From Takakia lepidozioides (taxonomy: Eukaryota; Plantae; Bryophyta): DNA of 64,000 bases. Below, one piece after another: positions 1-64,000 of this stretch (position 1 is its first letter; each line of letters starts with the position of its first letter). The stretch lies in NCBI GenBank assembly GCA_030704615.1, contig CM060731.1:85870001-85934000 (forward strand). Direction: 5' to 3'. Below the pieces are notes generated by a model. The model had not been told where the DNA came from. It worked only from the letters and a program-made list of their open reading frames with translations, and did no database searches. A program made the position numbers and the translations under genes.

Positions 1-1789
1 GAGGGCACTGACCCACAAGCCTACGAAATGATTATCAAGATTCAAACCCTTCAAAGGAAGCTCACCCTCAAGACAGAGGAGGTCAAGCACTTGTCCCAAT
101 ACTCTGATTATTTCCATCGTTACCTCACATCCAAAAAGATTCTTTGCTGCTAAAAGCTCGATTAGCCATGGTGCTTGATGGTCAAATGCTGTACACTAGG
201 GTTCACCCAAGTAAACAGGAGCCTGGTAGTGTCTTGTGGAGCCATTTTCAATATTTTACCTCATTTCACTGTTTCTGTTCAAGATAGTGTATCTCTCTAT
301 TTTGGACATGTACTTACTCCCTCAGCACTTAGGCACGGCGGATGCACTGGCACAACTGATACTGGAACACTTCCAGGGAATTCTTCTTCACAATTGGGTG
401 AGATGAGCCAGTGGTTAACCAGGGATAGGGCGCTGATTTAATGTTGGCTGGTTGATGATGAGGCTGATGATAGCTTTGCTGGTGAGATTTGGAGTTTGCA
501 AGTGACAGTCCCATTGGCAGGTAATAGAGAAGGACATACTGATACAAGAAAAGGAGAAGCTGTATATTGAACTGCGCAATGTATTGGCACGACAACCTGG
601 TCTTGAAGTGGCTGATCGGTTGGTTAGTTATGCACACAATTTGAATGAAAAGACGCAGCAATTGAAAACCATGTCTTCTGAACTTGATATATATCAGGTC
701 AACTCTCTCTCTCATTCTCCCTCTTCTGTGGATGTCGCTCTCCCTCTTTCTTGTTTCTTGTTTTTCCTTTTGTCCCATAGGCTATTTGAGCTTTCTCGGA
801 CATTATGAAGTACCATTTCATTTCATTTCTCGTGATGATAGGATCTGCCTAATTACCTGTCTGCAGCTCTATCTCCCTCTCTTCTAAGGGCAATGGGGAG
901 ATTCAGGGTGGGCTCCCACAGTCTGCGGATAGCGACTGGTAGGTGCAAAAATCTATGTTCTCTTGGGACATTCTTGGTCCTCTGTGATGATAGAATCTCG
1001 TGGCCCAATTACCTGTCTGTAGCTCTCCCTCTCCTCTAAGGGCATTGGAGAGGTTTCGCAGTCTGCGGATAGAGACTGGCAGGTGGGACAACCTGCAACA
1101 TGGGGACCGCTTGTCCCCAGTTGCGCTGGAAACAGCAAGGAAATTGAAAGTGAAGAACTCTTTCACTCTCTACTATGAGATCCATGGGAGATTGTTTATT
1201 CCGAGATACCCAATCTCTCACAGATGTCTTCCATTATGAGGATCAGAATGCTTACCAGCATATCTGCAAGTGACTGCAAGTTGCAGAGTCTATGACAACC
1301 TGGTTACTTGTGATTGAGTTTTGACTTCTGGCCTTGATACCATGCTAGAAAATGTGAAGCTGGTTCTATCACAGCTCCTAGCCCTCTAGCTCGCAACAGA
1401 AGTGACAGGTGACTGGTTGAACTGCCAGAAAAAGAGTCAAGGAACACAAGTAGGATTGCCTATTTGTATCTTTCTGTATAAGTAACGCTTACAAGTACGC
1501 CTCTTTTATGTATTAGTCATGAAGGGCAACAATATTGATAGTGCAGACAAGTGTGAACGAGTACAAAGAGGAGATAGAACAAATGAATGAAGAACTTGAG
1601 GTGGTAAAAAAAAAGTACTTCGATTTAAAACGACAGGAGCAAGCTGAGAAACTTGTGGAAGGCGACGAACTCTCCTCTCCTCGGTCAGGTCACACACTCT
1701 CCCCCTTACCCAACAGAAAAATAGCAGGTGGGTATAATGCATCTCGTCCCACCTCGACAAACCCAACCCCTTCACCTCCAATGGTATAG
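1..1789 (+). CDS. CFAP58: Cilia- and flagella-associated protein 58 (CCDC147), last three coding exons: <1-81, 521-697, 1547-1789
   Basis: Spliced translation EGTDPQAYEMIIKIQTLQRKLTLKTEE|VIEKDILIQEKEKLYIELRNVLARQPGLEVADRLVSYAHNLNEKTQQLKTMSSELDIYQ|TSVNEYKEEIEQMNEELEVVKKKYF... matches the C-terminal coiled coil of CFAP58 as I recall it. Both introns are GT..AG, phase 0; stop TAG at 1787-1789. Confidence 0.88.
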
Positions 1790-2441
1790 GGTATTATATG
1801 AGTCTGGTATGTGCCTTTTCTTAAGTAACCCTTGTACTCCTACTGGGGGCAATGAGTTCAAGTGTCAATGACTCCAACTTGTTGTACTTGATCCTGCATT
1901 CACTTTTCTCTTGGGCGAGTTTGATTCTGAAGGTTGGTCTCAAGCTACTACGGTCATGTGAGGGGTTTGAAGCAGAGGTTGCAATTAGCTGCCATAACCC
2001 TTGTTAGGGTGCTTGAAATTGGATCAAGTATGAGGAAACTGGCCCATATTGGACGTTGTAAGAACCAAAATTCATTCGTTTGGATCCCTGACCATTGGCC
2101 AAGTGACAACATTTCCGGGATTGTGAAAGGGTCATGGGACGTAAAATTTAAAGACATAGTCATAGGTCAGGATTAAAAATCTCCAGCTAGCACTAACGTC
2201 ATCGAATTTGAACAGCAAGTGTTGCAATTCAAGCTTATATACAAGTTATGTATGACACATTTGAAAGGATGCAATGTCACATATTACTATATAAAGCAAT
2301 GACTGCTTCCAAAATGCTTTTCACCTTTCCCGCCGGCTTCGCTCTTCTTGTACAACCATCTCTTTTCGTCAAGTTCACAGAAAAAGATAGGATGCAAGCT
2401 TGTAGAAAGAATATAAAATCCAATGTTGACAGCTCAAGAAA

Positions 2442-3041
2442 TGTTGACAATTTTAATTCATATACCTGAGAGGTGGACAACCAACATTTAATCGAGTGGT
2501 AAGGCCTATGAAGCCTTAAAACAAGATAGAGGAATAATTGCCTATCCTCTCAGGTATTGAACAAAATGACAAGGGGCGAGCAAAGAGGAGCTTGCGTTCA
2601 CGCGAAAGGAGGATCTTTGCGAAAATCTCTCACACGTATGCAAATGGAACGCCTTTACACATACATACACCAGCGTACACAAGCTCCCTGACCTTGTGTC
2701 AGGCCGCTGCTTTATACAAACCCTAGCTGCTTGCTTGCATGTCGCATAGTGAGACGTGACAAACCGAGCCCGCGGCGTCTATTTCTATCCTTAGATCTAA
2801 CGGATGGCCAGGATGCGGCCACCATCATTAACTAAACCCTAGCTAATTCATCATTGTAACAGTTTAACAATACTTAAGCCAAAAAAATTATACGATGAAT
2901 GAGTATCGCCGCATGGATGCATAAGGAGAACTAGTGATGAGGAGAGTTTGGGCCATCACATATGTGAAGCCTACCGCCCATGAAAAAAATCCTGAGCTCC
3001 GCGAAGTAAAATATAAGAAACGAGTAAATGAATTGATAACA
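2442..3041 (-). repeat. Putative 3' LTR of a minus-strand Ty3/Gypsy remnant
   Basis: Begins TGTTGACAATT and ends AATTGATAACA (9/11 inverted match). Adjacent 3042-3052 reads as a purine-rich tract (GTGGAGGGTGA) on the minus strand, and the block lies downstream of integrase. No partner LTR in the window. Confidence 0.5.
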
Positions 3042-5060
3042 TCACCCTCCACTGCTGGGTGAAAAATCTACCAAGGGAAAACTTGGCACCTGCAAATTGG
3101 GCCGAGTACAAAACTCCTGGATAGGAAAACCGTGCAGGGAGTACAGGTAGTGATATATCATAAGACTAAAAATGTTTTAAGTCCTAGAATGGGCAAGCAT
3201 TAAGGCCAAAAAAGTCACAATCCGCAATCTAAGACTAAGCCGTTGAAGACAAGAAGATCAAGCTGAAGTAGATCGGCTAAGAAGATCAAGACATTACCCC
3301 GCCGTACGTCCCTCCACATTGATGCATGTAAGATCAAAGACCAACTCAGAATGCACCAAATCCTTAGAGAAACAAGTCCATCACGCACTTCAGCATTGGG
3401 ACCCTGTGGAAGAAGGATAGCACGTCGCCCACGTAAAATCTGATAGATCAAGTATGGACCGTCGATCTTGAGCTTAGATTTGCATGCATGCTTACCATGC
3501 TGCAACCGAATGCACATGGTCTGTTCCACCTTAAACATGTTAGAATACTTGACACGCTTATTAAAATTGCAGGCCTGGGTTAACTGAGCCTTACCAATGC
3601 TTGCCTTGGCATCATGGATAGACACCGCATGCCAAGCATGAAAATCCTCAACAAAGGTATCAAGATCAACCGGATCGACAACAGTAGAGATAAGAGGGGT
3701 AGAATGCAAATGAGAGACACACTTGCGACCATACAACAGCTCAAAAGGAGTCTTCTTGGTGCTAGCATGCATGGCGGTGCGATAAGCAAAGAGAATCGGA
3801 GGAAGAAAGGTATCCCACTCCCTGGTAAGTGCGCCATTCTTCTCCAACATTCGGCAAAGAGTTTGGTTGAAGCGTTTCGTAAGGCCATTGGTCTGGGGAT
3901 GGTATGGGCTGTGGTGGAATGCTTGACACCAAAGTTGAAGCACACCACCGTGAGGAGCTGGTTACAAAACTCCTTGCCCTGATCCGTAAATATCTCCCGA
4001 GGACACCCATGCCGCATAAGGATCTCATTGAAGAATAACTGAGCTACAGCATCACTAGTCTTGGTACGCAAAGGCCGGACTTCTATCCACTTAGTCAAGT
4101 AATCGGTAGCAACACAAAGGTAGCTTCGACACTTTGATGTGAGTGCGAGGGGTTGAACCAAATCAATGCCAACACGAGCAAAAGCATGTGTAACAAGCAA
4201 AGGCTACAGCTCATACAAGATCTGGGCCCTAGGAAGAGCAATGTTAGCACGATAACCTTCACACTTAGAGATGAACTCCGTGACATCCCGGTGAATCCCC
4301 AGCCAATAGTAAACCTCTTGGATGCGAGCCATGGTTCTCTTGATACCAAGGTGACCTGCATACAAGGAACAATGGAAACGCTCCAATAAAGCATTCAGCT
4401 GGCTCTGTGGTGGCACCTCCAAATAGCATGTTGTTGATTGGTTTGCAAGGCAGCAAATTGTATGGCAACAGACTCGCGAAGATTCCCGACTGTATTGGCT
4501 AATTGCTGGAGTGAAAAGTCTTCTGTCCTAGACTGCATTGCAGGAGGCACATAAGGTTGGGATGCTGCAGTCATGCCAAGCTCGGAGCCCACATGAGTTT
4601 GAAACTTGGCATGGGTTTGCATTCATTTGCTGTCAGTCAAGTCTGTCATCTTAAGATTCACTTCTGCTAGCATAGTCTTATCATTAACAAAATGACGATG
4701 CGTTCTAAATAGCAGGGGGTAATCCAAGGAGACAGTATACCTTGACCATGCGATTACGCTTTGCGATATCAATAATATTTTTTGCAGTAGCAAATTTAAG
4801 GTCCATGTAGTACCTCCATAATGACTCTCCTGGCTGGTAAGTCCTAGAGCTCAACTTGGTAAAACAATCCAACGGCCTTTCAGGGGGTTTGAACAGGGTC
4901 TTAGCCCACTCCACATGGGACATCCAATTGAGCTTGGGGTCATCCATGACGGCTGCATATAACAAATCATGGGCTGGCCCCTTCATGCATACTCTAAATA
5001 TAGCTATTTTAAAATTCTCATGTATACCATTCACATCAGCCCCGGTTATCAGCGTTCACA
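3042..5060 (-). mobile_element. Degenerate Ty3/Gypsy internal region (gag-like fragment joined to integrase; RT/RH missing)
   Basis: Frameshifted integrase: zinc-finger H..YAGHLGI...YYW...C..(Y), core GIDLV / TDYLTKWIE / TDQGKEF / YHPQTNGLTKRFN, and a GPY motif. Retrotransposon gag-like text at 4705-5034 (YQPGESLWRYY). Confidence 0.8.
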
Positions 5061-5237
5061 TCCGTTAGTCAAGCTCAAGTCACGTCAGACCTGACGCTGA
5101 CGGGACCTCCGTCACGTCAGGTTCCGGGAATATTCTAGTAAAAAAAAATATCAGGTAAAATATTGTCACTTAAGCAGCCACGTCGCCGACACGGTGGCGG
5201 TGGCAAACACATTTTGGAAAATAGTAAAATGAAAGTG

Positions 5238-6440
5238 ACCGCCAATCCTGGCAGTCGCTTTATATTTCTGAATTTTAAGAGCGACCGCCAACAAGACGTT
5301 CGCTTAAATTTTTTTATTAAAAAAAACAAAATTGGCGGTTGCATTGGCAGTCGTCTAATTTAAAAAAGAAAAATAGGGACCTCCGTATTGGCGGTCGCAT
5401 AATTTTGAAAATATATAAAAAAACAAGCGACTGCCATAATATGGCGGTCGCTTTATTTTAAAAATATATTTTAAAAAAAAACCAGCGACCGCCATAATAT
5501 GGCGGTCGCTATATTTTAAATATATTTAAAAAAACCAGCGACCACCATAATATGGCGGTCGCTTTATTTTAAATATATATATAAAAAACCAGCGACTGCC
5601 ATAATATGGCGGTCGCTTTATTCTAATTATATATATATATAACCAGCGACCGCCATAATATGACGGTCGTTTTATTTTAAAAATATTAAAAATATTTTTA
5701 ATTTCAGCGACCGCCAGTAATGGCGGTCACATTTATTTTTTATTTTTTTAAATGGAGCGACCGCCATTATTGGCGGTCGCTTTTGTTTTTATTTTTCTAA
5801 AATAGAGCAACCGCCATTACTAGCGATCGCTTGTATATTTTTAATTTCTGAAAATGCAGCGACCGCCAGTAATGGCAATCGATTTTATTTTTATTTTTTA
5901 AAATAGAGCGACCGCCGGTATTGGTGGTCACTTTAAATAAATAAATAAATAAATAAAAGGACCGACCGCCATTACTGGCGGTCGCTTGTATATTTTTAAT
6001 TTCTGAAAATGCAGCAACCGCCAGTAGTGGCGGTCGCATTTTTTTTTTAAAACAAAAATAGAGCGACCGCCATTATTGGGGGTCGCTTTTGTTTTTTATT
6101 TTTTTTAAATAGAGCGACGGCCATTACTGGCGGTCGCTTGTATATTTTTAATTTCTGAAAATGTTGCGACCGCCAGTAATGGCGGTTGCTCTTATTTTTC
6201 ATTTTTTTTAAATAGAACGACCGCCATGGTCGCTTGTATATTTTTAATTTCTGAAAATGCTGCGATTGCCAATAATGGCGGTCGTTTTTTTTTTTTTTTT
6301 TTTTTTTTCCTAATAGAGCGACCGCCGTTACTGGCAGTCATTTTTATTGTTTAATTTTTGAAATAGAGCGACCGCCATTACTGGCGGTCGCTTTTTTGTT
6401 GTTTTTTTTAAATGTAGCGACCGCCATGGTGGCGGTGGCT
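5238..6440. repeat. Array of ~20 GC-rich palindromes (AGCGACCGCCA-N5-TGGCGGTCGCT) separated by AT-rich spacers; likely DNA-transposon subterminal repeats
   Basis: Directly visible with ~50-60 bp periodicity; spacers are low-complexity A/T and themselves recur. Confidence 0.8.
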
Positions 6441-6469
6441 TCTAGAAGGTGTGCCATACGCGTGGACCG

Positions 6470-6547
6470 AAGAGTCTCGAGCACCTCGGCATATGCAAAC
6501 AGACCACTGTATGCTGAAGCATGGCGCCAGGCGAAGGACCACTTCTT
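6470..6547 (+). other. Isolated ~80-bp fragment of the Gypsy extra ORF found at ~51015-51090
   Basis: RVSSTSAYANRPLYAEAWRQAKDHF here versus RVTGTSAYMNRPLYAEAWRPKDHF; CCACTGTATGCTGAAGCATGGCGCC is identical in both. Confidence 0.75.
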
Positions 6548-6932
6548 ACTGGGGGCAGATAAGTCAAAGGAGGCTCATTTCCCCTCACTTCCTCTCCACA
6601 CAACTTATGTGTGCATGACATGTAACTATTCCACGACACGTAGACACGTGGAGAAGGAGGCCATTGGCTGGGGGCGATTTTTTTGCCATGATTTCTGTGA
6701 AGTCGTTGCAGAATGCTCCTATAGCCCCTCCTCTGGCTTCCGGGAACATTTCATTCTACAAAATTAGCTTTTAATAACTATTATAGCACTTAAGGGTTTA
6801 GGGTCAATTGTAATTTTTCGATCGAGATCGCAATTGCTTAGTTCTTAGTCATTTCCACGTTTGCTTCAGTATTGTTTAGCTTTCCGTTACTTATTAGTAA
6901 ACGTCGTTTAGGGTTGCTCCGATTGTTACAAA

Positions 6933-7813
6933 ATGGCAGAGGGCCAGGACGATGAGCGTCATAGAAGAGATGACCCCTATGAACATGGAACACCCCGTAA
7001 AAAAATCAAATGGTCAAGGCATGACTTGAATTGGGAAGTATATGATGACCCTAGCATACTAGCAGAAGAGGGATAAGAGGATTTTCCGGAAGAGTTCAAG
7101 TGGCCGAGCACGATATGCAAAAAATTCGTGAAATGGTGTCACATCAATCGATTGTGGCCTTGACCTAGGCATGTGGTGCAAACCAGAAACAATTGCGCGG
7201 ACTCCAGGTCTTGCATGAACTTGCATTTTCAGCATAGGGCGATTGAGGTGCATTGCACATTGTGGGGTGAACCACTCTTAAAGGGCTAAATTCCGTACAC
7301 ATTGGCAGCCATGTTGTACGTGGAGGTGATACTGTTGCGTCAGTGAATTGACAAACTGCTAGTAGGAGGAATGCAATGATGCAATACCATTTTGTCGACA
7401 TCCCGGACACGTTTGGAACACCCCCGGCTACGATACTGGGCGTGCGCGAGGCACCGGTACCCCAGGCTATGATATTGGGCGTGCCCGAGGCACCGGTGCA
7501 ACAAGTATCTGGAACATCAAAGGATGAACTGGTGGAAACAAAACAGCGAGTCCGAACCCTACATGACCTTGTGGAATGACAAAGACTGCGTATAGCCGAG
7601 TTGGAAGGTATATTGCAAAACACGCCTCGAAACAATGAAGGCACTGTCCACAATGACGTTCGAACGAATGACGTGGACATGTCCGCGGAGTTTACAATGC
7701 CAGATCGCAATATTAACCGCATCATTGCCGGAATTACGGACGTCCTTGACCCTCGCCACGTCGTGAGATTCTGCAAGAAAGTCAATTTTTGCCGCAAAGT
7801 ATGCGGATGCTAG
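6933..7813 (+). pseudogene. Degenerate TE-like ORF, family not recognised
   Basis: ATG at 6933 opens protein-like text (MAEGQDDERHRRDDPYEHGTPRKKIKW...IPYTLAAMLYVEVIL) broken by several in-frame stops and frameshifts. Confidence 0.3.
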
Positions 7814-8374
7814 CCAAAATTGATCACATGTCATTGGGCCCCTCATTGACCACGAGATCACGATCTCAGGCTCTCCGTATTGGCAGTGCAAATCAGGCCA
7901 CAACATCACATCCCTTGTCCCCGGACAGTGACGACGAGGATTCGAATGAGTAACAACGTAGTACATGGACAATGTGGATTTTTGTTGTACCTTGAATTTC
8001 TGGAACACACTGATAGCACTCCGCCAATTTTGTATATGTACCAATTTTGTTAATACACATGTGCAGCACCTGCAAATTTCAATTGCATGAGCAGCGTAAC
8101 GCGTTTTCTTCCGATTTCGCACTCATATGATGGGGAAGAAGTGATTCACCCTCAAATTTACAATGGTGTAATATTTGGTCATGACGTGTATGTGGGTATC
8201 TGCAATGAACTCCGAAAGATGGGCAACAAAGAAAATGAATGTTAACCAATAAGTTATAACGAGTTACAAACAAATTTCGCTTAGTCTCGTATTTCATAAT
8301 CATGTCGAAAATTCGATCTACGTATGAAGAACATACCCACAAAGTTAACGAAACACAATATAATTTTGATTGAT

Positions 8375-8760
8375 CTCATATTACTCTGGGACCTGTCAGA
8401 TGGTACATTGGACATACTGACCAAGTCTCGAAGCGAACGAAAATCATTTGGATGGGCAATCATCCGTTGGCCCATTGGACGAATTTCGTTTCATCTCATA
8501 TTACTCTAAGACCTCTTAGATGGCACATTGAGCACACTGGCAAAGTCTGAAAGCGAACAAAAATCGTTTGGATGGGCAACCATCCGTTCAGCCATCGAAT
8601 GAATTTCGATTGATCTCTTATTAGTCCGGGACCTGTGAGAGGGTGTACCGAATGTACTGTCAAAGTTTGAAAGCAAACAAAAATGATTTGGATGGGCAAC
8701 CATCCGTTCAACTGTTGGATGAATTCCGTTTGATGTGCTATTACTCTAGGACCTGTTGGA
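8375..8760. repeat. ~120-bp tandem repeat (about 3.2 units; a further ~1.3 units at 9376-9530)
   Basis: Core ATTTGGATGGGCAACCATCCGTT and TTACTCT.GGACCTGT recur every 120 bp. Confidence 0.8.
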
Positions 8761-9598
8761 CGGTGTTTCGTGTGCACATAATTTTTTTAACCATCTGTCT
8801 AATGACGGCATATGCAACGTGCATGCCAAATTTCATAGCAAACAAAAGTCATTAGGACCCAGAACCACAGTTTCTTCCTTAATTTGCACTCCAAACTTGA
8901 TTGGTCTTTTACTTCATGCACTTTTCATAGAGAGTTCTGCAATAGTGAGCGAAGAGAACACTTTAAGAAATTTTCGTTTTTGTTTGGTCCAAATTTTTGT
9001 AGGGATGTAGCGGTGGGAAGGTTGAAGCTAGAGAACAAGATTGAGCCAAAAATAAAATTGTTACGTAGCAGAAAACCCCAATCAAAGACAATGTAAACAT
9101 ATTTATTTGCTTGAAATTCATTTAAACTCAATTTAATTGTAAATTGGTGGAAGAGCGAGGGCGTGGTTGGGGAGGCAAATGTTTATTTCTTCTATTGGTT
9201 CTCCGCACATGTGTTACACACATATTCAAGCACATGCGGGCAAAAGATGGGCCTCAACCTCATCCGTTCAATGGATGTATTGGCCGTTCACCCATGACAT
9301 GATTTTTTTTTCGCAATGAACAAAATTGGATGACACATGAACGCCTCATTGGCCCATTGAATGAATTTTGATTTATCTCAAATTACTCTAGGACCTGTCA
9401 GATGATACATTGGACATACTGACCCAGTCTCGAAGCAAATGAAAATCATTTGGATGGGCAACCATCTGTTGGCCCATTTGACGAATTTTGTTTTATCTCA
9501 TATTACTCTGGTACCTCTTAGATGGTACATCCAAAATTTCAGACTCCGGCGGACCCAGTGAATGGGCAGTGGGCTTATGAGCTCACCCCATAGGCACA

Positions 9599-9940
9599 TT
9601 GAAGACGCTATTATTAAAAAAATCATTGGCATTGATTTCATGGGTCCATTTCATCATGCTTCTAGCTGGGAAAAATTATATTTTAGTAGCCACCAACTAT
9701 TTTACAAAATGGGTTGAAGCCATAGCGGTGAAGAAAGATGACGCAAAGACAACTGCTAACTTTTTATTTGATAATATTATTACTCGGTACGGGGCGCCCC
9801 TTGAATTAGTTTCGGATAGAGGATCTCACTTTTTTAAATGATGTCATTGAGAATTTAACCGAGACGTTTGATATCAAGCATAGTACCCCTTACCACCCTC
9901 AAGTGAGTGGGGAAGCAGATAGTACTAACATAACTCTAGC
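9599..9940 (+). mobile_element. Ty3/Gypsy (Athila/Tat-like) integrase core fragment
   Basis: GIDFMGP / YILVATNYFTKWVEA / FLFDNIITRYGAPLELVSDRGSHF / STPYHPQ across frameshifts. Confidence 0.8.
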
Positions 9941-10452
9941 ACAAAGAAAAGTGTCCCCTAATAGAAACTAACACAATAAAACGGAAAAAGATAAAGTAAA
10001 AATATAGGAATACAATTCGTACATTGTTCTAATACATGGATCCCCACATTCGATGAAGCCCTTCCCCCGCTAAGATGGAATTTGTCATCTCCCGATGGAT
10101 AAGGAGATAGTGCGTTTGATGATTTCTCCATTATCACATTGGAGTTGATGTGATATCCTACATAATATTTGCTCGATGTCGGTCCTGTTTGGTCCGTTTG
10201 TTCTTCGGGTTTCTTGCCACTTTGTTTCTCGCAAAGGTAGAAATAGTGCGTGATTATTAGGTATGACATGCATCTGATATTCTTAGGAAAGATGGCTCGA
10301 GACTGTGTGCAGCTCAAGTCTTTTGTTCTGAAGAGAGTCGGCGTTTGCTACGTTTGGCATAAGCTTGACAGCTAGATCTTTCTTAAAGATTTTCACTGGT
10401 AGCGAGTGATCTGTTGTCTTTGAGACTTCCCACAGCGATAGCCGAAGTGGGC

Positions 10453-10570
10453 ATGGAATTTAGTGACACATACAAGCACTCGGGACCCTGTGGTTTCTCT
10501 CCTGATGCCAGGTTTCTGGCAGTGGCTGTTGATTATCGACTCGTTATTCGAGATGTGGTGTCCCTCAAGG

Positions 10571-10605
<35 letters not shown>

Positions 10606-13600
10606 GCTGGCGATGTGTGTATATCTGTTTTGGAGCGCCCTGTCGAGGTTCGGAAGACGCCACATGTGCGGGAGATCTCTCTCTCCACACAGACACGCTG
10701 TCAATTATGCATTTAGAAGAGCAGAGTCTGACAAATGTATCACATTCAGCATGGCGTGCACATTGTGAATGTTTCCTGGGAAGTTAAGAGAAAAATCTCA
10801 CAGGGCTTTAGGAGAAGCCAATTATTTCATATGTCAGCCGCGTGAAATTCTCTTAGTTAGTCAAACATGGCTGGTGAGCTAACCACACATTGGGAATGTA
10901 GGGTGAAAGAAGTCGATGCTAAACCCTAAACCTTTCTGAAGTCAGGATGTCCATTAAAGCTCCACTCCAGCTGGTATGAAAGACAAAATTGACTCTAGGT
11001 TTTTGGAGCTATTGAAATGGTCATCCTGTTGATAGGGAACATCTGCCGTTTATAAAGGAATTTCGTATCAACAACTGTGCAATGAAGTGCAGGTGGTGCA
11101 GATGTACACTTGCCTAGACAAAATCAGTTATGTGGAGTGGGCGCCCGACTCTGAATATGTACTTTGTGCCCTCTACAAACGTTCCATGGTTCAGGCATGG
11201 TCGGTTTCACAGCCGGAGTGGATCTGCAAGATCGATGAGGGGTTAGCTGGCATTACTCATGCCAGGTAGATTCACTGTTCAATTTAGAGTGCACAATTAA
11301 TTTTTTGAACATTGTGTATCTCTAGGACATCAACATCTATTGTCTTCATCAATTCCCTGTTCAGAGTCAAATGTGAGTTACAGAACAGGGACGAGAAAAA
11401 GAAGGCTTCTCTTGGTATGGTGTCTTAGTTTCCACCTTAAAACTTTTGTTGCTGACCACTGTAAATGAGATTTGTTGTTGTTTACAAAAAAACGTTTGAG
11501 TCAGTCATGTAGTTCTTCACCTGAAAATGAAGGCGTCCTGTGGCCAAATCAACAGTCGTGTAGGACCATCCATGAAATTTTCACCTGTTTTTCCCATCTA
11601 TGATGGCAGGTGGAGCCCTGACAGTCGCCATATCCTGACCACTTCTGAGTTCCAACTCCGCCTCACTGTCTGGTCACTGGTGAGCACTGCTTGTATCCAT
11701 GTGCCATGGCCAAAGCATCCTTCCCGGTCCATTTCTTTCACAAAGGATGGCAAGTTTGCTGCAGTTGCTACAAGACGAGACTGCAAAGACCATGTCAATC
11801 TGTTGTCATGTCAGGGTTGGGAAGCTATGGGAAACTTTGCTGTTGACACCACAGACCTCATGGATCTAGAGTGGTCACCCACGGATAGCACCATTGCTGT
11901 CTGGGATTCTCCACTTGAGTACAAGGTATTTTACATCTCTCTCTCTTTCCTTGAAAGTGGTTAAGTAAAGAACATCTTAACTCTTGGATTATCTAATCCC
12001 TTCATTGTTTCGAGAAATGCCTTCTGAGAATCTCTTACACATTTGTTGGTAAGGCAAGGTGAATGATACCTCCATGAAGGTTCCTATTGAACAGACACTG
12101 CACCTATTCATGGCCTAATTGATGGCAAATTGTGCTATGCTCTGTAGCAACAACAGGCTGGAGTATGTATGTACACCTTTTACATGATCTGATCAATGTA
12201 CATTGCTCTTGGTTGCTCTATTGTAGCCCATGCCTTGTGCCAACCTGAAAGTGAGAGGCTTGAGGATTTTTGGCTCATTCTCTCTCTCTTTCCTTGAATT
12301 GTTCCGCCCAAACTGGGTGTGGGGTCTATGGCCACAAGGCTATGGCAAACGTCTTATGAGTACATTCTCTTTCCTTGAATATGGCTGTCCTTAGTACCAC
12401 CATTGAGGAGTGCCTGATCCCGTCCTTGTGTTGAGAAATCTGTCCAAAAACTTAACAAAACAGAGGGACTCATTAGGTTCTGCCCTAGGTGTTTAACCTC
12501 AGTACAGCCTCTCTATGGCTTTAGAAGAAATAGTCGTTCTTCTCATTTGCTACGTGCTGGCAAGCGTACGTTACTACAACAGTATAACTACAAGCAAGGT
12601 ACTCGTCAAGGTTTTATGAGCACTTAGAGGTGCATAGAATACTGTTTAGTATGGATACAGAAGGAGAGAAAACGTTTGGAATTGACTAGCTCTACTCTGA
12701 ACCTGTGATGACTATCTGGGACTTCTATATGAGACTGTGCAAGTACATTGCCAGTAATGCCATTGGTTGTACATTTTACTTTCCTTCTGTCAGGTACTGA
12801 TGGAATCAATGGGGAGTTAAAACAGCTGGTCACTGTTACAAAGGATGTCGTCAATGTCTCATCTCTTGGATTGACTCTCTAAGTGATGAGACTACATTCT
12901 GGTTTCGTTTGTTTTTGTTGCTGTTTTTCTTCCTACGGGTGTTGTCCTGGTGCGTTTGTTTTTCATCTGAAATGCTCTTTACATTGGATGTGGCTCTTTT
13001 AATCTTAGTCGACCTCTCAGATGTGAATTCAGAGTTTGCTAGGCTCTCACATTATATATATTTCACTTTCCCTCCTGACCAATGGGCTTCCTCTTCGTGG
13101 AGTTTCTTCACTTTGTGGAGGAGCACTCTTCAAGTAGTGCTTTAGGCCTGCATTTTTCTGCTTGTTTATAGGTTATTTTCCCTTAATCCTCACAAAGGTA
13201 AGCTGCCAAGCATGTCTGATCTTTGAGAGAGAGAGAGAGAGAGAGAATGTACTCATAAGACAGTGTTTGCTGTAGCCTTGCGGCCATTGACCCCGCGCCC
13301 AGTTTGAGCGGAACATAAAGGGACAGAAACTACCTTTGTCAGGGGCTGACGCTGGTAGTATGATTTACCTTGGAATAAACAGTTGATCCGAGATTTCCAG
13401 ATATCCTCCAGAAATCCCTTCACACAAGCATCAATCTGATGTGTGTGATTTGCCCAATAGCTAGACCCCAAAAGGGCCTGGGCTTTTGGCTCAGCCTCAA
13501 GATTTTCAAAGTTGTTAAACAGAGGTACAGGCACAATTCCCTTGATGGAATTGAAGAGGGTGTCCCGTTGGTGAGAGTACCCAGGACAATGAATCAGGAA

Positions 13601-16600
13601 GTGAATATTGTCTTCAGGTTGCCCACACAATGGGCACTTACAATCCCCTCTCTGCAACTGTTTGTTGTTCAAAGGTAGGCTACCCGCCCTGAGTTTGAAT
13701 TTCAGTCTAGTGCCGAGGGTGGGTAGACCCTTGAGGTCATCCATGATGGCCTCACCCATGTCACAGACTGGAAACAGGTTCAGGGAGGTTTTCTGCCTAA
13801 CTTCATTTTCTTCAGAAAATTTCCTGGCAATAGACATGGCTTTGGAAACTTCAGCTTCTAAGCCAGATTTATCCAGCAGGGTCATGGCTAGTGGACTAAG
13901 ATTCAGATCCTTGAAAATCTCTTCTACCCTCTTCCGCCAGGATTTAGCCTGTTTGACAGGGCGGTCCTGCTTCCAAGATATAGAGTCGATTAACTTAGGA
14001 TATCTGGTATTAGCCATACGTTGCAGCTGACCCCACCATCTGATTTTGAATTCATTGCGTCGGGAGCTTATGGGAGGAATGCCAAACCCACCCCGAACAG
14101 CCACATTAGCTGTTTTGGAGCATGCTGACATGCACTCCTTGAGCACCCCGACTTGGATGGATTCAAGAGACTTAGCCTGGTTGGAGTTGTCAACCCATAC
14201 AGCAGATGCATACTCCAAGGCCGGCCTGATAACGCGGCAAAGTATGGTTTTTTTCCTTCAGAGTTGATCCCTCTGCAGTGGAAAAATTTAGTGAGACCCA
14301 GCGCTTTGCGTTTGCCAGATTGAACCACTCTTTGAATATGTGCTTCCCAATTACAGTTGGAGGAATATCAACGCCAAGATAGGTGTAGGAGGGGAGAACA
14401 GGAATCTCTTGGCTTCCCCACTGCCACTTGAGGTCGCCTCCTCCTTCCCCCCGGTCGTTGAATGCCACCGCTGCGCATTTACTGACATTGGCCTCTAGCC
14501 CCCAAAGATCAAAGTATCTCTTCGCGCAATCTATCAGCCCCTGGAGGTTGGAAGGAGTCTCCCCTATGCCTGCGAAGTCATCCATAAGGGCTGGTGTGGT
14601 GGCATCACCCACCCTTAACCCAAATCCCTCACTTTCCACATCCTCCAGTAGTTGATTGATGAAAACATTGAAGAGCAGAGGGGAGAGGGTACATCCTTGA
14701 GCTACACCTTGGTCTATGTCAAAGAAATTAGACTTCTGTCCATTAACAGTTACACAGCTTTTAGTGTGAGCATACAAGTTATGGACCACTCTCCACATCT
14801 TTCCCTTGATCCCGGAAGACCAGAGTCGGAGCCATAGACCGTCTCTCCACACAGTGTCATAGGCCTTTTTGACATCCAGGAAAAAGACAAAAGTAGGTTT
14901 CCCTTCTTTTTTCCTTCCCTGGATAATCTGGCTGAGTGTGAAGATATGATCCACGCAGCCCCTGTTTCGCCAAAAGCCAGCTTGGCCTTCATGGAAACAA
15001 CCTCTGGACTCCAGATCAACCTCGAGACGAGTACTTATAACTCTGCAGAATATCTTGCCAACTGCATTAAGAAGCGTGATGCCCCGATAGTTACCCGGCT
15101 CTTCTGTCACCTTTCTTATATAAATTGACAATGACCCCCTGCCGCCAGCAAAAGGGGGTAATTTCAGTCCTCCATATAAGGTTAAAGAGAAGAACAAGGG
15201 CCTCTATCATAGGGTCACCACCATGCTTGATAAGCTCATTGACAATGCCATCAGGGCCACCAGCTTTGTATCCGTTTAGATGCTCAATTGCTTCTGCAAT
15301 CTCAGAGGAACTAATGGGAGCGTTATAACCCTTTGAAATATACTCCAGTTCATCAGGGCTGTCTTGAATCATAGACACAGTTCTTTCTACTGTGTCATTC
15401 CATTCTTCAGAAAACCCTCGCTGCTAGAACTACAATTTCTGCCAAGTGTACTGTAGTGGGTTTCAAAGGTGTTGACAATGTCAGCCGTTGAAGTCACCAC
15501 TGCACCCTTAGGGGTCCTCAGCGCTTGTACTTGCTGACAATTTTTCGGCTTGTACAGACGTTGAAGGGCCAACCAGAATTTCTTGTCATTACCACCGTGG
15601 TGGTTTGAGTTTATTTCCCCGTATAACTTATCCCAATATAGTTTCTTCTGAGAACTTACAAGCTGATTGATATCTTTGCGGAGCTGGTAGTACCTAACCC
15701 AAAGGTCATTATTGCAGCACTCTTTATAGAGGGCTCGTCTCTCGGCAATCTTGAGTTTGATCTCATTGGTCCACCAATTAACAGCTCTACGGCAGACAAT
15801 TAGTTTCCTCCCAATGATCTTTTCAGCCACAGAAGAGACGAAACTCTCCCTAGAGTCCACCGCTCTTTCGACTTCATTTCTTGCATTGTCAGCGCGAGAT
15901 TGAAGGTCTTGGAGCGAATGGACAAAGTTGGGCAGAGCCTCTTGCAAGGCCTGGATATACTCCGCCTTGATCTCTTCATTTCGGAATTTTTCAATGCACC
16001 ACTTCTGGATTGAACGTTTCACAGATCTCTTGGTGTTGGGGAAACACCTTTTGATCTCAGTCCAAACCAGAAAGTGGTCAGAGGTACCAATATCAGTTCT
16101 GTCAATTAACACATTGGCACACTGGGGAAACAGATTCTTGTCCGCTATGATATAATCCGCAATGGATCGTTCCCCAGTTTGGGCTTTCTCACGGGTCCAC
16201 TGCACCTGTTCACCTTTTGACCTATTGTTCAGGGTTGAAAGCTGAAGCTCTTCCAGACAGTTAATTAACCGTCTTCCATTAGAGTTCAGCTCGTCCTCAC
16301 CAAAATGTCCGATGATATCATCCTGGTGAAGACCTTTACCCACCCGGGCATTGAAGTCACCCAATAAGACCACCTGACCCTTGGCAAGGAACTTAGCACA
16401 GTCCAGCTTTACGTCTTCGAAGGCTTTATCTGCGTCAGCACTACGGGTCCCCTCTGTGGGCATGTAAACACAGCCCACAAATAGGCCCTTCAATTTCAGT
16501 TTCAGCCAGATACTGTGCTCATACCGCAAATCCTTGTTGATAATTTCACAATTGTCACACAAGAAATCTCGGACAAAGAAGCCAACACCTTTTTGCGCAC

Positions 16601-19600
16601 GCTTGGCAGAGGTCACCTTAAGCACACACATCTTGCCAAACCAACGGTAGCCGTTGACATCTCCAACCAGTTTGTCCGAAGTTTCCCATGTCTCTTGCCC
16701 AGCACAGATATGAATACCATTTGACTGAAGAACTTGTCCCACTTCAAATTTTTTCCTTTGGTTAGTCAACCCCGAGAAGTTGAAAGTGCCCAGCCGCAAG
16801 CCAGCCTTTTGCATATGGATTGTTTGCCGTCTAGGGAGCCTATGATTGCTCCTGGACGACCAACCGCTCTGCAAAGGGGGATCAGTTGCCCCATGTGTAG
16901 ATTTTGGGCGTCTAGAGTAAACCTTAAGGATTGGCAAGCCATTCAGAGTGCCAAATCCTTCAGGCGAAGATTTAATTCTTCTAGAGTAAACCTTAAGGAT
17001 TGGCAATCCATTCAGAGTGCCAAATCCTTCAGGTTCCTGACGCTCAGCCTCAGCACACATAGGGCCAACTAATCTGTCTGGCTGCTTGGTATCGATCTCT
17101 TCCAGGGCTTCAAACCGGTTAGAAACTTTCAAGTTGAAGTCCCCACACTTGACTGTCTCCTATGGTATCCCACCGGTATACCAAGGGCATACTTCCCCCA
17201 AATACCCCCCACTCCATTCACACTATACAGACGGCTCCCACTCTGGCTCCAGAGCTAGATATGGCGTCTACCATGCCGTCACTAACAAAGACACTGCCCA
17301 CCAACTCCCCGGCCCCGCGATAATACTACGTGCCGAGCTTATGGCTATCTTCACCAATGTCTAAGACCGCCCTCCAACCAGTCAAGGGGCGAATTTCTTT
17401 GAAGCTGATTTGATGTGGGATTCTATTTGTAGCAGATTTAGGCAATGAAACCTTCAAAGTACCTCTGTTATCCAATCTTGAGATGGTGCCATTAGCCACA
17501 TAATCCAAGCCTAAGCTGGAGCAGGTAGTTTTAAAGGACACATCGTCCATCCTGGGATTCACCCCAAAAACTACACATGAAGCTCTAGATTTGGCATAAG
17601 TAACCATTTCCCAGGAATCACCCTGAGTAGTGTTATTATTGGAGTGGCCAAATATTTTTTCTGTATTCGCAGGCTGTAAGTTTAAGCACAAGGACCAACC
17701 CTAGCCCAAGTGCCGAGTATGCTAGACAGAGCATGCAACTGCCCATTTTTGGCGGAGGGGCTGCCCCCAAGCGGTAGGGGTCCGCTTGTTACCATTCAGA
17801 GATCATCACTCCAAAGGAGCTGCAGGGAATGGCCCGCGTAGACATGTTCTAAAGAGGGAGAGGCCCCAGACTCTCCAACTAAATCCAACGTACTACCTTA
17901 CCCAAAGCAGAGTGCTTCAGGTCAAAACAAACCAAGACTCGCAAGGCCGGCATTTAGTCACAGAGACATTTATCTACTCCCATTTCAAGTCCACCCAATG
18001 TCGATAGGCTTCCTAGAGGGCAGAGAGAGAATGTACTCATAAGACGTGTTTTGCCGTAGCCTTGTGGCCATTGACCCCGCGCCCAGTTTGAGCGGAAAAG
18101 GGCAGAGAGAGAGAGAGAGAGAGAATGTACTCATAAAACATTGTTTGCCATAAGAGAGAGAGAGAGAGAGCATGTCAACCCTATATTAGGAAACTCGACA
18201 TGTCCTGTCCATGTCTTTCTAACAACATTAGACAGCCTGGTTGAGGCATATCAACTGCCACCATCCAAATCTGTCTCACGGAAAAAACAGATGTAGGGTG
18301 TTCTACGTGGCAATCAGCTGCACACTAGATAGGCAGGTCACAGGAAAAAGGTTTCCTTCACACTTTCATATATTGGAAGCAAAACAAAAGGGGAATGGCA
18401 GAGTAGTGCCAATGCAAAGGCAACTCCCTTCAGTGTGACCACATGCCTTCAGATCTTTACCCTCAAGAACCCAGCAATGAAATAAAGTGAAGTGGCCTCA
18501 CCCGGATCCCTCACAGCCACCCAATAAACCAACAAGTTGTTTATGTCTGTGGCACCCCAGGCTTAAACCCCTTCACATTTGTTATTGATGTCATACTAAC
18601 AAAGAATGTACGCATAAGATGCTGTTTGCCATAGTCTTGTGGACATAGACCCCGTGCCCTGCCCAGGGAAGAGAGGTAAGGGAGGTCTGTACAGCCAATT
18701 AAACCAGCAGTAAGCAACCATTTCCAAAGAGAGTGCCTTCGTGTCAATAGGTAGTTTAGTGTAGCACTTCATGGTAAGGCTACAGTTCCTAGGCGCTTGG
18801 AAGCATACAGGAAGCTACACCACAAAGCGAAGCAACATTCATCAGTGAGCACTCATTCCCAGTACTCCAGAGGGAGGGGGTGTTGCTCCCAAAGTAAGCA
18901 CCCATTTGTTACAAGAGCCAAATGAGCTACCTTCATAGCAAAGTCAAGCACAATGATGCTCTAGATATATTTTGGTGTATGTGAGCTGAGACCCAACCAT
19001 CTGAGCCAAGAGGGTTAGTATGTCTCCTGGACCGGTGCCCACGAGGTTACATTGGTCGATCTCTCTGTCCCTCTATCTCTCTCTGTGGACTTTGATAATT
19101 TTTTTCTTCTATCTTTGTTGTTCTTACTTCCAATCATCCGCTAGGTTTATAGCCAGAAGGGCAGTGTAAGGGGTACAGCTTCTTCCTTGTTTTGAAAAGG
19201 AGGAAAGGGGAAATTCTCAAGATCAAACTTTACTAGCACACTTCTTCAGGAGCCACCTTAGCAAACCCAAGACCATGAAGGCAACAAAAGAGGCAAATAC
19301 TGAAAATAAAGGCATAAGTCCTCTGAAAACAAGAAGCGGCTCGCTTCTAGAACCATCTTGATGCACATTCTTCCCCTCTGTCTCTCCCTCTCTTGGTAAC
19401 TTGTAGTCATAGCCAACAGTCATAGGTGTGTATGTAGGCAACATGAGCTTGTATGTCATGGAGTTATGCAGCTAATGACTGCCTCATTATTGGGTGTTAT
19501 GCTGCAGGTGCTTGTTTACTCTCCTGATGGCCGTTGCCTCTTCAAGTATTCTGCATATGACAATGCATTGGGCTTGAAGTCAGTCATGTGGTCCCCATGT

Positions 19601-21470
19601 GGCCAGTTCTTGGGTGTGGGTAGCTATGATCAAGTGATGCGTGCATTGAATCATCTAACATGGAAGCCTCTGGCCGAGTTCAATCATCCAACTGTTGTCA
19701 AAGGCCCCTCTGGTTCTGTTGTTTTTAAGGTGAGATACTAAAACATACAAGTGAGTGATACTTGTCAACAATAAGCTTAGGATGTAATGGACACTTGCAT
19801 GTGACATTTCTTAAGCACTGCGTGGGGCACATTGATTCCCACTTTTCTTACAGACTGTGAAGCCTAAATCACAAATGTGGCAAGCCCAGACCCCCATGTT
19901 CAGTTGATTGAACCACATTGTACAACTTCCAACATGAGTCCAGGTGCTACAGTGCCCTCACTACTAGTAATCTTCTGCAAGACATAAGTAACACAAGATG
20001 AAACCTTTAAAGTGACAAAGAGTTTTACTTTCAAATGCAGCTTCAAAAGCATGATGCCTCCAGCAGGAACATTCAAGTTTCTGGTTCCCATTCTCTTTTC
20101 GGCATGGATTCTCCCTATATAATTAGACAGCATTTTCCTTGCAGAGACGGAAGGTTGAACCATGTTGATAGTACCACCATGGAAAATGATATGAATTATC
20201 GATGAATTATTATGTTTTCATATTGCAGGAAATCGAGGAAGCCTGGCATGTCGACATGCAGAATGGGTATTTAAATGGTATGCCCATTCATGATAATGTA
20301 GGTAGATGCAGCCGTAAGAACAGCCATTGCTATGAATACAAGTGTGCTAAGGAAGGTTTTGTTTGACATCAAAGGTTTGTGTCTATTTGTCCTTCTCTCT
20401 GTTGAATCATTTTCTGACTGTGGTTAGGGATATCCTGTGGATGTTTGGGAGAAATCCTTGTTATGGACAATTGCTCTTCAATTCAGACTGCAACTTTGAT
20501 TGTTTAAGTCCAGACTAAAGCCAATTTTATTGTAACGGATAGATGTGATTCATAATTACATGTTTTAGCTTGGTATGGTTAAGGCCCACCCATGCCAAGG
20601 GAGGGTAGACTACAGCTTTGAGGAAGGTGACCACAGCTATACAACTTATTCATTGTAATATAATCCTGAAATTTGCCGACTGATGATGTGTCTGCTGAGT
20701 TCGGAAATGTGACAGACAATGCCAGCGTTAAAGGGACCAGAGTGCGCTACAAAGTGGCTGAATTGCCAGTGATGGTACCGTCACAAAAGCCACCGCCTGA
20801 CAAGCCCAACCCAAAGCAAGGCATTGGTATCTTTTCGTACACTCTCTTGGTCATTCTACATGCACAGACTTAGTGTCATATCCAAAGATGGAGAGACGTA
20901 ACTTGAAGAGTAAAGAGAATGGGAACTATTTTGGTTGCTCTTTGTTGCAGTCTGTGGCCCTTAACATATCTGTAATTGTGATATTACTCCTTGTTTGGCT
21001 GTGACATCATGCATTCATGATGTTTATCTTGTAGAGCCTGACCGCCTACCACACCATTGATATAGCACATCTCAGATGTTCTGATAACAAACTGCACCTT
21101 GTGGTCAGGTTTGTTGGGGTGGAGCTCAGACAGCAATTATATTTTTACCCGCAATGACAACATGCCAACAGCTCTTTGGATATGGGATATATCGCGTTTA
21201 GAATTGGCTGCGCTTCTCATACACAAAGATCCCATCCGTGCAGCAGCATGGGATCCCATCTACCCGCGCATCGCTCTTTGCTGTGGAACCTCCCACTTGT
21301 ACATGTGGACACCAGCCGGTGCTTGTTGTGTAAATATTCCCCTCTCTGAGTTTGTGGTATGTGACCTCAAGTGGAACTCTGATGGGACTGTGTTGCTCCT
21401 GAAAGACCGTGAAGCATTTTGTTGTACCTTTGTTCCAGCACTTTCTGAGTTTGATGGGGACGGAATTTAA
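10453..21470 (+). CDS. WRAP73: WD-repeat protein WRAP73 (WDR8), 7 exons: 10453-10569, 11093-11265, 11610-11925, 19508-19729, 20229-20301, 20716-20826, 21109-21470 (about 457 aa)
   Basis: [99 protein letters not shown] and [13 protein letters not shown] are characteristic of WRAP73. All junctions are GT..AG with compatible phases. The exon 5 donor could instead be at 20277. Confidence 0.92.
12300..12365 (+). mobile_element. Very short (66 bp) 3'-end copy of the intronic LINE, with 15-bp TSD
   Basis: Matches the LINE 3' end (...CTTATGAGTACATT); flanked by TCTCTTTCCTTGAAT at 12285-12299 and 12366-12380. Confidence 0.75.
13246..18016 (-). mobile_element. Non-LTR retrotransposon (RTE/RTEX-like LINE): APE endonuclease, RT, C-terminal Cys/His knuckle; frameshifted; (TC)n 3' end
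   Basis: ORF 15387-17132 has [26 protein letters not shown] and TSDHFLV. ORFs 15091-15378 and 14190-15197 have [27 protein letters not shown] and [16 protein letters not shown] 13253-14218 has [17 protein letters not shown]. The 3' end abuts (GA)n at 13225-13246. Clade assignment is tentative. Confidence 0.88.
17161..17362 (+). other. RNase H fragment inserted antisense inside the LINE N-terminal region
   Basis: HYTDGS...RYGVY...ILRAELMAI is the N-terminal half of RNase HI (first Asp and the Glu motif). It interrupts minus-strand LINE coding text (GWRAVLD | [16 protein letters not shown]). Confidence 0.6.
18031..18151 (-). mobile_element. Two further short 3'-end LINE copies (18031-18098, 18124-18151) embedded in (GA)n
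   Basis: AATGTACTCATAA... matches 13246 onward; the first copy is flanked by AGGGCAGAGAGAGA at 18017-18030 and 18099-18112. Confidence 0.75.
18604..18666 (-). mobile_element. Diverged short 3'-end LINE copy
   Basis: GAATGTACGCATAAGATGCTGTTTGCCATAGTCTTGTGGACATAGACCCCGTGCCC aligns to the LINE 3' end. Confidence 0.6.
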
Positions 21471-22228
21471 CTTTGTAGAATCATGTGACCTACCGATTTG
21501 GTTTCTCCTTGCTTTCATTTTCTGAGATGTCGCTGGAGTAGGGTCAGTGTGAGTAGAACATAGTTGGTGAGAGGAGCGGTCCTGATTTTACGAAGGCAAA
21601 TTCTTCTTGCATTCAGAAGTTCTCTTTACTTGGACGGATGTTCCCAGATGGGTGGGTGTTATTTCTCCCAGTTTCGAAGCCTCTTGGCCTCTTTTGAATC
21701 CGATGAACAATCTTTCTCCCTATTTCGCTTGGCCAGATCAGATCGGAACGTGTTACAGCCCACTCTGAAAAGTGAAATCAACAAAATTTGTATATAAGAC
21801 TGCGCATATGGTTAGGCTCTCTCCATTTCAACACGTTTTCTGACATTGGGTTCCATTCTGTACTCTAAATTTTTCCAGTCTTGGCAAAGTCATTTTTGTA
21901 TCCTCTTTCTTCCAGTGAATTGGCTCTTTATATTGCTGTCCCTTATGAGTGAGCATAGAACTTAAAGAATGTAAAAACCCACTTAGAAATTCCCTTTGTT
22001 AAAATCGTTACCTTCTCCAACGGGAAGTTTCATCCTGCATGAGGAGGTACCTCACGACAGGCATAAGACCCCTAGGCCCTTCCGAAATTCGAAAGGACGG
22101 AATTCGAAAGGAGACGATTTTTGGGGGGCCATGGAGGGTTACGTAGTTTTTACGCCGTTGAAGGGCTACTAATGAGGCCCTTCCACCCTTTTCGAATGTA
22201 GTAGCCCATGTTCAAGCTTTCTTAAACG

Positions 22229-22505
22229 GTGGGAAGGCCTCAGCTGCTCTTCCCCTGTACATAATGCACTGACATAAGTATGAGGCTCTGCACTCACGCC
22301 CCAAATTCCCCCCTCACTGCCCATGTTCACTACGCTCGAAAAGGGTGGAAGGGCCTCATCAGCTGCTCTTCCCCTATACATAATGCACTGACATAAGTAT
22401 CACGCTCTGCACTCACGCCCCAAATCCCCCCCTCTACCTACTAGCCCCACGGCACTACGGTGGAAGGGCCTCATCAGCTGCCCTTCCCCTATACGCAATG
22501 CACTG
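22229..22505. repeat. ~115-bp tandem repeat, about 2.5 units
   Basis: GGAAGG(G)CCTCA(TCA)GCTGCTCTTCCCCT.TACATAATGCACTG recurs near 22232, 22347 and 22463. Confidence 0.75.
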
Positions 22506-23161
22506 TGTTGTGGTGTGATTGTGCTCGTAGTATGCATCTGCGTATGTACCACCACTACGTGAACTTTTTTCAATGTGTAAGGATTGACTTGCCTTTTTTT
22601 TTCTTTTTTCTTTTTTCTTTTTTCTTCTGGTAGTAAAAAATTTAACAATCCTCAAATGGCAATGGGCTCTCTCGCTTTGGCAAACATAAGATGAAGGTAA
22701 GACTAGGGAGCATGACTCAGCACAACACACCAATCGGTGCCTTATCACGGTGTAAGGTCGTTTGACCACATTTTCTCCATTGACCTCAACATGATGCATA
22801 GTAGTCTCTCCCTAAACAAACTTTACCTTTTATTTGTACAAGAGAACCAACAAAGAAGGGAATAAAGGGCCCAGGTTTGAAGTGGGGGTGTGAGGATTAG
22901 AGAGTGGTCCAAGAATTAAAAAGCGGGTGATATAGTAAGCTACACCACGACTTGAATTAATAACCGTCATGTAAGGGGGGTAAGAAAAAACAATGCATGA
23001 AGCCGAAAAGGATATTACCCTGCGTGCCACCCCAAATTGGGTCAGAAAGTGTGGCATGCCGGTTTCTAGGGCTCACACGTGTCACAGGGCAACCTTCTAG
23101 AAGGTCCCACCGCGTGAGGATCCTGCGGGCTTCTAGAAGGGCCCCACCGCCCTAAGAGGGT

Positions 23162-23351
23162 TGTCGTGCGCATACATATCGCTACACAACTACATCGCTG
23201 TCCAAAACCACACAACACATGTGCACACCACACACTAGTATACCACTAGTCTACCACTAGTCCAGCCACTAGTCCAACCACTAGGCTACAACTATGTCAG
23301 TCACTAGGCTGCCACTACGCTGCCCACTATGGCAGTCACTAGTCCACACAA
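23162..23351. repeat. Split-LTR block A1 of copy 1
   Basis: Near-identical to 23676-23865; rich in CCACTAG units. Confidence 0.9.
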
Positions 23352-23673
23352 TGATAAGAAGAAGAAACAAGCACAAGCTCATGCGAGCTCACAAAGCTGA
23401 AGCATAAACTCATGCATATATAACCTCATCACTCAAATACAAGTCAAGCCAAGTGCACCCCACGCCATGGGGAATCCACACTACGGCGCCATAGCTAGGC
23501 GCGGTGAGGCTCAACTCGAGAAAGATGAGTCTCCCGCGCTTGCCGTGAAGATAACCACTCCAGGGCCTAAATCTGCCTTGACCCCTGGATTGACACTTGG
23601 CCAATCCCAAATGTCAATATGTAAAGATAGCTATTTCCTAGCTAGTTTCACACTAGTGTAAAATAACTTGACA
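23352..23673. repeat. Split-LTR block B1 of copy 1
   Basis: Near-identical to 33887-34213. Confidence 0.9.
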
Positions 23674-23675
23674 GC

Positions 23676-23865
23676 TGTCGTGCGCATACATATCGCTACA
23701 CAACTACATCGCTGTCCAAAAACCACCAACACATGTGCACACCACACACTAGTATACCACTAGTCTACCACTAGTCCAACCACTAAGCCCAACCACTAGG
23801 CTACAACTAGTCAGTCACTAGGCTGCCACTACGCTGCCCACTATGGCAGTCACTAGTCCACACAA
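23676..23865. repeat. Split-LTR block A2 of copy 1
   Basis: Repeat of A1, joined to B1 through the palindrome GACAGCTGTC (23670-23679). Confidence 0.9.
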
Positions 23866-23877
23866 TCGCCCCCCTAG
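23866..23877 (-). promoter_or_regulatory. Polypurine tract of copy 1
   Basis: Minus strand CTAGGGGGGCGA directly precedes TTGTGTGG (start of block A2); identical tract at 37609-37620 in copy 2. Confidence 0.75.
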
Positions 23878-24129
23878 CTGGTGCTTAGGTCCCCTCTAAG
23901 TCTAGGTAGCCACAAGATGTGATAGTGACCATAGCCTCACTAAGTCCTCCACCACTATCCCTACTACACTCAAACTCGATAGATCAAGAGGCCGGGTGCA
24001 AGAGTTGCCCCAATCGTTAGTCGCCGTCTTGCACCTGTGAACTTGAGCTTGGATCTCATGTATTGACTCCTATGAGCTTGCCTCCCATGTCTTGTTAGCT
24101 GTCCTCCAGTCATGTCCACTGCACTATCC

Positions 24130-25420
24130 CAGTAGTGTGGACACAACCAATCTCCGTCAGGAACCTTCTCAGAGAGGTGGGTCAAGCATCCCATAATGCC
24201 AACCCCCTTGAGCCACCGATCACACACCAGCTGGTTGCCTGCCCCTTTGGCAGACCCACAGCGCATGCACCTCAAACCTGCAGGTACCACTGCCAAGTTT
24301 TTGGGTCAACTCTGCCATCGACATTGGGAAGGTGCGATGGGCGCACAATTACGCACATGGTCTTTCCAATTCATGCCATCCCGACCCGACGCCTCAAGAT
24401 CAGGACCCCTGAGGGCAACACCTCTCGAACCCTCAGATAACACGCCCGCAGTAACATCCAGATTCGTAGGAGCAATCTGCTGCAAATAAACATAGTCACC
24501 AGGGCTTAAACCTCCGAACCCCAGGACGATATCCCTCCACCACCACTTATAGTGGCATACCTCAACGTATCCCGTGCTGTGGTTGTCATGTCAGGTTCTC
24601 AAAGCCATGGGCAATGATTTCTTGAACAACTCTGCACGCTGATCACATGCACGTACCCACACGTCCGGATCGTCAAGGTTAAGGACTTGAGCAGTGTCCC
24701 TACGAATGGCTGCAGGCAAATCCGGCTCTCGGCCAAAGAGAAGGAAATATGGTGAGAAGGAGGCAAGTGATGCTTGTTTGCTGAACCTGTAGCCCATGGC
24801 TAACCAAGGAACCTGAAGATCCCAATCTCCTAGGTGTCCCTTCTGCAAGCCATACTTGCGCAAACCCCTCTTCACCGTCTGAACAACTCTCTCTGCTAAG
24901 CCATCGGCCTCAGGATGATCCCGAGAAGTGGTGCGGTGGTCTATCAAGGCTTTATCACACAAAGCCTGAAACTCCCCCAAGAACTCTCTCCCTTGGTCCG
25001 TGAGTACCTCAGCTGGAGCACCAAATCGGCTAAGCACACGATCCAAGAATGCATACGCAGCCCCCTCACTAGCCTTGTCAGGCAATGGAACCAACTCAAT
25101 CCACTTGGAGAAGTGCTCCACCATCACCAACACATATCTGTGGTGGCGCATAGTCAGTGGCAACGGTCCTGCGAAGTCAAGACTCCCAATCCCATGATAG
25201 GTAAAGGATGCAACTGTGGTGTAGGGGCGTTGAATGAAGCACGCACCCTGTCACACACCATGCACCTAGCCACAAACTGTTGCACCTCTGTATGCATACC
25301 ACGCCACCAATACTGCCCCTGCAGTAAACTGTGAGTGCGTCGCACTCCAAAATGCCCCAACTCCTCATGGGCATGCCGCACTAACCGTGCACGCTGTGTG
25401 GGGTGAGGCACAATCCTCAC
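24130..25420 (-). pseudogene. Integrase (HHCC zinc finger, DDE core) with C-terminal PHD finger, frameshifted
   Basis: HAHEELGHFG...CMVC; VEHFSKWIE; LTDQGREF; HPEADGLAERVV; terminal CMRC...VCDR...GCLT...VPDGDWLCPH. Confidence 0.88.
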
Positions 25421-25749
25421 CCGACCATCCTCCCACACTCGAAGTAGGTGTATCCCCTCCCACTTGAACCTCTTGGCTCGTTGCAGGATCCGATCCCTCT
25501 CCCTGGCAGTCACAATGGCTGCCGTGTCTCCCGTGCGGAGGTAGTCCAACACAGCCGAATCCTCATGTATATCTCTGGCACCACCTAGCTCATCACTAGC
25601 CTCAGGGTCCTCAGACACTCCGTCTACAGTCATCCCTGTTGTAGGTCCAATCTGACCTCCCGATGCCAAGATACACAAAAATGCAGATGCGTGCCATCCC
25701 GGCACCATCTCCTCGTCCGTCTCACCCATGCCACCGAGCTCCAGTGTCA

Positions 25750-27110
25750 TCCTGCTGGCTCATGCATGGATTGCGACTCAATCCATCCGCATCCCGATTG
25801 ACCAAACCCGGTCGATGCACAACCTGAAAGTCATACTCCTGGAGTATAAGTGCCCACCGTGCAAGCTTCCCCGTAAGCTTGTCTGACTCCATCAACCACT
25901 TGAGTGGCTGGTGATCCGTGACAAGGGTGAAAAGATTGCCGTATAGATAGCACCTGAAGTGTGCCACGGCCCACACTGCAGCTAAGCACTCTCCCTCATA
26001 TGAGCTGTACTTAGCCTCTGCAGCGTTGTTCGAGCGGCTAGCGTAAGCCACTACGAACTCTCTTCCCTCATCATCCACCTGTGTGAGCACCGCTCCAAGC
26101 CCCAGCATGCTCCAATCCGTATGCAGCTGAAAGGGACGCCCCCTGATAGGTCGTCTCAAGATAGGCGCCGAGGTCAACCTCGCCTTGAGCTCTTGAAAAG
26201 CTCGTTCCTGCTCATCTTCCCACTGCCACTCCTGGTCCACCTTGGTCAGCTTGGTTAGAGCCTTTGCAATGGTACTAAATCCCTTGACAAACCGTCTATA
26301 ATAGTTTGCCAACCCCATGAAAGCTCGAACTCGGCTCACATCCGTGGGGCGTGGAATTTGTGCAATGGCCTCTACCTTAGTCTGCTGTACCCCCAATCCT
26401 CCAGGATATATCATGTGACCCAGATACTCAATCTGGTTGTGGAAAAACTTGCACTTCCCCGGATGCAACTTCAATCCGTGCGCTCTCAAGCGCTCCAATA
26501 CCACCTGAAGGTGTCTCTCATGCTCCTCCATCGTAACACTAAGATGATGATGTCATCTATGTAGCACCGAGCAAAGTCCACCCCTGCTAGAATCCTATCC
26601 ATGACTCTCTGAAACTCTGCAGGAGCATTCTTAAGCCCAAATGGTAAACCGCCACTGATATAGGCAATCCTTGCCGTGCTCATTGATCCCCCAGAATGCC
26701 GTCTTCTGCTTGTCCGCCTCCTTGATTGGCAACTGGTGATATCCGGATCGTAAATCCAAAGTGCTAAAGGCCTTAGCATGCCCGATGGCATCAAAGATCT
26801 CCTCTGGTGTTGGCATGGCATACTTATCGGACTTGGTCTGACGATTTACAGGCCGGTAATCACCGCACATACGTCTCTCCGTCCAATTGCCATAGACATC
26901 CTTCTTGGCTGGCATCACTGTGGCTGAAGCATACTCTCCACAGAGAGCTCCACCAAACCTGCCTCCCAGAGATCTTGAGTCCTCATCTGAATCAAAGACC
27001 TCTCCATGTCACTGTATCTATAGGGTCTCCGAAAGATTGGCGTGTCAGTGGCCAACTCAATACGGATCTCTTGACCCTTCAGTGCTCCCAAGTCCTTCAA
27101 ACTGAAGGCA
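25750..27110 (-). pseudogene. Reverse transcriptase and RNase H (Ty3/Gypsy type), frameshifted
   Basis: RMCGDYRPVN, FSTLDLRSGYHQ, PFGLKNAPAEFQR, YIDD, KCKF..YLGH; RNase H LHTDWS, YSSYEGE, TDHQPL, DADGLSR. Confidence 0.93.
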
Positions 27111-27569
27111 AAGCAATTCCTGTAAGCCCTCAGGAACCGCCGTATACGTCTCTCTCTCTCTCCTCCGGTGACAATGGGTCCAATGTCAGGCTCCCAATTG
27201 TCCTCCGTAACTACAACCTTAAGTCCAGTGGGCTTAGAGGTAGAGGACGCGTCCCGTGGTTGCTATGCTGCAACCTCTTGAGCAGTACTCCCTACCTGCT
27301 CAGTCAATGACAAGGCATCATCCTGCCCCATCATCTCATCCTTGAGGACCTCCTCAACTCGAGAAGAATCCCCAACCTCATCCATCACAGCCGCCTTGGC
27401 TGCCAACTCCCTCTGAACCTCGAGCACCTCCCACGTGTGCCATGGATGCATGCACCCCGTGGTCCTCATATGCTCGCCCCCACTCACTGCCTGTACCGTC
27501 TCGGTAGGCAGAGAGACCATTGAGGGAAGTGTATTCCGCACTCTGCGTTGCTCAGCTAGAGCCAAGCTG

Positions 27570-28515
27570 ATAATCCAGGTCAAGCAATTGAGATCCATTG
27601 CTTGCCCCAACACTTGACGACGTGATGCCTCAGAAAGAGACGACACCGCCGTGGTACCAGTGGTAAAACCCATTGCCCGCTCACGCTCGTCAGCATTAGG
27701 CTCCACTAACTGCTGCAACTGAGCATCCCACAGGAGGCCAGGTCCACTATCCCGGAAAGCATGCGATCCTGGGAAGCTGAGCAGTGTAGGTAATGCTGCT
27801 CGTGGTTGACCCACCTTGTTGACCACTGCCAAAGGCGAACGGTCATCGTGTCTCACACGTTGAGACTGCCTCCCTGTGTCCAGAATGTTATCCACTGTGA
27901 GATGTGCTGGCCGCTGCACCCCATCAAATGCACGCTTGAGCAGTGCGGGTGGCATCATGTTAGTCCACCATAGCCGTGGACGATGAGCCCGTGACCCCAC
28001 TGTAGCTGCATCTAGCAACACTGCTGACCCAAGCCACGACCGGACTTGATGCACACTGGCCATCACCCTGGCCCGAGAATCGCCCATCAGTGGCACATTC
28101 TCCAAGATGTATGCTGGATACAGCTTGATGAAGCTGCAAGTGGCGCAAAACCCGCACCATCTCCAAAACAGACCCGACCTCGAGTCTCGCAATCCATTGC
28201 CATGCCCGGCTGATGAATGCCCTTGGCAGGGCCAACCTGCCACTACCAGATCAATGGAGCCAACCCGCTCCAAATCCTGCGCCCCCAGCAACGAAATGTC
28301 TGCTGGCAAGGCCTGCTGATATCCACGAATTGCAGACACACCGACAACAACTCAGGGTACCGCTGCACCAACTGAGCAACATGGCGAAGTGAAACGCGTC
28401 GTGCAGTCTCATCCCTCTCCACATACAGGTAACGCCGAACTCGTACACCTGCCTGTAACACAGCAGCCAATCCGGTGCTGATCCCGCCAAACAAGTCCAG
28501 AAGACAAATGCCTTC
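27570..28515 (-). CDS. DNMT3-like C5-cytosine DNA methyltransferase domain embedded in pol (about three small frameshifts in this assembly)
   Basis: Motifs in canonical order: I LLDLFGGIS, II YVERD, III ADI, IV AGWPCQG (catalytic Cys), V GL..SRSGLF, VI ILENV, VIII AHRPRLWWTN, IX ERERAMGF, X RRQVLGQAM. Motifs VIII-X resemble DNMT3 (AHRARYFWGN, EMERVFGF, RQRLLGRSW). Confidence 0.92.
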
Positions 28516-28899
28516 ATCCGGAGACTGCCACACAATAGGTGTGGTGTCCAATGGAGACAATTGAGGTGGTCCTGGTGCAATCCCCACACTCTCCTCCTCT
28601 CCTGACGGTACAAAAGCCTCCACCCAGGCTTGTTGCACCCGTCGATCAGCATCCCGCTGCAAATCCTTGCTCGTGCCCCACAATGGAGTCTGAGCAACCA
28701 TGGTAGGCAACTCCGCCATACCATACATGTCATCCTGCTCTCCCGGAGGTGGTACATCCTCTGAATGAGCATTGCCCTCAGCAACTCTCTAGGCCAACTC
28801 ACTGCCGCTGTGAATGCTGCTAGTGTCGGCATCTTGCCTCGCTGGGCAACCGCAACTCCTCCTATGAACGTCACAGGGAGCTGCACACGCCGGCCCTCC

Positions 28900-29300
28900 C
28901 CTGACTGCCATGCAGGCCTATAGGAAGCTGACTCCTCCCAAAAATCCAGGGTGAAGCCCATGGGGTACAACACTGCCCCACCAACCAGGACATCGTATGA
29001 GACTGCGTCTGTCACAATGGCCTTGGCTCGCATCACTGAGCCATGTAGGGTGATCCGGCCGTAGTCTGATAGCCAACTCATGCCGTGTCATGCCCCGAGC
29101 CTGCTCCGATCCTCCCAGAGACGTCTGTATCTGGAAAGGACAAGGCTCCATATCCGCCTCCGTGAGGCCCAAGCCTGCAATAGCAGCTCTGCCCAGCATC
29201 AGTGGCTGAGCTCCCGAGTCCAACAAGACTCGCAGTGGCCGGTACCTCTTGCCTGCCGGTCCACTCAAACAGAAAATGCCATCCTGGTTGTCTAACATGA
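28900..29300 (-). pseudogene. Retroviral-type aspartic protease
   Basis: RVLLDSGAQ active-site motif and downstream YDVLVGG. Confidence 0.8.
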
Positions 29301-29899
29301 CAACTCCAGGTGTCACCATGGCGCGCTCAATGGCTGGCCTAGCTGGCAGCTCCATCAACCTGGCAGCTGCAGCTTGCCATGGCGCCGCCGTGGCAGTCTT
29401 GACCCTCAAATCCGAGGATCCCTCCGGCACTACACCCCCACTATCTCCGCAGAAGATGAAGTAACCTCCCCACTCTCACAGAGTGTAGCTGCCAGCCTGA
29501 ACACCTCAGCTGGTCTTACCCCCGGCGTCGCAATCATGGTAGCCGAGAACAATGGAGCCTGGCACACAGATGTGGCCGCTCCTAGCAGCACACTAGCTGC
29601 CGTAGCCTTGGCAACACTAGGTAGTGGTGCTACCCGTGTAGCTCTCCCCAATGGCATAGTAACCTCCGCCTCGGTAACAGTCGGGCGAGAACTAGGCCAT
29701 GGATGGCGTCGACACTGTCTCCGCCAATGTGAATGACTGAGGAAGCCTAGCCTGACGGCTTGCCTCCCCACGCTGTGGATCCAACTCCACCTCTGCACCT
29801 CGTGGCTCAGGAACTCGTGCTGCTCCTCGAGTCACGGCTGCAGCAGACTCCACCTGCACTAGTGGTAGTGCTGCTCCACACATGAATCCCATGCCTCCC

Positions 29900-31424
29900 A
29901 TATCTCCTCCCTCAGGAGCAGGAGGTGGACCATCCGGCCTTAGAGCCGGTACCCTGAGCTGTAGCCATGGCAGCGAGCCTCTGCTCTAGCTGCTGAAGCC
30001 GGTTGGCCATGCCTTGGTCAACACCCTGACCTCCGCGTCCTTGGCCACGTTGAGCTTGCCCTTGGCCTGCACCTCGTGGCTGGCCACCTCGTCCTCTCTG
30101 GGCTGCTCCACCTCGCCCCCGGCCACCATTGTTCCCTTGGAACTGGCCTGGGCGCAACTCAGGATGCAAACCATAACACTGGGCCTCTCCATGCCCGTGC
30201 TTGCCACAATGCCACACTGCAACTGTGCAGGCTGTGCATGTGCCGACCCTTTGCCTCCCTCTGGGCAATCCTTCTTGACATGGGGTCCTCCACATGTCCA
30301 GCACACCACATCCGCCCGTTGTTGGCCAGCAAATGAAGGGAGAGACCCCTGCATCTGAGGTCCTCTCTGCCCTTCCCTGAGCTTCACCTGAGCCCCCTTG
30401 TTGCCTTGAGCACGTTGAGGTAGTGGTTGGCTAGGAGCACCACTACCCCGTGGTGTCTCCTTAGCAAATCCCACCATGACCACTCGTTCCTCCACCATGT
30501 TGAGCTCTATCCGCTCTGCCAGCAAAACACATTTGCTAAGGTGGGTTGGGCCGCTTGTAGGAGAGTTGCATCCCGCACCCTTCTCCTCAGCTCCTTGTCC
30601 AATATCCCATACCAGAATTGGACTGCCTGAGCTTCCGTAACCCCTTGGGTTACATTTATCAAGCGCCTCATGCGAGTGAAAGCCTCCTCAAGCTCTCGGT
30701 CGGCTTCCGTTGGAACTCTTGCAAGCTCCGCAACTTCTCTGTCCTCACCCCTTGGTAGTTCCCTCTCAACTCTTCGAAGAACTCCACAACAGGGTTGAAG
30801 GCAGGCACGGGTGCTAGTGCTGGTGCGGTAGTGGCTTGGGTGGACGTCGTAGCTACTGTACCACCAGTCCCACTGCTGCTTGCTGAAGCTGCCCGGTGCA
30901 GCGGCAGGTGTAGCCACTGCCCTCGTGGCTCTAGTGCCCCTAGTGATGGAGACATAGTCGGGTGACCAGTACATCCTCCACTCCTCGATCTCAACCTCAT
31001 GCCCCCGCCTGAACTCATGGTAATCATCCATAGGCGGCCCCTCAAGGTGCTGAAACAGCCCTTTCCATGCCATGAACGGCGTAAATAGTTGTGGATTGCG
31101 CATTTGCTGCAAATCACACCAACTATCAAACTCTTGGATAAAATCATCCAACTCAATGGTGCCCACCGCCCCAGAGTACCTTCGTGGCCCCTTGGTAGCT
31201 CCATACATCTCCTCCATTGTGTCCCACAACAATGGCAAAGAAACAACTTGCACCGCCGGTATGAGCCCTCCTGATTCACAATCCGAATCAGAACCTTCCG
31301 TGGAAGACACAGGAGGTGAAGGTGGCCTAAACCGCACACCTCGTCTCGTGTACCCACTAGTATCGCTAGTGCTCGAACCGGCACTGTCCCCAGCAACTAG
31401 TGGCACCTCCGTGTTGACACTCAA
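29900..31424 (-). pseudogene. Gag-like region with two CCHC knuckles, frameshifted
   Basis: RRYSG...LDDFIQEFDSWC, FQRKPTESL; knuckles CWTCGGPHVKKDC and C.HCGKHGHGEAQC; RGG-rich stretch. Confidence 0.75.
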
Positions 31425-31679
31425 CCGGTCATGAACATGTCCCTAACCCCCTCTCCACAAGGTAACCGGGTAGAGAACCTGTTGCGGCTTATGGTTTGGA
31501 ATACTAAGTTCCTAACATAGCCTACACCTGAACTTGCATGACCATGGGAATATCATGAAGATACTCCTCAACCGCCCTCCACGAGCTTCAAAATTCGGCC
31601 TTCCCCAATGCCAGTCCTTATGCCTCCACAGTCAGCACAGGCTCCACAGGTCAACACGGGCCACCACAGACCAGCACAG

Positions 31680-32370
31680 GCCCACACAGCTCACTGGTCA
31701 CAGCCGTCACAGTCCCACAGGCCACTGGGCACAGCCTGTCACAGCCCCTCACATGTCACAGCCTCATGTCACAACAGCCCCTCACAGCCCCATGGGCACG
31801 GCCTGTCACAGCCCCTCACAGCCCGTCACAGCCCAAGGCCTCAGGCACGCCTGTCACATCACACGCCTGTCACAGCCCTCACAGCCCGTCACTCAAAAAC
31901 AGCCCTCACAGCCCTCACAGCCGGTCACAGCCCCTCACAGTCACAGCCCCAAAGGCCACGGCCTGTCACAGCCCCTCACAACCCTCACAATCACAACAGC
32001 CTCACGGCCTGTCACAGCCCCTCACAGCCCGCCATTCACAGGCCCGTGTCACAGCCCTCACAGCCTCACGGCCTGTCACAGCCCCTCACAGCCGCCTCAT
32101 GTTGTCACAGCCCTCACAGCCCGTCACAGCCGGCCTCAGGCACTGTCACAGCCCGCCCTCACAAACAGCCCCATGGGCACAGCCTCACAAGGGCCTTGTT
32201 CACAGCCCCATGGGCACAGCCTGTCACAGCACACAGCCCGTCACTGTCACAGCCCGTCACAGCCTCACAGCCCTTCAGGCACACAGCCCGTCACATCACA
32301 ACAGCCCCTCACATCACAGCCCCACAGCCCACACACAGCCGCCTCACAGCGGCCTGTCACAGCCCCACAC
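31680..32370. repeat. Degenerate (TCACAGCC)n minisatellite in the 5' leader of copy 1
   Basis: Dozens of TCACAGCC / GTCACAGCCC units; the array is absent from the leader of copy 2. Confidence 0.85.
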
Positions 32371-33870
32371 ATGGCCGCTCTGGCAGTTTAGCCATTTCTC
32401 CAAGGGGTTTAGCCACGCCAAGCTAGGGTTTGTGTCTCTTGGACTCTAGGCTTCTTTCCACCGAGCTATGGTGGCTGTGAGGAAATCAGCAAGGTATCCT
32501 TGCTCTTTCGGCTCCCACACCACCATAGTAGCCCTAAGCCATGAGGTGGTTGCCACAAACCAAGCCTTTCTCACTTAGCCTCCCCAAACACGCCACTAAA
32601 CTCAATGGCAAACAACCAAGCCCTGCTGGTTCCCAGCCCTTGTGAGCACATTCAAGCACTCTCATTGGCCATAGCATCTGTCTTAGAGCCTATTCCAGCC
32701 CTCTACACCTGTTGCTTCAAGAGTTGCGCTCCCTTCAAGCTTGAAGTTGAAACCCCAACTCACATAGGCCCTACAAGTGCTTTTCTTTTCACTCCAAGTG
32801 GAAACCAGCCCTAGACCTTCCGTTCTAGCTCTCTAAGGCTTGAAAACAAGAGCCTCAATGGGCTGAAGCATGCTCCACACATGCCCCACTCTCACCATAA
32901 GAGAATCAGCTCCTTTGCTTCATTTCTTGCACCCACAAACCTGAAAATACAAGCTTCAGCAGGCTGAAAGCATGCTCTACATGCCCTAGGGAAACCAGCC
33001 CCCCCTTCCTTGCACTCCCACACCTAAAGTGCAAGCCTTCACCAGGCTGATAGCATGCTCCACACATACATTGCCCTCACATAAGGGAAGTCAGCCCTTC
33101 CCTCTTCCTTGCTTGCCCTCCAAGCTTGAAGATGGAAGCTTCAATGAGCTGAATACATGCTCCACACATGCAACCTCTTCACACAAGAGATATCAGCCCC
33201 CTATCTTGGCTCCTTGGCTCCTTGATGCTCTCTAAGACAAGACTAAGCACTCCACAGCCTTTGCCAAGCTCCTGAAACCCTAAGGCTTACATTTCCAGCC
33301 ACAAGACACTTCTCTTGTGGTGCAAGAGCTCTTCTTCCAAGCTCTGAAACCCTAGGTGCACATTCCATGGCCTTGCCGCACCTCTTAGCTCCTGTTCCAG
33401 CCCTGCTCTTGCCATGACAAGAGCCCTCTCAATGCTGAAGCTCGAGATTGAAACCCAATCTCACCATACTCCACAAAGTGCACTGATTTGCCCCAAGCCA
33501 AATCAGCCCTTTCGCTTGGTCTTGCAATCCTTCACACAATGAAAGCTCGCATTCCCAAGTCCAGTTCTCAGCTTTGCCACCAAAGCCACTATAACCTGCT
33601 CTTGACTGGTCCTCTTCCCAATCGTGCTTGCTCATGCATGTACACAATCTGAAACCATCAAGGTGCTCTGGAATTACCTGCAGCATGGTGCTTTCATCTC
33701 TGAAGCTGAAGATCGAATGCCAAGGTCTACCACCTCGTAACCCACATCGCCTCCGCTTCTAACAACCAAGAGCTCCACGGTGCTCCTTGCATAACAACTT
33801 GGTTTCTCTCATTCTCAAGCAAAAACCACAAGTGCTACAACTAACTCGTATCTGGCACTCATAGATACGA

Positions 33871-33887
33871 GCTCATCTTTCTCGAGT
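33871..33887 (-). promoter_or_regulatory. Primer-binding site, complementary to a sequence in the element's own block B (self-priming type)
   Basis: GCTCATCTTTCTCGAGT (33871-33887) is the exact reverse complement of ACTCGAGAAAGATGAGC (34051-34067); no TGG start as expected for a tRNA PBS. Confidence 0.75.
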
Positions 33888-34213
33888 GATAAAGAAGAAG
33901 AATACAAGCACAAGCTCATGCGAGCTCACAAAGCTGAAGCATAAACTCATGCATATATAACCTCATCACTCAAATACAAGTCAAGCCAAGTGCACCCCAC
34001 GCCATGGGGAATCCACACTACGGCGCCATAGCTAGGCGCGGTGAGGCTCAACTCGAGAAAGATGAGCCTCCCGCGCTTGCCGTGAAGATAACCACTCCAG
34101 GGCCTAAATCTGCCTTGACCCCTGGATTGACACTTGGGCCAATCCCAAATGTCAATATGTAAAAGCTAGCTATTTCCTAGCTAGTTTCACACTAGTGGTA
34201 AAATAACTTGACA
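33887..34213. repeat. Split-LTR block B2 of copy 1 (5' terminal repeat of the element)
   Basis: Repeat of B1; ends AACTTGACA followed by the TSD GGGT. Confidence 0.9.
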
Positions 34214-36281
34214 GGGTATATAAACGAGATCCCCCTGCCTAGTACTTACTAAGTTACCACTTACTAGTTAATAAGTGGTGGGCTCTGCAGGCGCAGGGCC
34301 CCCAAAAAAAACATAAACACGAACTATAGGTATATTAATTAATAGGGGTCCCAAATCCACATTCTGGCATGGGCCATTCCTAAAGGTCGAAAAAGGGAGA
34401 TGAGTGAAACGGCCAATGGGGAGGGAGGGCACCTGTGTTGGAATGGGTGAAATGTGAGGCCAGGTGTAGAGGCTAGCATAGAAGTAGGAGGGTGGGCCCT
34501 CTTTCTAGTTCTAGAGCTTTTGAGAAGTAAGATGAGCTGGTGGGGATGAGGGGATGGGCCCCCCTTCTAGAAGGCTCCACCACTGCCTTGAGATAGTACG
34601 TAAAGAGGGCGAGGGCTACCTTCCGAAGGTTCCTTCTGCCACCTTACTTTGGTGGGCTCTGCAAACAAGCCCCCCCCCTAAAGAATGTAAACTTGAACTT
34701 GAACCATCTTCAAATGAATAGAAATGGATGGCCCTCGAGAACCTTATTGGCCTTGCCTTCTTAACCCCTAAAGGACCAGGAGGCCCTCAACGTGTCATTC
34801 AATCTGTTCTAGGGGCCTTGGATCTAAACCAAATCGGGCCCCACAAATTAGGTTGTCTGCAGCTTGGAGTTATGCACAAAAGTGTCTCTCTTGATTTGCT
34901 CCTAGGCCCGCCATGGTGCTTGTGTGTAAGATCAAAGCACCACTCTCCTGATTGTTGGAAGGAAGTTGGGGAGGCGCAGATGCTTCATGGCGCATGGATA
35001 GGCTTGGCTATCTATTTTGACCTCCCCCTAATATGGCAATGTGACAATTGGTTTTATCCATTTATCTTGAAATGGCGTTGGCCCATTCCCGCCACAAAAG
35101 CACAGATTCCCAAATCAGGCCATTAATTACAGCTGGTTAGAGGGATTTAGCCAAAAATTTGAATCTGGCTATCGATTTTTTAGAAAAGTTTATAGAGAGG
35201 TTGTGCGAAAGTTTGGCAGTTGTGCCATAGTTGGGCATGGCTTTCTGCTTTTAGCAAAGGTGGCTATTCCATGCACCACCGTAGAACGGGACCATATGGT
35301 GTTTTCCACCGACACTTTTGCACGTGTGACAAAAAAAAGAAATGTGTCGAGGAAGGTGACCTACTTAGCATGTCATGGGAGGAAAAATATTGGCTAGTGT
35401 AGGTCAACCATGGAGAACGGGACCCATGCGCCCAAACGCCTCACTTTTGGTGAGGCGTTGGGCGCACGGGACCCGGCCAGGCCCTGCACGGGTCCCGACA
35501 TCCATGGAAGTGCATGGAACGGGGTGCCCACCCATTCTCCCTTCGTGTGACATCAGCAGAACGGGAGAACGGGTCACATGGAAAGTAACCCTAAGTCCCC
35601 ACTCCGAGGGCGTACCGCGGTGTGAGGGGAGTAGTCCGAGGGCGTAGCCCGAGGCACTATGACCCGAGCACCAAGGTGGGCCCGAGGCGGGGGGACTTTC
35701 CCTGCATAAAGACAGAGGGATCTTTCCCGCGGTGGATGGCTCAGATCTTTTGAAGATCTGCGTGAATGGCTCATATCCCTAGGATCGAAATAAAAAAAAT
35801 GAATTTCAAAAGGAAAAGATGACAGGGCGTAATATCCCACGAGACATTACGCGTAAGATCCCCCGCCCACGGGATCTTTCTGTCATATAAGGTCCCTGCA
35901 AATACAAAGGGAAAAATCCCGTAGGTTTTACGTACTAGACGTTATAATCAGGTAAAGACGTATTCGTGCGTATGAATACACCATAAAAAGCAGGTTGTGG
36001 AGTATTCTCGCTGATACTTTGCGCAATCTGATTGGGTTTGAATTATCCCATATCGATTGCCCATTTTCAGAACCCTGTGGAGGATATAAACGGCGGTGAG
36101 CTTCAAGGGATTGGTGGGTGGGGTGATGGTTGATTACGTGTTCCTACGGATTATATACTTTGCCATCATGGGTGCATAATCGGCCATCAAAGATTCGGCA
36201 ATCGGCAGTACACCATGGGTGGTCGATTCTGCCAAATAAATTGCCCTGTGGAAAGGGTCGAATACGCCTTACCTGATTTTA

Positions 36282-36321
36282 ACGGAGTGTAAGCCACTTG
36301 CGCCAGTGGCTTACACTCCGT
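36282..36321. other. Perfect 17-bp-stem hairpin; possibly a Helitron-like 3' end
   Basis: ACGGAGTGTAAGCCACT-tgcgcc-AGTGGCTTACACTCCGT, with CTAG 11 nt downstream (36333-36336). Confidence 0.4.
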
Positions 36322-37857
36322 AACGCTACTCGCTAGCATGGCACTTTATACCACGAAATAAGCCCACTCGAAATACTTAAAAGGAGTTTTTTTGGAAATT
36401 CTTTACGAAATGTTCATGCACTAGACTCTGTAATCGCCAAGGCTGCTTTTTGCACCTGTCACATCACGTTTGATAGGTAAAAAAAAAATAGCCTATCAAA
36501 AGAATGGCAAAAGTTACTGATAGTTATTAGCAATTTTATTAGTAAGTCCACCTAGGAGAGGCTCAAAAATGTACAAATTATTAGTAGTTACTGTCAATCT
36601 TACTAGTAAGTCCACCCTAGAGGGGAGCCTCACCTAGGCATTGCCAACTGCCCTTCTTTGTCTTTCAAGCCCTAAACCACTAGGCTCGCCTTCTTTGTTT
36701 CCTGTGCGTGCTCCAGCCTCCAAGCAAGCCTCTCGCGCGGCTCCCAGTGGACCGGTACGCCCGGTAAGTTGGTCTTTCTCTCCTGTTCGTGCCCTCCCTG
36801 CCCTTCATTTCCTTTGTCGTGCGCATACATATCGCTACACAACTACATCGTTGTCCAAAATCACAAAACACATGTGCACACCAAACACTAGTCTATTACT
36901 AGTCCACCACTAGTGCACCGCTAGGCTACCACTAGACAACCACTAGTCACCACTAGTGCAGCCACTAGTCCATCACTAGGCTACCACTAGCCACCACTAG
37001 TGCAGCCATTAGTCCAACCACTAGTCTGTCACTAGTGCAGCCACTAGTCCATCACAATGATAAGGAAAGGAATAATACAAGCATACAAGCTCTCTCAAAC
37101 TCACACACTTGCACATGAAAACATCACTCATATATTAAAGTCGAACCAAGTGCACCCCACGCCATGGGGAATCCACACTACGGCGCCATAGCTAGACGCG
37201 GTGAGGCTCAACTCGAGAAAGATGAGCCCACCGCGATCTGCCGTGAAGATAACAACGTCAGGTGCCCAAACATGTATTGGTCCCTGGATTGACACTTGGG
37301 TCAATCCCAAATGTCAATATATAAAAGCTAGCTATTTCCTAGCTAACTTCACACTAATGGTAAAATAACTTGACAGCTGTCGTGCGCATACATATCGCTA
37401 CACAACTACATCGCTGTCCAAAATCACACAATACATGTGCACACCAAATACTAGTCTATCACTAGTCCACCACTAGTGCACCACTAGGCTGCCACTAGAC
37501 AACCACTAGTCACCATTAGTGCAGCCACTAGTCTATCAGTAGGCTGCCACTAGCCCACACTAGTGCAGCCACTAGTCCAACCACTAGGCTGCCACTATTC
37601 CATCACAATCGCCCCCCTAGCTGACGCTTAGGTCTCTCTAAGTCCAGGTAGCCACAAGATGTGATAGTGGCCATAGCCTCACTAAGTCCTCCACCACTGT
37701 CCCTACTACACTCAAACTCGATAGATCAAGAGGCCGGGTACAAGAGTTGCCCCATAGTCGCCGTCTTGCAACCTGTGAACTTGAGCTTGAGATCTCGGGT
37801 ATTGACTCCTATGAGCTTGGCCTCCCATGTCTTGTTAGCTGCCACTAGTCATACTGT

Positions 37858-38722
37858 CTATCCCAAGCAGTGTGGACATAACCAATCTCCATCAGGAACC
37901 CTCTCAAGAGGTGGTGTCACGCATCCCATGTGCCAGCCTTTTGAGCATCGATCATACACCAGCATAGTGGCGGCACCACGAGCATGCCCACATAGCATGC
38001 AACGCAACCCTGCAGGTACCACTGCAAGGGTGGGATCTATCCTCCCATCCACATGTGGAAGGTGACATGGCGCACAATTACGCACATGGTCCTTCCATAC
38101 CATGCCATCTTGACCCTCCAGATGCAACACTCTTGAAGGCAACACCTCCCTGACCCTTAGAATCACACGTCCTGCTGTGACATCCCAGGTCGTAGGCGCT
38201 GTCTGCTGCAGATACACATAGTCCCCAGGGTGGAAACGCCGAACACCTGGCCGATATCCCCCTCCACGTATAGTGGCATACCTCAATGTGTCTCGGTGTT
38301 CGGCAATAGCAAGATTCTCAAAAGCCATAGGCATGACTCTCTTGAACAACTCTGCCCGCTGGGCACATGCTTGTGTCCACACATCCGGATCATCAAGGTT
38401 GAGGACTACTGCAGCCTCCATGCGAATAGACGCAGGCAAATCTGGCTCTCGGCCAAAGAGAAGGAAATATGGTGAGATGAGGCAAGTGATGCTTGCTTGC
38501 TAAACCTGTAGCCCATGGCTAACCAAGATACCTGAAGATCCCAATCTCCTAGGTGTCCCTTTTGCAAGCCATACTTGCGCAAACCCCTCTTCACTGTCTG
38601 AACCACTCTCTCTGCCAAGCCATCGGCCTCAAGATGATCCCGAGAAGTGGTACGGTGGTCTATCAAGGCTTTATCACACAAAGCCTGAAACTCCCCCAAG
38701 AACTTTCTCCCTTGGTTCGTGA
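37858..38722 (-). pseudogene. Integrase C-terminal part with PHD finger (copy 2)
   Basis: CMLC...V(Y)DRC..GWHMGC..PPL..VPDGDWLCPHC is a C4HC3 PHD finger with one Cys-to-Tyr change. Confidence 0.85.
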
Positions 38723-39957
38723 CTTGGAGTATGAGTGCCCACCGTGCAAGCTTCCACGTAAGCTTGTCTGACTCTATCAACCACTTGAGTGGCTGGTGAT
38801 TCGTGACAAGGGTGAAGAGATTGTCGTATAGATAGCACCTGAAGTGTGCCACGGCCCATACTGCAGCTAAGCACTCCCCCTCATACGAGCTATACTTAGA
38901 CTCTGCAGCGTTGTTCGAGCGGCTAGCATAAGCCACTACGAACTCTCTTCCCTCATGAAGAGTGTGAGCACCGCTCCAAGCCCCAGCATGCTCCAATCTG
39001 TATGCAACTGAAAATGACGCCTCCGATAGGTCGTCTCAAGATGGGCGCCGAGGTCAACCTCGCCTTGAGCTCTTGAAAAGCTCGCTCTTGCTCATCTTCC
39101 CACTGCCCTCCCTGGCCTACCTTGGTCAGCTTGGTTAGAGCCTTTGCAATAGCACTAAATCCCTTGACAAACCGTCTATAGTAGTTTGCCAACCCCATGA
39201 AAGCCCTCACATCTGTGGGGCGTGGAATCTGTGCAATGGCCTCTACCTTAGTCTGCTGTACCCCCAATCCTCCAGGATATATCATGTGGCCCAGATACTC
39301 AATCTGGTTGTGGAAGAACTTGCACTTCCCCGGATGTAATTTCAATCCGTGTGCTCTCAAGCGCTCAAACACCACCTGAAGGTGTCTCTCGTGTTCCTCC
39401 ATCATAGCACTAAAGATGATACTGTCATCTATATAGCACCGAGCAAAGTCCACCCCTGCTAGAATCCTGTCCATGACAATCTGGAATTCTGCAGGAGCGT
39501 TCTTAAGCCCGAATGGTAAGAATCGCCACTGAAATAGGCAATCCTTCCCGTGCTCATTGATCCCCCAGAATGCCGTCTTCTGCTTGTCCGCCTCCTTGAT
39601 CGGCAACTGGTGATATCCGGACCACAAGTCCAAAGTGCTAAAGACCTTGGCATGCCCAATGGCATCAAAGATCTCCTCAGGTGTGGGCATGGCATACTTA
39701 TCGGACTTGGTCTGACGATTTACAGGCCGGTAGTCACCGCACATACGTCTCTCCGTCCAATTGCCATAGACATCCTTCTTGGCTGGCATCACCGTGGCTG
39801 AAGCATACTCTCCACCAGAGAGCTCCACCAAACCAGCCTCCCAGAGATCTTGAGTCCTCATCTGAATCAAAGACCTCTCCATGTCACTGTATCTGTAGGG
39901 TCTCCGAAAGATTGTTGTGTCCGTGGCCAACTCAATACGAATCTCTTGACCCTTCAA
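38723..39957 (-). pseudogene. RT and RNase H (copy 2)
   Basis: ORF 38953-39957 with RMCGDYRPVN, LPFGLKNAP and YIDD; RNase H motifs follow. Confidence 0.9.
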
Positions 39958-40366
39958 TCATCCCAAATCCTTCAAACTGAATGCAAAGCAATTCCTGTAA
40001 GCCCTCAAGAACCGCCGTATACGTCGTCTTTCTCCTCCAGTGACAATGGGTCCAATGTCAGGCTCCCAATTGTCCTCCGTAACTACAACCTTAAGTCCAG
40101 CAGACTTAGAGGTAGAGGACGCGTCCCGTGGTTGCTATGCCGCAACCTCTTGAGCAGTACCCCCCCTGCCTGCTCAGTCAATGACAAGGCCTCATCCTGC
40201 CCCATCATCTCATCCTTGAGGACCTCCTCAACCCAAGAAGAATCCCCACCTCACCATCACAGCCGCCTTGGCTGCCAACTCCCTTTGAACCTCGAGCACC
40301 TCCCACGTGTGCCATGGATGTCTACACCCCGTGGTCCTCACCGGCTCGCCCCCACTCACTGCCTGT

Positions 40367-43300
40367 GAGGGTACTGCTGCACCAAGTGAGCAACATGGCG
40401 TACAGAGACGTGTCGTGCAATCTCATCCCTCTCCACATACAGGTAACGCCGAACTCGTACTCCTGCCTGTAGAACAACAGTCAATCCGGTGCTGATCCCG
40501 CCAAACAAATCCAGAAGGCAAATGCCTTCATCCGGACACTGTCACACGATTGGTGTGGTGTCAAATAGAAACAATTGAGGTGAACCTGGTGCAATCCCCG
40601 CACTGTGCTCCTCTCCTGACGTTACAAAAGCCTCTACCCAGGCTTGTTGCACCCGTCGATCAGCAACCCGCTGCAAATCCTTGCTCGAGCCCCACAATGG
40701 AGTGTGAGCAACCATGGCAGGCAACTCCGCCATACCATACATGTCATCCTGCCCTCCCGGAGGCGACACATCTTGTGAATGAGTGTTACCATCCAACAAC
40801 TCTCCAGGCCAAATCACTGCAGCTGTGAATGCTGCCAGTGTTGGCATCTTGCCTCGCTGGGCAACCGCAACTCCTCCTATTAATGTCACGGGGAGCTGCA
40901 CACGTTGGCCCTCCCCTGACTGCCATCCAGGCCTATAGGAAGCTGGCTCCTCCCAAAAATCCAGGGTGAAGCCCATGGGGTACAGCACTGCCCCACCAAC
41001 AATGACATCGTACGAGACCGCGTCTGTCACAATGGCCTTGGCTCTCATCACTGAGCCATCTGTAGGATGACCCAGCTGTAGTCTGGTAGCCAACTCACGC
41101 CGTGTCATGCCCCGAGCCTGCTCTGATCCTCCCAGAGATGTCTGTATCTGGAAAGGGCACGGCTCCATATCCGCCTCCGTGAGGCCCAAGCCTGCAATAG
41201 CAGCTCTACCCAGCATCAATGGCTGAACTCCCGAGTCCAACAAGACTCGCAGTGGCCGGTACCTCTTGCCTGCCGGTCCACTCGAACAGAAAATGTCATC
41301 CTGGTTGTCTAACATGATAACTCCAGGTGTCACCATGGCGCGCTCAATGGATGGCCTAGCTGGTAGCTCCATCAACCTGGCGGCTGCAGCTTGCCATGGC
41401 GCCGCCATGGCAGTCTTGACCCTCACATCCAAGGATCCCTCCGTCACTACGCCTCGCACTATCTCCACAGAAGATGAAGTAACCTCCCCACTCTCACAGA
41501 GTGTAGCTGCCAGCCTGAACACCTCAGCTGGTCTTACCCCCGGCGTCGCAATCATGGTAGCCGAGAACAATGGAGCCTGGCACACAGATGTGGCCGCCCC
41601 CAGTAGCACACTAGCTGCCGTAGCCTTGGCAACACTAGGTAGTGGTGCTGCCCGTGTAGCTCTCCCCAATGGCATAGTAACCTCTGCCTCGGTAACAGTC
41701 GGGCGAGAACTAGGTGCCATGGACGGCGTCGACACTGTCTCCGCCAATGTGATTGACTGAGGAAGCCTGGCCTGACAACTTGCCTCCCCACATTGTGGAT
41801 CCAACTCCACCTCCGCACCCCGTGGCTCAGGAACTTGTGCTGCTTCTCGAGTCACTGCCGCAGCTGACTCCACTTGCACTAGTGGTATCCTGCCCCGCAC
41901 ATAGTGGTAGTGGTCGTGTTGCCCGGCACTAGTGGTAGTGGTGCCCCACCCACAGTGGTAGTGGTAGTGGCACCCCTCACTAGTGGTAGTGCTGCCCTGC
42001 ACATGAATCCCATGCCTCCCATGTCTCCTCCCTCAGGAGCAGGAGGTGGACCATCCGGCCTTGGAGGTGGTACCACCTGAGTTGTGGCCATGGCAGCGAG
42101 CCTCTGCTCTAGCTGCTGAAGCCGGTTGGCCATGCCTTGGTCACCACCCTGACCTCCGCGTCCTTGGCCATGTTGAGCTTGCCCTTGGCCTGCACCTCGT
42201 GCCTGGCCACCTCGTCCTCTCTGGGCTGCTCCACCTCGCCCCCGGCCACCATTGTTCCCTTGGAACTGGCCTGGGCCCAACTCAAGATGCAAACCATAGC
42301 ACTGGGCGCTCCATGCCGTACTTGCCACAATGCCCACACTGCAACTGTGCAGGCTGTGCCGGTGCCGAACCATTGCCTCCCTTTGGGCAATCCTTCTTGA
42401 CATGGGGTCCTCCACATGTCCAACACACCACATCCGTCCGTTGTTGGCTTGCAAATGAAGGGAGAGACCCCTGCATCTGAGGTCCTCTCTGTCCTTCCCT
42501 GGGCTTCACCTGAGCTCCCTTGTTGCCTTTAGCACGTTGAGGTAGTGGCTAGCTAGGAGCACCACTACCCCGTGGTGCCTCCCTAGCAAATCCCACCATG
42601 ACCACTCGTTCCTCCACCATGTTGAGCTCTATCCGCTCTGCCAGCAAAAACACATTTGCTAAGGTGGGTTGGGCCGCTTGTAGGAGAGTTGCATCCCGCA
42701 CCCTTCTCCTCAGCTCCTTGTCCAATATCCCGTACTAGAACTGGACTGCCTGAGCTTCTGTAACCCCTTGGGTTACATTTATCAAGCACCTCATGCGAGT
42801 GAAAGCCTCCCTCAAGCTCTCAGTAGGCTTCCGTTGGAACTCTTGCAGGCTCCTCAACTTCTCTGTCCTCACCCCTTGGTAGTTCCTTCTCAACTCTTTG
42901 AAGAACTCCACAACAGGGTTGAAAGTAGGTACCGCCACTGGTGCTGGTGCAACAGTAGCTTGGGTGGACGTCGTAGTTGTTGTACCACTAGTCCCACAAC
43001 TGCTCGTGGAAGCTGCTGTTGTAGCTGCTGCTGCTGGTGCAGCTGCCGGTGTGGCTGTTGCCCTTGTGCCTCTAGTGATGGAGACCTAGTCAGGTGTCCA
43101 GTACATCCTCATCGTGCCACCGCCTAAACTCATGGTAATCATCCATGGGCGGCCCCTCAAGGTGTTGAAACAACCCCTTCTATGCCATGAAAGGCGTAAA
43201 CAGTTGTGGATTGCGCATTTGCTGCAAGTCACACCAACTATCAAACTCTTGGATAAAATCATCCGACTCAACGGTGCCCACCGCCCCAGAGTACCTACGT

Positions 43301-43527
43301 GGCCCCTTGGTGGCTCCATACATCTCCTCCATTGTGTCCCACAACAATGGCAAGGAAACAACTTGCACCGCCGGTGTGAGTCCTCCTGATTCACAATCCG
43401 AATCAGAACCTTCCGTAGAAGACACCGGAGGTAAAGGTGGCCTAAACCGCACACCCCGTCTCGTATACCCGCTAGTATCGCTAGTGCTCGTACCAGCACT
43501 TTCCCCAACAACTAGTGGCACCTCCAT
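40367..43527 (-). pseudogene. gag, protease and N-terminal stub of the DNMT (copy 2)
   Basis: LLDSGVQ and CWTCGGPHVKKDC; LDLFGG motif at ~40495-40515, then deletion of motifs III-X. Confidence 0.8.
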
Positions 43528-45800
43528 GTTGACAAACTGACACTCAACCGGTCATGAACATGTCTCTAACCCCCTCTCCACAAGGTATCCGGGTAGAGAA
43601 CCCGATGCGGCTTATGGTTTGGAATACTAGGTTCCTAACATAGCCTGCACCTGCACCTGCATCCACCGCAGGCACTCCCATGGTTGGCTGGTCATCACCT
43701 CCAACCTCACCACAGGAGAAACAAAGATGGTCTGACTGGTCATCAACCCAGCCTCACCATCGACATCATGCTCTAGGGTTGGATCGGCGATCAAGCCCGA
43801 ATCAACCACCTATAAAATCAAGCGCCCACACAAAACTAGCATGGCGCACAATCAAGCATGCAGGTGTGGAGGGGATCCAAACACAAAAATGAAAACAACA
43901 ACTCCCCCACACCAAAAATCTCTCCACAGTGTTGTTCCTGCAACCCAGCCCAAACCCGGACTGACTCTTGCCTCCACCTACGGAAAGGTCTCGGCCTACA
44001 GAGAAGGTGGAAAGCTACAAGGAAGGGAAACTAAAGCAATGCCTATCCCCAGCACGCTCTCATCCCAACACCCTTTTTTTTCCTCTCTTCTCTCACTTAC
44101 ATGACCATGAGAGCATCCTGTAGACACTCCTCAAACCGCCCTCCACGAGCTCATGAAACGTGGCCTCCAAGGCCCCATGCAAGCCTCTACAGGGTCCGTC
44201 AGTGCCTCCTTACGTCCACCAGCCATTCCTCCAAATGGAACCACCTCAGGAAACCACACCATTCGCTGAAGGTTCAAAAATGGAGCAAATAGAGTTACAT
44301 ATAGGCCCCAACAACCTTCTGTCCAAAGGAATTACCTGCAGGCTGGTCTCCCCCAAAGTTAAGAATTGGGCTAAAAACCCGAAAAGATTACCTGCAGGGA
44401 AGTAATCCCCTTTGTTAAAACGCAACAGGGAGGCGATTCCGACTTTTCTGCCGGATCAGCTAGCTCAAAACCGTTGTTCTTCAGCCCAGCCTCCCCATCA
44501 AGGTCCCACGAAACGAGTGAAAAAAGGTTTTATTTTTTTTTATTTTTTTCATTCTGCCTGTTCGCGGCCTTCCGTGGCTCCAACCGCCACGACTCCTCAC
44601 GGCCCGCCCTAGGCGCTCGTTGGCCACGGGCTGCCCAATGATACCCCGTGGTACCACTCCCACGAACCTTCACAGCCTGCCATCCCCACGATCTGGTCAC
44701 CGTGCCCACCCGTTGTGTCCGCACCACGACTTCCAACGGTCACGGTCAACCATCACGACCTGGGCTCGTGGTATCTCGTGATACCGCCCCAACGGCCCAT
44801 CACAGCCACTATTCTCTGTTCCCTGGAACTCCCAACGAGTTCCCATGCGTCCCCGAGGCGTTCCCAGACGTTCCCGCGCGTTCCCGAGCTCTCCCCGAGC
44901 TGGGGTTTGCTCCTGCACCTGCTGCCGACGAGCTATGGCTTCTGCGAAGCCATCAGCCCCGTCGCCCTGCACTCCTAAGCTCTCACGGCCCACTAGAAGT
45001 GCCCCCAACTCAATAAGCAAGCTATATGCTGCCCAACAAACTCCATTTCTTCATAAAGCTCACAAAAACGAATCTGAAAATACACACCTTTACAAACTTG
45101 GTGCATCTGCAGTTCTACTGCAAATTCCCTGGCTCTAGGACGCCTTGTTACTGCCCTTCCAGCCCCCCGCTCTTGCCACTCCAAGAGCCCTTACACTGCT
45201 GAGTTTCAGATTGAAAATCCAACTCAACACATGTTTCACAAGTGCACTGATTTGCACACAAGAGGGACCTGCCTCCTCTCTTCACTCATACCTCTTCATG
45301 AGTTTGGAGCTGAAGCTCCCAATGGGCTGCGATGCATCCCCTCACAGCTTCACTATTCGGCTGCTCCTCATCTATCCGCAACAACTAGTTTCGGGCAGAA
45401 ATACCTGGAGCTGATCATATCATCTCCAACCTGCAACACGCTAGTTTCCCATGCGCAGCCCACATTTTTGCAGCTTCTTAACTCGGCCTGCAGTTGAAGA
45501 AGACGACCACCAGTTCGCCCACTCGTGGCCAACATCTCCTCCGCTTCACACTAGAAGCCCAAACTTGGTTGCCATAGCGTTGAGCTATGCAACGCCGCTC
45601 TTCAACATAGGCTACCCACCTCTCTATCCATGGCAAACCTGCAACCTATTCGCCTTTGCACTCTATCCGCTTTGGATAGGCTCATCCACGGCTCCCTGCA
45701 CTCTAGGCTGAACCGTTTCTCATGATCTGAAAACACAAGTGCTACGACTAACTCGAACCTGGCACTCACAAACCTCGAGCTCATCTTTCTCGAGTGATAA

Positions 45801-47010
45801 TACAGATGGCTCAGTGATGAGAGCCAAGGCCATTGTGACAGACGCGGTCTCGTACGATGTCCTTGTTGGTGGGGCAGTATTGTACCCCATGGGCTTCACC
45901 CTAGATTTTTGGGAGCAGTCAACTTCCTATAGGCCTGGATGGCAGTCAGGGGAGGGCCGGCATGTGCAGCTCCCTGTGACGTTCATAGGAGGAGTTGCGG
46001 TTGCCCAGCGAGGCAAGATGCCAACACTGGCAGCATTCACAACTGCAGTGACTTGGCTTGGAGAGTTGTTGGATGGCAACACTCATTCACAGGATGTGTC
46101 ACTTCCGGGAGAGCAGGATGACATGTATGGTATGGCGGAGTTGCCTGCCATGGTTGCTCACACTCCATTGTGGGTTTCGAGCAAGGATTTGCAGCGGGTT
46201 GCCGATTGTCGTGTGCAACAAGCCTGGGTAGAGGCTTTTGTACCGTCAGGATTCAAACACATACACCTGGCCCACCCCCCCCCCACCAAATGGCTCTTCG
46301 ACTTGGTTGTCACCCCTGCTGACAGTGCGGGGATTGCACCAGGTCACCTCAGTTGTCTCCATTGGACACCACACCAATCGTGTGGCAGTGTTCCGGATGA
46401 AGGCATTTGCCTTCTGGATTTGTTTGGCGGGATCAGCACCAGATTGGCTGCTGTTCTACAGGCAGGTGTACAAGTACAACGTTACTTGTATGTGGAGAGG
46501 GATGAGATTGCATGACGCGTCTCCCTCCGTCATGTTGCTCAGTTGGTGCAGCAGTACCCTGAGTTGTTGCCGGTGTCTGCAGTTCGTGGATATCTGCAGG
46601 CCTTGCCAGCAGACATCTCTTTGTTGGGGGCGCTTTGGAGCGGGTTGACTCCATTGATTTGGTAGTGGCAGGTTGGCCCTGCCAAGGGCGTTCATCAGCC
46701 GGGCATGGCCATGGATTGCGAGACTCGAGGTCGGGTATGTTTTGGGAGATGGTGCGGGTTTTGCGCCACTTACAGCTTCATCAAGTTGTATCTCCAGCAT
46801 ACATCTTGGAGAATGTGCCACTGATGGGCGATTCTCGGGCCAGGGTGATGGCCAGTGTGCATCAAGTCCGGTCGTGGCTTGGGTCAGCAGTGTTGCTGGA
46901 TGCAGCTGCAGTGGGATCACGGGCTCATCGTCCACGGTTATGGTGGACTAACTTGATGCCACCCGCACTGCTTAAGCGTGCATTTGATGGGGTGCAGCGG
47001 CCAGCACACC
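45801..47010 (+). mobile_element. Inverted fragment of the same family: protease C-terminus plus DNMT motifs I-VIII
   Basis: Starts as the reverse complement of 41064 downward; encodes LLDLFGGIS, AGWPCQG, ILENV and AHRPRLWWTN; stop at 46513-46515; foreign ~70-bp insert at 46251-46320. Confidence 0.88.
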
Positions 47011-48463
47011 TCATCAGGCTCATCGGATAGCTACGACTCCTCCTCTGACGATGAGGATGAGTAGTCCTAGTCCGTGTAGGTCCCAGGGTCAGCCTACTAA
47101 AGAATATCTGAAGGGAAAGAGAAATCTTTCCAGGACGGGGACATTGTATTATGGTTACCAAAAATCAAGAAGATCAAACTGGGCGAAAAATTGAAAATGC
47201 CATGGATGGGACCATTTCAAATCAAAAGGGTACATGACAATGGAATTGTTGATTAGCAAACCTTGGAACAAGAATTCGTGGGACGAATTAATATTAACAA
47301 GTTAAAAGGCTACCAGGTAATACATGACAAAGCCCTTATACATGATTTATACGCCAACGAGGAAGATCAAACTGAAGATGAGGAGCGCGAAACCACCAAT
47401 GCCTACTACATTCATCACGACACGATGAATCAGCATGTACTAAGACAGGTGGCAACATGAATTTAGGGCACCACGACGGCTAGACCACCAATTATTTGGA
47501 GAACAACATTACCACCCCGTATACCGTATGGTGAACCGTGGCCAGCACAGATGCCCTACAGAACCTCGCCACCATTCCCACATGGCAGCGTGACTACTCT
47601 CTTGCGGCCATCTATGACCGCTCCGGATCTGCTCAAAAAGGTCATCCCCAAACCTTGGCTGTGCATGGATGTAAAAATTCGATAACCGGGCTGCGCATGG
47701 ATGACTGTCACCATCGATCTCGCAGATGGTGAAGTTCTCACATCCCTCCCAACTCCCCAGTTGAAGAGGAACATCAAACGCCAACCTTGGCGCGAATACG
47801 AAACGGCAATGAGTCACTGCTTGTGTTAAACTCTGAGATGTACGCTCCAGATCACCCCACCGACAGTGGTAATCATACACCACTACCCTTCGATCATAAC
47901 ATAGAGGCAGAACGATGGCGCAATCCAACGGATTGCCAAAAGACGACGGATGATAAGGGCAAAGCCATTAAACCAAGCTGCAAGTACTGCGCCCACGCCG
48001 CCCATCTAAAAACAGACCACGTACCAAAGTGGACGAACACAACTCAGAGGGATGAACATAAACTGACCGAAACTGGACAATCATCAACGACCATCAATTT
48101 TAAACAAAACAAATCACGAAGAAAAAACCAACGGAAGAAAATAAAGCACAAAAGGGATGAAGTTTTCTCAAAACCGTTACCTGAGGCTAAATGCTTCTTG
48201 GTAAGCCTGGGCCCAGCAATTAAAGCTAACTACGCTTTAAACCTAGGCAACCAGCATGACAGAATTACCTCCACGAGAACCTTGAGAGAAGTTAGAGGAG
48301 AAACCTACAGAGAGGAACCCCTACTTAAACCCAGGAGCGAACTCCTCACCTTCTCTTCCGCAAATTGGAAATTGTTGTATACACAACTTCCAGTGTGCTT
48401 CATACTCCTTGTGGTACAAGAATTGGTGCTCCAATTCCTACAGCAACTGTGAGACTAAGAGAA

Positions 48464-51442
48464 ATGGCAGGCACCAAGCGGAAGGCACCAAGTTCTTATG
48501 CGCAAGTCAATTTCAAAATCAGCCCGGCGTTGCGGAAGATTGAGCAGGACACAGAGACACATGAGACGTTGGACAGTCTTGGCCTGCGATACTTCATCAC
48601 CACGCTGGACTGGAACCTGAAGCACGACGAGCTATGCAGGGAGTTCTTGGAGAATTACAACACCAGCACTCGGAGCACAAATGTCCACGACACGCACATC
48701 CTGCTAACAGAGAAGTACTTGGCGGAAGTATTTCACCTTCCCAGTCTGGACGTACCACCGCACACCGACAAACCTCCAAGGTTTGTACTTGCAGATTTGC
48801 TTGAGAATCTCAACCAAGCAGATCAAGGCTACACATGCAGCCATAGCAAAAACCATGGCTTTAGGAAGATAGCCCCAGTACTTAGCACATTGCTTTGCCT
48901 CAGGCAAAACCATAGCTACTGTACCAAGGAGCTAATCGACCAAGTGTTGATTTGCTTCAATGGGCAAATTGTGAATTGGGCAAGCTTCTTATTGAAGAAG
49001 TTAACTCAAGAACTAACCAGGTTGACAAAGAAGAAGAAGGAAGCAACTGTTACCATGGCGACTCCCTTGTTACTCCAGATGATTCGACACACTGTACACC
49101 TAACGGCCGAAGAGCAAACGATGTTGGGAATTATGCAAAGGGTAGACACAATGGAGGAAGAAGGAAGTGAGACGGCAACAGGTCAGGAAGAAGAAGAGGG
49201 CGGACTTGCAAAGAGAGCCCGGATCAACGAAGCAACCACAAGTGCAGCAGCAGAGGACATCATCAACTCGACGGCTGATTCCCCAGTACAGAGAGAAGGG
49301 GAGAATCAACAGCCAGAAGGAGGGAACAAACCACAGACCAACGAAGCAACGCCCATGGAAATTAGCCATGGCAACACCGAAGCACAACAAGCAGCACACA
49401 CAGAGGAGGGAGACATAGTGGCGCAACAACAGCAGATAGTGCAACAGGCACCCGAACAGCAGCAACGGCAGATGGTGCAAGAGGCACTGAGTCAGCAGCA
49501 GCAAGACAAAAATTCCAATTTGGAATTACTACTAGCACAACAAGTTCTAGATACAACAGCATGGGACACAGGGTTGGAGGAAGCACCACAAAATGTCATT
49601 CTGCAGGCAATACAAGCATTGGGGCAACTGACAGTTTGTATGGACAGGGCCAAAGATTACATCAGCCCGGAAAACCTGAACATGATCTTAGACCATATCA
49701 AAGAGAAGCACCAAAGGGAATTGGCCACTGCAAGAACAGTATGTAACCATGAGGTTACAATTGCAGCATTAGAAGATCAAAAGTTGACCTTACTCCGCCA
49801 ATACAACACGTTGGCACAACGCAGAGATGAGTGGGAGCAAAAGTGGGAAAAACATAGAGACGAAACATGCCATGTCCAAGCCAACCTCGATGCAGAGCGA
49901 GAGAGATCTCGGAAAATAGAGACAGAGGTGGAAACACTCACAGGATAGGTGCAAACATTAAAGCAGCAGGTGGAGACACTCCAGGGGCGGCTGAGGACTG
50001 CCAGAGATCAGGGAACCAAGTGGCTCAACAGCAACACTACACTGCTGAAGCAAAGGGAGAATGCTGAGAGCAGGCTGTTTACTGCCACCATAGAAAGAGA
50101 CATTGTCATGGGCAATGAACAAGAATGGAAGAAGCAGCTGGAGAAGCTGACACTGCAAGCAGGACTGGATACAGCAGACGCAGCCTTAGCCAGAGCCTGG
50201 TTGAATGAAGGGAATGAATTGGAGATGAAGAAACTCAATAGGGCAATGGTAAGGCAGATGAAGTGCCAGTTGGCAAAATTGGTGACAGACATTCATGAGG
50301 AGTTCCTGCCACCAATTCCAGAATAAGAGGAGCTCATGGACGAAGAGGATCAAGAGGAGCAAGATCACGAACAAGAGACACCAATACAATCAACAACAAC
50401 AACACCAACACAAACACCACCAGCAACACAACCACCACCAAGCCAACAGACACTGATACAGGCCACAGCAGGGCCATCTACTCAAGAGGTAAACCTTGTA
50501 ACACTACCAAGTGTCCTGGTAGCATCAACTTCAGTAGCAGTGGATGATTTCCAAATCATGCCATGCAAGCAGGATGGGGAGTGGTTAAAGTATTCAGAGG
50601 AATACTTTAAAATGATGGTAATACTAGCCCACCAAATCCCAGAAATATTGGAGAAGGTTTTCAAAACCTTAACTCCCTGCAAATCATTGGGTCAATTGCA
50701 TCTGCTCAATCAAACTCTGATTCCTCTGAGATATAGGATGAGGCCACTGGCTAAGGATGAGACATGGTCAGGGGCAGAATTGGTTGAATTCTGGCGCCAG
50801 GCTCCCCTGGAATACAAGGAGTTGATAGCTTATATGTGGGCAGTGGGGCAATTGAAGATTAATCCTACCCCGGCAGTAACCATTGTAATGGGATGTCCAA
50901 GTTTTTATATTGGCAGTTACTTGTACCGCATGTTCGTGACAATGAGGGGAAGCTGGCAGCGCTATGAGAGTATTGAAAAAGATACTCACTGGGAATTACC
51001 CAAATTCCAGCCACCAGAGAGAGTCACAGGCACTTCAGCATATATGAATAGGCCACTGTATGCTGAAGCATGGCGCCCAAAGGACCACTTTTCACCATTG
51101 GTATTGGACATAGACCACCCTTTCAGAGAAACAGGGGTCCAAGCTGTTAACTGGTTAATGGGCAGCAGGGCAACAAAACACATTATACCCTGGACCAAGA
51201 AGGAGCTGCAAACCTACCGCAAAACCTTGACCAACAAACTCGATATGGTACGTGGGGACGGGATAGCAGAACACCCTGATGAAGAAAGCTGGCCTACTCA
51301 CGAACCAGAGGAGCAACCAGACAGTGACAATAACAGGAACAAGAAGCTGCCACCACGACAATCCTGGGACGCACTTCCTACCTCGCAGACAGGCATGCCA
51401 CCACCTTACATCCCCAAGAGATACAACAAGTACAGGAACTGA
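48464..51442 (+). pseudogene. ~990-codon extra (post-pol) ORF with two in-frame stops; Athila-type transposon-protein domain plus coiled coil
   Basis: ORFs 48365-49948, 49949-50326 and 50336-51442 share one frame. ELCREFLENY...V....I.LT...LAEVFHLP and QIVNWA.FL resemble post-pol ORFs of Athila/Tat elements; long heptad-rich region. Confidence 0.7.
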
Positions 51443-51486
51443 CGAAATTGTGCGGACACAATTTCAAAAGAGGGGGGGGGGGTAAA

Positions 51487-52340
51487 TGATAACGGCTATG
51501 CTACGAGGGACAGACAACGAGGGTCACAACGGGACATACCGGGTAGTGATGGACGTACACTACCTGAGTCACAGGCAGAGACGGCTAAGTACGCGGTACT
51601 TAGCCAATGGCAGGACAAGGGTACATTACCACGAGAGCAGTATTGGGTAGTGTAGTAACCGTGAGCCGTGAACCACGATATCACACGGTCACGTTAGCAT
51701 CGGCTTTAACCAATAGAGGGAGTAGTGGACCGTTTACCACTATGGCTCACGACCACTGCAACGAGCCATTTTTTAGCAAACCTTTTAGGTTGCGTAGGCA
51801 GTTAGGCAAACGGTAATTAACGACCGCAGACTATAACGGCTCTTTCGAGCATAGTATAAAAAGACTACACGCAACTTAGAGAGTGTACAGTATGAGTATC
51901 AGGGATCAGTGTGTACTTCTGTGATGATGTGACGAGCTCTGAAGTAAAGCCATGCTATTCGAAGTATCTCTGTGTAGAGTGAATGTGAGATGGAGAGAAT
52001 GTGCACTATGAGATAACGTGAGATGGTGAGAATGTGTATCATCTCAGAATAGTTTTTGTTTTCTCTTGACTACCATCTGCTTGTATGAACCAAGAGGCTT
52101 CAGTCCGTTCGACTAAGATCTTTTATGCTAAAAAGACTGTAGATTGGGCTTAATCAATAGGATTAAGCAGCCTACAGGGATATGGCTTCATACGATGTTC
52201 ATGGTTTAGCTATCCTTAAAACGATTACTTCGTAATCGTTTCTGAAATCATACCGTCGGACAACCTCTGTTGCATGTCTTAGGAAATGGGCAGTAGTGTT
52301 AATAGTCTGTTTTGTCTAAGTCATAAACCAGCGGTTAACA
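51487..52340 (+). repeat. 3' LTR (854 bp)
   Basis: Follows the PPT; TG...CA ends with imperfect inverted repeats; TATAAA near 51865. Confidence 0.7.
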
Positions 52341-55300
52341 TGGATGCACACCCCAAAGCCGCCCGTGGAAGACCTCACAAGAGCCAGCTCTCCTTGCAAT
52401 GGCATCATTAATGACTACTCTTGTCGAGATGGAGAACTCGACACTACTATGGCAAACGTCTCCTCAAGCATAGCCACGAGGACTGGCACACAATGCACAA
52501 TATCCCCTCACGCCGCCCACGACTCTGCTAATATGCTCAGGCGGCCTGACTCCAAGGTAGCCAAGAAGTTGTCTTCGCCCGCGCCACACCAGGGACACCA
52601 GCAACCCAAGGTCGTGATGATCCTCTTTCTTATTCTCTCGCCCCCCTACTTTGAGCTCCCTCCAGCTATGTCGACTTCTCGGGATAAACAGAAGGAGATG
52701 GCCCAGCATCTCTCCCACGACGTCCTCATCGAGCGATCCACTTCCGAAACTGCACTGCGCCCAATCCAGGCACACATGCCCCCTGGATACACAAGGAACA
52801 TCTGGAAGTTACTCGACTGGCACCCACGCACCGAGATGTACCCCCAGCCATGGCTATCACTCGACAGACAAGCTAGCAGCGTCGACCTAGTGTGCAAACA
52901 AAGCAGTCTGCTGCTCACTTAGAATGTTATGTTGTGGAGCTGGCAAACCGCCCCGAACAGCTCAAATAAAGTGAGGATGCAGCAAACTCAACAGACTGCA
53001 GGACCCCCGGCCAAGACAGGTCCTGTCTCTCCCACCACCCCACTAAAAAACAATATGGTACTTCCCTCACTCTATCCTCATGCTCGTCCTGTGACTTATT
53101 TTAGCTCACAATACTCGCTGAAGTTGCCCACATCACACCATGATCCTCATATGACGCCTCAAACAGATCTGGAACACATTTCCTCCCCCCGCACTAATGA
53201 CGATGCCACTCCTGCCCAGCTACAATACCATTGTATATGGAAGGTACATGATACCCTCAATACTCCATCTATGTCAAGTCAGGTGAATCAGGAAAGAATG
53301 GTTGTAAATCCCGCATCTGGAATAGACAATATCACCAGGGCTAGAATGGTTAGGTTGGGGATGCAGATGGCACTCCAAGACTCGGATCCAACCCATTGGG
53401 GAAGCAAGACAGAATTGGATGCTGACTTGCTGCTGGCATACCCAACTCAAACAGCTATACACACCTCGATTAAGGCAAGCACTGTCACCTCCACCACCCC
53501 ACTACTCAGCGACACGTTCGAAGACTCTCTGGATATTGAAAAAATCCGCTACAAGTACAAAGAGATAGAGAATAACCGGATCTGGCTCAATTTAGATACC
53601 GGATGACCCACTCCAGGTTAGTATACTTGCACATTGCCGCTCTATCAACACTCTTGCATAGACATGCTATTTCACTTGCCTCATCGCCATCCGGTCCATG
53701 CGATTCTCTATTACCTTCACTATGGCCAGATTCAAAGCTAATCTCTGAACATATGTTATACCCTCTCTTACATCAACACTCTATAACTTATTTGCTCTGG
53801 CCCCCCTACGGAGCCCCCCTATCTATAACATTGGCTGCGTCCTCCTACAAGTCATAGCACATATTGATAAAGCTGTTTCCGCCGCACTCAGCCACCTACT
53901 CAGATTCCAAAAAAGACTCAGAACTCCTGTCTCTCTTCCAGCCAGCTATAGTATATTTTCTAAATCTAGCTGACACCACAGGCCACGATCGGAACGCTGG
54001 TGTATCAATTCTCTCCTACTGCTGGGATGCCCCTCTGGGATGGGTATTCGGATGGGAGGTTTACTATTTCATGAGCAGAAACCATGAGCCATGAGCCATG
54101 AGCCATGAGCCGCATGAGCTGCATGAGCGGTGAGCCGAAGTCTAAGACACGCGGATTTCATGAGCGGACTCCTCCAAATTTGGAAATGCGGCAGATTAAA
54201 AATATATTAAAAAATGGTTTTTTATTTGACCTTGCCGTTTTTGGAAGTTCCAGATCCTGTAATGCGGCGAAGATATGTCGTCAGTAACAACTCCGCTCAT
54301 GGTTTTTTAGATCCGCTCATGGAAATGAGTGACCGTGTAACGAGAAATCCAGTATACCACGGCAAAAGGACGTCGCATACTGGCCTATATAGAGTATTCC
54401 GCGGTTTTACATGCCTTAACATTGGAATGAAGCTGATCTTTCTGCCGCGATTGAACCAATAGAGTCTGCACCAATATAACTGAAACTCTGAAAAGGATGG
54501 GCGTACCATTGTGTGGGGACCGCAAGCCAAGCTCACTGGTCCCCTGGATCCATATTCAGAAGAGTGTGCACCTCTTGGGGGCTCAACCCTGGTGCATGTA
54601 TGAAGTGATGAGTTGTGGAATTACATTGGAGTCTCTTTAGGTACATGTAGTACAGATGCTTGCAAGGGCAGTATGATGCCCCCTTGTTCGCCATGATCTG
54701 GAAGTCGGTGCAATTGCAGGTGGGTAATTCTGAAATGGTGATGCTCTACACCTCATTGCGAACAGCTGAGCCTACCGTGGCCATCTGATACACACGCCCA
54801 AAGCCTGATGGGGGCACTTTTGTCGAATTCTGGATTGTACAGTTCATCCGAAGTGCATTCCCCATCCTTGTCTCGTTCACTTTTGAGGGAGGTCGCCGCC
54901 TCTTTGGTTTCCCCCAACGGTGTGTAGGATGCTTAGAGCTATCACGTCCCATTGTTCTTGCTCTCACAGGGGTCAGTGGTGGAGGCTGTGGAAGCGGAAA
55001 TGGTTGTCTGGGGATGTCAGTGTGCTACACCATCCAAAATCCTGCGGCAGTAAGGGCGTCGGCCTCAACCTGACTCAGATCGCAGCCTGGTTCCACCGGC
55101 CACACCGGGGGAGCCTCTGGCATTGTATGCCGTACTTGGGCTTTCCATACACGCAAGTCATAATGTCGTGCCTGCAGAACCAGAACTGGGTGGTTGTCAC
55201 CTCCGCAAACTTTGCATGGACAAATCTTCCTGTAAAAGTAGGAGCAGGGACATCCCTATCTGGATTCCTCCTTATCATCTCTAAACAACGTTGTCGTGTA

Positions 55301-55409
55301 TCCACTCGAATTGCGGAAAACCTGCCTCGAAACGCCGGCTTTGTGCAAGCAATTCTCCACTGTGACGCAGACACAATTCCAGACCCGTGTGGGCATTCCG
55401 TCTTGTTGG

Positions 55410-55860
55410 ACGGAAATGCGGCACCGCATTCCATTGTCCAATACGAAATTTTGATGACGGACATGGAAATGCGGTGCCGCATTTTCAGAACGGGCATCGT
55501 TGTTTGTCCAATTCCAGACCCTTCGACGGAAATGCGGCACCGCATCCATTGTGCTCTCCGGAAATGCGGTGCCGTATTCCATTGTCCGGTACGAAATTTT
55601 GATGACGAACATGGAAATGCGGTGCCACATTTCCAGTATGGACATGGACAAGCATTAGCGATTGTGCCACATTTCCGTATGGACATGGACAAGCATTAGC
55701 GATATGGTGCCGCATTTCCAATTCGAAGTATGGTAATGCCATGTCAAGAAATGAAATGCGGTACAACATTTCCGTTACGACCACAATGGAGGAAAGGGAG
55801 CTGCCAAAAATCGCTGCATGGAGAAAAATGAAATGCGGTGCCGAATTTCCGAGCTTCGGC
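55410..55860. repeat. Array of palindromes GGAAATGCGG(TG/CA)CCGCATTTCC
   Basis: About 8 copies; part of the block is the inverted counterpart of 58570-58740. Confidence 0.8.
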
Positions 55861-56126
55861 ATGTACATGTTTCCTTTTACTCATACATGGATTTCCTTCA
55901 CCTCAGGACTCTGCTATCGCTGACTCTGGTATATTCATATGGACAGACACATTGTAGAAATGAGACCACAAATTGTAAACAGTGGGCCAATTACGGTAGT
56001 TCTTGAACACAATGAAACACAAGCACATAGAAGTGAGGTACGATGGGTTGTTTTATTGATGAAACACGGTGTCTCACATTTAACAACTCCAGACAAATCT
56101 AAGCCCTTCCTCCTTCTACATGGGCG

Positions 56127-56826
56127 TCACCAAGTCGACGGAACTTCAATAGCCCTCAAAACAAGCTCATTACTGATGCGGCACCTCGAGGTAAATTGCA
56201 ATGCGGTCGATCTGGTGCCCTTGGTGGAGCTGACGACAATGTCATGCCCATCAATCATACCACCATCATACATTGACAAGGTCACTGTGGGCCTCATGTG
56301 CCCGTGCGATTCGTCTTCGCAACTCAGCCGAATGTCTCCATACACTGGAAGAGCGGAGTGAACTCCACAAATATAGTTTTCCCCGGTGCCGTCCTCCCTG
56401 GTCCACTGGCAGCAGTTCCAGCGCCAAAGGGAGGCCGTGCGTGATCTGTCCAGCATCCCAACCCACTTTGGTATATCGAGGTCAACAATTTTCAGGACCC
56501 ACGGACCGCATTGACCCTCACCCTCACCTCGCTCAAAGCGGTAATAGCCCTCCAAATACTCCATTGCGCGCAAAGACTCCTGCTTGATTCCAGAAGCGTT
56601 TGTGAAAACAGAGAGCCAGACAATGATGTCTCCTGATTCTGGTTTGAACATAGCATAATCGTGGCCATGATAAGGGCAGTCTGCAGGATTTCGACGGCAC
56701 GACATCCTTGAAAAAAGAGTAGCGGAGTACGCTCAATGATAGCAGCTCATGGAGGAGGCAGCAGCGCGGTGGCTGGAAGAAGTTCAAGCAAACGCTGCAA
56801 TTCCTCACAAACACTCCAGGGCACAT
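56127..56826 (-). CDS. Uncharacterised protein, paralog 1 (192-aa ORF; N-terminus extends to 56826 across a +1 frameshift in a T-run)
   Basis: Aligns over its length with 57109-57822 (DCPY.G.DYAM, SGDI..W, FERG, RWNCCQWT, YGDI, DGGMI.GHDIVV, ELVLRA.EVP). Confidence 0.6.
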
Positions 56827-57108
56827 TTAAATTTTCCCCCTACAGGAACCTGCACGGATGAAGATTGGCTGCTCCATGAATGTAGCCGTTTCAATTTCCT
56901 TCCCTGCTATGCAAACTATGGGCAGTAAGTGCTAGGTGGGCCTATAGCCACTCGAGACGACGAAGTCCATCCCCCCTTCGATGTAAATGTGGCACCGAAT
57001 TTCCATCCGGGGGATGGACTTCGGTGGCAGATTTCAAACTATACCCCGTGGATGAGAAAGAGGTATCGGTTCATCCACCGTTGGCGAGATGAACACGTTA
57101 CACGATGA

Positions 57109-57822
57109 TTGGTGGGTACGTGGGACCCAGATGCTCCATTATTGGAGCCCGCACTGCTCTTCCGCTTCTCATCATTTCGAAAATCTAAGGGCTTCGTTGT
57201 TGTCCGCAAGGTCATTGTCATCTGCATCGAAGACGTCCTCAGGTCCTCCTTTGCAAGGATGTCGTGCTTCCGGAACCGGGACGACTGCCCTTATGGAGGC
57301 TTCGATTATGCAATGTATTCGGCCACATCGGGAGACATCGTTATCTGGTACACAAATTACACAGAAGATACTGGTTCGAATGTGGAAACATTGTCTGCTT
57401 TTGAGTATATCCCAAACCACTACGCCTTCGAGCGGGGTGACAATCTTGGTCTGAGGAGTCCGTGGCTCCTGTGCATCCTTGATTCCGATTTTCCCAGCTA
57501 CGACGGGCACCCATGCAAAAGAATGCGCACTGCTATGCTGTTGCGGTGGAACTGCTGCCAGTGGACGTGGGTGGACTCCATCGGAGAGACGTATACTCCT
57601 GAAGGAGTGTGCTCCTCTTCTCCATTGTATGGGGACATTCACATTGGTGTGGACGACGAAAACGTGAAGCTTTCCATATTCGATGGTGGTATGATTGAAG
57701 GGCACGACATTGTGGTGAACATCAACAGGGGCGGTACAACGGCTGCAATCTAGTTTACCTGGAGGAGCCCGATTACTCATGAGCTAGTTCTCAGAGCAGT
57801 TGAAGTCCCATTGACAACGTGA
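57109..57822 (+). CDS. Uncharacterised protein, paralog 2 (premature TAG at 57751-57753; homology continues to TGA at 57820-57822)
   Basis: Read-through gives FTWRSPITHELVLRAVEVPLTT, matching FTSRCRISNELVLRAIEVPSTW of paralog 1. Confidence 0.6.
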
Positions 57823-58539
57823 CTTGTATTCAGAAGGCACAGGGCTAAAGATTTGTTTGCACAATCAGCACAGTAGACGTGCTTCAAATGCAATTCATGT
57901 GGATCAATAAAAACCCCATTGTGCCCCCTTTTTGTTCTATTCTGTATCCATCGTTCCCAGAATGCATCATTCCTCATTTCGTTTGGGATTGGGAGTGTGG
58001 GTGGATTTTGCAAGTGGCTGGTAGGCTGAAATAGGCCCCCATTGTACAGAGCAGTACCACCCTACCATTCGCGAAACATTGCCTTTCAATATGTAATTCT
58101 AAAAAACATTGCCGAACCTCCTTCATCGGGAGGTCCTTCTCCCCCTATGACCGTGACACCCTAAACCCTATTCCCACGGACACTCATTTCCGGAAAATAG
58201 TCCTGCTCATGTTTTTTTCGACACTTACGACTCTGCTCATGGCTCATGGCTCATGAAATAGCAGCCCCCGAGGGGGACGTCCGTGCTCGCCCTGTGAGGC
58301 GGAGGATTGAAGAGGAACCCGGGTGCGAAGAGGATTCCTGGAGATCTGACAAGAACATTTGGACCGCACCTCGAGGTCATGTCATGTTGCCGCACAATGT
58401 GTCTTCCAGCAGTGGAAGCCCAAGAGTTTCCAGATCGCCATCGCCTTCAAGCGGGGATTCCGTGCAAGAAATTTCCACCGCTCGCTTGCCCCAGATTCCG
58501 CGCGCTGTTATGCAGTATGGTACAACGATGTCTGTTTTG

Positions 58540-59090
58540 GAAATGTGGTGCCGCATTTCCATGTTTGGCAATCGAATGTTCTTATTGGACAATGTAATGC
58601 GGTGCCGCATTTCCGTCAAAGGGTTTGGAATTGGACAAACAACGATGTCCGTTTTGGAAATGCGGCGCCGCATTTCCATGTACGTCATCGAAATTTCTTA
58701 TTGAACAATGGAATGCGGTGCCGCATTCCCGTCTAGCATCATGGAATGGGGAGCCGCATTTCCGTCGATGGGTCTCCTGTTGGAAAAACGTCCATCTCCA
58801 AAATGTAAATTCGGCACCGCATTTCCATGTTCGACCTCCGCATGCGGGGTGGCATATCCATTTACCTCCATGGAAGGAGCTGGCAATCGGCAAAACTGCT
58901 GTGTCGAGAACGGAAATGCGGCACCGCATTTCCGTTCGGCCGAAGTTTCTGATGTCCAAACCATGAAACGGAAAATTATTCTTGCCCCGGTTTTAGAAAT
59001 GCGGTGCCGCATTTCCAAAGGAGGTTTTTGCAGTTGCCATATTTCCGTTCCGACATGGAAATGCGGTGCCGCATTTCCGATTTTGGGAGG
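58540..59090. repeat. Second array of GGAAATGCGGTGCCGCATTTCC palindromes
   Basis: About 9 copies at 55-100 bp spacing. Confidence 0.8.
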
Positions 59091-59183
59091 GATGTGGTTT
59101 GGACGATGTTGTCGTTGAGAAGCACATGGGAGAGGGGACATGAAGGACGGGGAGAATTTCCTTTATATACTCTGGAAGAGAAT

Positions 59184-60864
59184 TTAAATGTACAGAGAGT
59201 TCATTAAAATTCTATTAATCTTGAAAATCATCACTATCGTCGTCCTGTCCTTGACGTCTTGTTCCGCCTCCACCCCGTCATTGCCTTTCTCATCTCCAGC
59301 GGACTGCTCGTTGGTCAGGCTTTCAAAAATCCCATCTTCCCCTTGCGGAACCGACCATCTCACCTCCGTTGGTTCGTCGTCCTCCCTGTCTGCATCGCTC
59401 TCATCCGCTGAATCACATATGAACTTTTGCACCCGTCTACCTATCTCAGCTGTTGCCAACTCTTTCCTTATCCTTCTGTCCTCCCTAGCCCTCTCCAAAA
59501 TCTGCTCTACTTTACTGGGATTCTCACATCGTCTAATCGCTGTATTTGCGAGTTTAGCTGCATAACTAGGAAGGGAGTAGTCCTTCACCGGGCTCGTCAT
59601 GAAGTCGGCCCTCGCAAAGAACGGGACATTCTTCCTGGCAGGAAGTGTAGGCCCTACATGTTTCGACCCGGATCCTGGAATCCTGCACATAACAATCACC
59701 AACGAGACCAATGAGAACCACAGTCCGGAAATGCGTTTGACAAAAAATCACCCAGAAGGCTTTGCAAACTTACAATTTTTGCACTAACTTGTATTCCGGG
59801 TTCTCCTCGGCATCAATGTCCACTGTCTCTTGCTCCGACTTCGACAAATCCGAGGAGTCTTTGGCTTCGATGGGAGCCTTCATATTCCGTTGCAGCCCTT
59901 CCAGATGGGATCCCCAGACGGATGTGTCCTCCTCGTAGGCAAAGAGGTGCCGGTCGGAAAACCGCCCAGCCCACATTGAGGCACCTGTTACAATGCCATC
60001 CACACATTATGACATGACCCTTCAGATGTTGCGAATTAAAGCATAACGAGAATTTGCAGAACAGCATAGAACAAGATTTTGCATACCTGTCCCACAGACG
60101 AGGTCGAGCACTGTGCCCTCCACGTCAATGCATGTCTCTATAATTGTGTGAATGAAGGCAGGGCTCAGAGTCTGTGAATACCGCAGGGGTTCTGTTGAAG
60201 TGAGGCTATGAGGGAGAAGTTCCGTGGGAACGTTGTTGAATAGGACATCGTAATCGATGGGGTCGCAGTTCGGGTCAACCAACAATCCCTCCTTCCAGAA
60301 AGCAAAGGTGGAGTTCTCATTCACAAAGCAGTATGCATCGAACTGCTTTGTCTGCATACACAGTGGGGAACGATTAGAAATCGAATGCGGCACCGCATTT
60401 CAAAACTCCTAGGAAAATGAAAGGACGACTACCAATGTCGTAATTACCTTCTTCCCTTCACTCCGAAGGCCCAATGTGTTGATGCACGTCCATTTCTTCT
60501 TCAGAATTGGGACGGCGCTCCTGCGGGTTCACTTCGCAATTCCTGTCTGCGTGTTTTTGCCTCTGCTCGCCAGGACAACCACACAACCTCTGTCGTCCAA
60601 CACCATGCGGGCGAGCCCGAATCCTTTCTTCCAAAAGTCCTCGGAGTACATGTTCCAAGATGGCAAAGCTTGCAGTCCTTCCACAGGCTCTCCATCCAGA
60701 ATATCCAAGATGATCATATCGCAAGACCACTCGGTGGCATTTCCGCCCCTCCTGCAATCATTTTCTGCACACACCCTCTCAAAGAACGAGATCATCTCAC
60801 AAACCCAGGGGTGTCGGAAGGCTCTTCGGCAACCGCCACTAGAAGCATTCGTGTCATTTACCAC
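59184..60864 (-). pseudogene. Spliced beta-class amino-(N4-cytosine/N6-adenine) DNA methyltransferase-like gene; exons ~60864-60448, 60351-60087, 59984-59789, 59682-59184
   Basis: Three GT..AG introns of 96, 102 and 106 bp with matching phases. Catalytic-strand CDMIILDILDG...LARMVLDDRGCVVV precedes SAM-binding SPAFIHTIIETC...GTVLDLVCGTG|ASMWAGRFSDRHLFAYEED. One in-frame TGA at 60529-60531. 5' end not defined. Confidence 0.65.
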
Positions 60865-61952
60865 TGGGGTAACGACTCATTTTGAGTCGTAAAAGTCAAA
60901 AAACAGGGATCGACTGGAAGTTACAACAGACCAGTTACAACAGACGTGGTAGTTGGGTTGGACATCCAATGATTGGAGTGGTAAAGGACGTAGACGCGCG
61001 AACAACTGCTCAGCGATTAATGCGATTAATGCTGAAGAACCACGTGGCGTAACCAGGCGGGCCGCCCGTGTGTCTGATGTTTTGAGCTGACTTTGACTTT
61101 TCCCTCCGGATGAGTGGACTGACTCACCTGGGGCGCGGTGACACATGGATGCGGACGTGGATGCCGATGTGGTGGCGCCGCGACGAGCGGTAATGCCGCC
61201 GCGTGGCCACGGGCTCAAGACGCCACATCGCAGTTGGCCACATAACTTGGAGTGCTGCATGTCACGTGGCAACAGCCACTGGCGAAGTCGACTGCACAAC
61301 TGCCGGCAGACGAATCCACGGGGACCACGTGGAGAGTGTGTGGGTCGACGCGTGGCGTCGTCCCCACGCAATGGCAGTGAGGGGTACGACTGCTAGTGGA
61401 AAGACGCAGAGTGCTTGTGCCATCTCGGGACGGCTTTGGCCAACTCGGCTGCCACTTTGCTAGTTGGTTGCACTACAGTAGGAAAGCACTACAAATGAGC
61501 ACTTGTAGTGGTTTGTGTGAGTTGTCCAACTGACTTGCATTCTAAGCTGAAAATATGGTTCTGATGCATTCTACTGGTTTTAGTGGTTCACCCATATGCA
61601 GGGGGAATTGAGAAGCAATGATACTGGGCGACACTCAGAACATAGACCATGATGCATGCACAACATCACGCTAATGAACCAAATAGACGGGGCAACAGTG
61701 AGACCAAAGACCATCACACATACACATAGAAGGTGGACGGACACGACGACAAGTCAGGAAATGGAATATTGCATTCAAATTGGAGACTGTCACGGCACAC
61801 CTGCATATGTGCAAGACTAAATGCCAACATACATGGTTGCCGGACATCACTTAAACTGTCATGGCCCAAATGTACAAAACTGGTAACGTGAGTATCATAC
61901 ACACTTCTATGAGTATCATTACACACCCAACAGGGACTACAAACATGAAATG

Positions 61953-62240
61953 TCACTTGATACCTTCACCCCTCCTCATACTCTTCTCTGGCCACAGAGT
62001 CACCGTGCCTTTCACGTGCGCTAGTGTGGTCTGGGGGGGGGCATCGTCCACATTTGGGCAAGGCAGTGTAACACTTGGAAGCATGATCTCGTGGACTTTC
62101 ACCTTGTACCACCCGGATGGAATGTCCTTGCAGTGGAACTTGTCAACCCCGGCTATTCCCACCACTTCCGCCTTGGCGGCGGCTGTCTTTGACCGCTTGT
62201 CATGGGGGTTCAGGAGAAACACAGATCTGATATCTGCAGA
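61953..62240 (-). mobile_element. CACTA (En/Spm) TnpA/Tnp1-like C-terminal domain exon
   Basis: VFLL...AKAEV...FHCKDIPSGWYKVKV...LPCP...TLAHVKGTVTLWP fits the Tnp1/En/Spm-like domain pattern; acceptor TCTGCAG precedes it. Confidence 0.6.
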
Positions 62241-63005
62241 CACCAACATCAGGGTCCACTCAGCAACAAACATAGCAATGACAGGGTGAAAGTCAAGCGC
62301 AGCTGGGCATGGAAACGATCTTGGTTGCCACAATACTGAATCAGCAGCAAATTCATGGTGTACCAACCTACCTTGAAGCGAAGCTCGTCGCTGAGGGTGG
62401 CAACTGAGGAAAGCTGCCCACGTGTCTTCAACTGCAGCAGCAAAAAGAGGTTTAGTCAGACGGATAAGAATAACATGAACTCTGGTGGTTGCAATGGTAT
62501 AAACACACCTCCACGGAGCAAGCTAACTTACACCCTGCTCAGACCGTGCACACTACAACCTCCTGGCAAAAATAACCCTACTAAAAACCAGCCAGGCAAA
62601 GCAAGGAGCCATGAATGCATGCCTGGGGAACCACGTCCTGCTGCGATGATGGTGCCGGGGACAGCCCACTCCTCTTGCTCACCTGCAATGAATACACATT
62701 GCAACGCTTCAGGAAGTGTATCCATAAAGGAAACCAACCAAGTAAGTTTGCGGAGAGGGGCTGGGAACAACCATACCTTGGAGCCTGCCTCCTCATGCCG
62801 GGGGGGAAATCCGGAATGCTGCCGCCGTAGCACTATGGTCCTTGGCGCAGGACCCACCTTCTTCACAGACGACCCCACTGCCACTCCCTGTACATGTGGT
62901 CCCTGCAAAACATATAGTGCCAGCCTTGCGTGAGAGGGCATCCGGGGGGAACAAAACAAACATATCTTATCCATCGATGTCATGTTGCAAACAGTAAGGT
63001 TAGTT

Positions 63006-63950
63006 TCACCTGCATGGGCGCAGAAGTACTTCCCCAACGACCCCATCCTCTCCCACATTCAAGCTGCCAGTCGGGGTCAGCTTCCGCGTGCTTGTGAAGA
63101 CACGCACATCCTTGGAGCAAAACAAATCTTGGCAGTAGGGCCAGACTGTTTCTAAAAGGTACTCTGAATCGGGCCCCTCACTGACATTGCTAGTGACATC
63201 AAACGACAATGGATGGACCATGTTCAAAGGGGAGTTCCCCCTCCCCTTGTGTGGTGAATCATCCACTAGGAGGGTGTTGGATTCGTTAAATCCAGAAAAT
63301 TCCGACCACACCCTCGACAGTCTCTTCTGTAAGTTCTGTACGGCAGGCCCTTTTGTGGGGTGTGGCTCTGTCAAGGGGTCACACTCCTCTTGTGACCACA
63401 CAAAGAGGGGAGAACCCTTGACCCCCTGCATCACCACTTTGAAGATGTCTGCAACATTCCCCTTGGAAGCACAGGACCATATCCCAACGTAGAAATGCCG
63501 GAAGAGAAGGTTTAAAAACTCGCAGACCTGGGGCCTTGGGAAAACATACTTGTTGGTGGTCAACACCCATGGCCAATGACGCCTCGGGTTGGGCTGAAAG
63601 TTAGGAATAGAGTGGCACAGGATCCCGTTCAGGTCTAGAACAATTAGTTTCGACTTTTCTATGAAAGGAGCTTTTGAAGGGGTGTCACGGGGTCTCACCT
63701 CAGTGGGTTGGGAGACAACAGTCACCCCGGAGGGCAAAGTTTTGGTCCCCCTGCAGCCTGGACCAGGCAAACTACCACCCTCTCCCCCTACAGCTTCCCC
63801 TTTTCCCTTGATAGAATGAGCAATGACCCCCCCATCGTCCATGTCATCCCCACCAACTCGCTGGACCTCTCCCTCTTCAACGAGTGGACCCTGCCCCCCA
63901 CTGTGAATATCATCAACAACAGGCTGGACCTCTGTCACATCCCTACCCAC
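63006..63950 (-). CDS. FCP1/SCP (NIF) HAD-family phosphatase-like domain protein, probably transposon-borne; frame may extend beyond the window
   Basis: KLIVLDLNGIL, FPRPQVCEFL, VGIWS, FVWSQEEC, KRLSRVW, NTLLVDDSPHK. Confidence 0.8.
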   Translation of the reverse strand: MGRDVTEVQPVVDDIHSGGQGPLVEEGEVQRVGGDDMDDGGVIAHSIKGKGEAVGGEGGSLPGPGCRGTKTLPSGVTVVSQPTEVRPRDTPSKAPFIEKSKLIVLDLNGILCHSIPNFQPNPRRHWPWVLTTNKYVFPRPQVCEFLNLLFRHFYVGIWSCASKGNVADIFKVVMQGVKGSPLFVWSQEECDPLTEPHPTKGPAVQNLQKRLSRVWSEFSGFNESNTLLVDDSPHKGRGNSPLNMVHPLSFDVTSNVSEGPDSEYLLETVWPYCQDLFCSKDVRVFTSTRKLTPTGSLNVGEDGVVGEVLLRPCR

Positions 63951-64000
63951 TACAATTACTTCCTCCTTCTCAGGTACAATGGTCGCAGCAGGGGGGTCTT

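Follow-up and report, generated by a model that had tools for sequence, protein, structure and literature searches.

A full-length Ty3/Gypsy retrotransposon carrying a DNMT3-like C5 cytosine methyltransferase (DNMT) lies in a 64-kb stretch of moss DNA (the window), and comparison with its relatives indicates that retrotransposon methyltransferases are real and old in land plants. Our preferred reading, to which we give a probability of roughly 0.55, is that the element belongs to an abundant, old bryophyte Ty3/Gypsy family in which a Gag–protease (PR)–DNMT protein would be packaged and would methylate the element's own cDNA before insertion, with reverse transcriptase (RT) and integrase (IN) made by stop-codon readthrough and with insertion by way of a circle.

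The element (element 1; 23162–34213, minus strand) is ~11 kb long, has TG..CA ends and is flanked by a 4-bp target duplication, GGGT (23158–23161 and 34214–34217). It shows the Ty3/Gypsy (Metaviridae) domain order gag–PR–RT–RNase H (RH)–IN, with a DDE integrase; its coding region is not flanked by two identical long terminal repeats (LTRs) and instead lies among split repeats in the order A–coding–B–A–B. Read along the minus strand, the 5′ copy of repeat A (33888–34213; 98% identical to the inner A) contains a predicted 17-nt self-primer (34051–34067) that is complementary to a primer-binding site, not of the tRNA type, immediately 3′ of A (33871–33887). A long 5′ non-coding region containing short tandem repeats comes next (31500–33870), in which four tested open reading frames gave no Pfam match and no recombinase. 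The coding region begins with a frameshifted gag with CCHC knuckles (29900–31442), the capsid part of which is ~55% identical to Marchantia Mp4g09160, and continues with an aspartic protease bearing the motif LLDSGAQ (28921–29361; Pfam E = 0.0085) and the methyltransferase (27570–28515). Pfam also recognized the frameshifted RT and RNase H (25725–27262) and the integrase, which has an H2C2 zinc finger and an rve core with D, D and E (24594–25759). The C-terminal PHD finger (23973–24305) is decayed in element 1, and that of a second copy, element 2, matches Pfam PHD at E = 2e-8. A polypurine tract (23867–23877) lies immediately 5′ of the inner copy of B (23676–23866; 97% identical to the outer B). 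The inner B meets the inner A (23353–23673) at the palindrome GACAGCTGTC (23670–23679), which comprises both element ends and a 2-nt spacer and is the predicted integrase attachment site; the outer B (23162–23352) ends the element, and the place where it meets A is predicted to be the circle junction.

A preliminary description of this DNA had placed C5-methyltransferase motifs, in order and without introns, between protease and RT at 27570–28515, and motifs I–X were found there on the minus strand, including the catalytic PCQ (28220–28234) and ENV (28094–28102) that it had named. The Pfam comparison that it had proposed matched the domain to DNA_methylase at E = 5.2e-9. It had also called the domain complete, which does not hold for this copy: three frameshifts interrupt it, one after motif II and a compensating pair between motifs V and VI, so that it is read in three frames. 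The placement in pol was right as to the position between protease and RT, but the domain ends the Gag–PR frame, and a stop codon (27263–27265) precedes RT. When the frame from the window was compared with PDB sequences, DNMT3A ranked first (6.4e-5), and a profile of 45 sequences gave 1.9e-23 for DNMT3A, 3.4e-10 for DRM and 1.8e-6 for M.HhaI. The predicted structure of an intact relative (P0001; pLDDT 89) likewise had DNMT3A as its best fold match (E 2.1e-19), with ~22% overall identity and a target-recognition stretch that differs. These scores and the predicted fold, rather than a tree, indicate that the domain resembles DNMT3 more than it does DRM, DNMT2 or bacterial enzymes, as its earlier designation as DNMT3-like had implied.

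The residues expected of a working enzyme are conserved in the family. Among the best 120 of 267 and the best 120 of 127 matches, the catalytic Cys is kept in 163 of 167 aligned relatives; in the same 240 relatives, among the matches listed, the E and N of ENV are kept in 195 of 207 and 204 of 208, respectively, and the Arg pair of motif VIII in 205 of 236 and 217 of 235. The ratio dN/dS, which the preliminary description had proposed to compute across copies, is not near 1: for the DNMT domain it is 0.06–0.14 between lineages, where dS was computable, 0.26 when window copies 1 and 3 are compared and 0.37–0.44 for copy 2 (54 codons). Decayed Sphagnum-type (peat-moss) copy pairs gave 0.40–0.59 for DNMT and 0.24–0.78 for RT. 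Apart from those of the decayed pairs, these values argue that purifying selection acts on the DNMT domain. A host exon (0.49) and a LINE nearby (0.43) show CpG loss no different from that of the element (0.47–0.55), and nothing unusual was seen in CpG or CHG depletion around element 1.

Element 1 is a dead, broken copy. An independent 2.3-kb contig, 99% alike and with vector-like letters at its flanks, has small indels where the frame of element 1 breaks, and retains the stop downstream of the DNMT frame. Element 2 (36815–45799, minus strand) is ~92% identical to element 1 and has the same B–A–B end and a stop codon (40135–40137) in the same context (TAG CAA CCA); its 5′ A is absent beyond the primer site (45779–45795). 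All three homologous DNMT pieces that had been reported from the window were recovered, but most of the domain is deleted from element 2, in which motifs I–II remain (40368–40530), and the third piece is an inverted PR–DNMT fragment (45801–47013, plus strand) with motifs I–VIII, one stop and one shift. Because this fragment abuts the primer site of element 2 and the three pieces are about equidistant (36, 28 and 23 private differences over 690 columns), it may not be an independent insertion. Amplification of the domain with the element, which the preliminary description had drawn from these pieces, is better shown by four public DNA runs from two samples, in which the coverage of DNMT bins was of the order of that of RT bins and greatly exceeded that of the right flank, and in which very many variant contigs of the family were found. 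The runs show a large family carrying the DNMT domain, the coverage not being a copy number, and the domain is thus not confined to this locus.

The host was placed by means of its WRAP73 gene (10453–21461, plus strand; six exons used). In a tree of 33 rows, without hornworts, WRAP73 clusters with Ceratodon, Physcomitrium and Sphagnum (96/90), within a group of mosses and liverworts (99/97), which identifies the host as a moss that is not close to any of these three and agrees with the land-plant host suspected earlier. A charophyte host was rejected, WRAP73 identity being 61% to Chara versus 74–78% to mosses. In three raw RNA runs, no read matched even the host gene. Exons at 500–1790 (plus strand) belong to what we take to be a CFAP58-like flagellar coiled-coil gene, which presumably fits a plant with swimming sperm.

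Several further features of the window were recorded. A near-intact LINE with endonuclease and RT lies in a WRAP73 intron (13253–17159, minus strand), and remnants of other Gypsy-type integrases and gags lie at 3215–5055 and 9581–9841. An array of ~50-nt units at 5356–6460, each with a palindrome-like core GCGACCGCCA..TGGCGGTCGC, resembles the subterminal repeats of DNA transposons. Open frames of 539, 125 and 371 amino acids stand in one run at 48329–51442 (plus strand), and the two that were tested had no Pfam match. The stretch 54900–59160 is a large inverted duplication that contains arrays of a short repeat, and no Pfam match was found for a 200-aa frame present there as two copies in inverted orientation (56127–56732 and 57109–57753). 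At 60000–60880 (minus strand), two short frames in repeat-rich, transposon-like surroundings resemble an amino-methyltransferase in two parts (Pfam N6_N4_Mtase, E = 0.068), and their atlas features lie near SAM methyltransferases (0.90); a second mobile methyltransferase here is a weak lead. The motif LIVLDLNG near 63640 is one that we take to be HAD/NIF-like.

Relatives of the moss element are distributed widely. Among the matches listed, those with 51–73% identity came from Marchantia polymorpha, M. paleacea, Calypogeia fissa, Riccia sorocarpa, Sphagnum troendelagicum and S. fallax, and those from Closterium had ~40% identity; at least eight named species, Scenedesmus included, had relatives. 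No Klebsormidium or vascular-plant name occurred among the matches listed (best 120 of 267 and best 120 of 127, most rows being nameless), nor was any protein named as Klebsormidium listed in the further protein searches. A Marchantia cluster of 18 members includes several that are 1278–1281 aa long, and M. polymorpha carries intact frames that are annotated as hypothetical genes (Mp4g09160, Mp5g06330, Mp5g06860, MpVg00370 and MpVg00540). At E ≤ 1e-30, a profile search recovered 622 clusters. The only matches in viral contigs were 12 weak ones, to methyltransferases of phage type (27–53% over short stretches), and prokaryote genomes gave a single locus (L063) of the same element family in a binned assembly, which is likely to be eukaryotic contamination. 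A 127-nt overlap between the ends of L063 was rejected as proof of a circle, given that an A..B–A loop gives the same overlap in assembly, and no circular form was seen.

Two domain orders were found: DNMT before RT, as in element 1, and RT–RH–DNMT–IN–PHD, which accounts for 30 of 128 proteins in one set and 34 of 126 in another and is also the order of the Scenedesmus pol. In RT and DNMT trees of 55 elements having both domains, the 16 DNMT-before-RT rows form one side of a branch (SH-aLRT 99 for RT and 95 for DNMT), with Closterium outermost among them; the RT–DNMT distance correlation is 0.88 within these 16 rows and 0.40 within the other 39. The two trees match, and the domain has thus long travelled with RT. 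These results point to an old lineage common to liverworts, Sphagnum, Closterium and chlorophytes, and not peculiar to the host genome.

The position of the stop codon bears on how the enzyme would be made. DNMT is the last domain of the Gag–protease frame, and a conserved in-frame stop divides it from RT; the intact Marchantia proteins of 1278–1281 aa are Gag–PR–DNMT and end 97 residues past motif X, and intact proteins of the bryophyte type have this order and end about 95 residues past it. In both window elements, an in-frame TAG CAA CCA lies upstream of the RT frame, and in element 1 this CARYYA readthrough context (27257–27265, minus strand) closes the Gag–PR–DNMT frame. The stop was compared among 33 loci, those of 65 sequences that had an anchorable pre-RT segment, by taking the nearest upstream in-frame stop; the loci are mostly near-copies from peat-moss samples and represent about five lineages. 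It is TAG in 21 loci and TAA in 12, and is followed by CARYY in 31 of the 33, the context of L032 and L036 not fitting; the full CARYYA occurs in 7, and CAACCC, one base off the consensus, in 24. DNMT is fused to RT without a stop in some Closterium models and in some unnamed proteins, which makes the stop a trait of a subclade. According to the accessible part of PMC2754532, CAR YYA is a plant readthrough signal that functions also with UAA. The moss element resembles the TMV-type UAG CAR YYA described there in its stop and hexamer context, in frame with a polymerase; unlike in TMV, the predicted readthrough stop parts Gag–PR–DNMT from RT–RH–IN–PHD. Because the enzyme ends the Gag–PR frame ahead of a readthrough-type stop, it would be made at Gag levels. 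We infer that the methyltransferase is made together with Gag, and RT–RH–IN–PHD at a lower level.

The ends of the element point to an unusual route of replication. Target duplications are exact in four of the five elements with both ends, including L024 (CACA), L020 (TTCA) and L035 (AAGG), which shares the A–coding–B–A–B, TG..CA layout; the fifth, L015, has one mismatch. Split repeats were seen in window elements 1 and 2 (3′ part), L035 and L005, and the palindrome is exact in 6 of 65 sequences, versus ~0.5 expected, with L038 one base off. The last 11 pairs of the primer duplex are kept in all eight sequences, from three lineages, and 6 of these 11 pairs have changed on both sides (covariation); the self-primer of Tf1 is 11 nt. 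A consensus fold recovers the same helix between primer and primer site, and no tRNA gene was found in the 64-kb window. The predicted primer sits in a short local hairpin in the window (34040–34075) and in L035, L038 and L063, and it is possible that this hairpin is a switch that competes with primer-site pairing. In a single case, L024, the A|B junction holds 10 nt of the primer site.

Past the first B, six sequences run into the palindrome and A, and in five Sphagnum-type loci the first B goes directly into the flank. This short A–coding–B form could reflect double cutting, recombination or assembly collapse, and would be without the 3′ A required for strand transfer. The palindrome also occurs soon after the polypurine tract in L052 (7511–7590), the only locus of RT–RH–DNMT–IN order that has it, most such contigs ending early; its presence there suggests that split ends may be common to the whole lineage. 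Because the primer site and the polypurine tract mark out B+A as the cDNA's LTR, the integrated order would be a permutation, which needs end joining and a cut at the inner palindrome. Foamy-virus integrase is described, in the available portion of PMC1180852, as cutting palindromic circle junctions. These layouts suggest that integrase makes its cut inside the LTR of a circular cDNA.

In the cycle that we propose, the RNA would start inside A and prime itself at the site after A, and self-priming together with the polypurine tract before B would yield a linear cDNA with ordinary B+A LTRs, the ends of which would join to form a circle. Integrase, produced with RT through readthrough, would cut both strands of the palindrome after CA, at a single B|A boundary, to give the usual processed ends, and A–coding–B–A–B would be inserted with a 4-bp duplication; if both palindromes were cut, the shorter A–coding–B form would result. 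The enzyme is likely to be packaged at Gag levels and to methylate the element's cDNA before insertion, so that the cDNA would already bear its marks on entering a methylated host genome, and the PHD finger may steer insertion. A broader reading, which we put forward tentatively and rate somewhat below an even chance, is that of a green-plant-wide lineage, alive in mosses and liverworts, that self-primes, must circularize, integrates by means of the palindrome and methylates the circle with a DNMT3 made at Gag levels, its replication being unlike that of any described integrase-coding element.

Other explanations differ in what the enzyme would act on. An active enzyme, set free in excess from Gag, might work mainly in trans or at the target, on host chromatin, rival elements or older copies, and so limit harm to the host, a self-limiting idea that is raised in the consulted part of PMC5890265. 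Its abundant frame, which is not beside RT, would supply many enzyme copies per particle, and the PHD finger is on the integrase; the absence of unusual CpG or CHG loss around the element speaks against it, and Gag-frame products normally stay within the particle, so that we consider this alternative unlikely. A decidedly improbable one is that the domain is kept for a role other than DNA methylation, such as holding cDNA ends or modifying the RNA genome. The target-recognition stretch is unlike that of DNMT3A, and the Klebsormidium domain showed no methylation of yeast DNA, a result that its authors call inconclusive in the text available (PMC5890265); however, hundreds of divergent relatives retain the catalytic Cys, ENV and RxR, which is the pattern of a working DNA C5-methyltransferase.

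Methylation of cDNA by a packaged enzyme would stand unchanged if RT and integrase came from a spliced or re-initiated RNA rather than by readthrough, for which we see little chance. In Sphagnum-type copies, T-rich bases before TAG resemble a splice acceptor and an ATG lies two codons past the stop. However, TAA in 12 of the 33 loci keeps the stop and loses the AG, the window copies and L019, L038, L039 and L063 have no ATG there, and the reading frame stays open through the stop. Local, passive capture of a host DNMT3 by a dead element, or an assembly artefact, would be in keeping with the broken state of all three window pieces, but is refuted by the family-wide depth, the independent contig across the domain, the relatives in at least eight named species, the matching trees and the purifying selection.

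Among described elements, the closest in features is KnitGypsy-Dnmt3 of Klebsormidium nitens, for which the accessible text of de Mendoza 2018 (PMC5890265) gives Gypsy domains, an intronless Dnmt3-like domain, DIRS-like repeats and purifying selection. The moss element likewise has Gypsy domains, an intronless, unrearranged Dnmt3, purifying selection and the A–coding–B–A–B order; it differs, as far as that account extends, in its land-plant host and high abundance. Moreover, a single ORF of KnitGypsy-Dnmt3 covers DNMT, RT and RNase H, according to its authors, whereas in the moss element a conserved stop lies between DNMT and RT, and readthrough would fuse the two in the smaller part of the products. 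The parts available of the KnitGypsy-Dnmt3 account (PMC5890265) do not mention self-priming, a palindromic junction or target duplications, and they give no replication model. Because the shared ORF is lacking, we regard the moss element as working like KnitGypsy-Dnmt3 and not as a member, the two being likened by features and not by descent. SymbioDIRS-Dnmt3, which methylates CG de novo in yeast according to the same partial source (PMC5890265), and the split-direct-repeat DIRS elements share with it a retrotransposon Dnmt3 domain and A–coding–B–A–B; as characterized in the text available, however, DIRS elements have a tyrosine recombinase, whereas the moss element encodes a DDE integrase, ends in TG..CA and is flanked by 4-bp target duplications. 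Membership in DIRS/Ngaro was rejected on the DDE integrase and target duplications, with no recombinase match in the scanned ORFs.

Like Tf1/Sushi and Tcn1, to which it is likened here by features and not by RT placement, the moss element has a primer site that pairs with its own 5′ repeat and not with a tRNA; in the available text of PMC6317226, which covers self-priming in Tcn1 and not Marchantia, Tf1/Sushi and Tcn1 have ordinary LTRs and a chromodomain, whereas the moss element combines split repeats with a PHD finger and a methyltransferase. The EpiLTRs of Cymbomonas and Euglena are also LTR retrotransposons with a cytosine methyltransferase, described in the accessible part of a 2026 preprint (bioRxiv 10.64898/2026.05.21.726589) as DNMT4-related, with DAM and a chromodomain, and set apart there from streptophyte Gypsy-DNMT3. 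In the portions available, that preprint and PMC12344493 cite only the Klebsormidium case for streptophytes, the 2018 paper (PMC5890265) treats that case as a capture within its lineage, and a 2019 commentary (PMC6338049) says that land plants have no transposon-encoded DNA methylases. The preliminary description had known of no land-plant case, and our literature search found no such report, most subscription literature, including the REM1 paper, being beyond its scope. Nothing beyond the 2018 paper and the 2026 preprint came up in a phrase search, and the consulted parts of PMC9940879, PMC8557442, PMC2774666 and PMC10952607 held nothing on a DNMT-bearing Gypsy family.

The abundance of the family in bryophytes and its relatives in Closterium and Scenedesmus indicate that the capture of the methyltransferase is old. 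With its split ends, the family would escape standard LTR finders, and the same ends point to circles as true intermediates of a DDE integrase. Because Marchantia polymorpha carries several intact Gag–PR–DNMT frames, the function of a retrotransposon methyltransferase may be testable in a genetic model.
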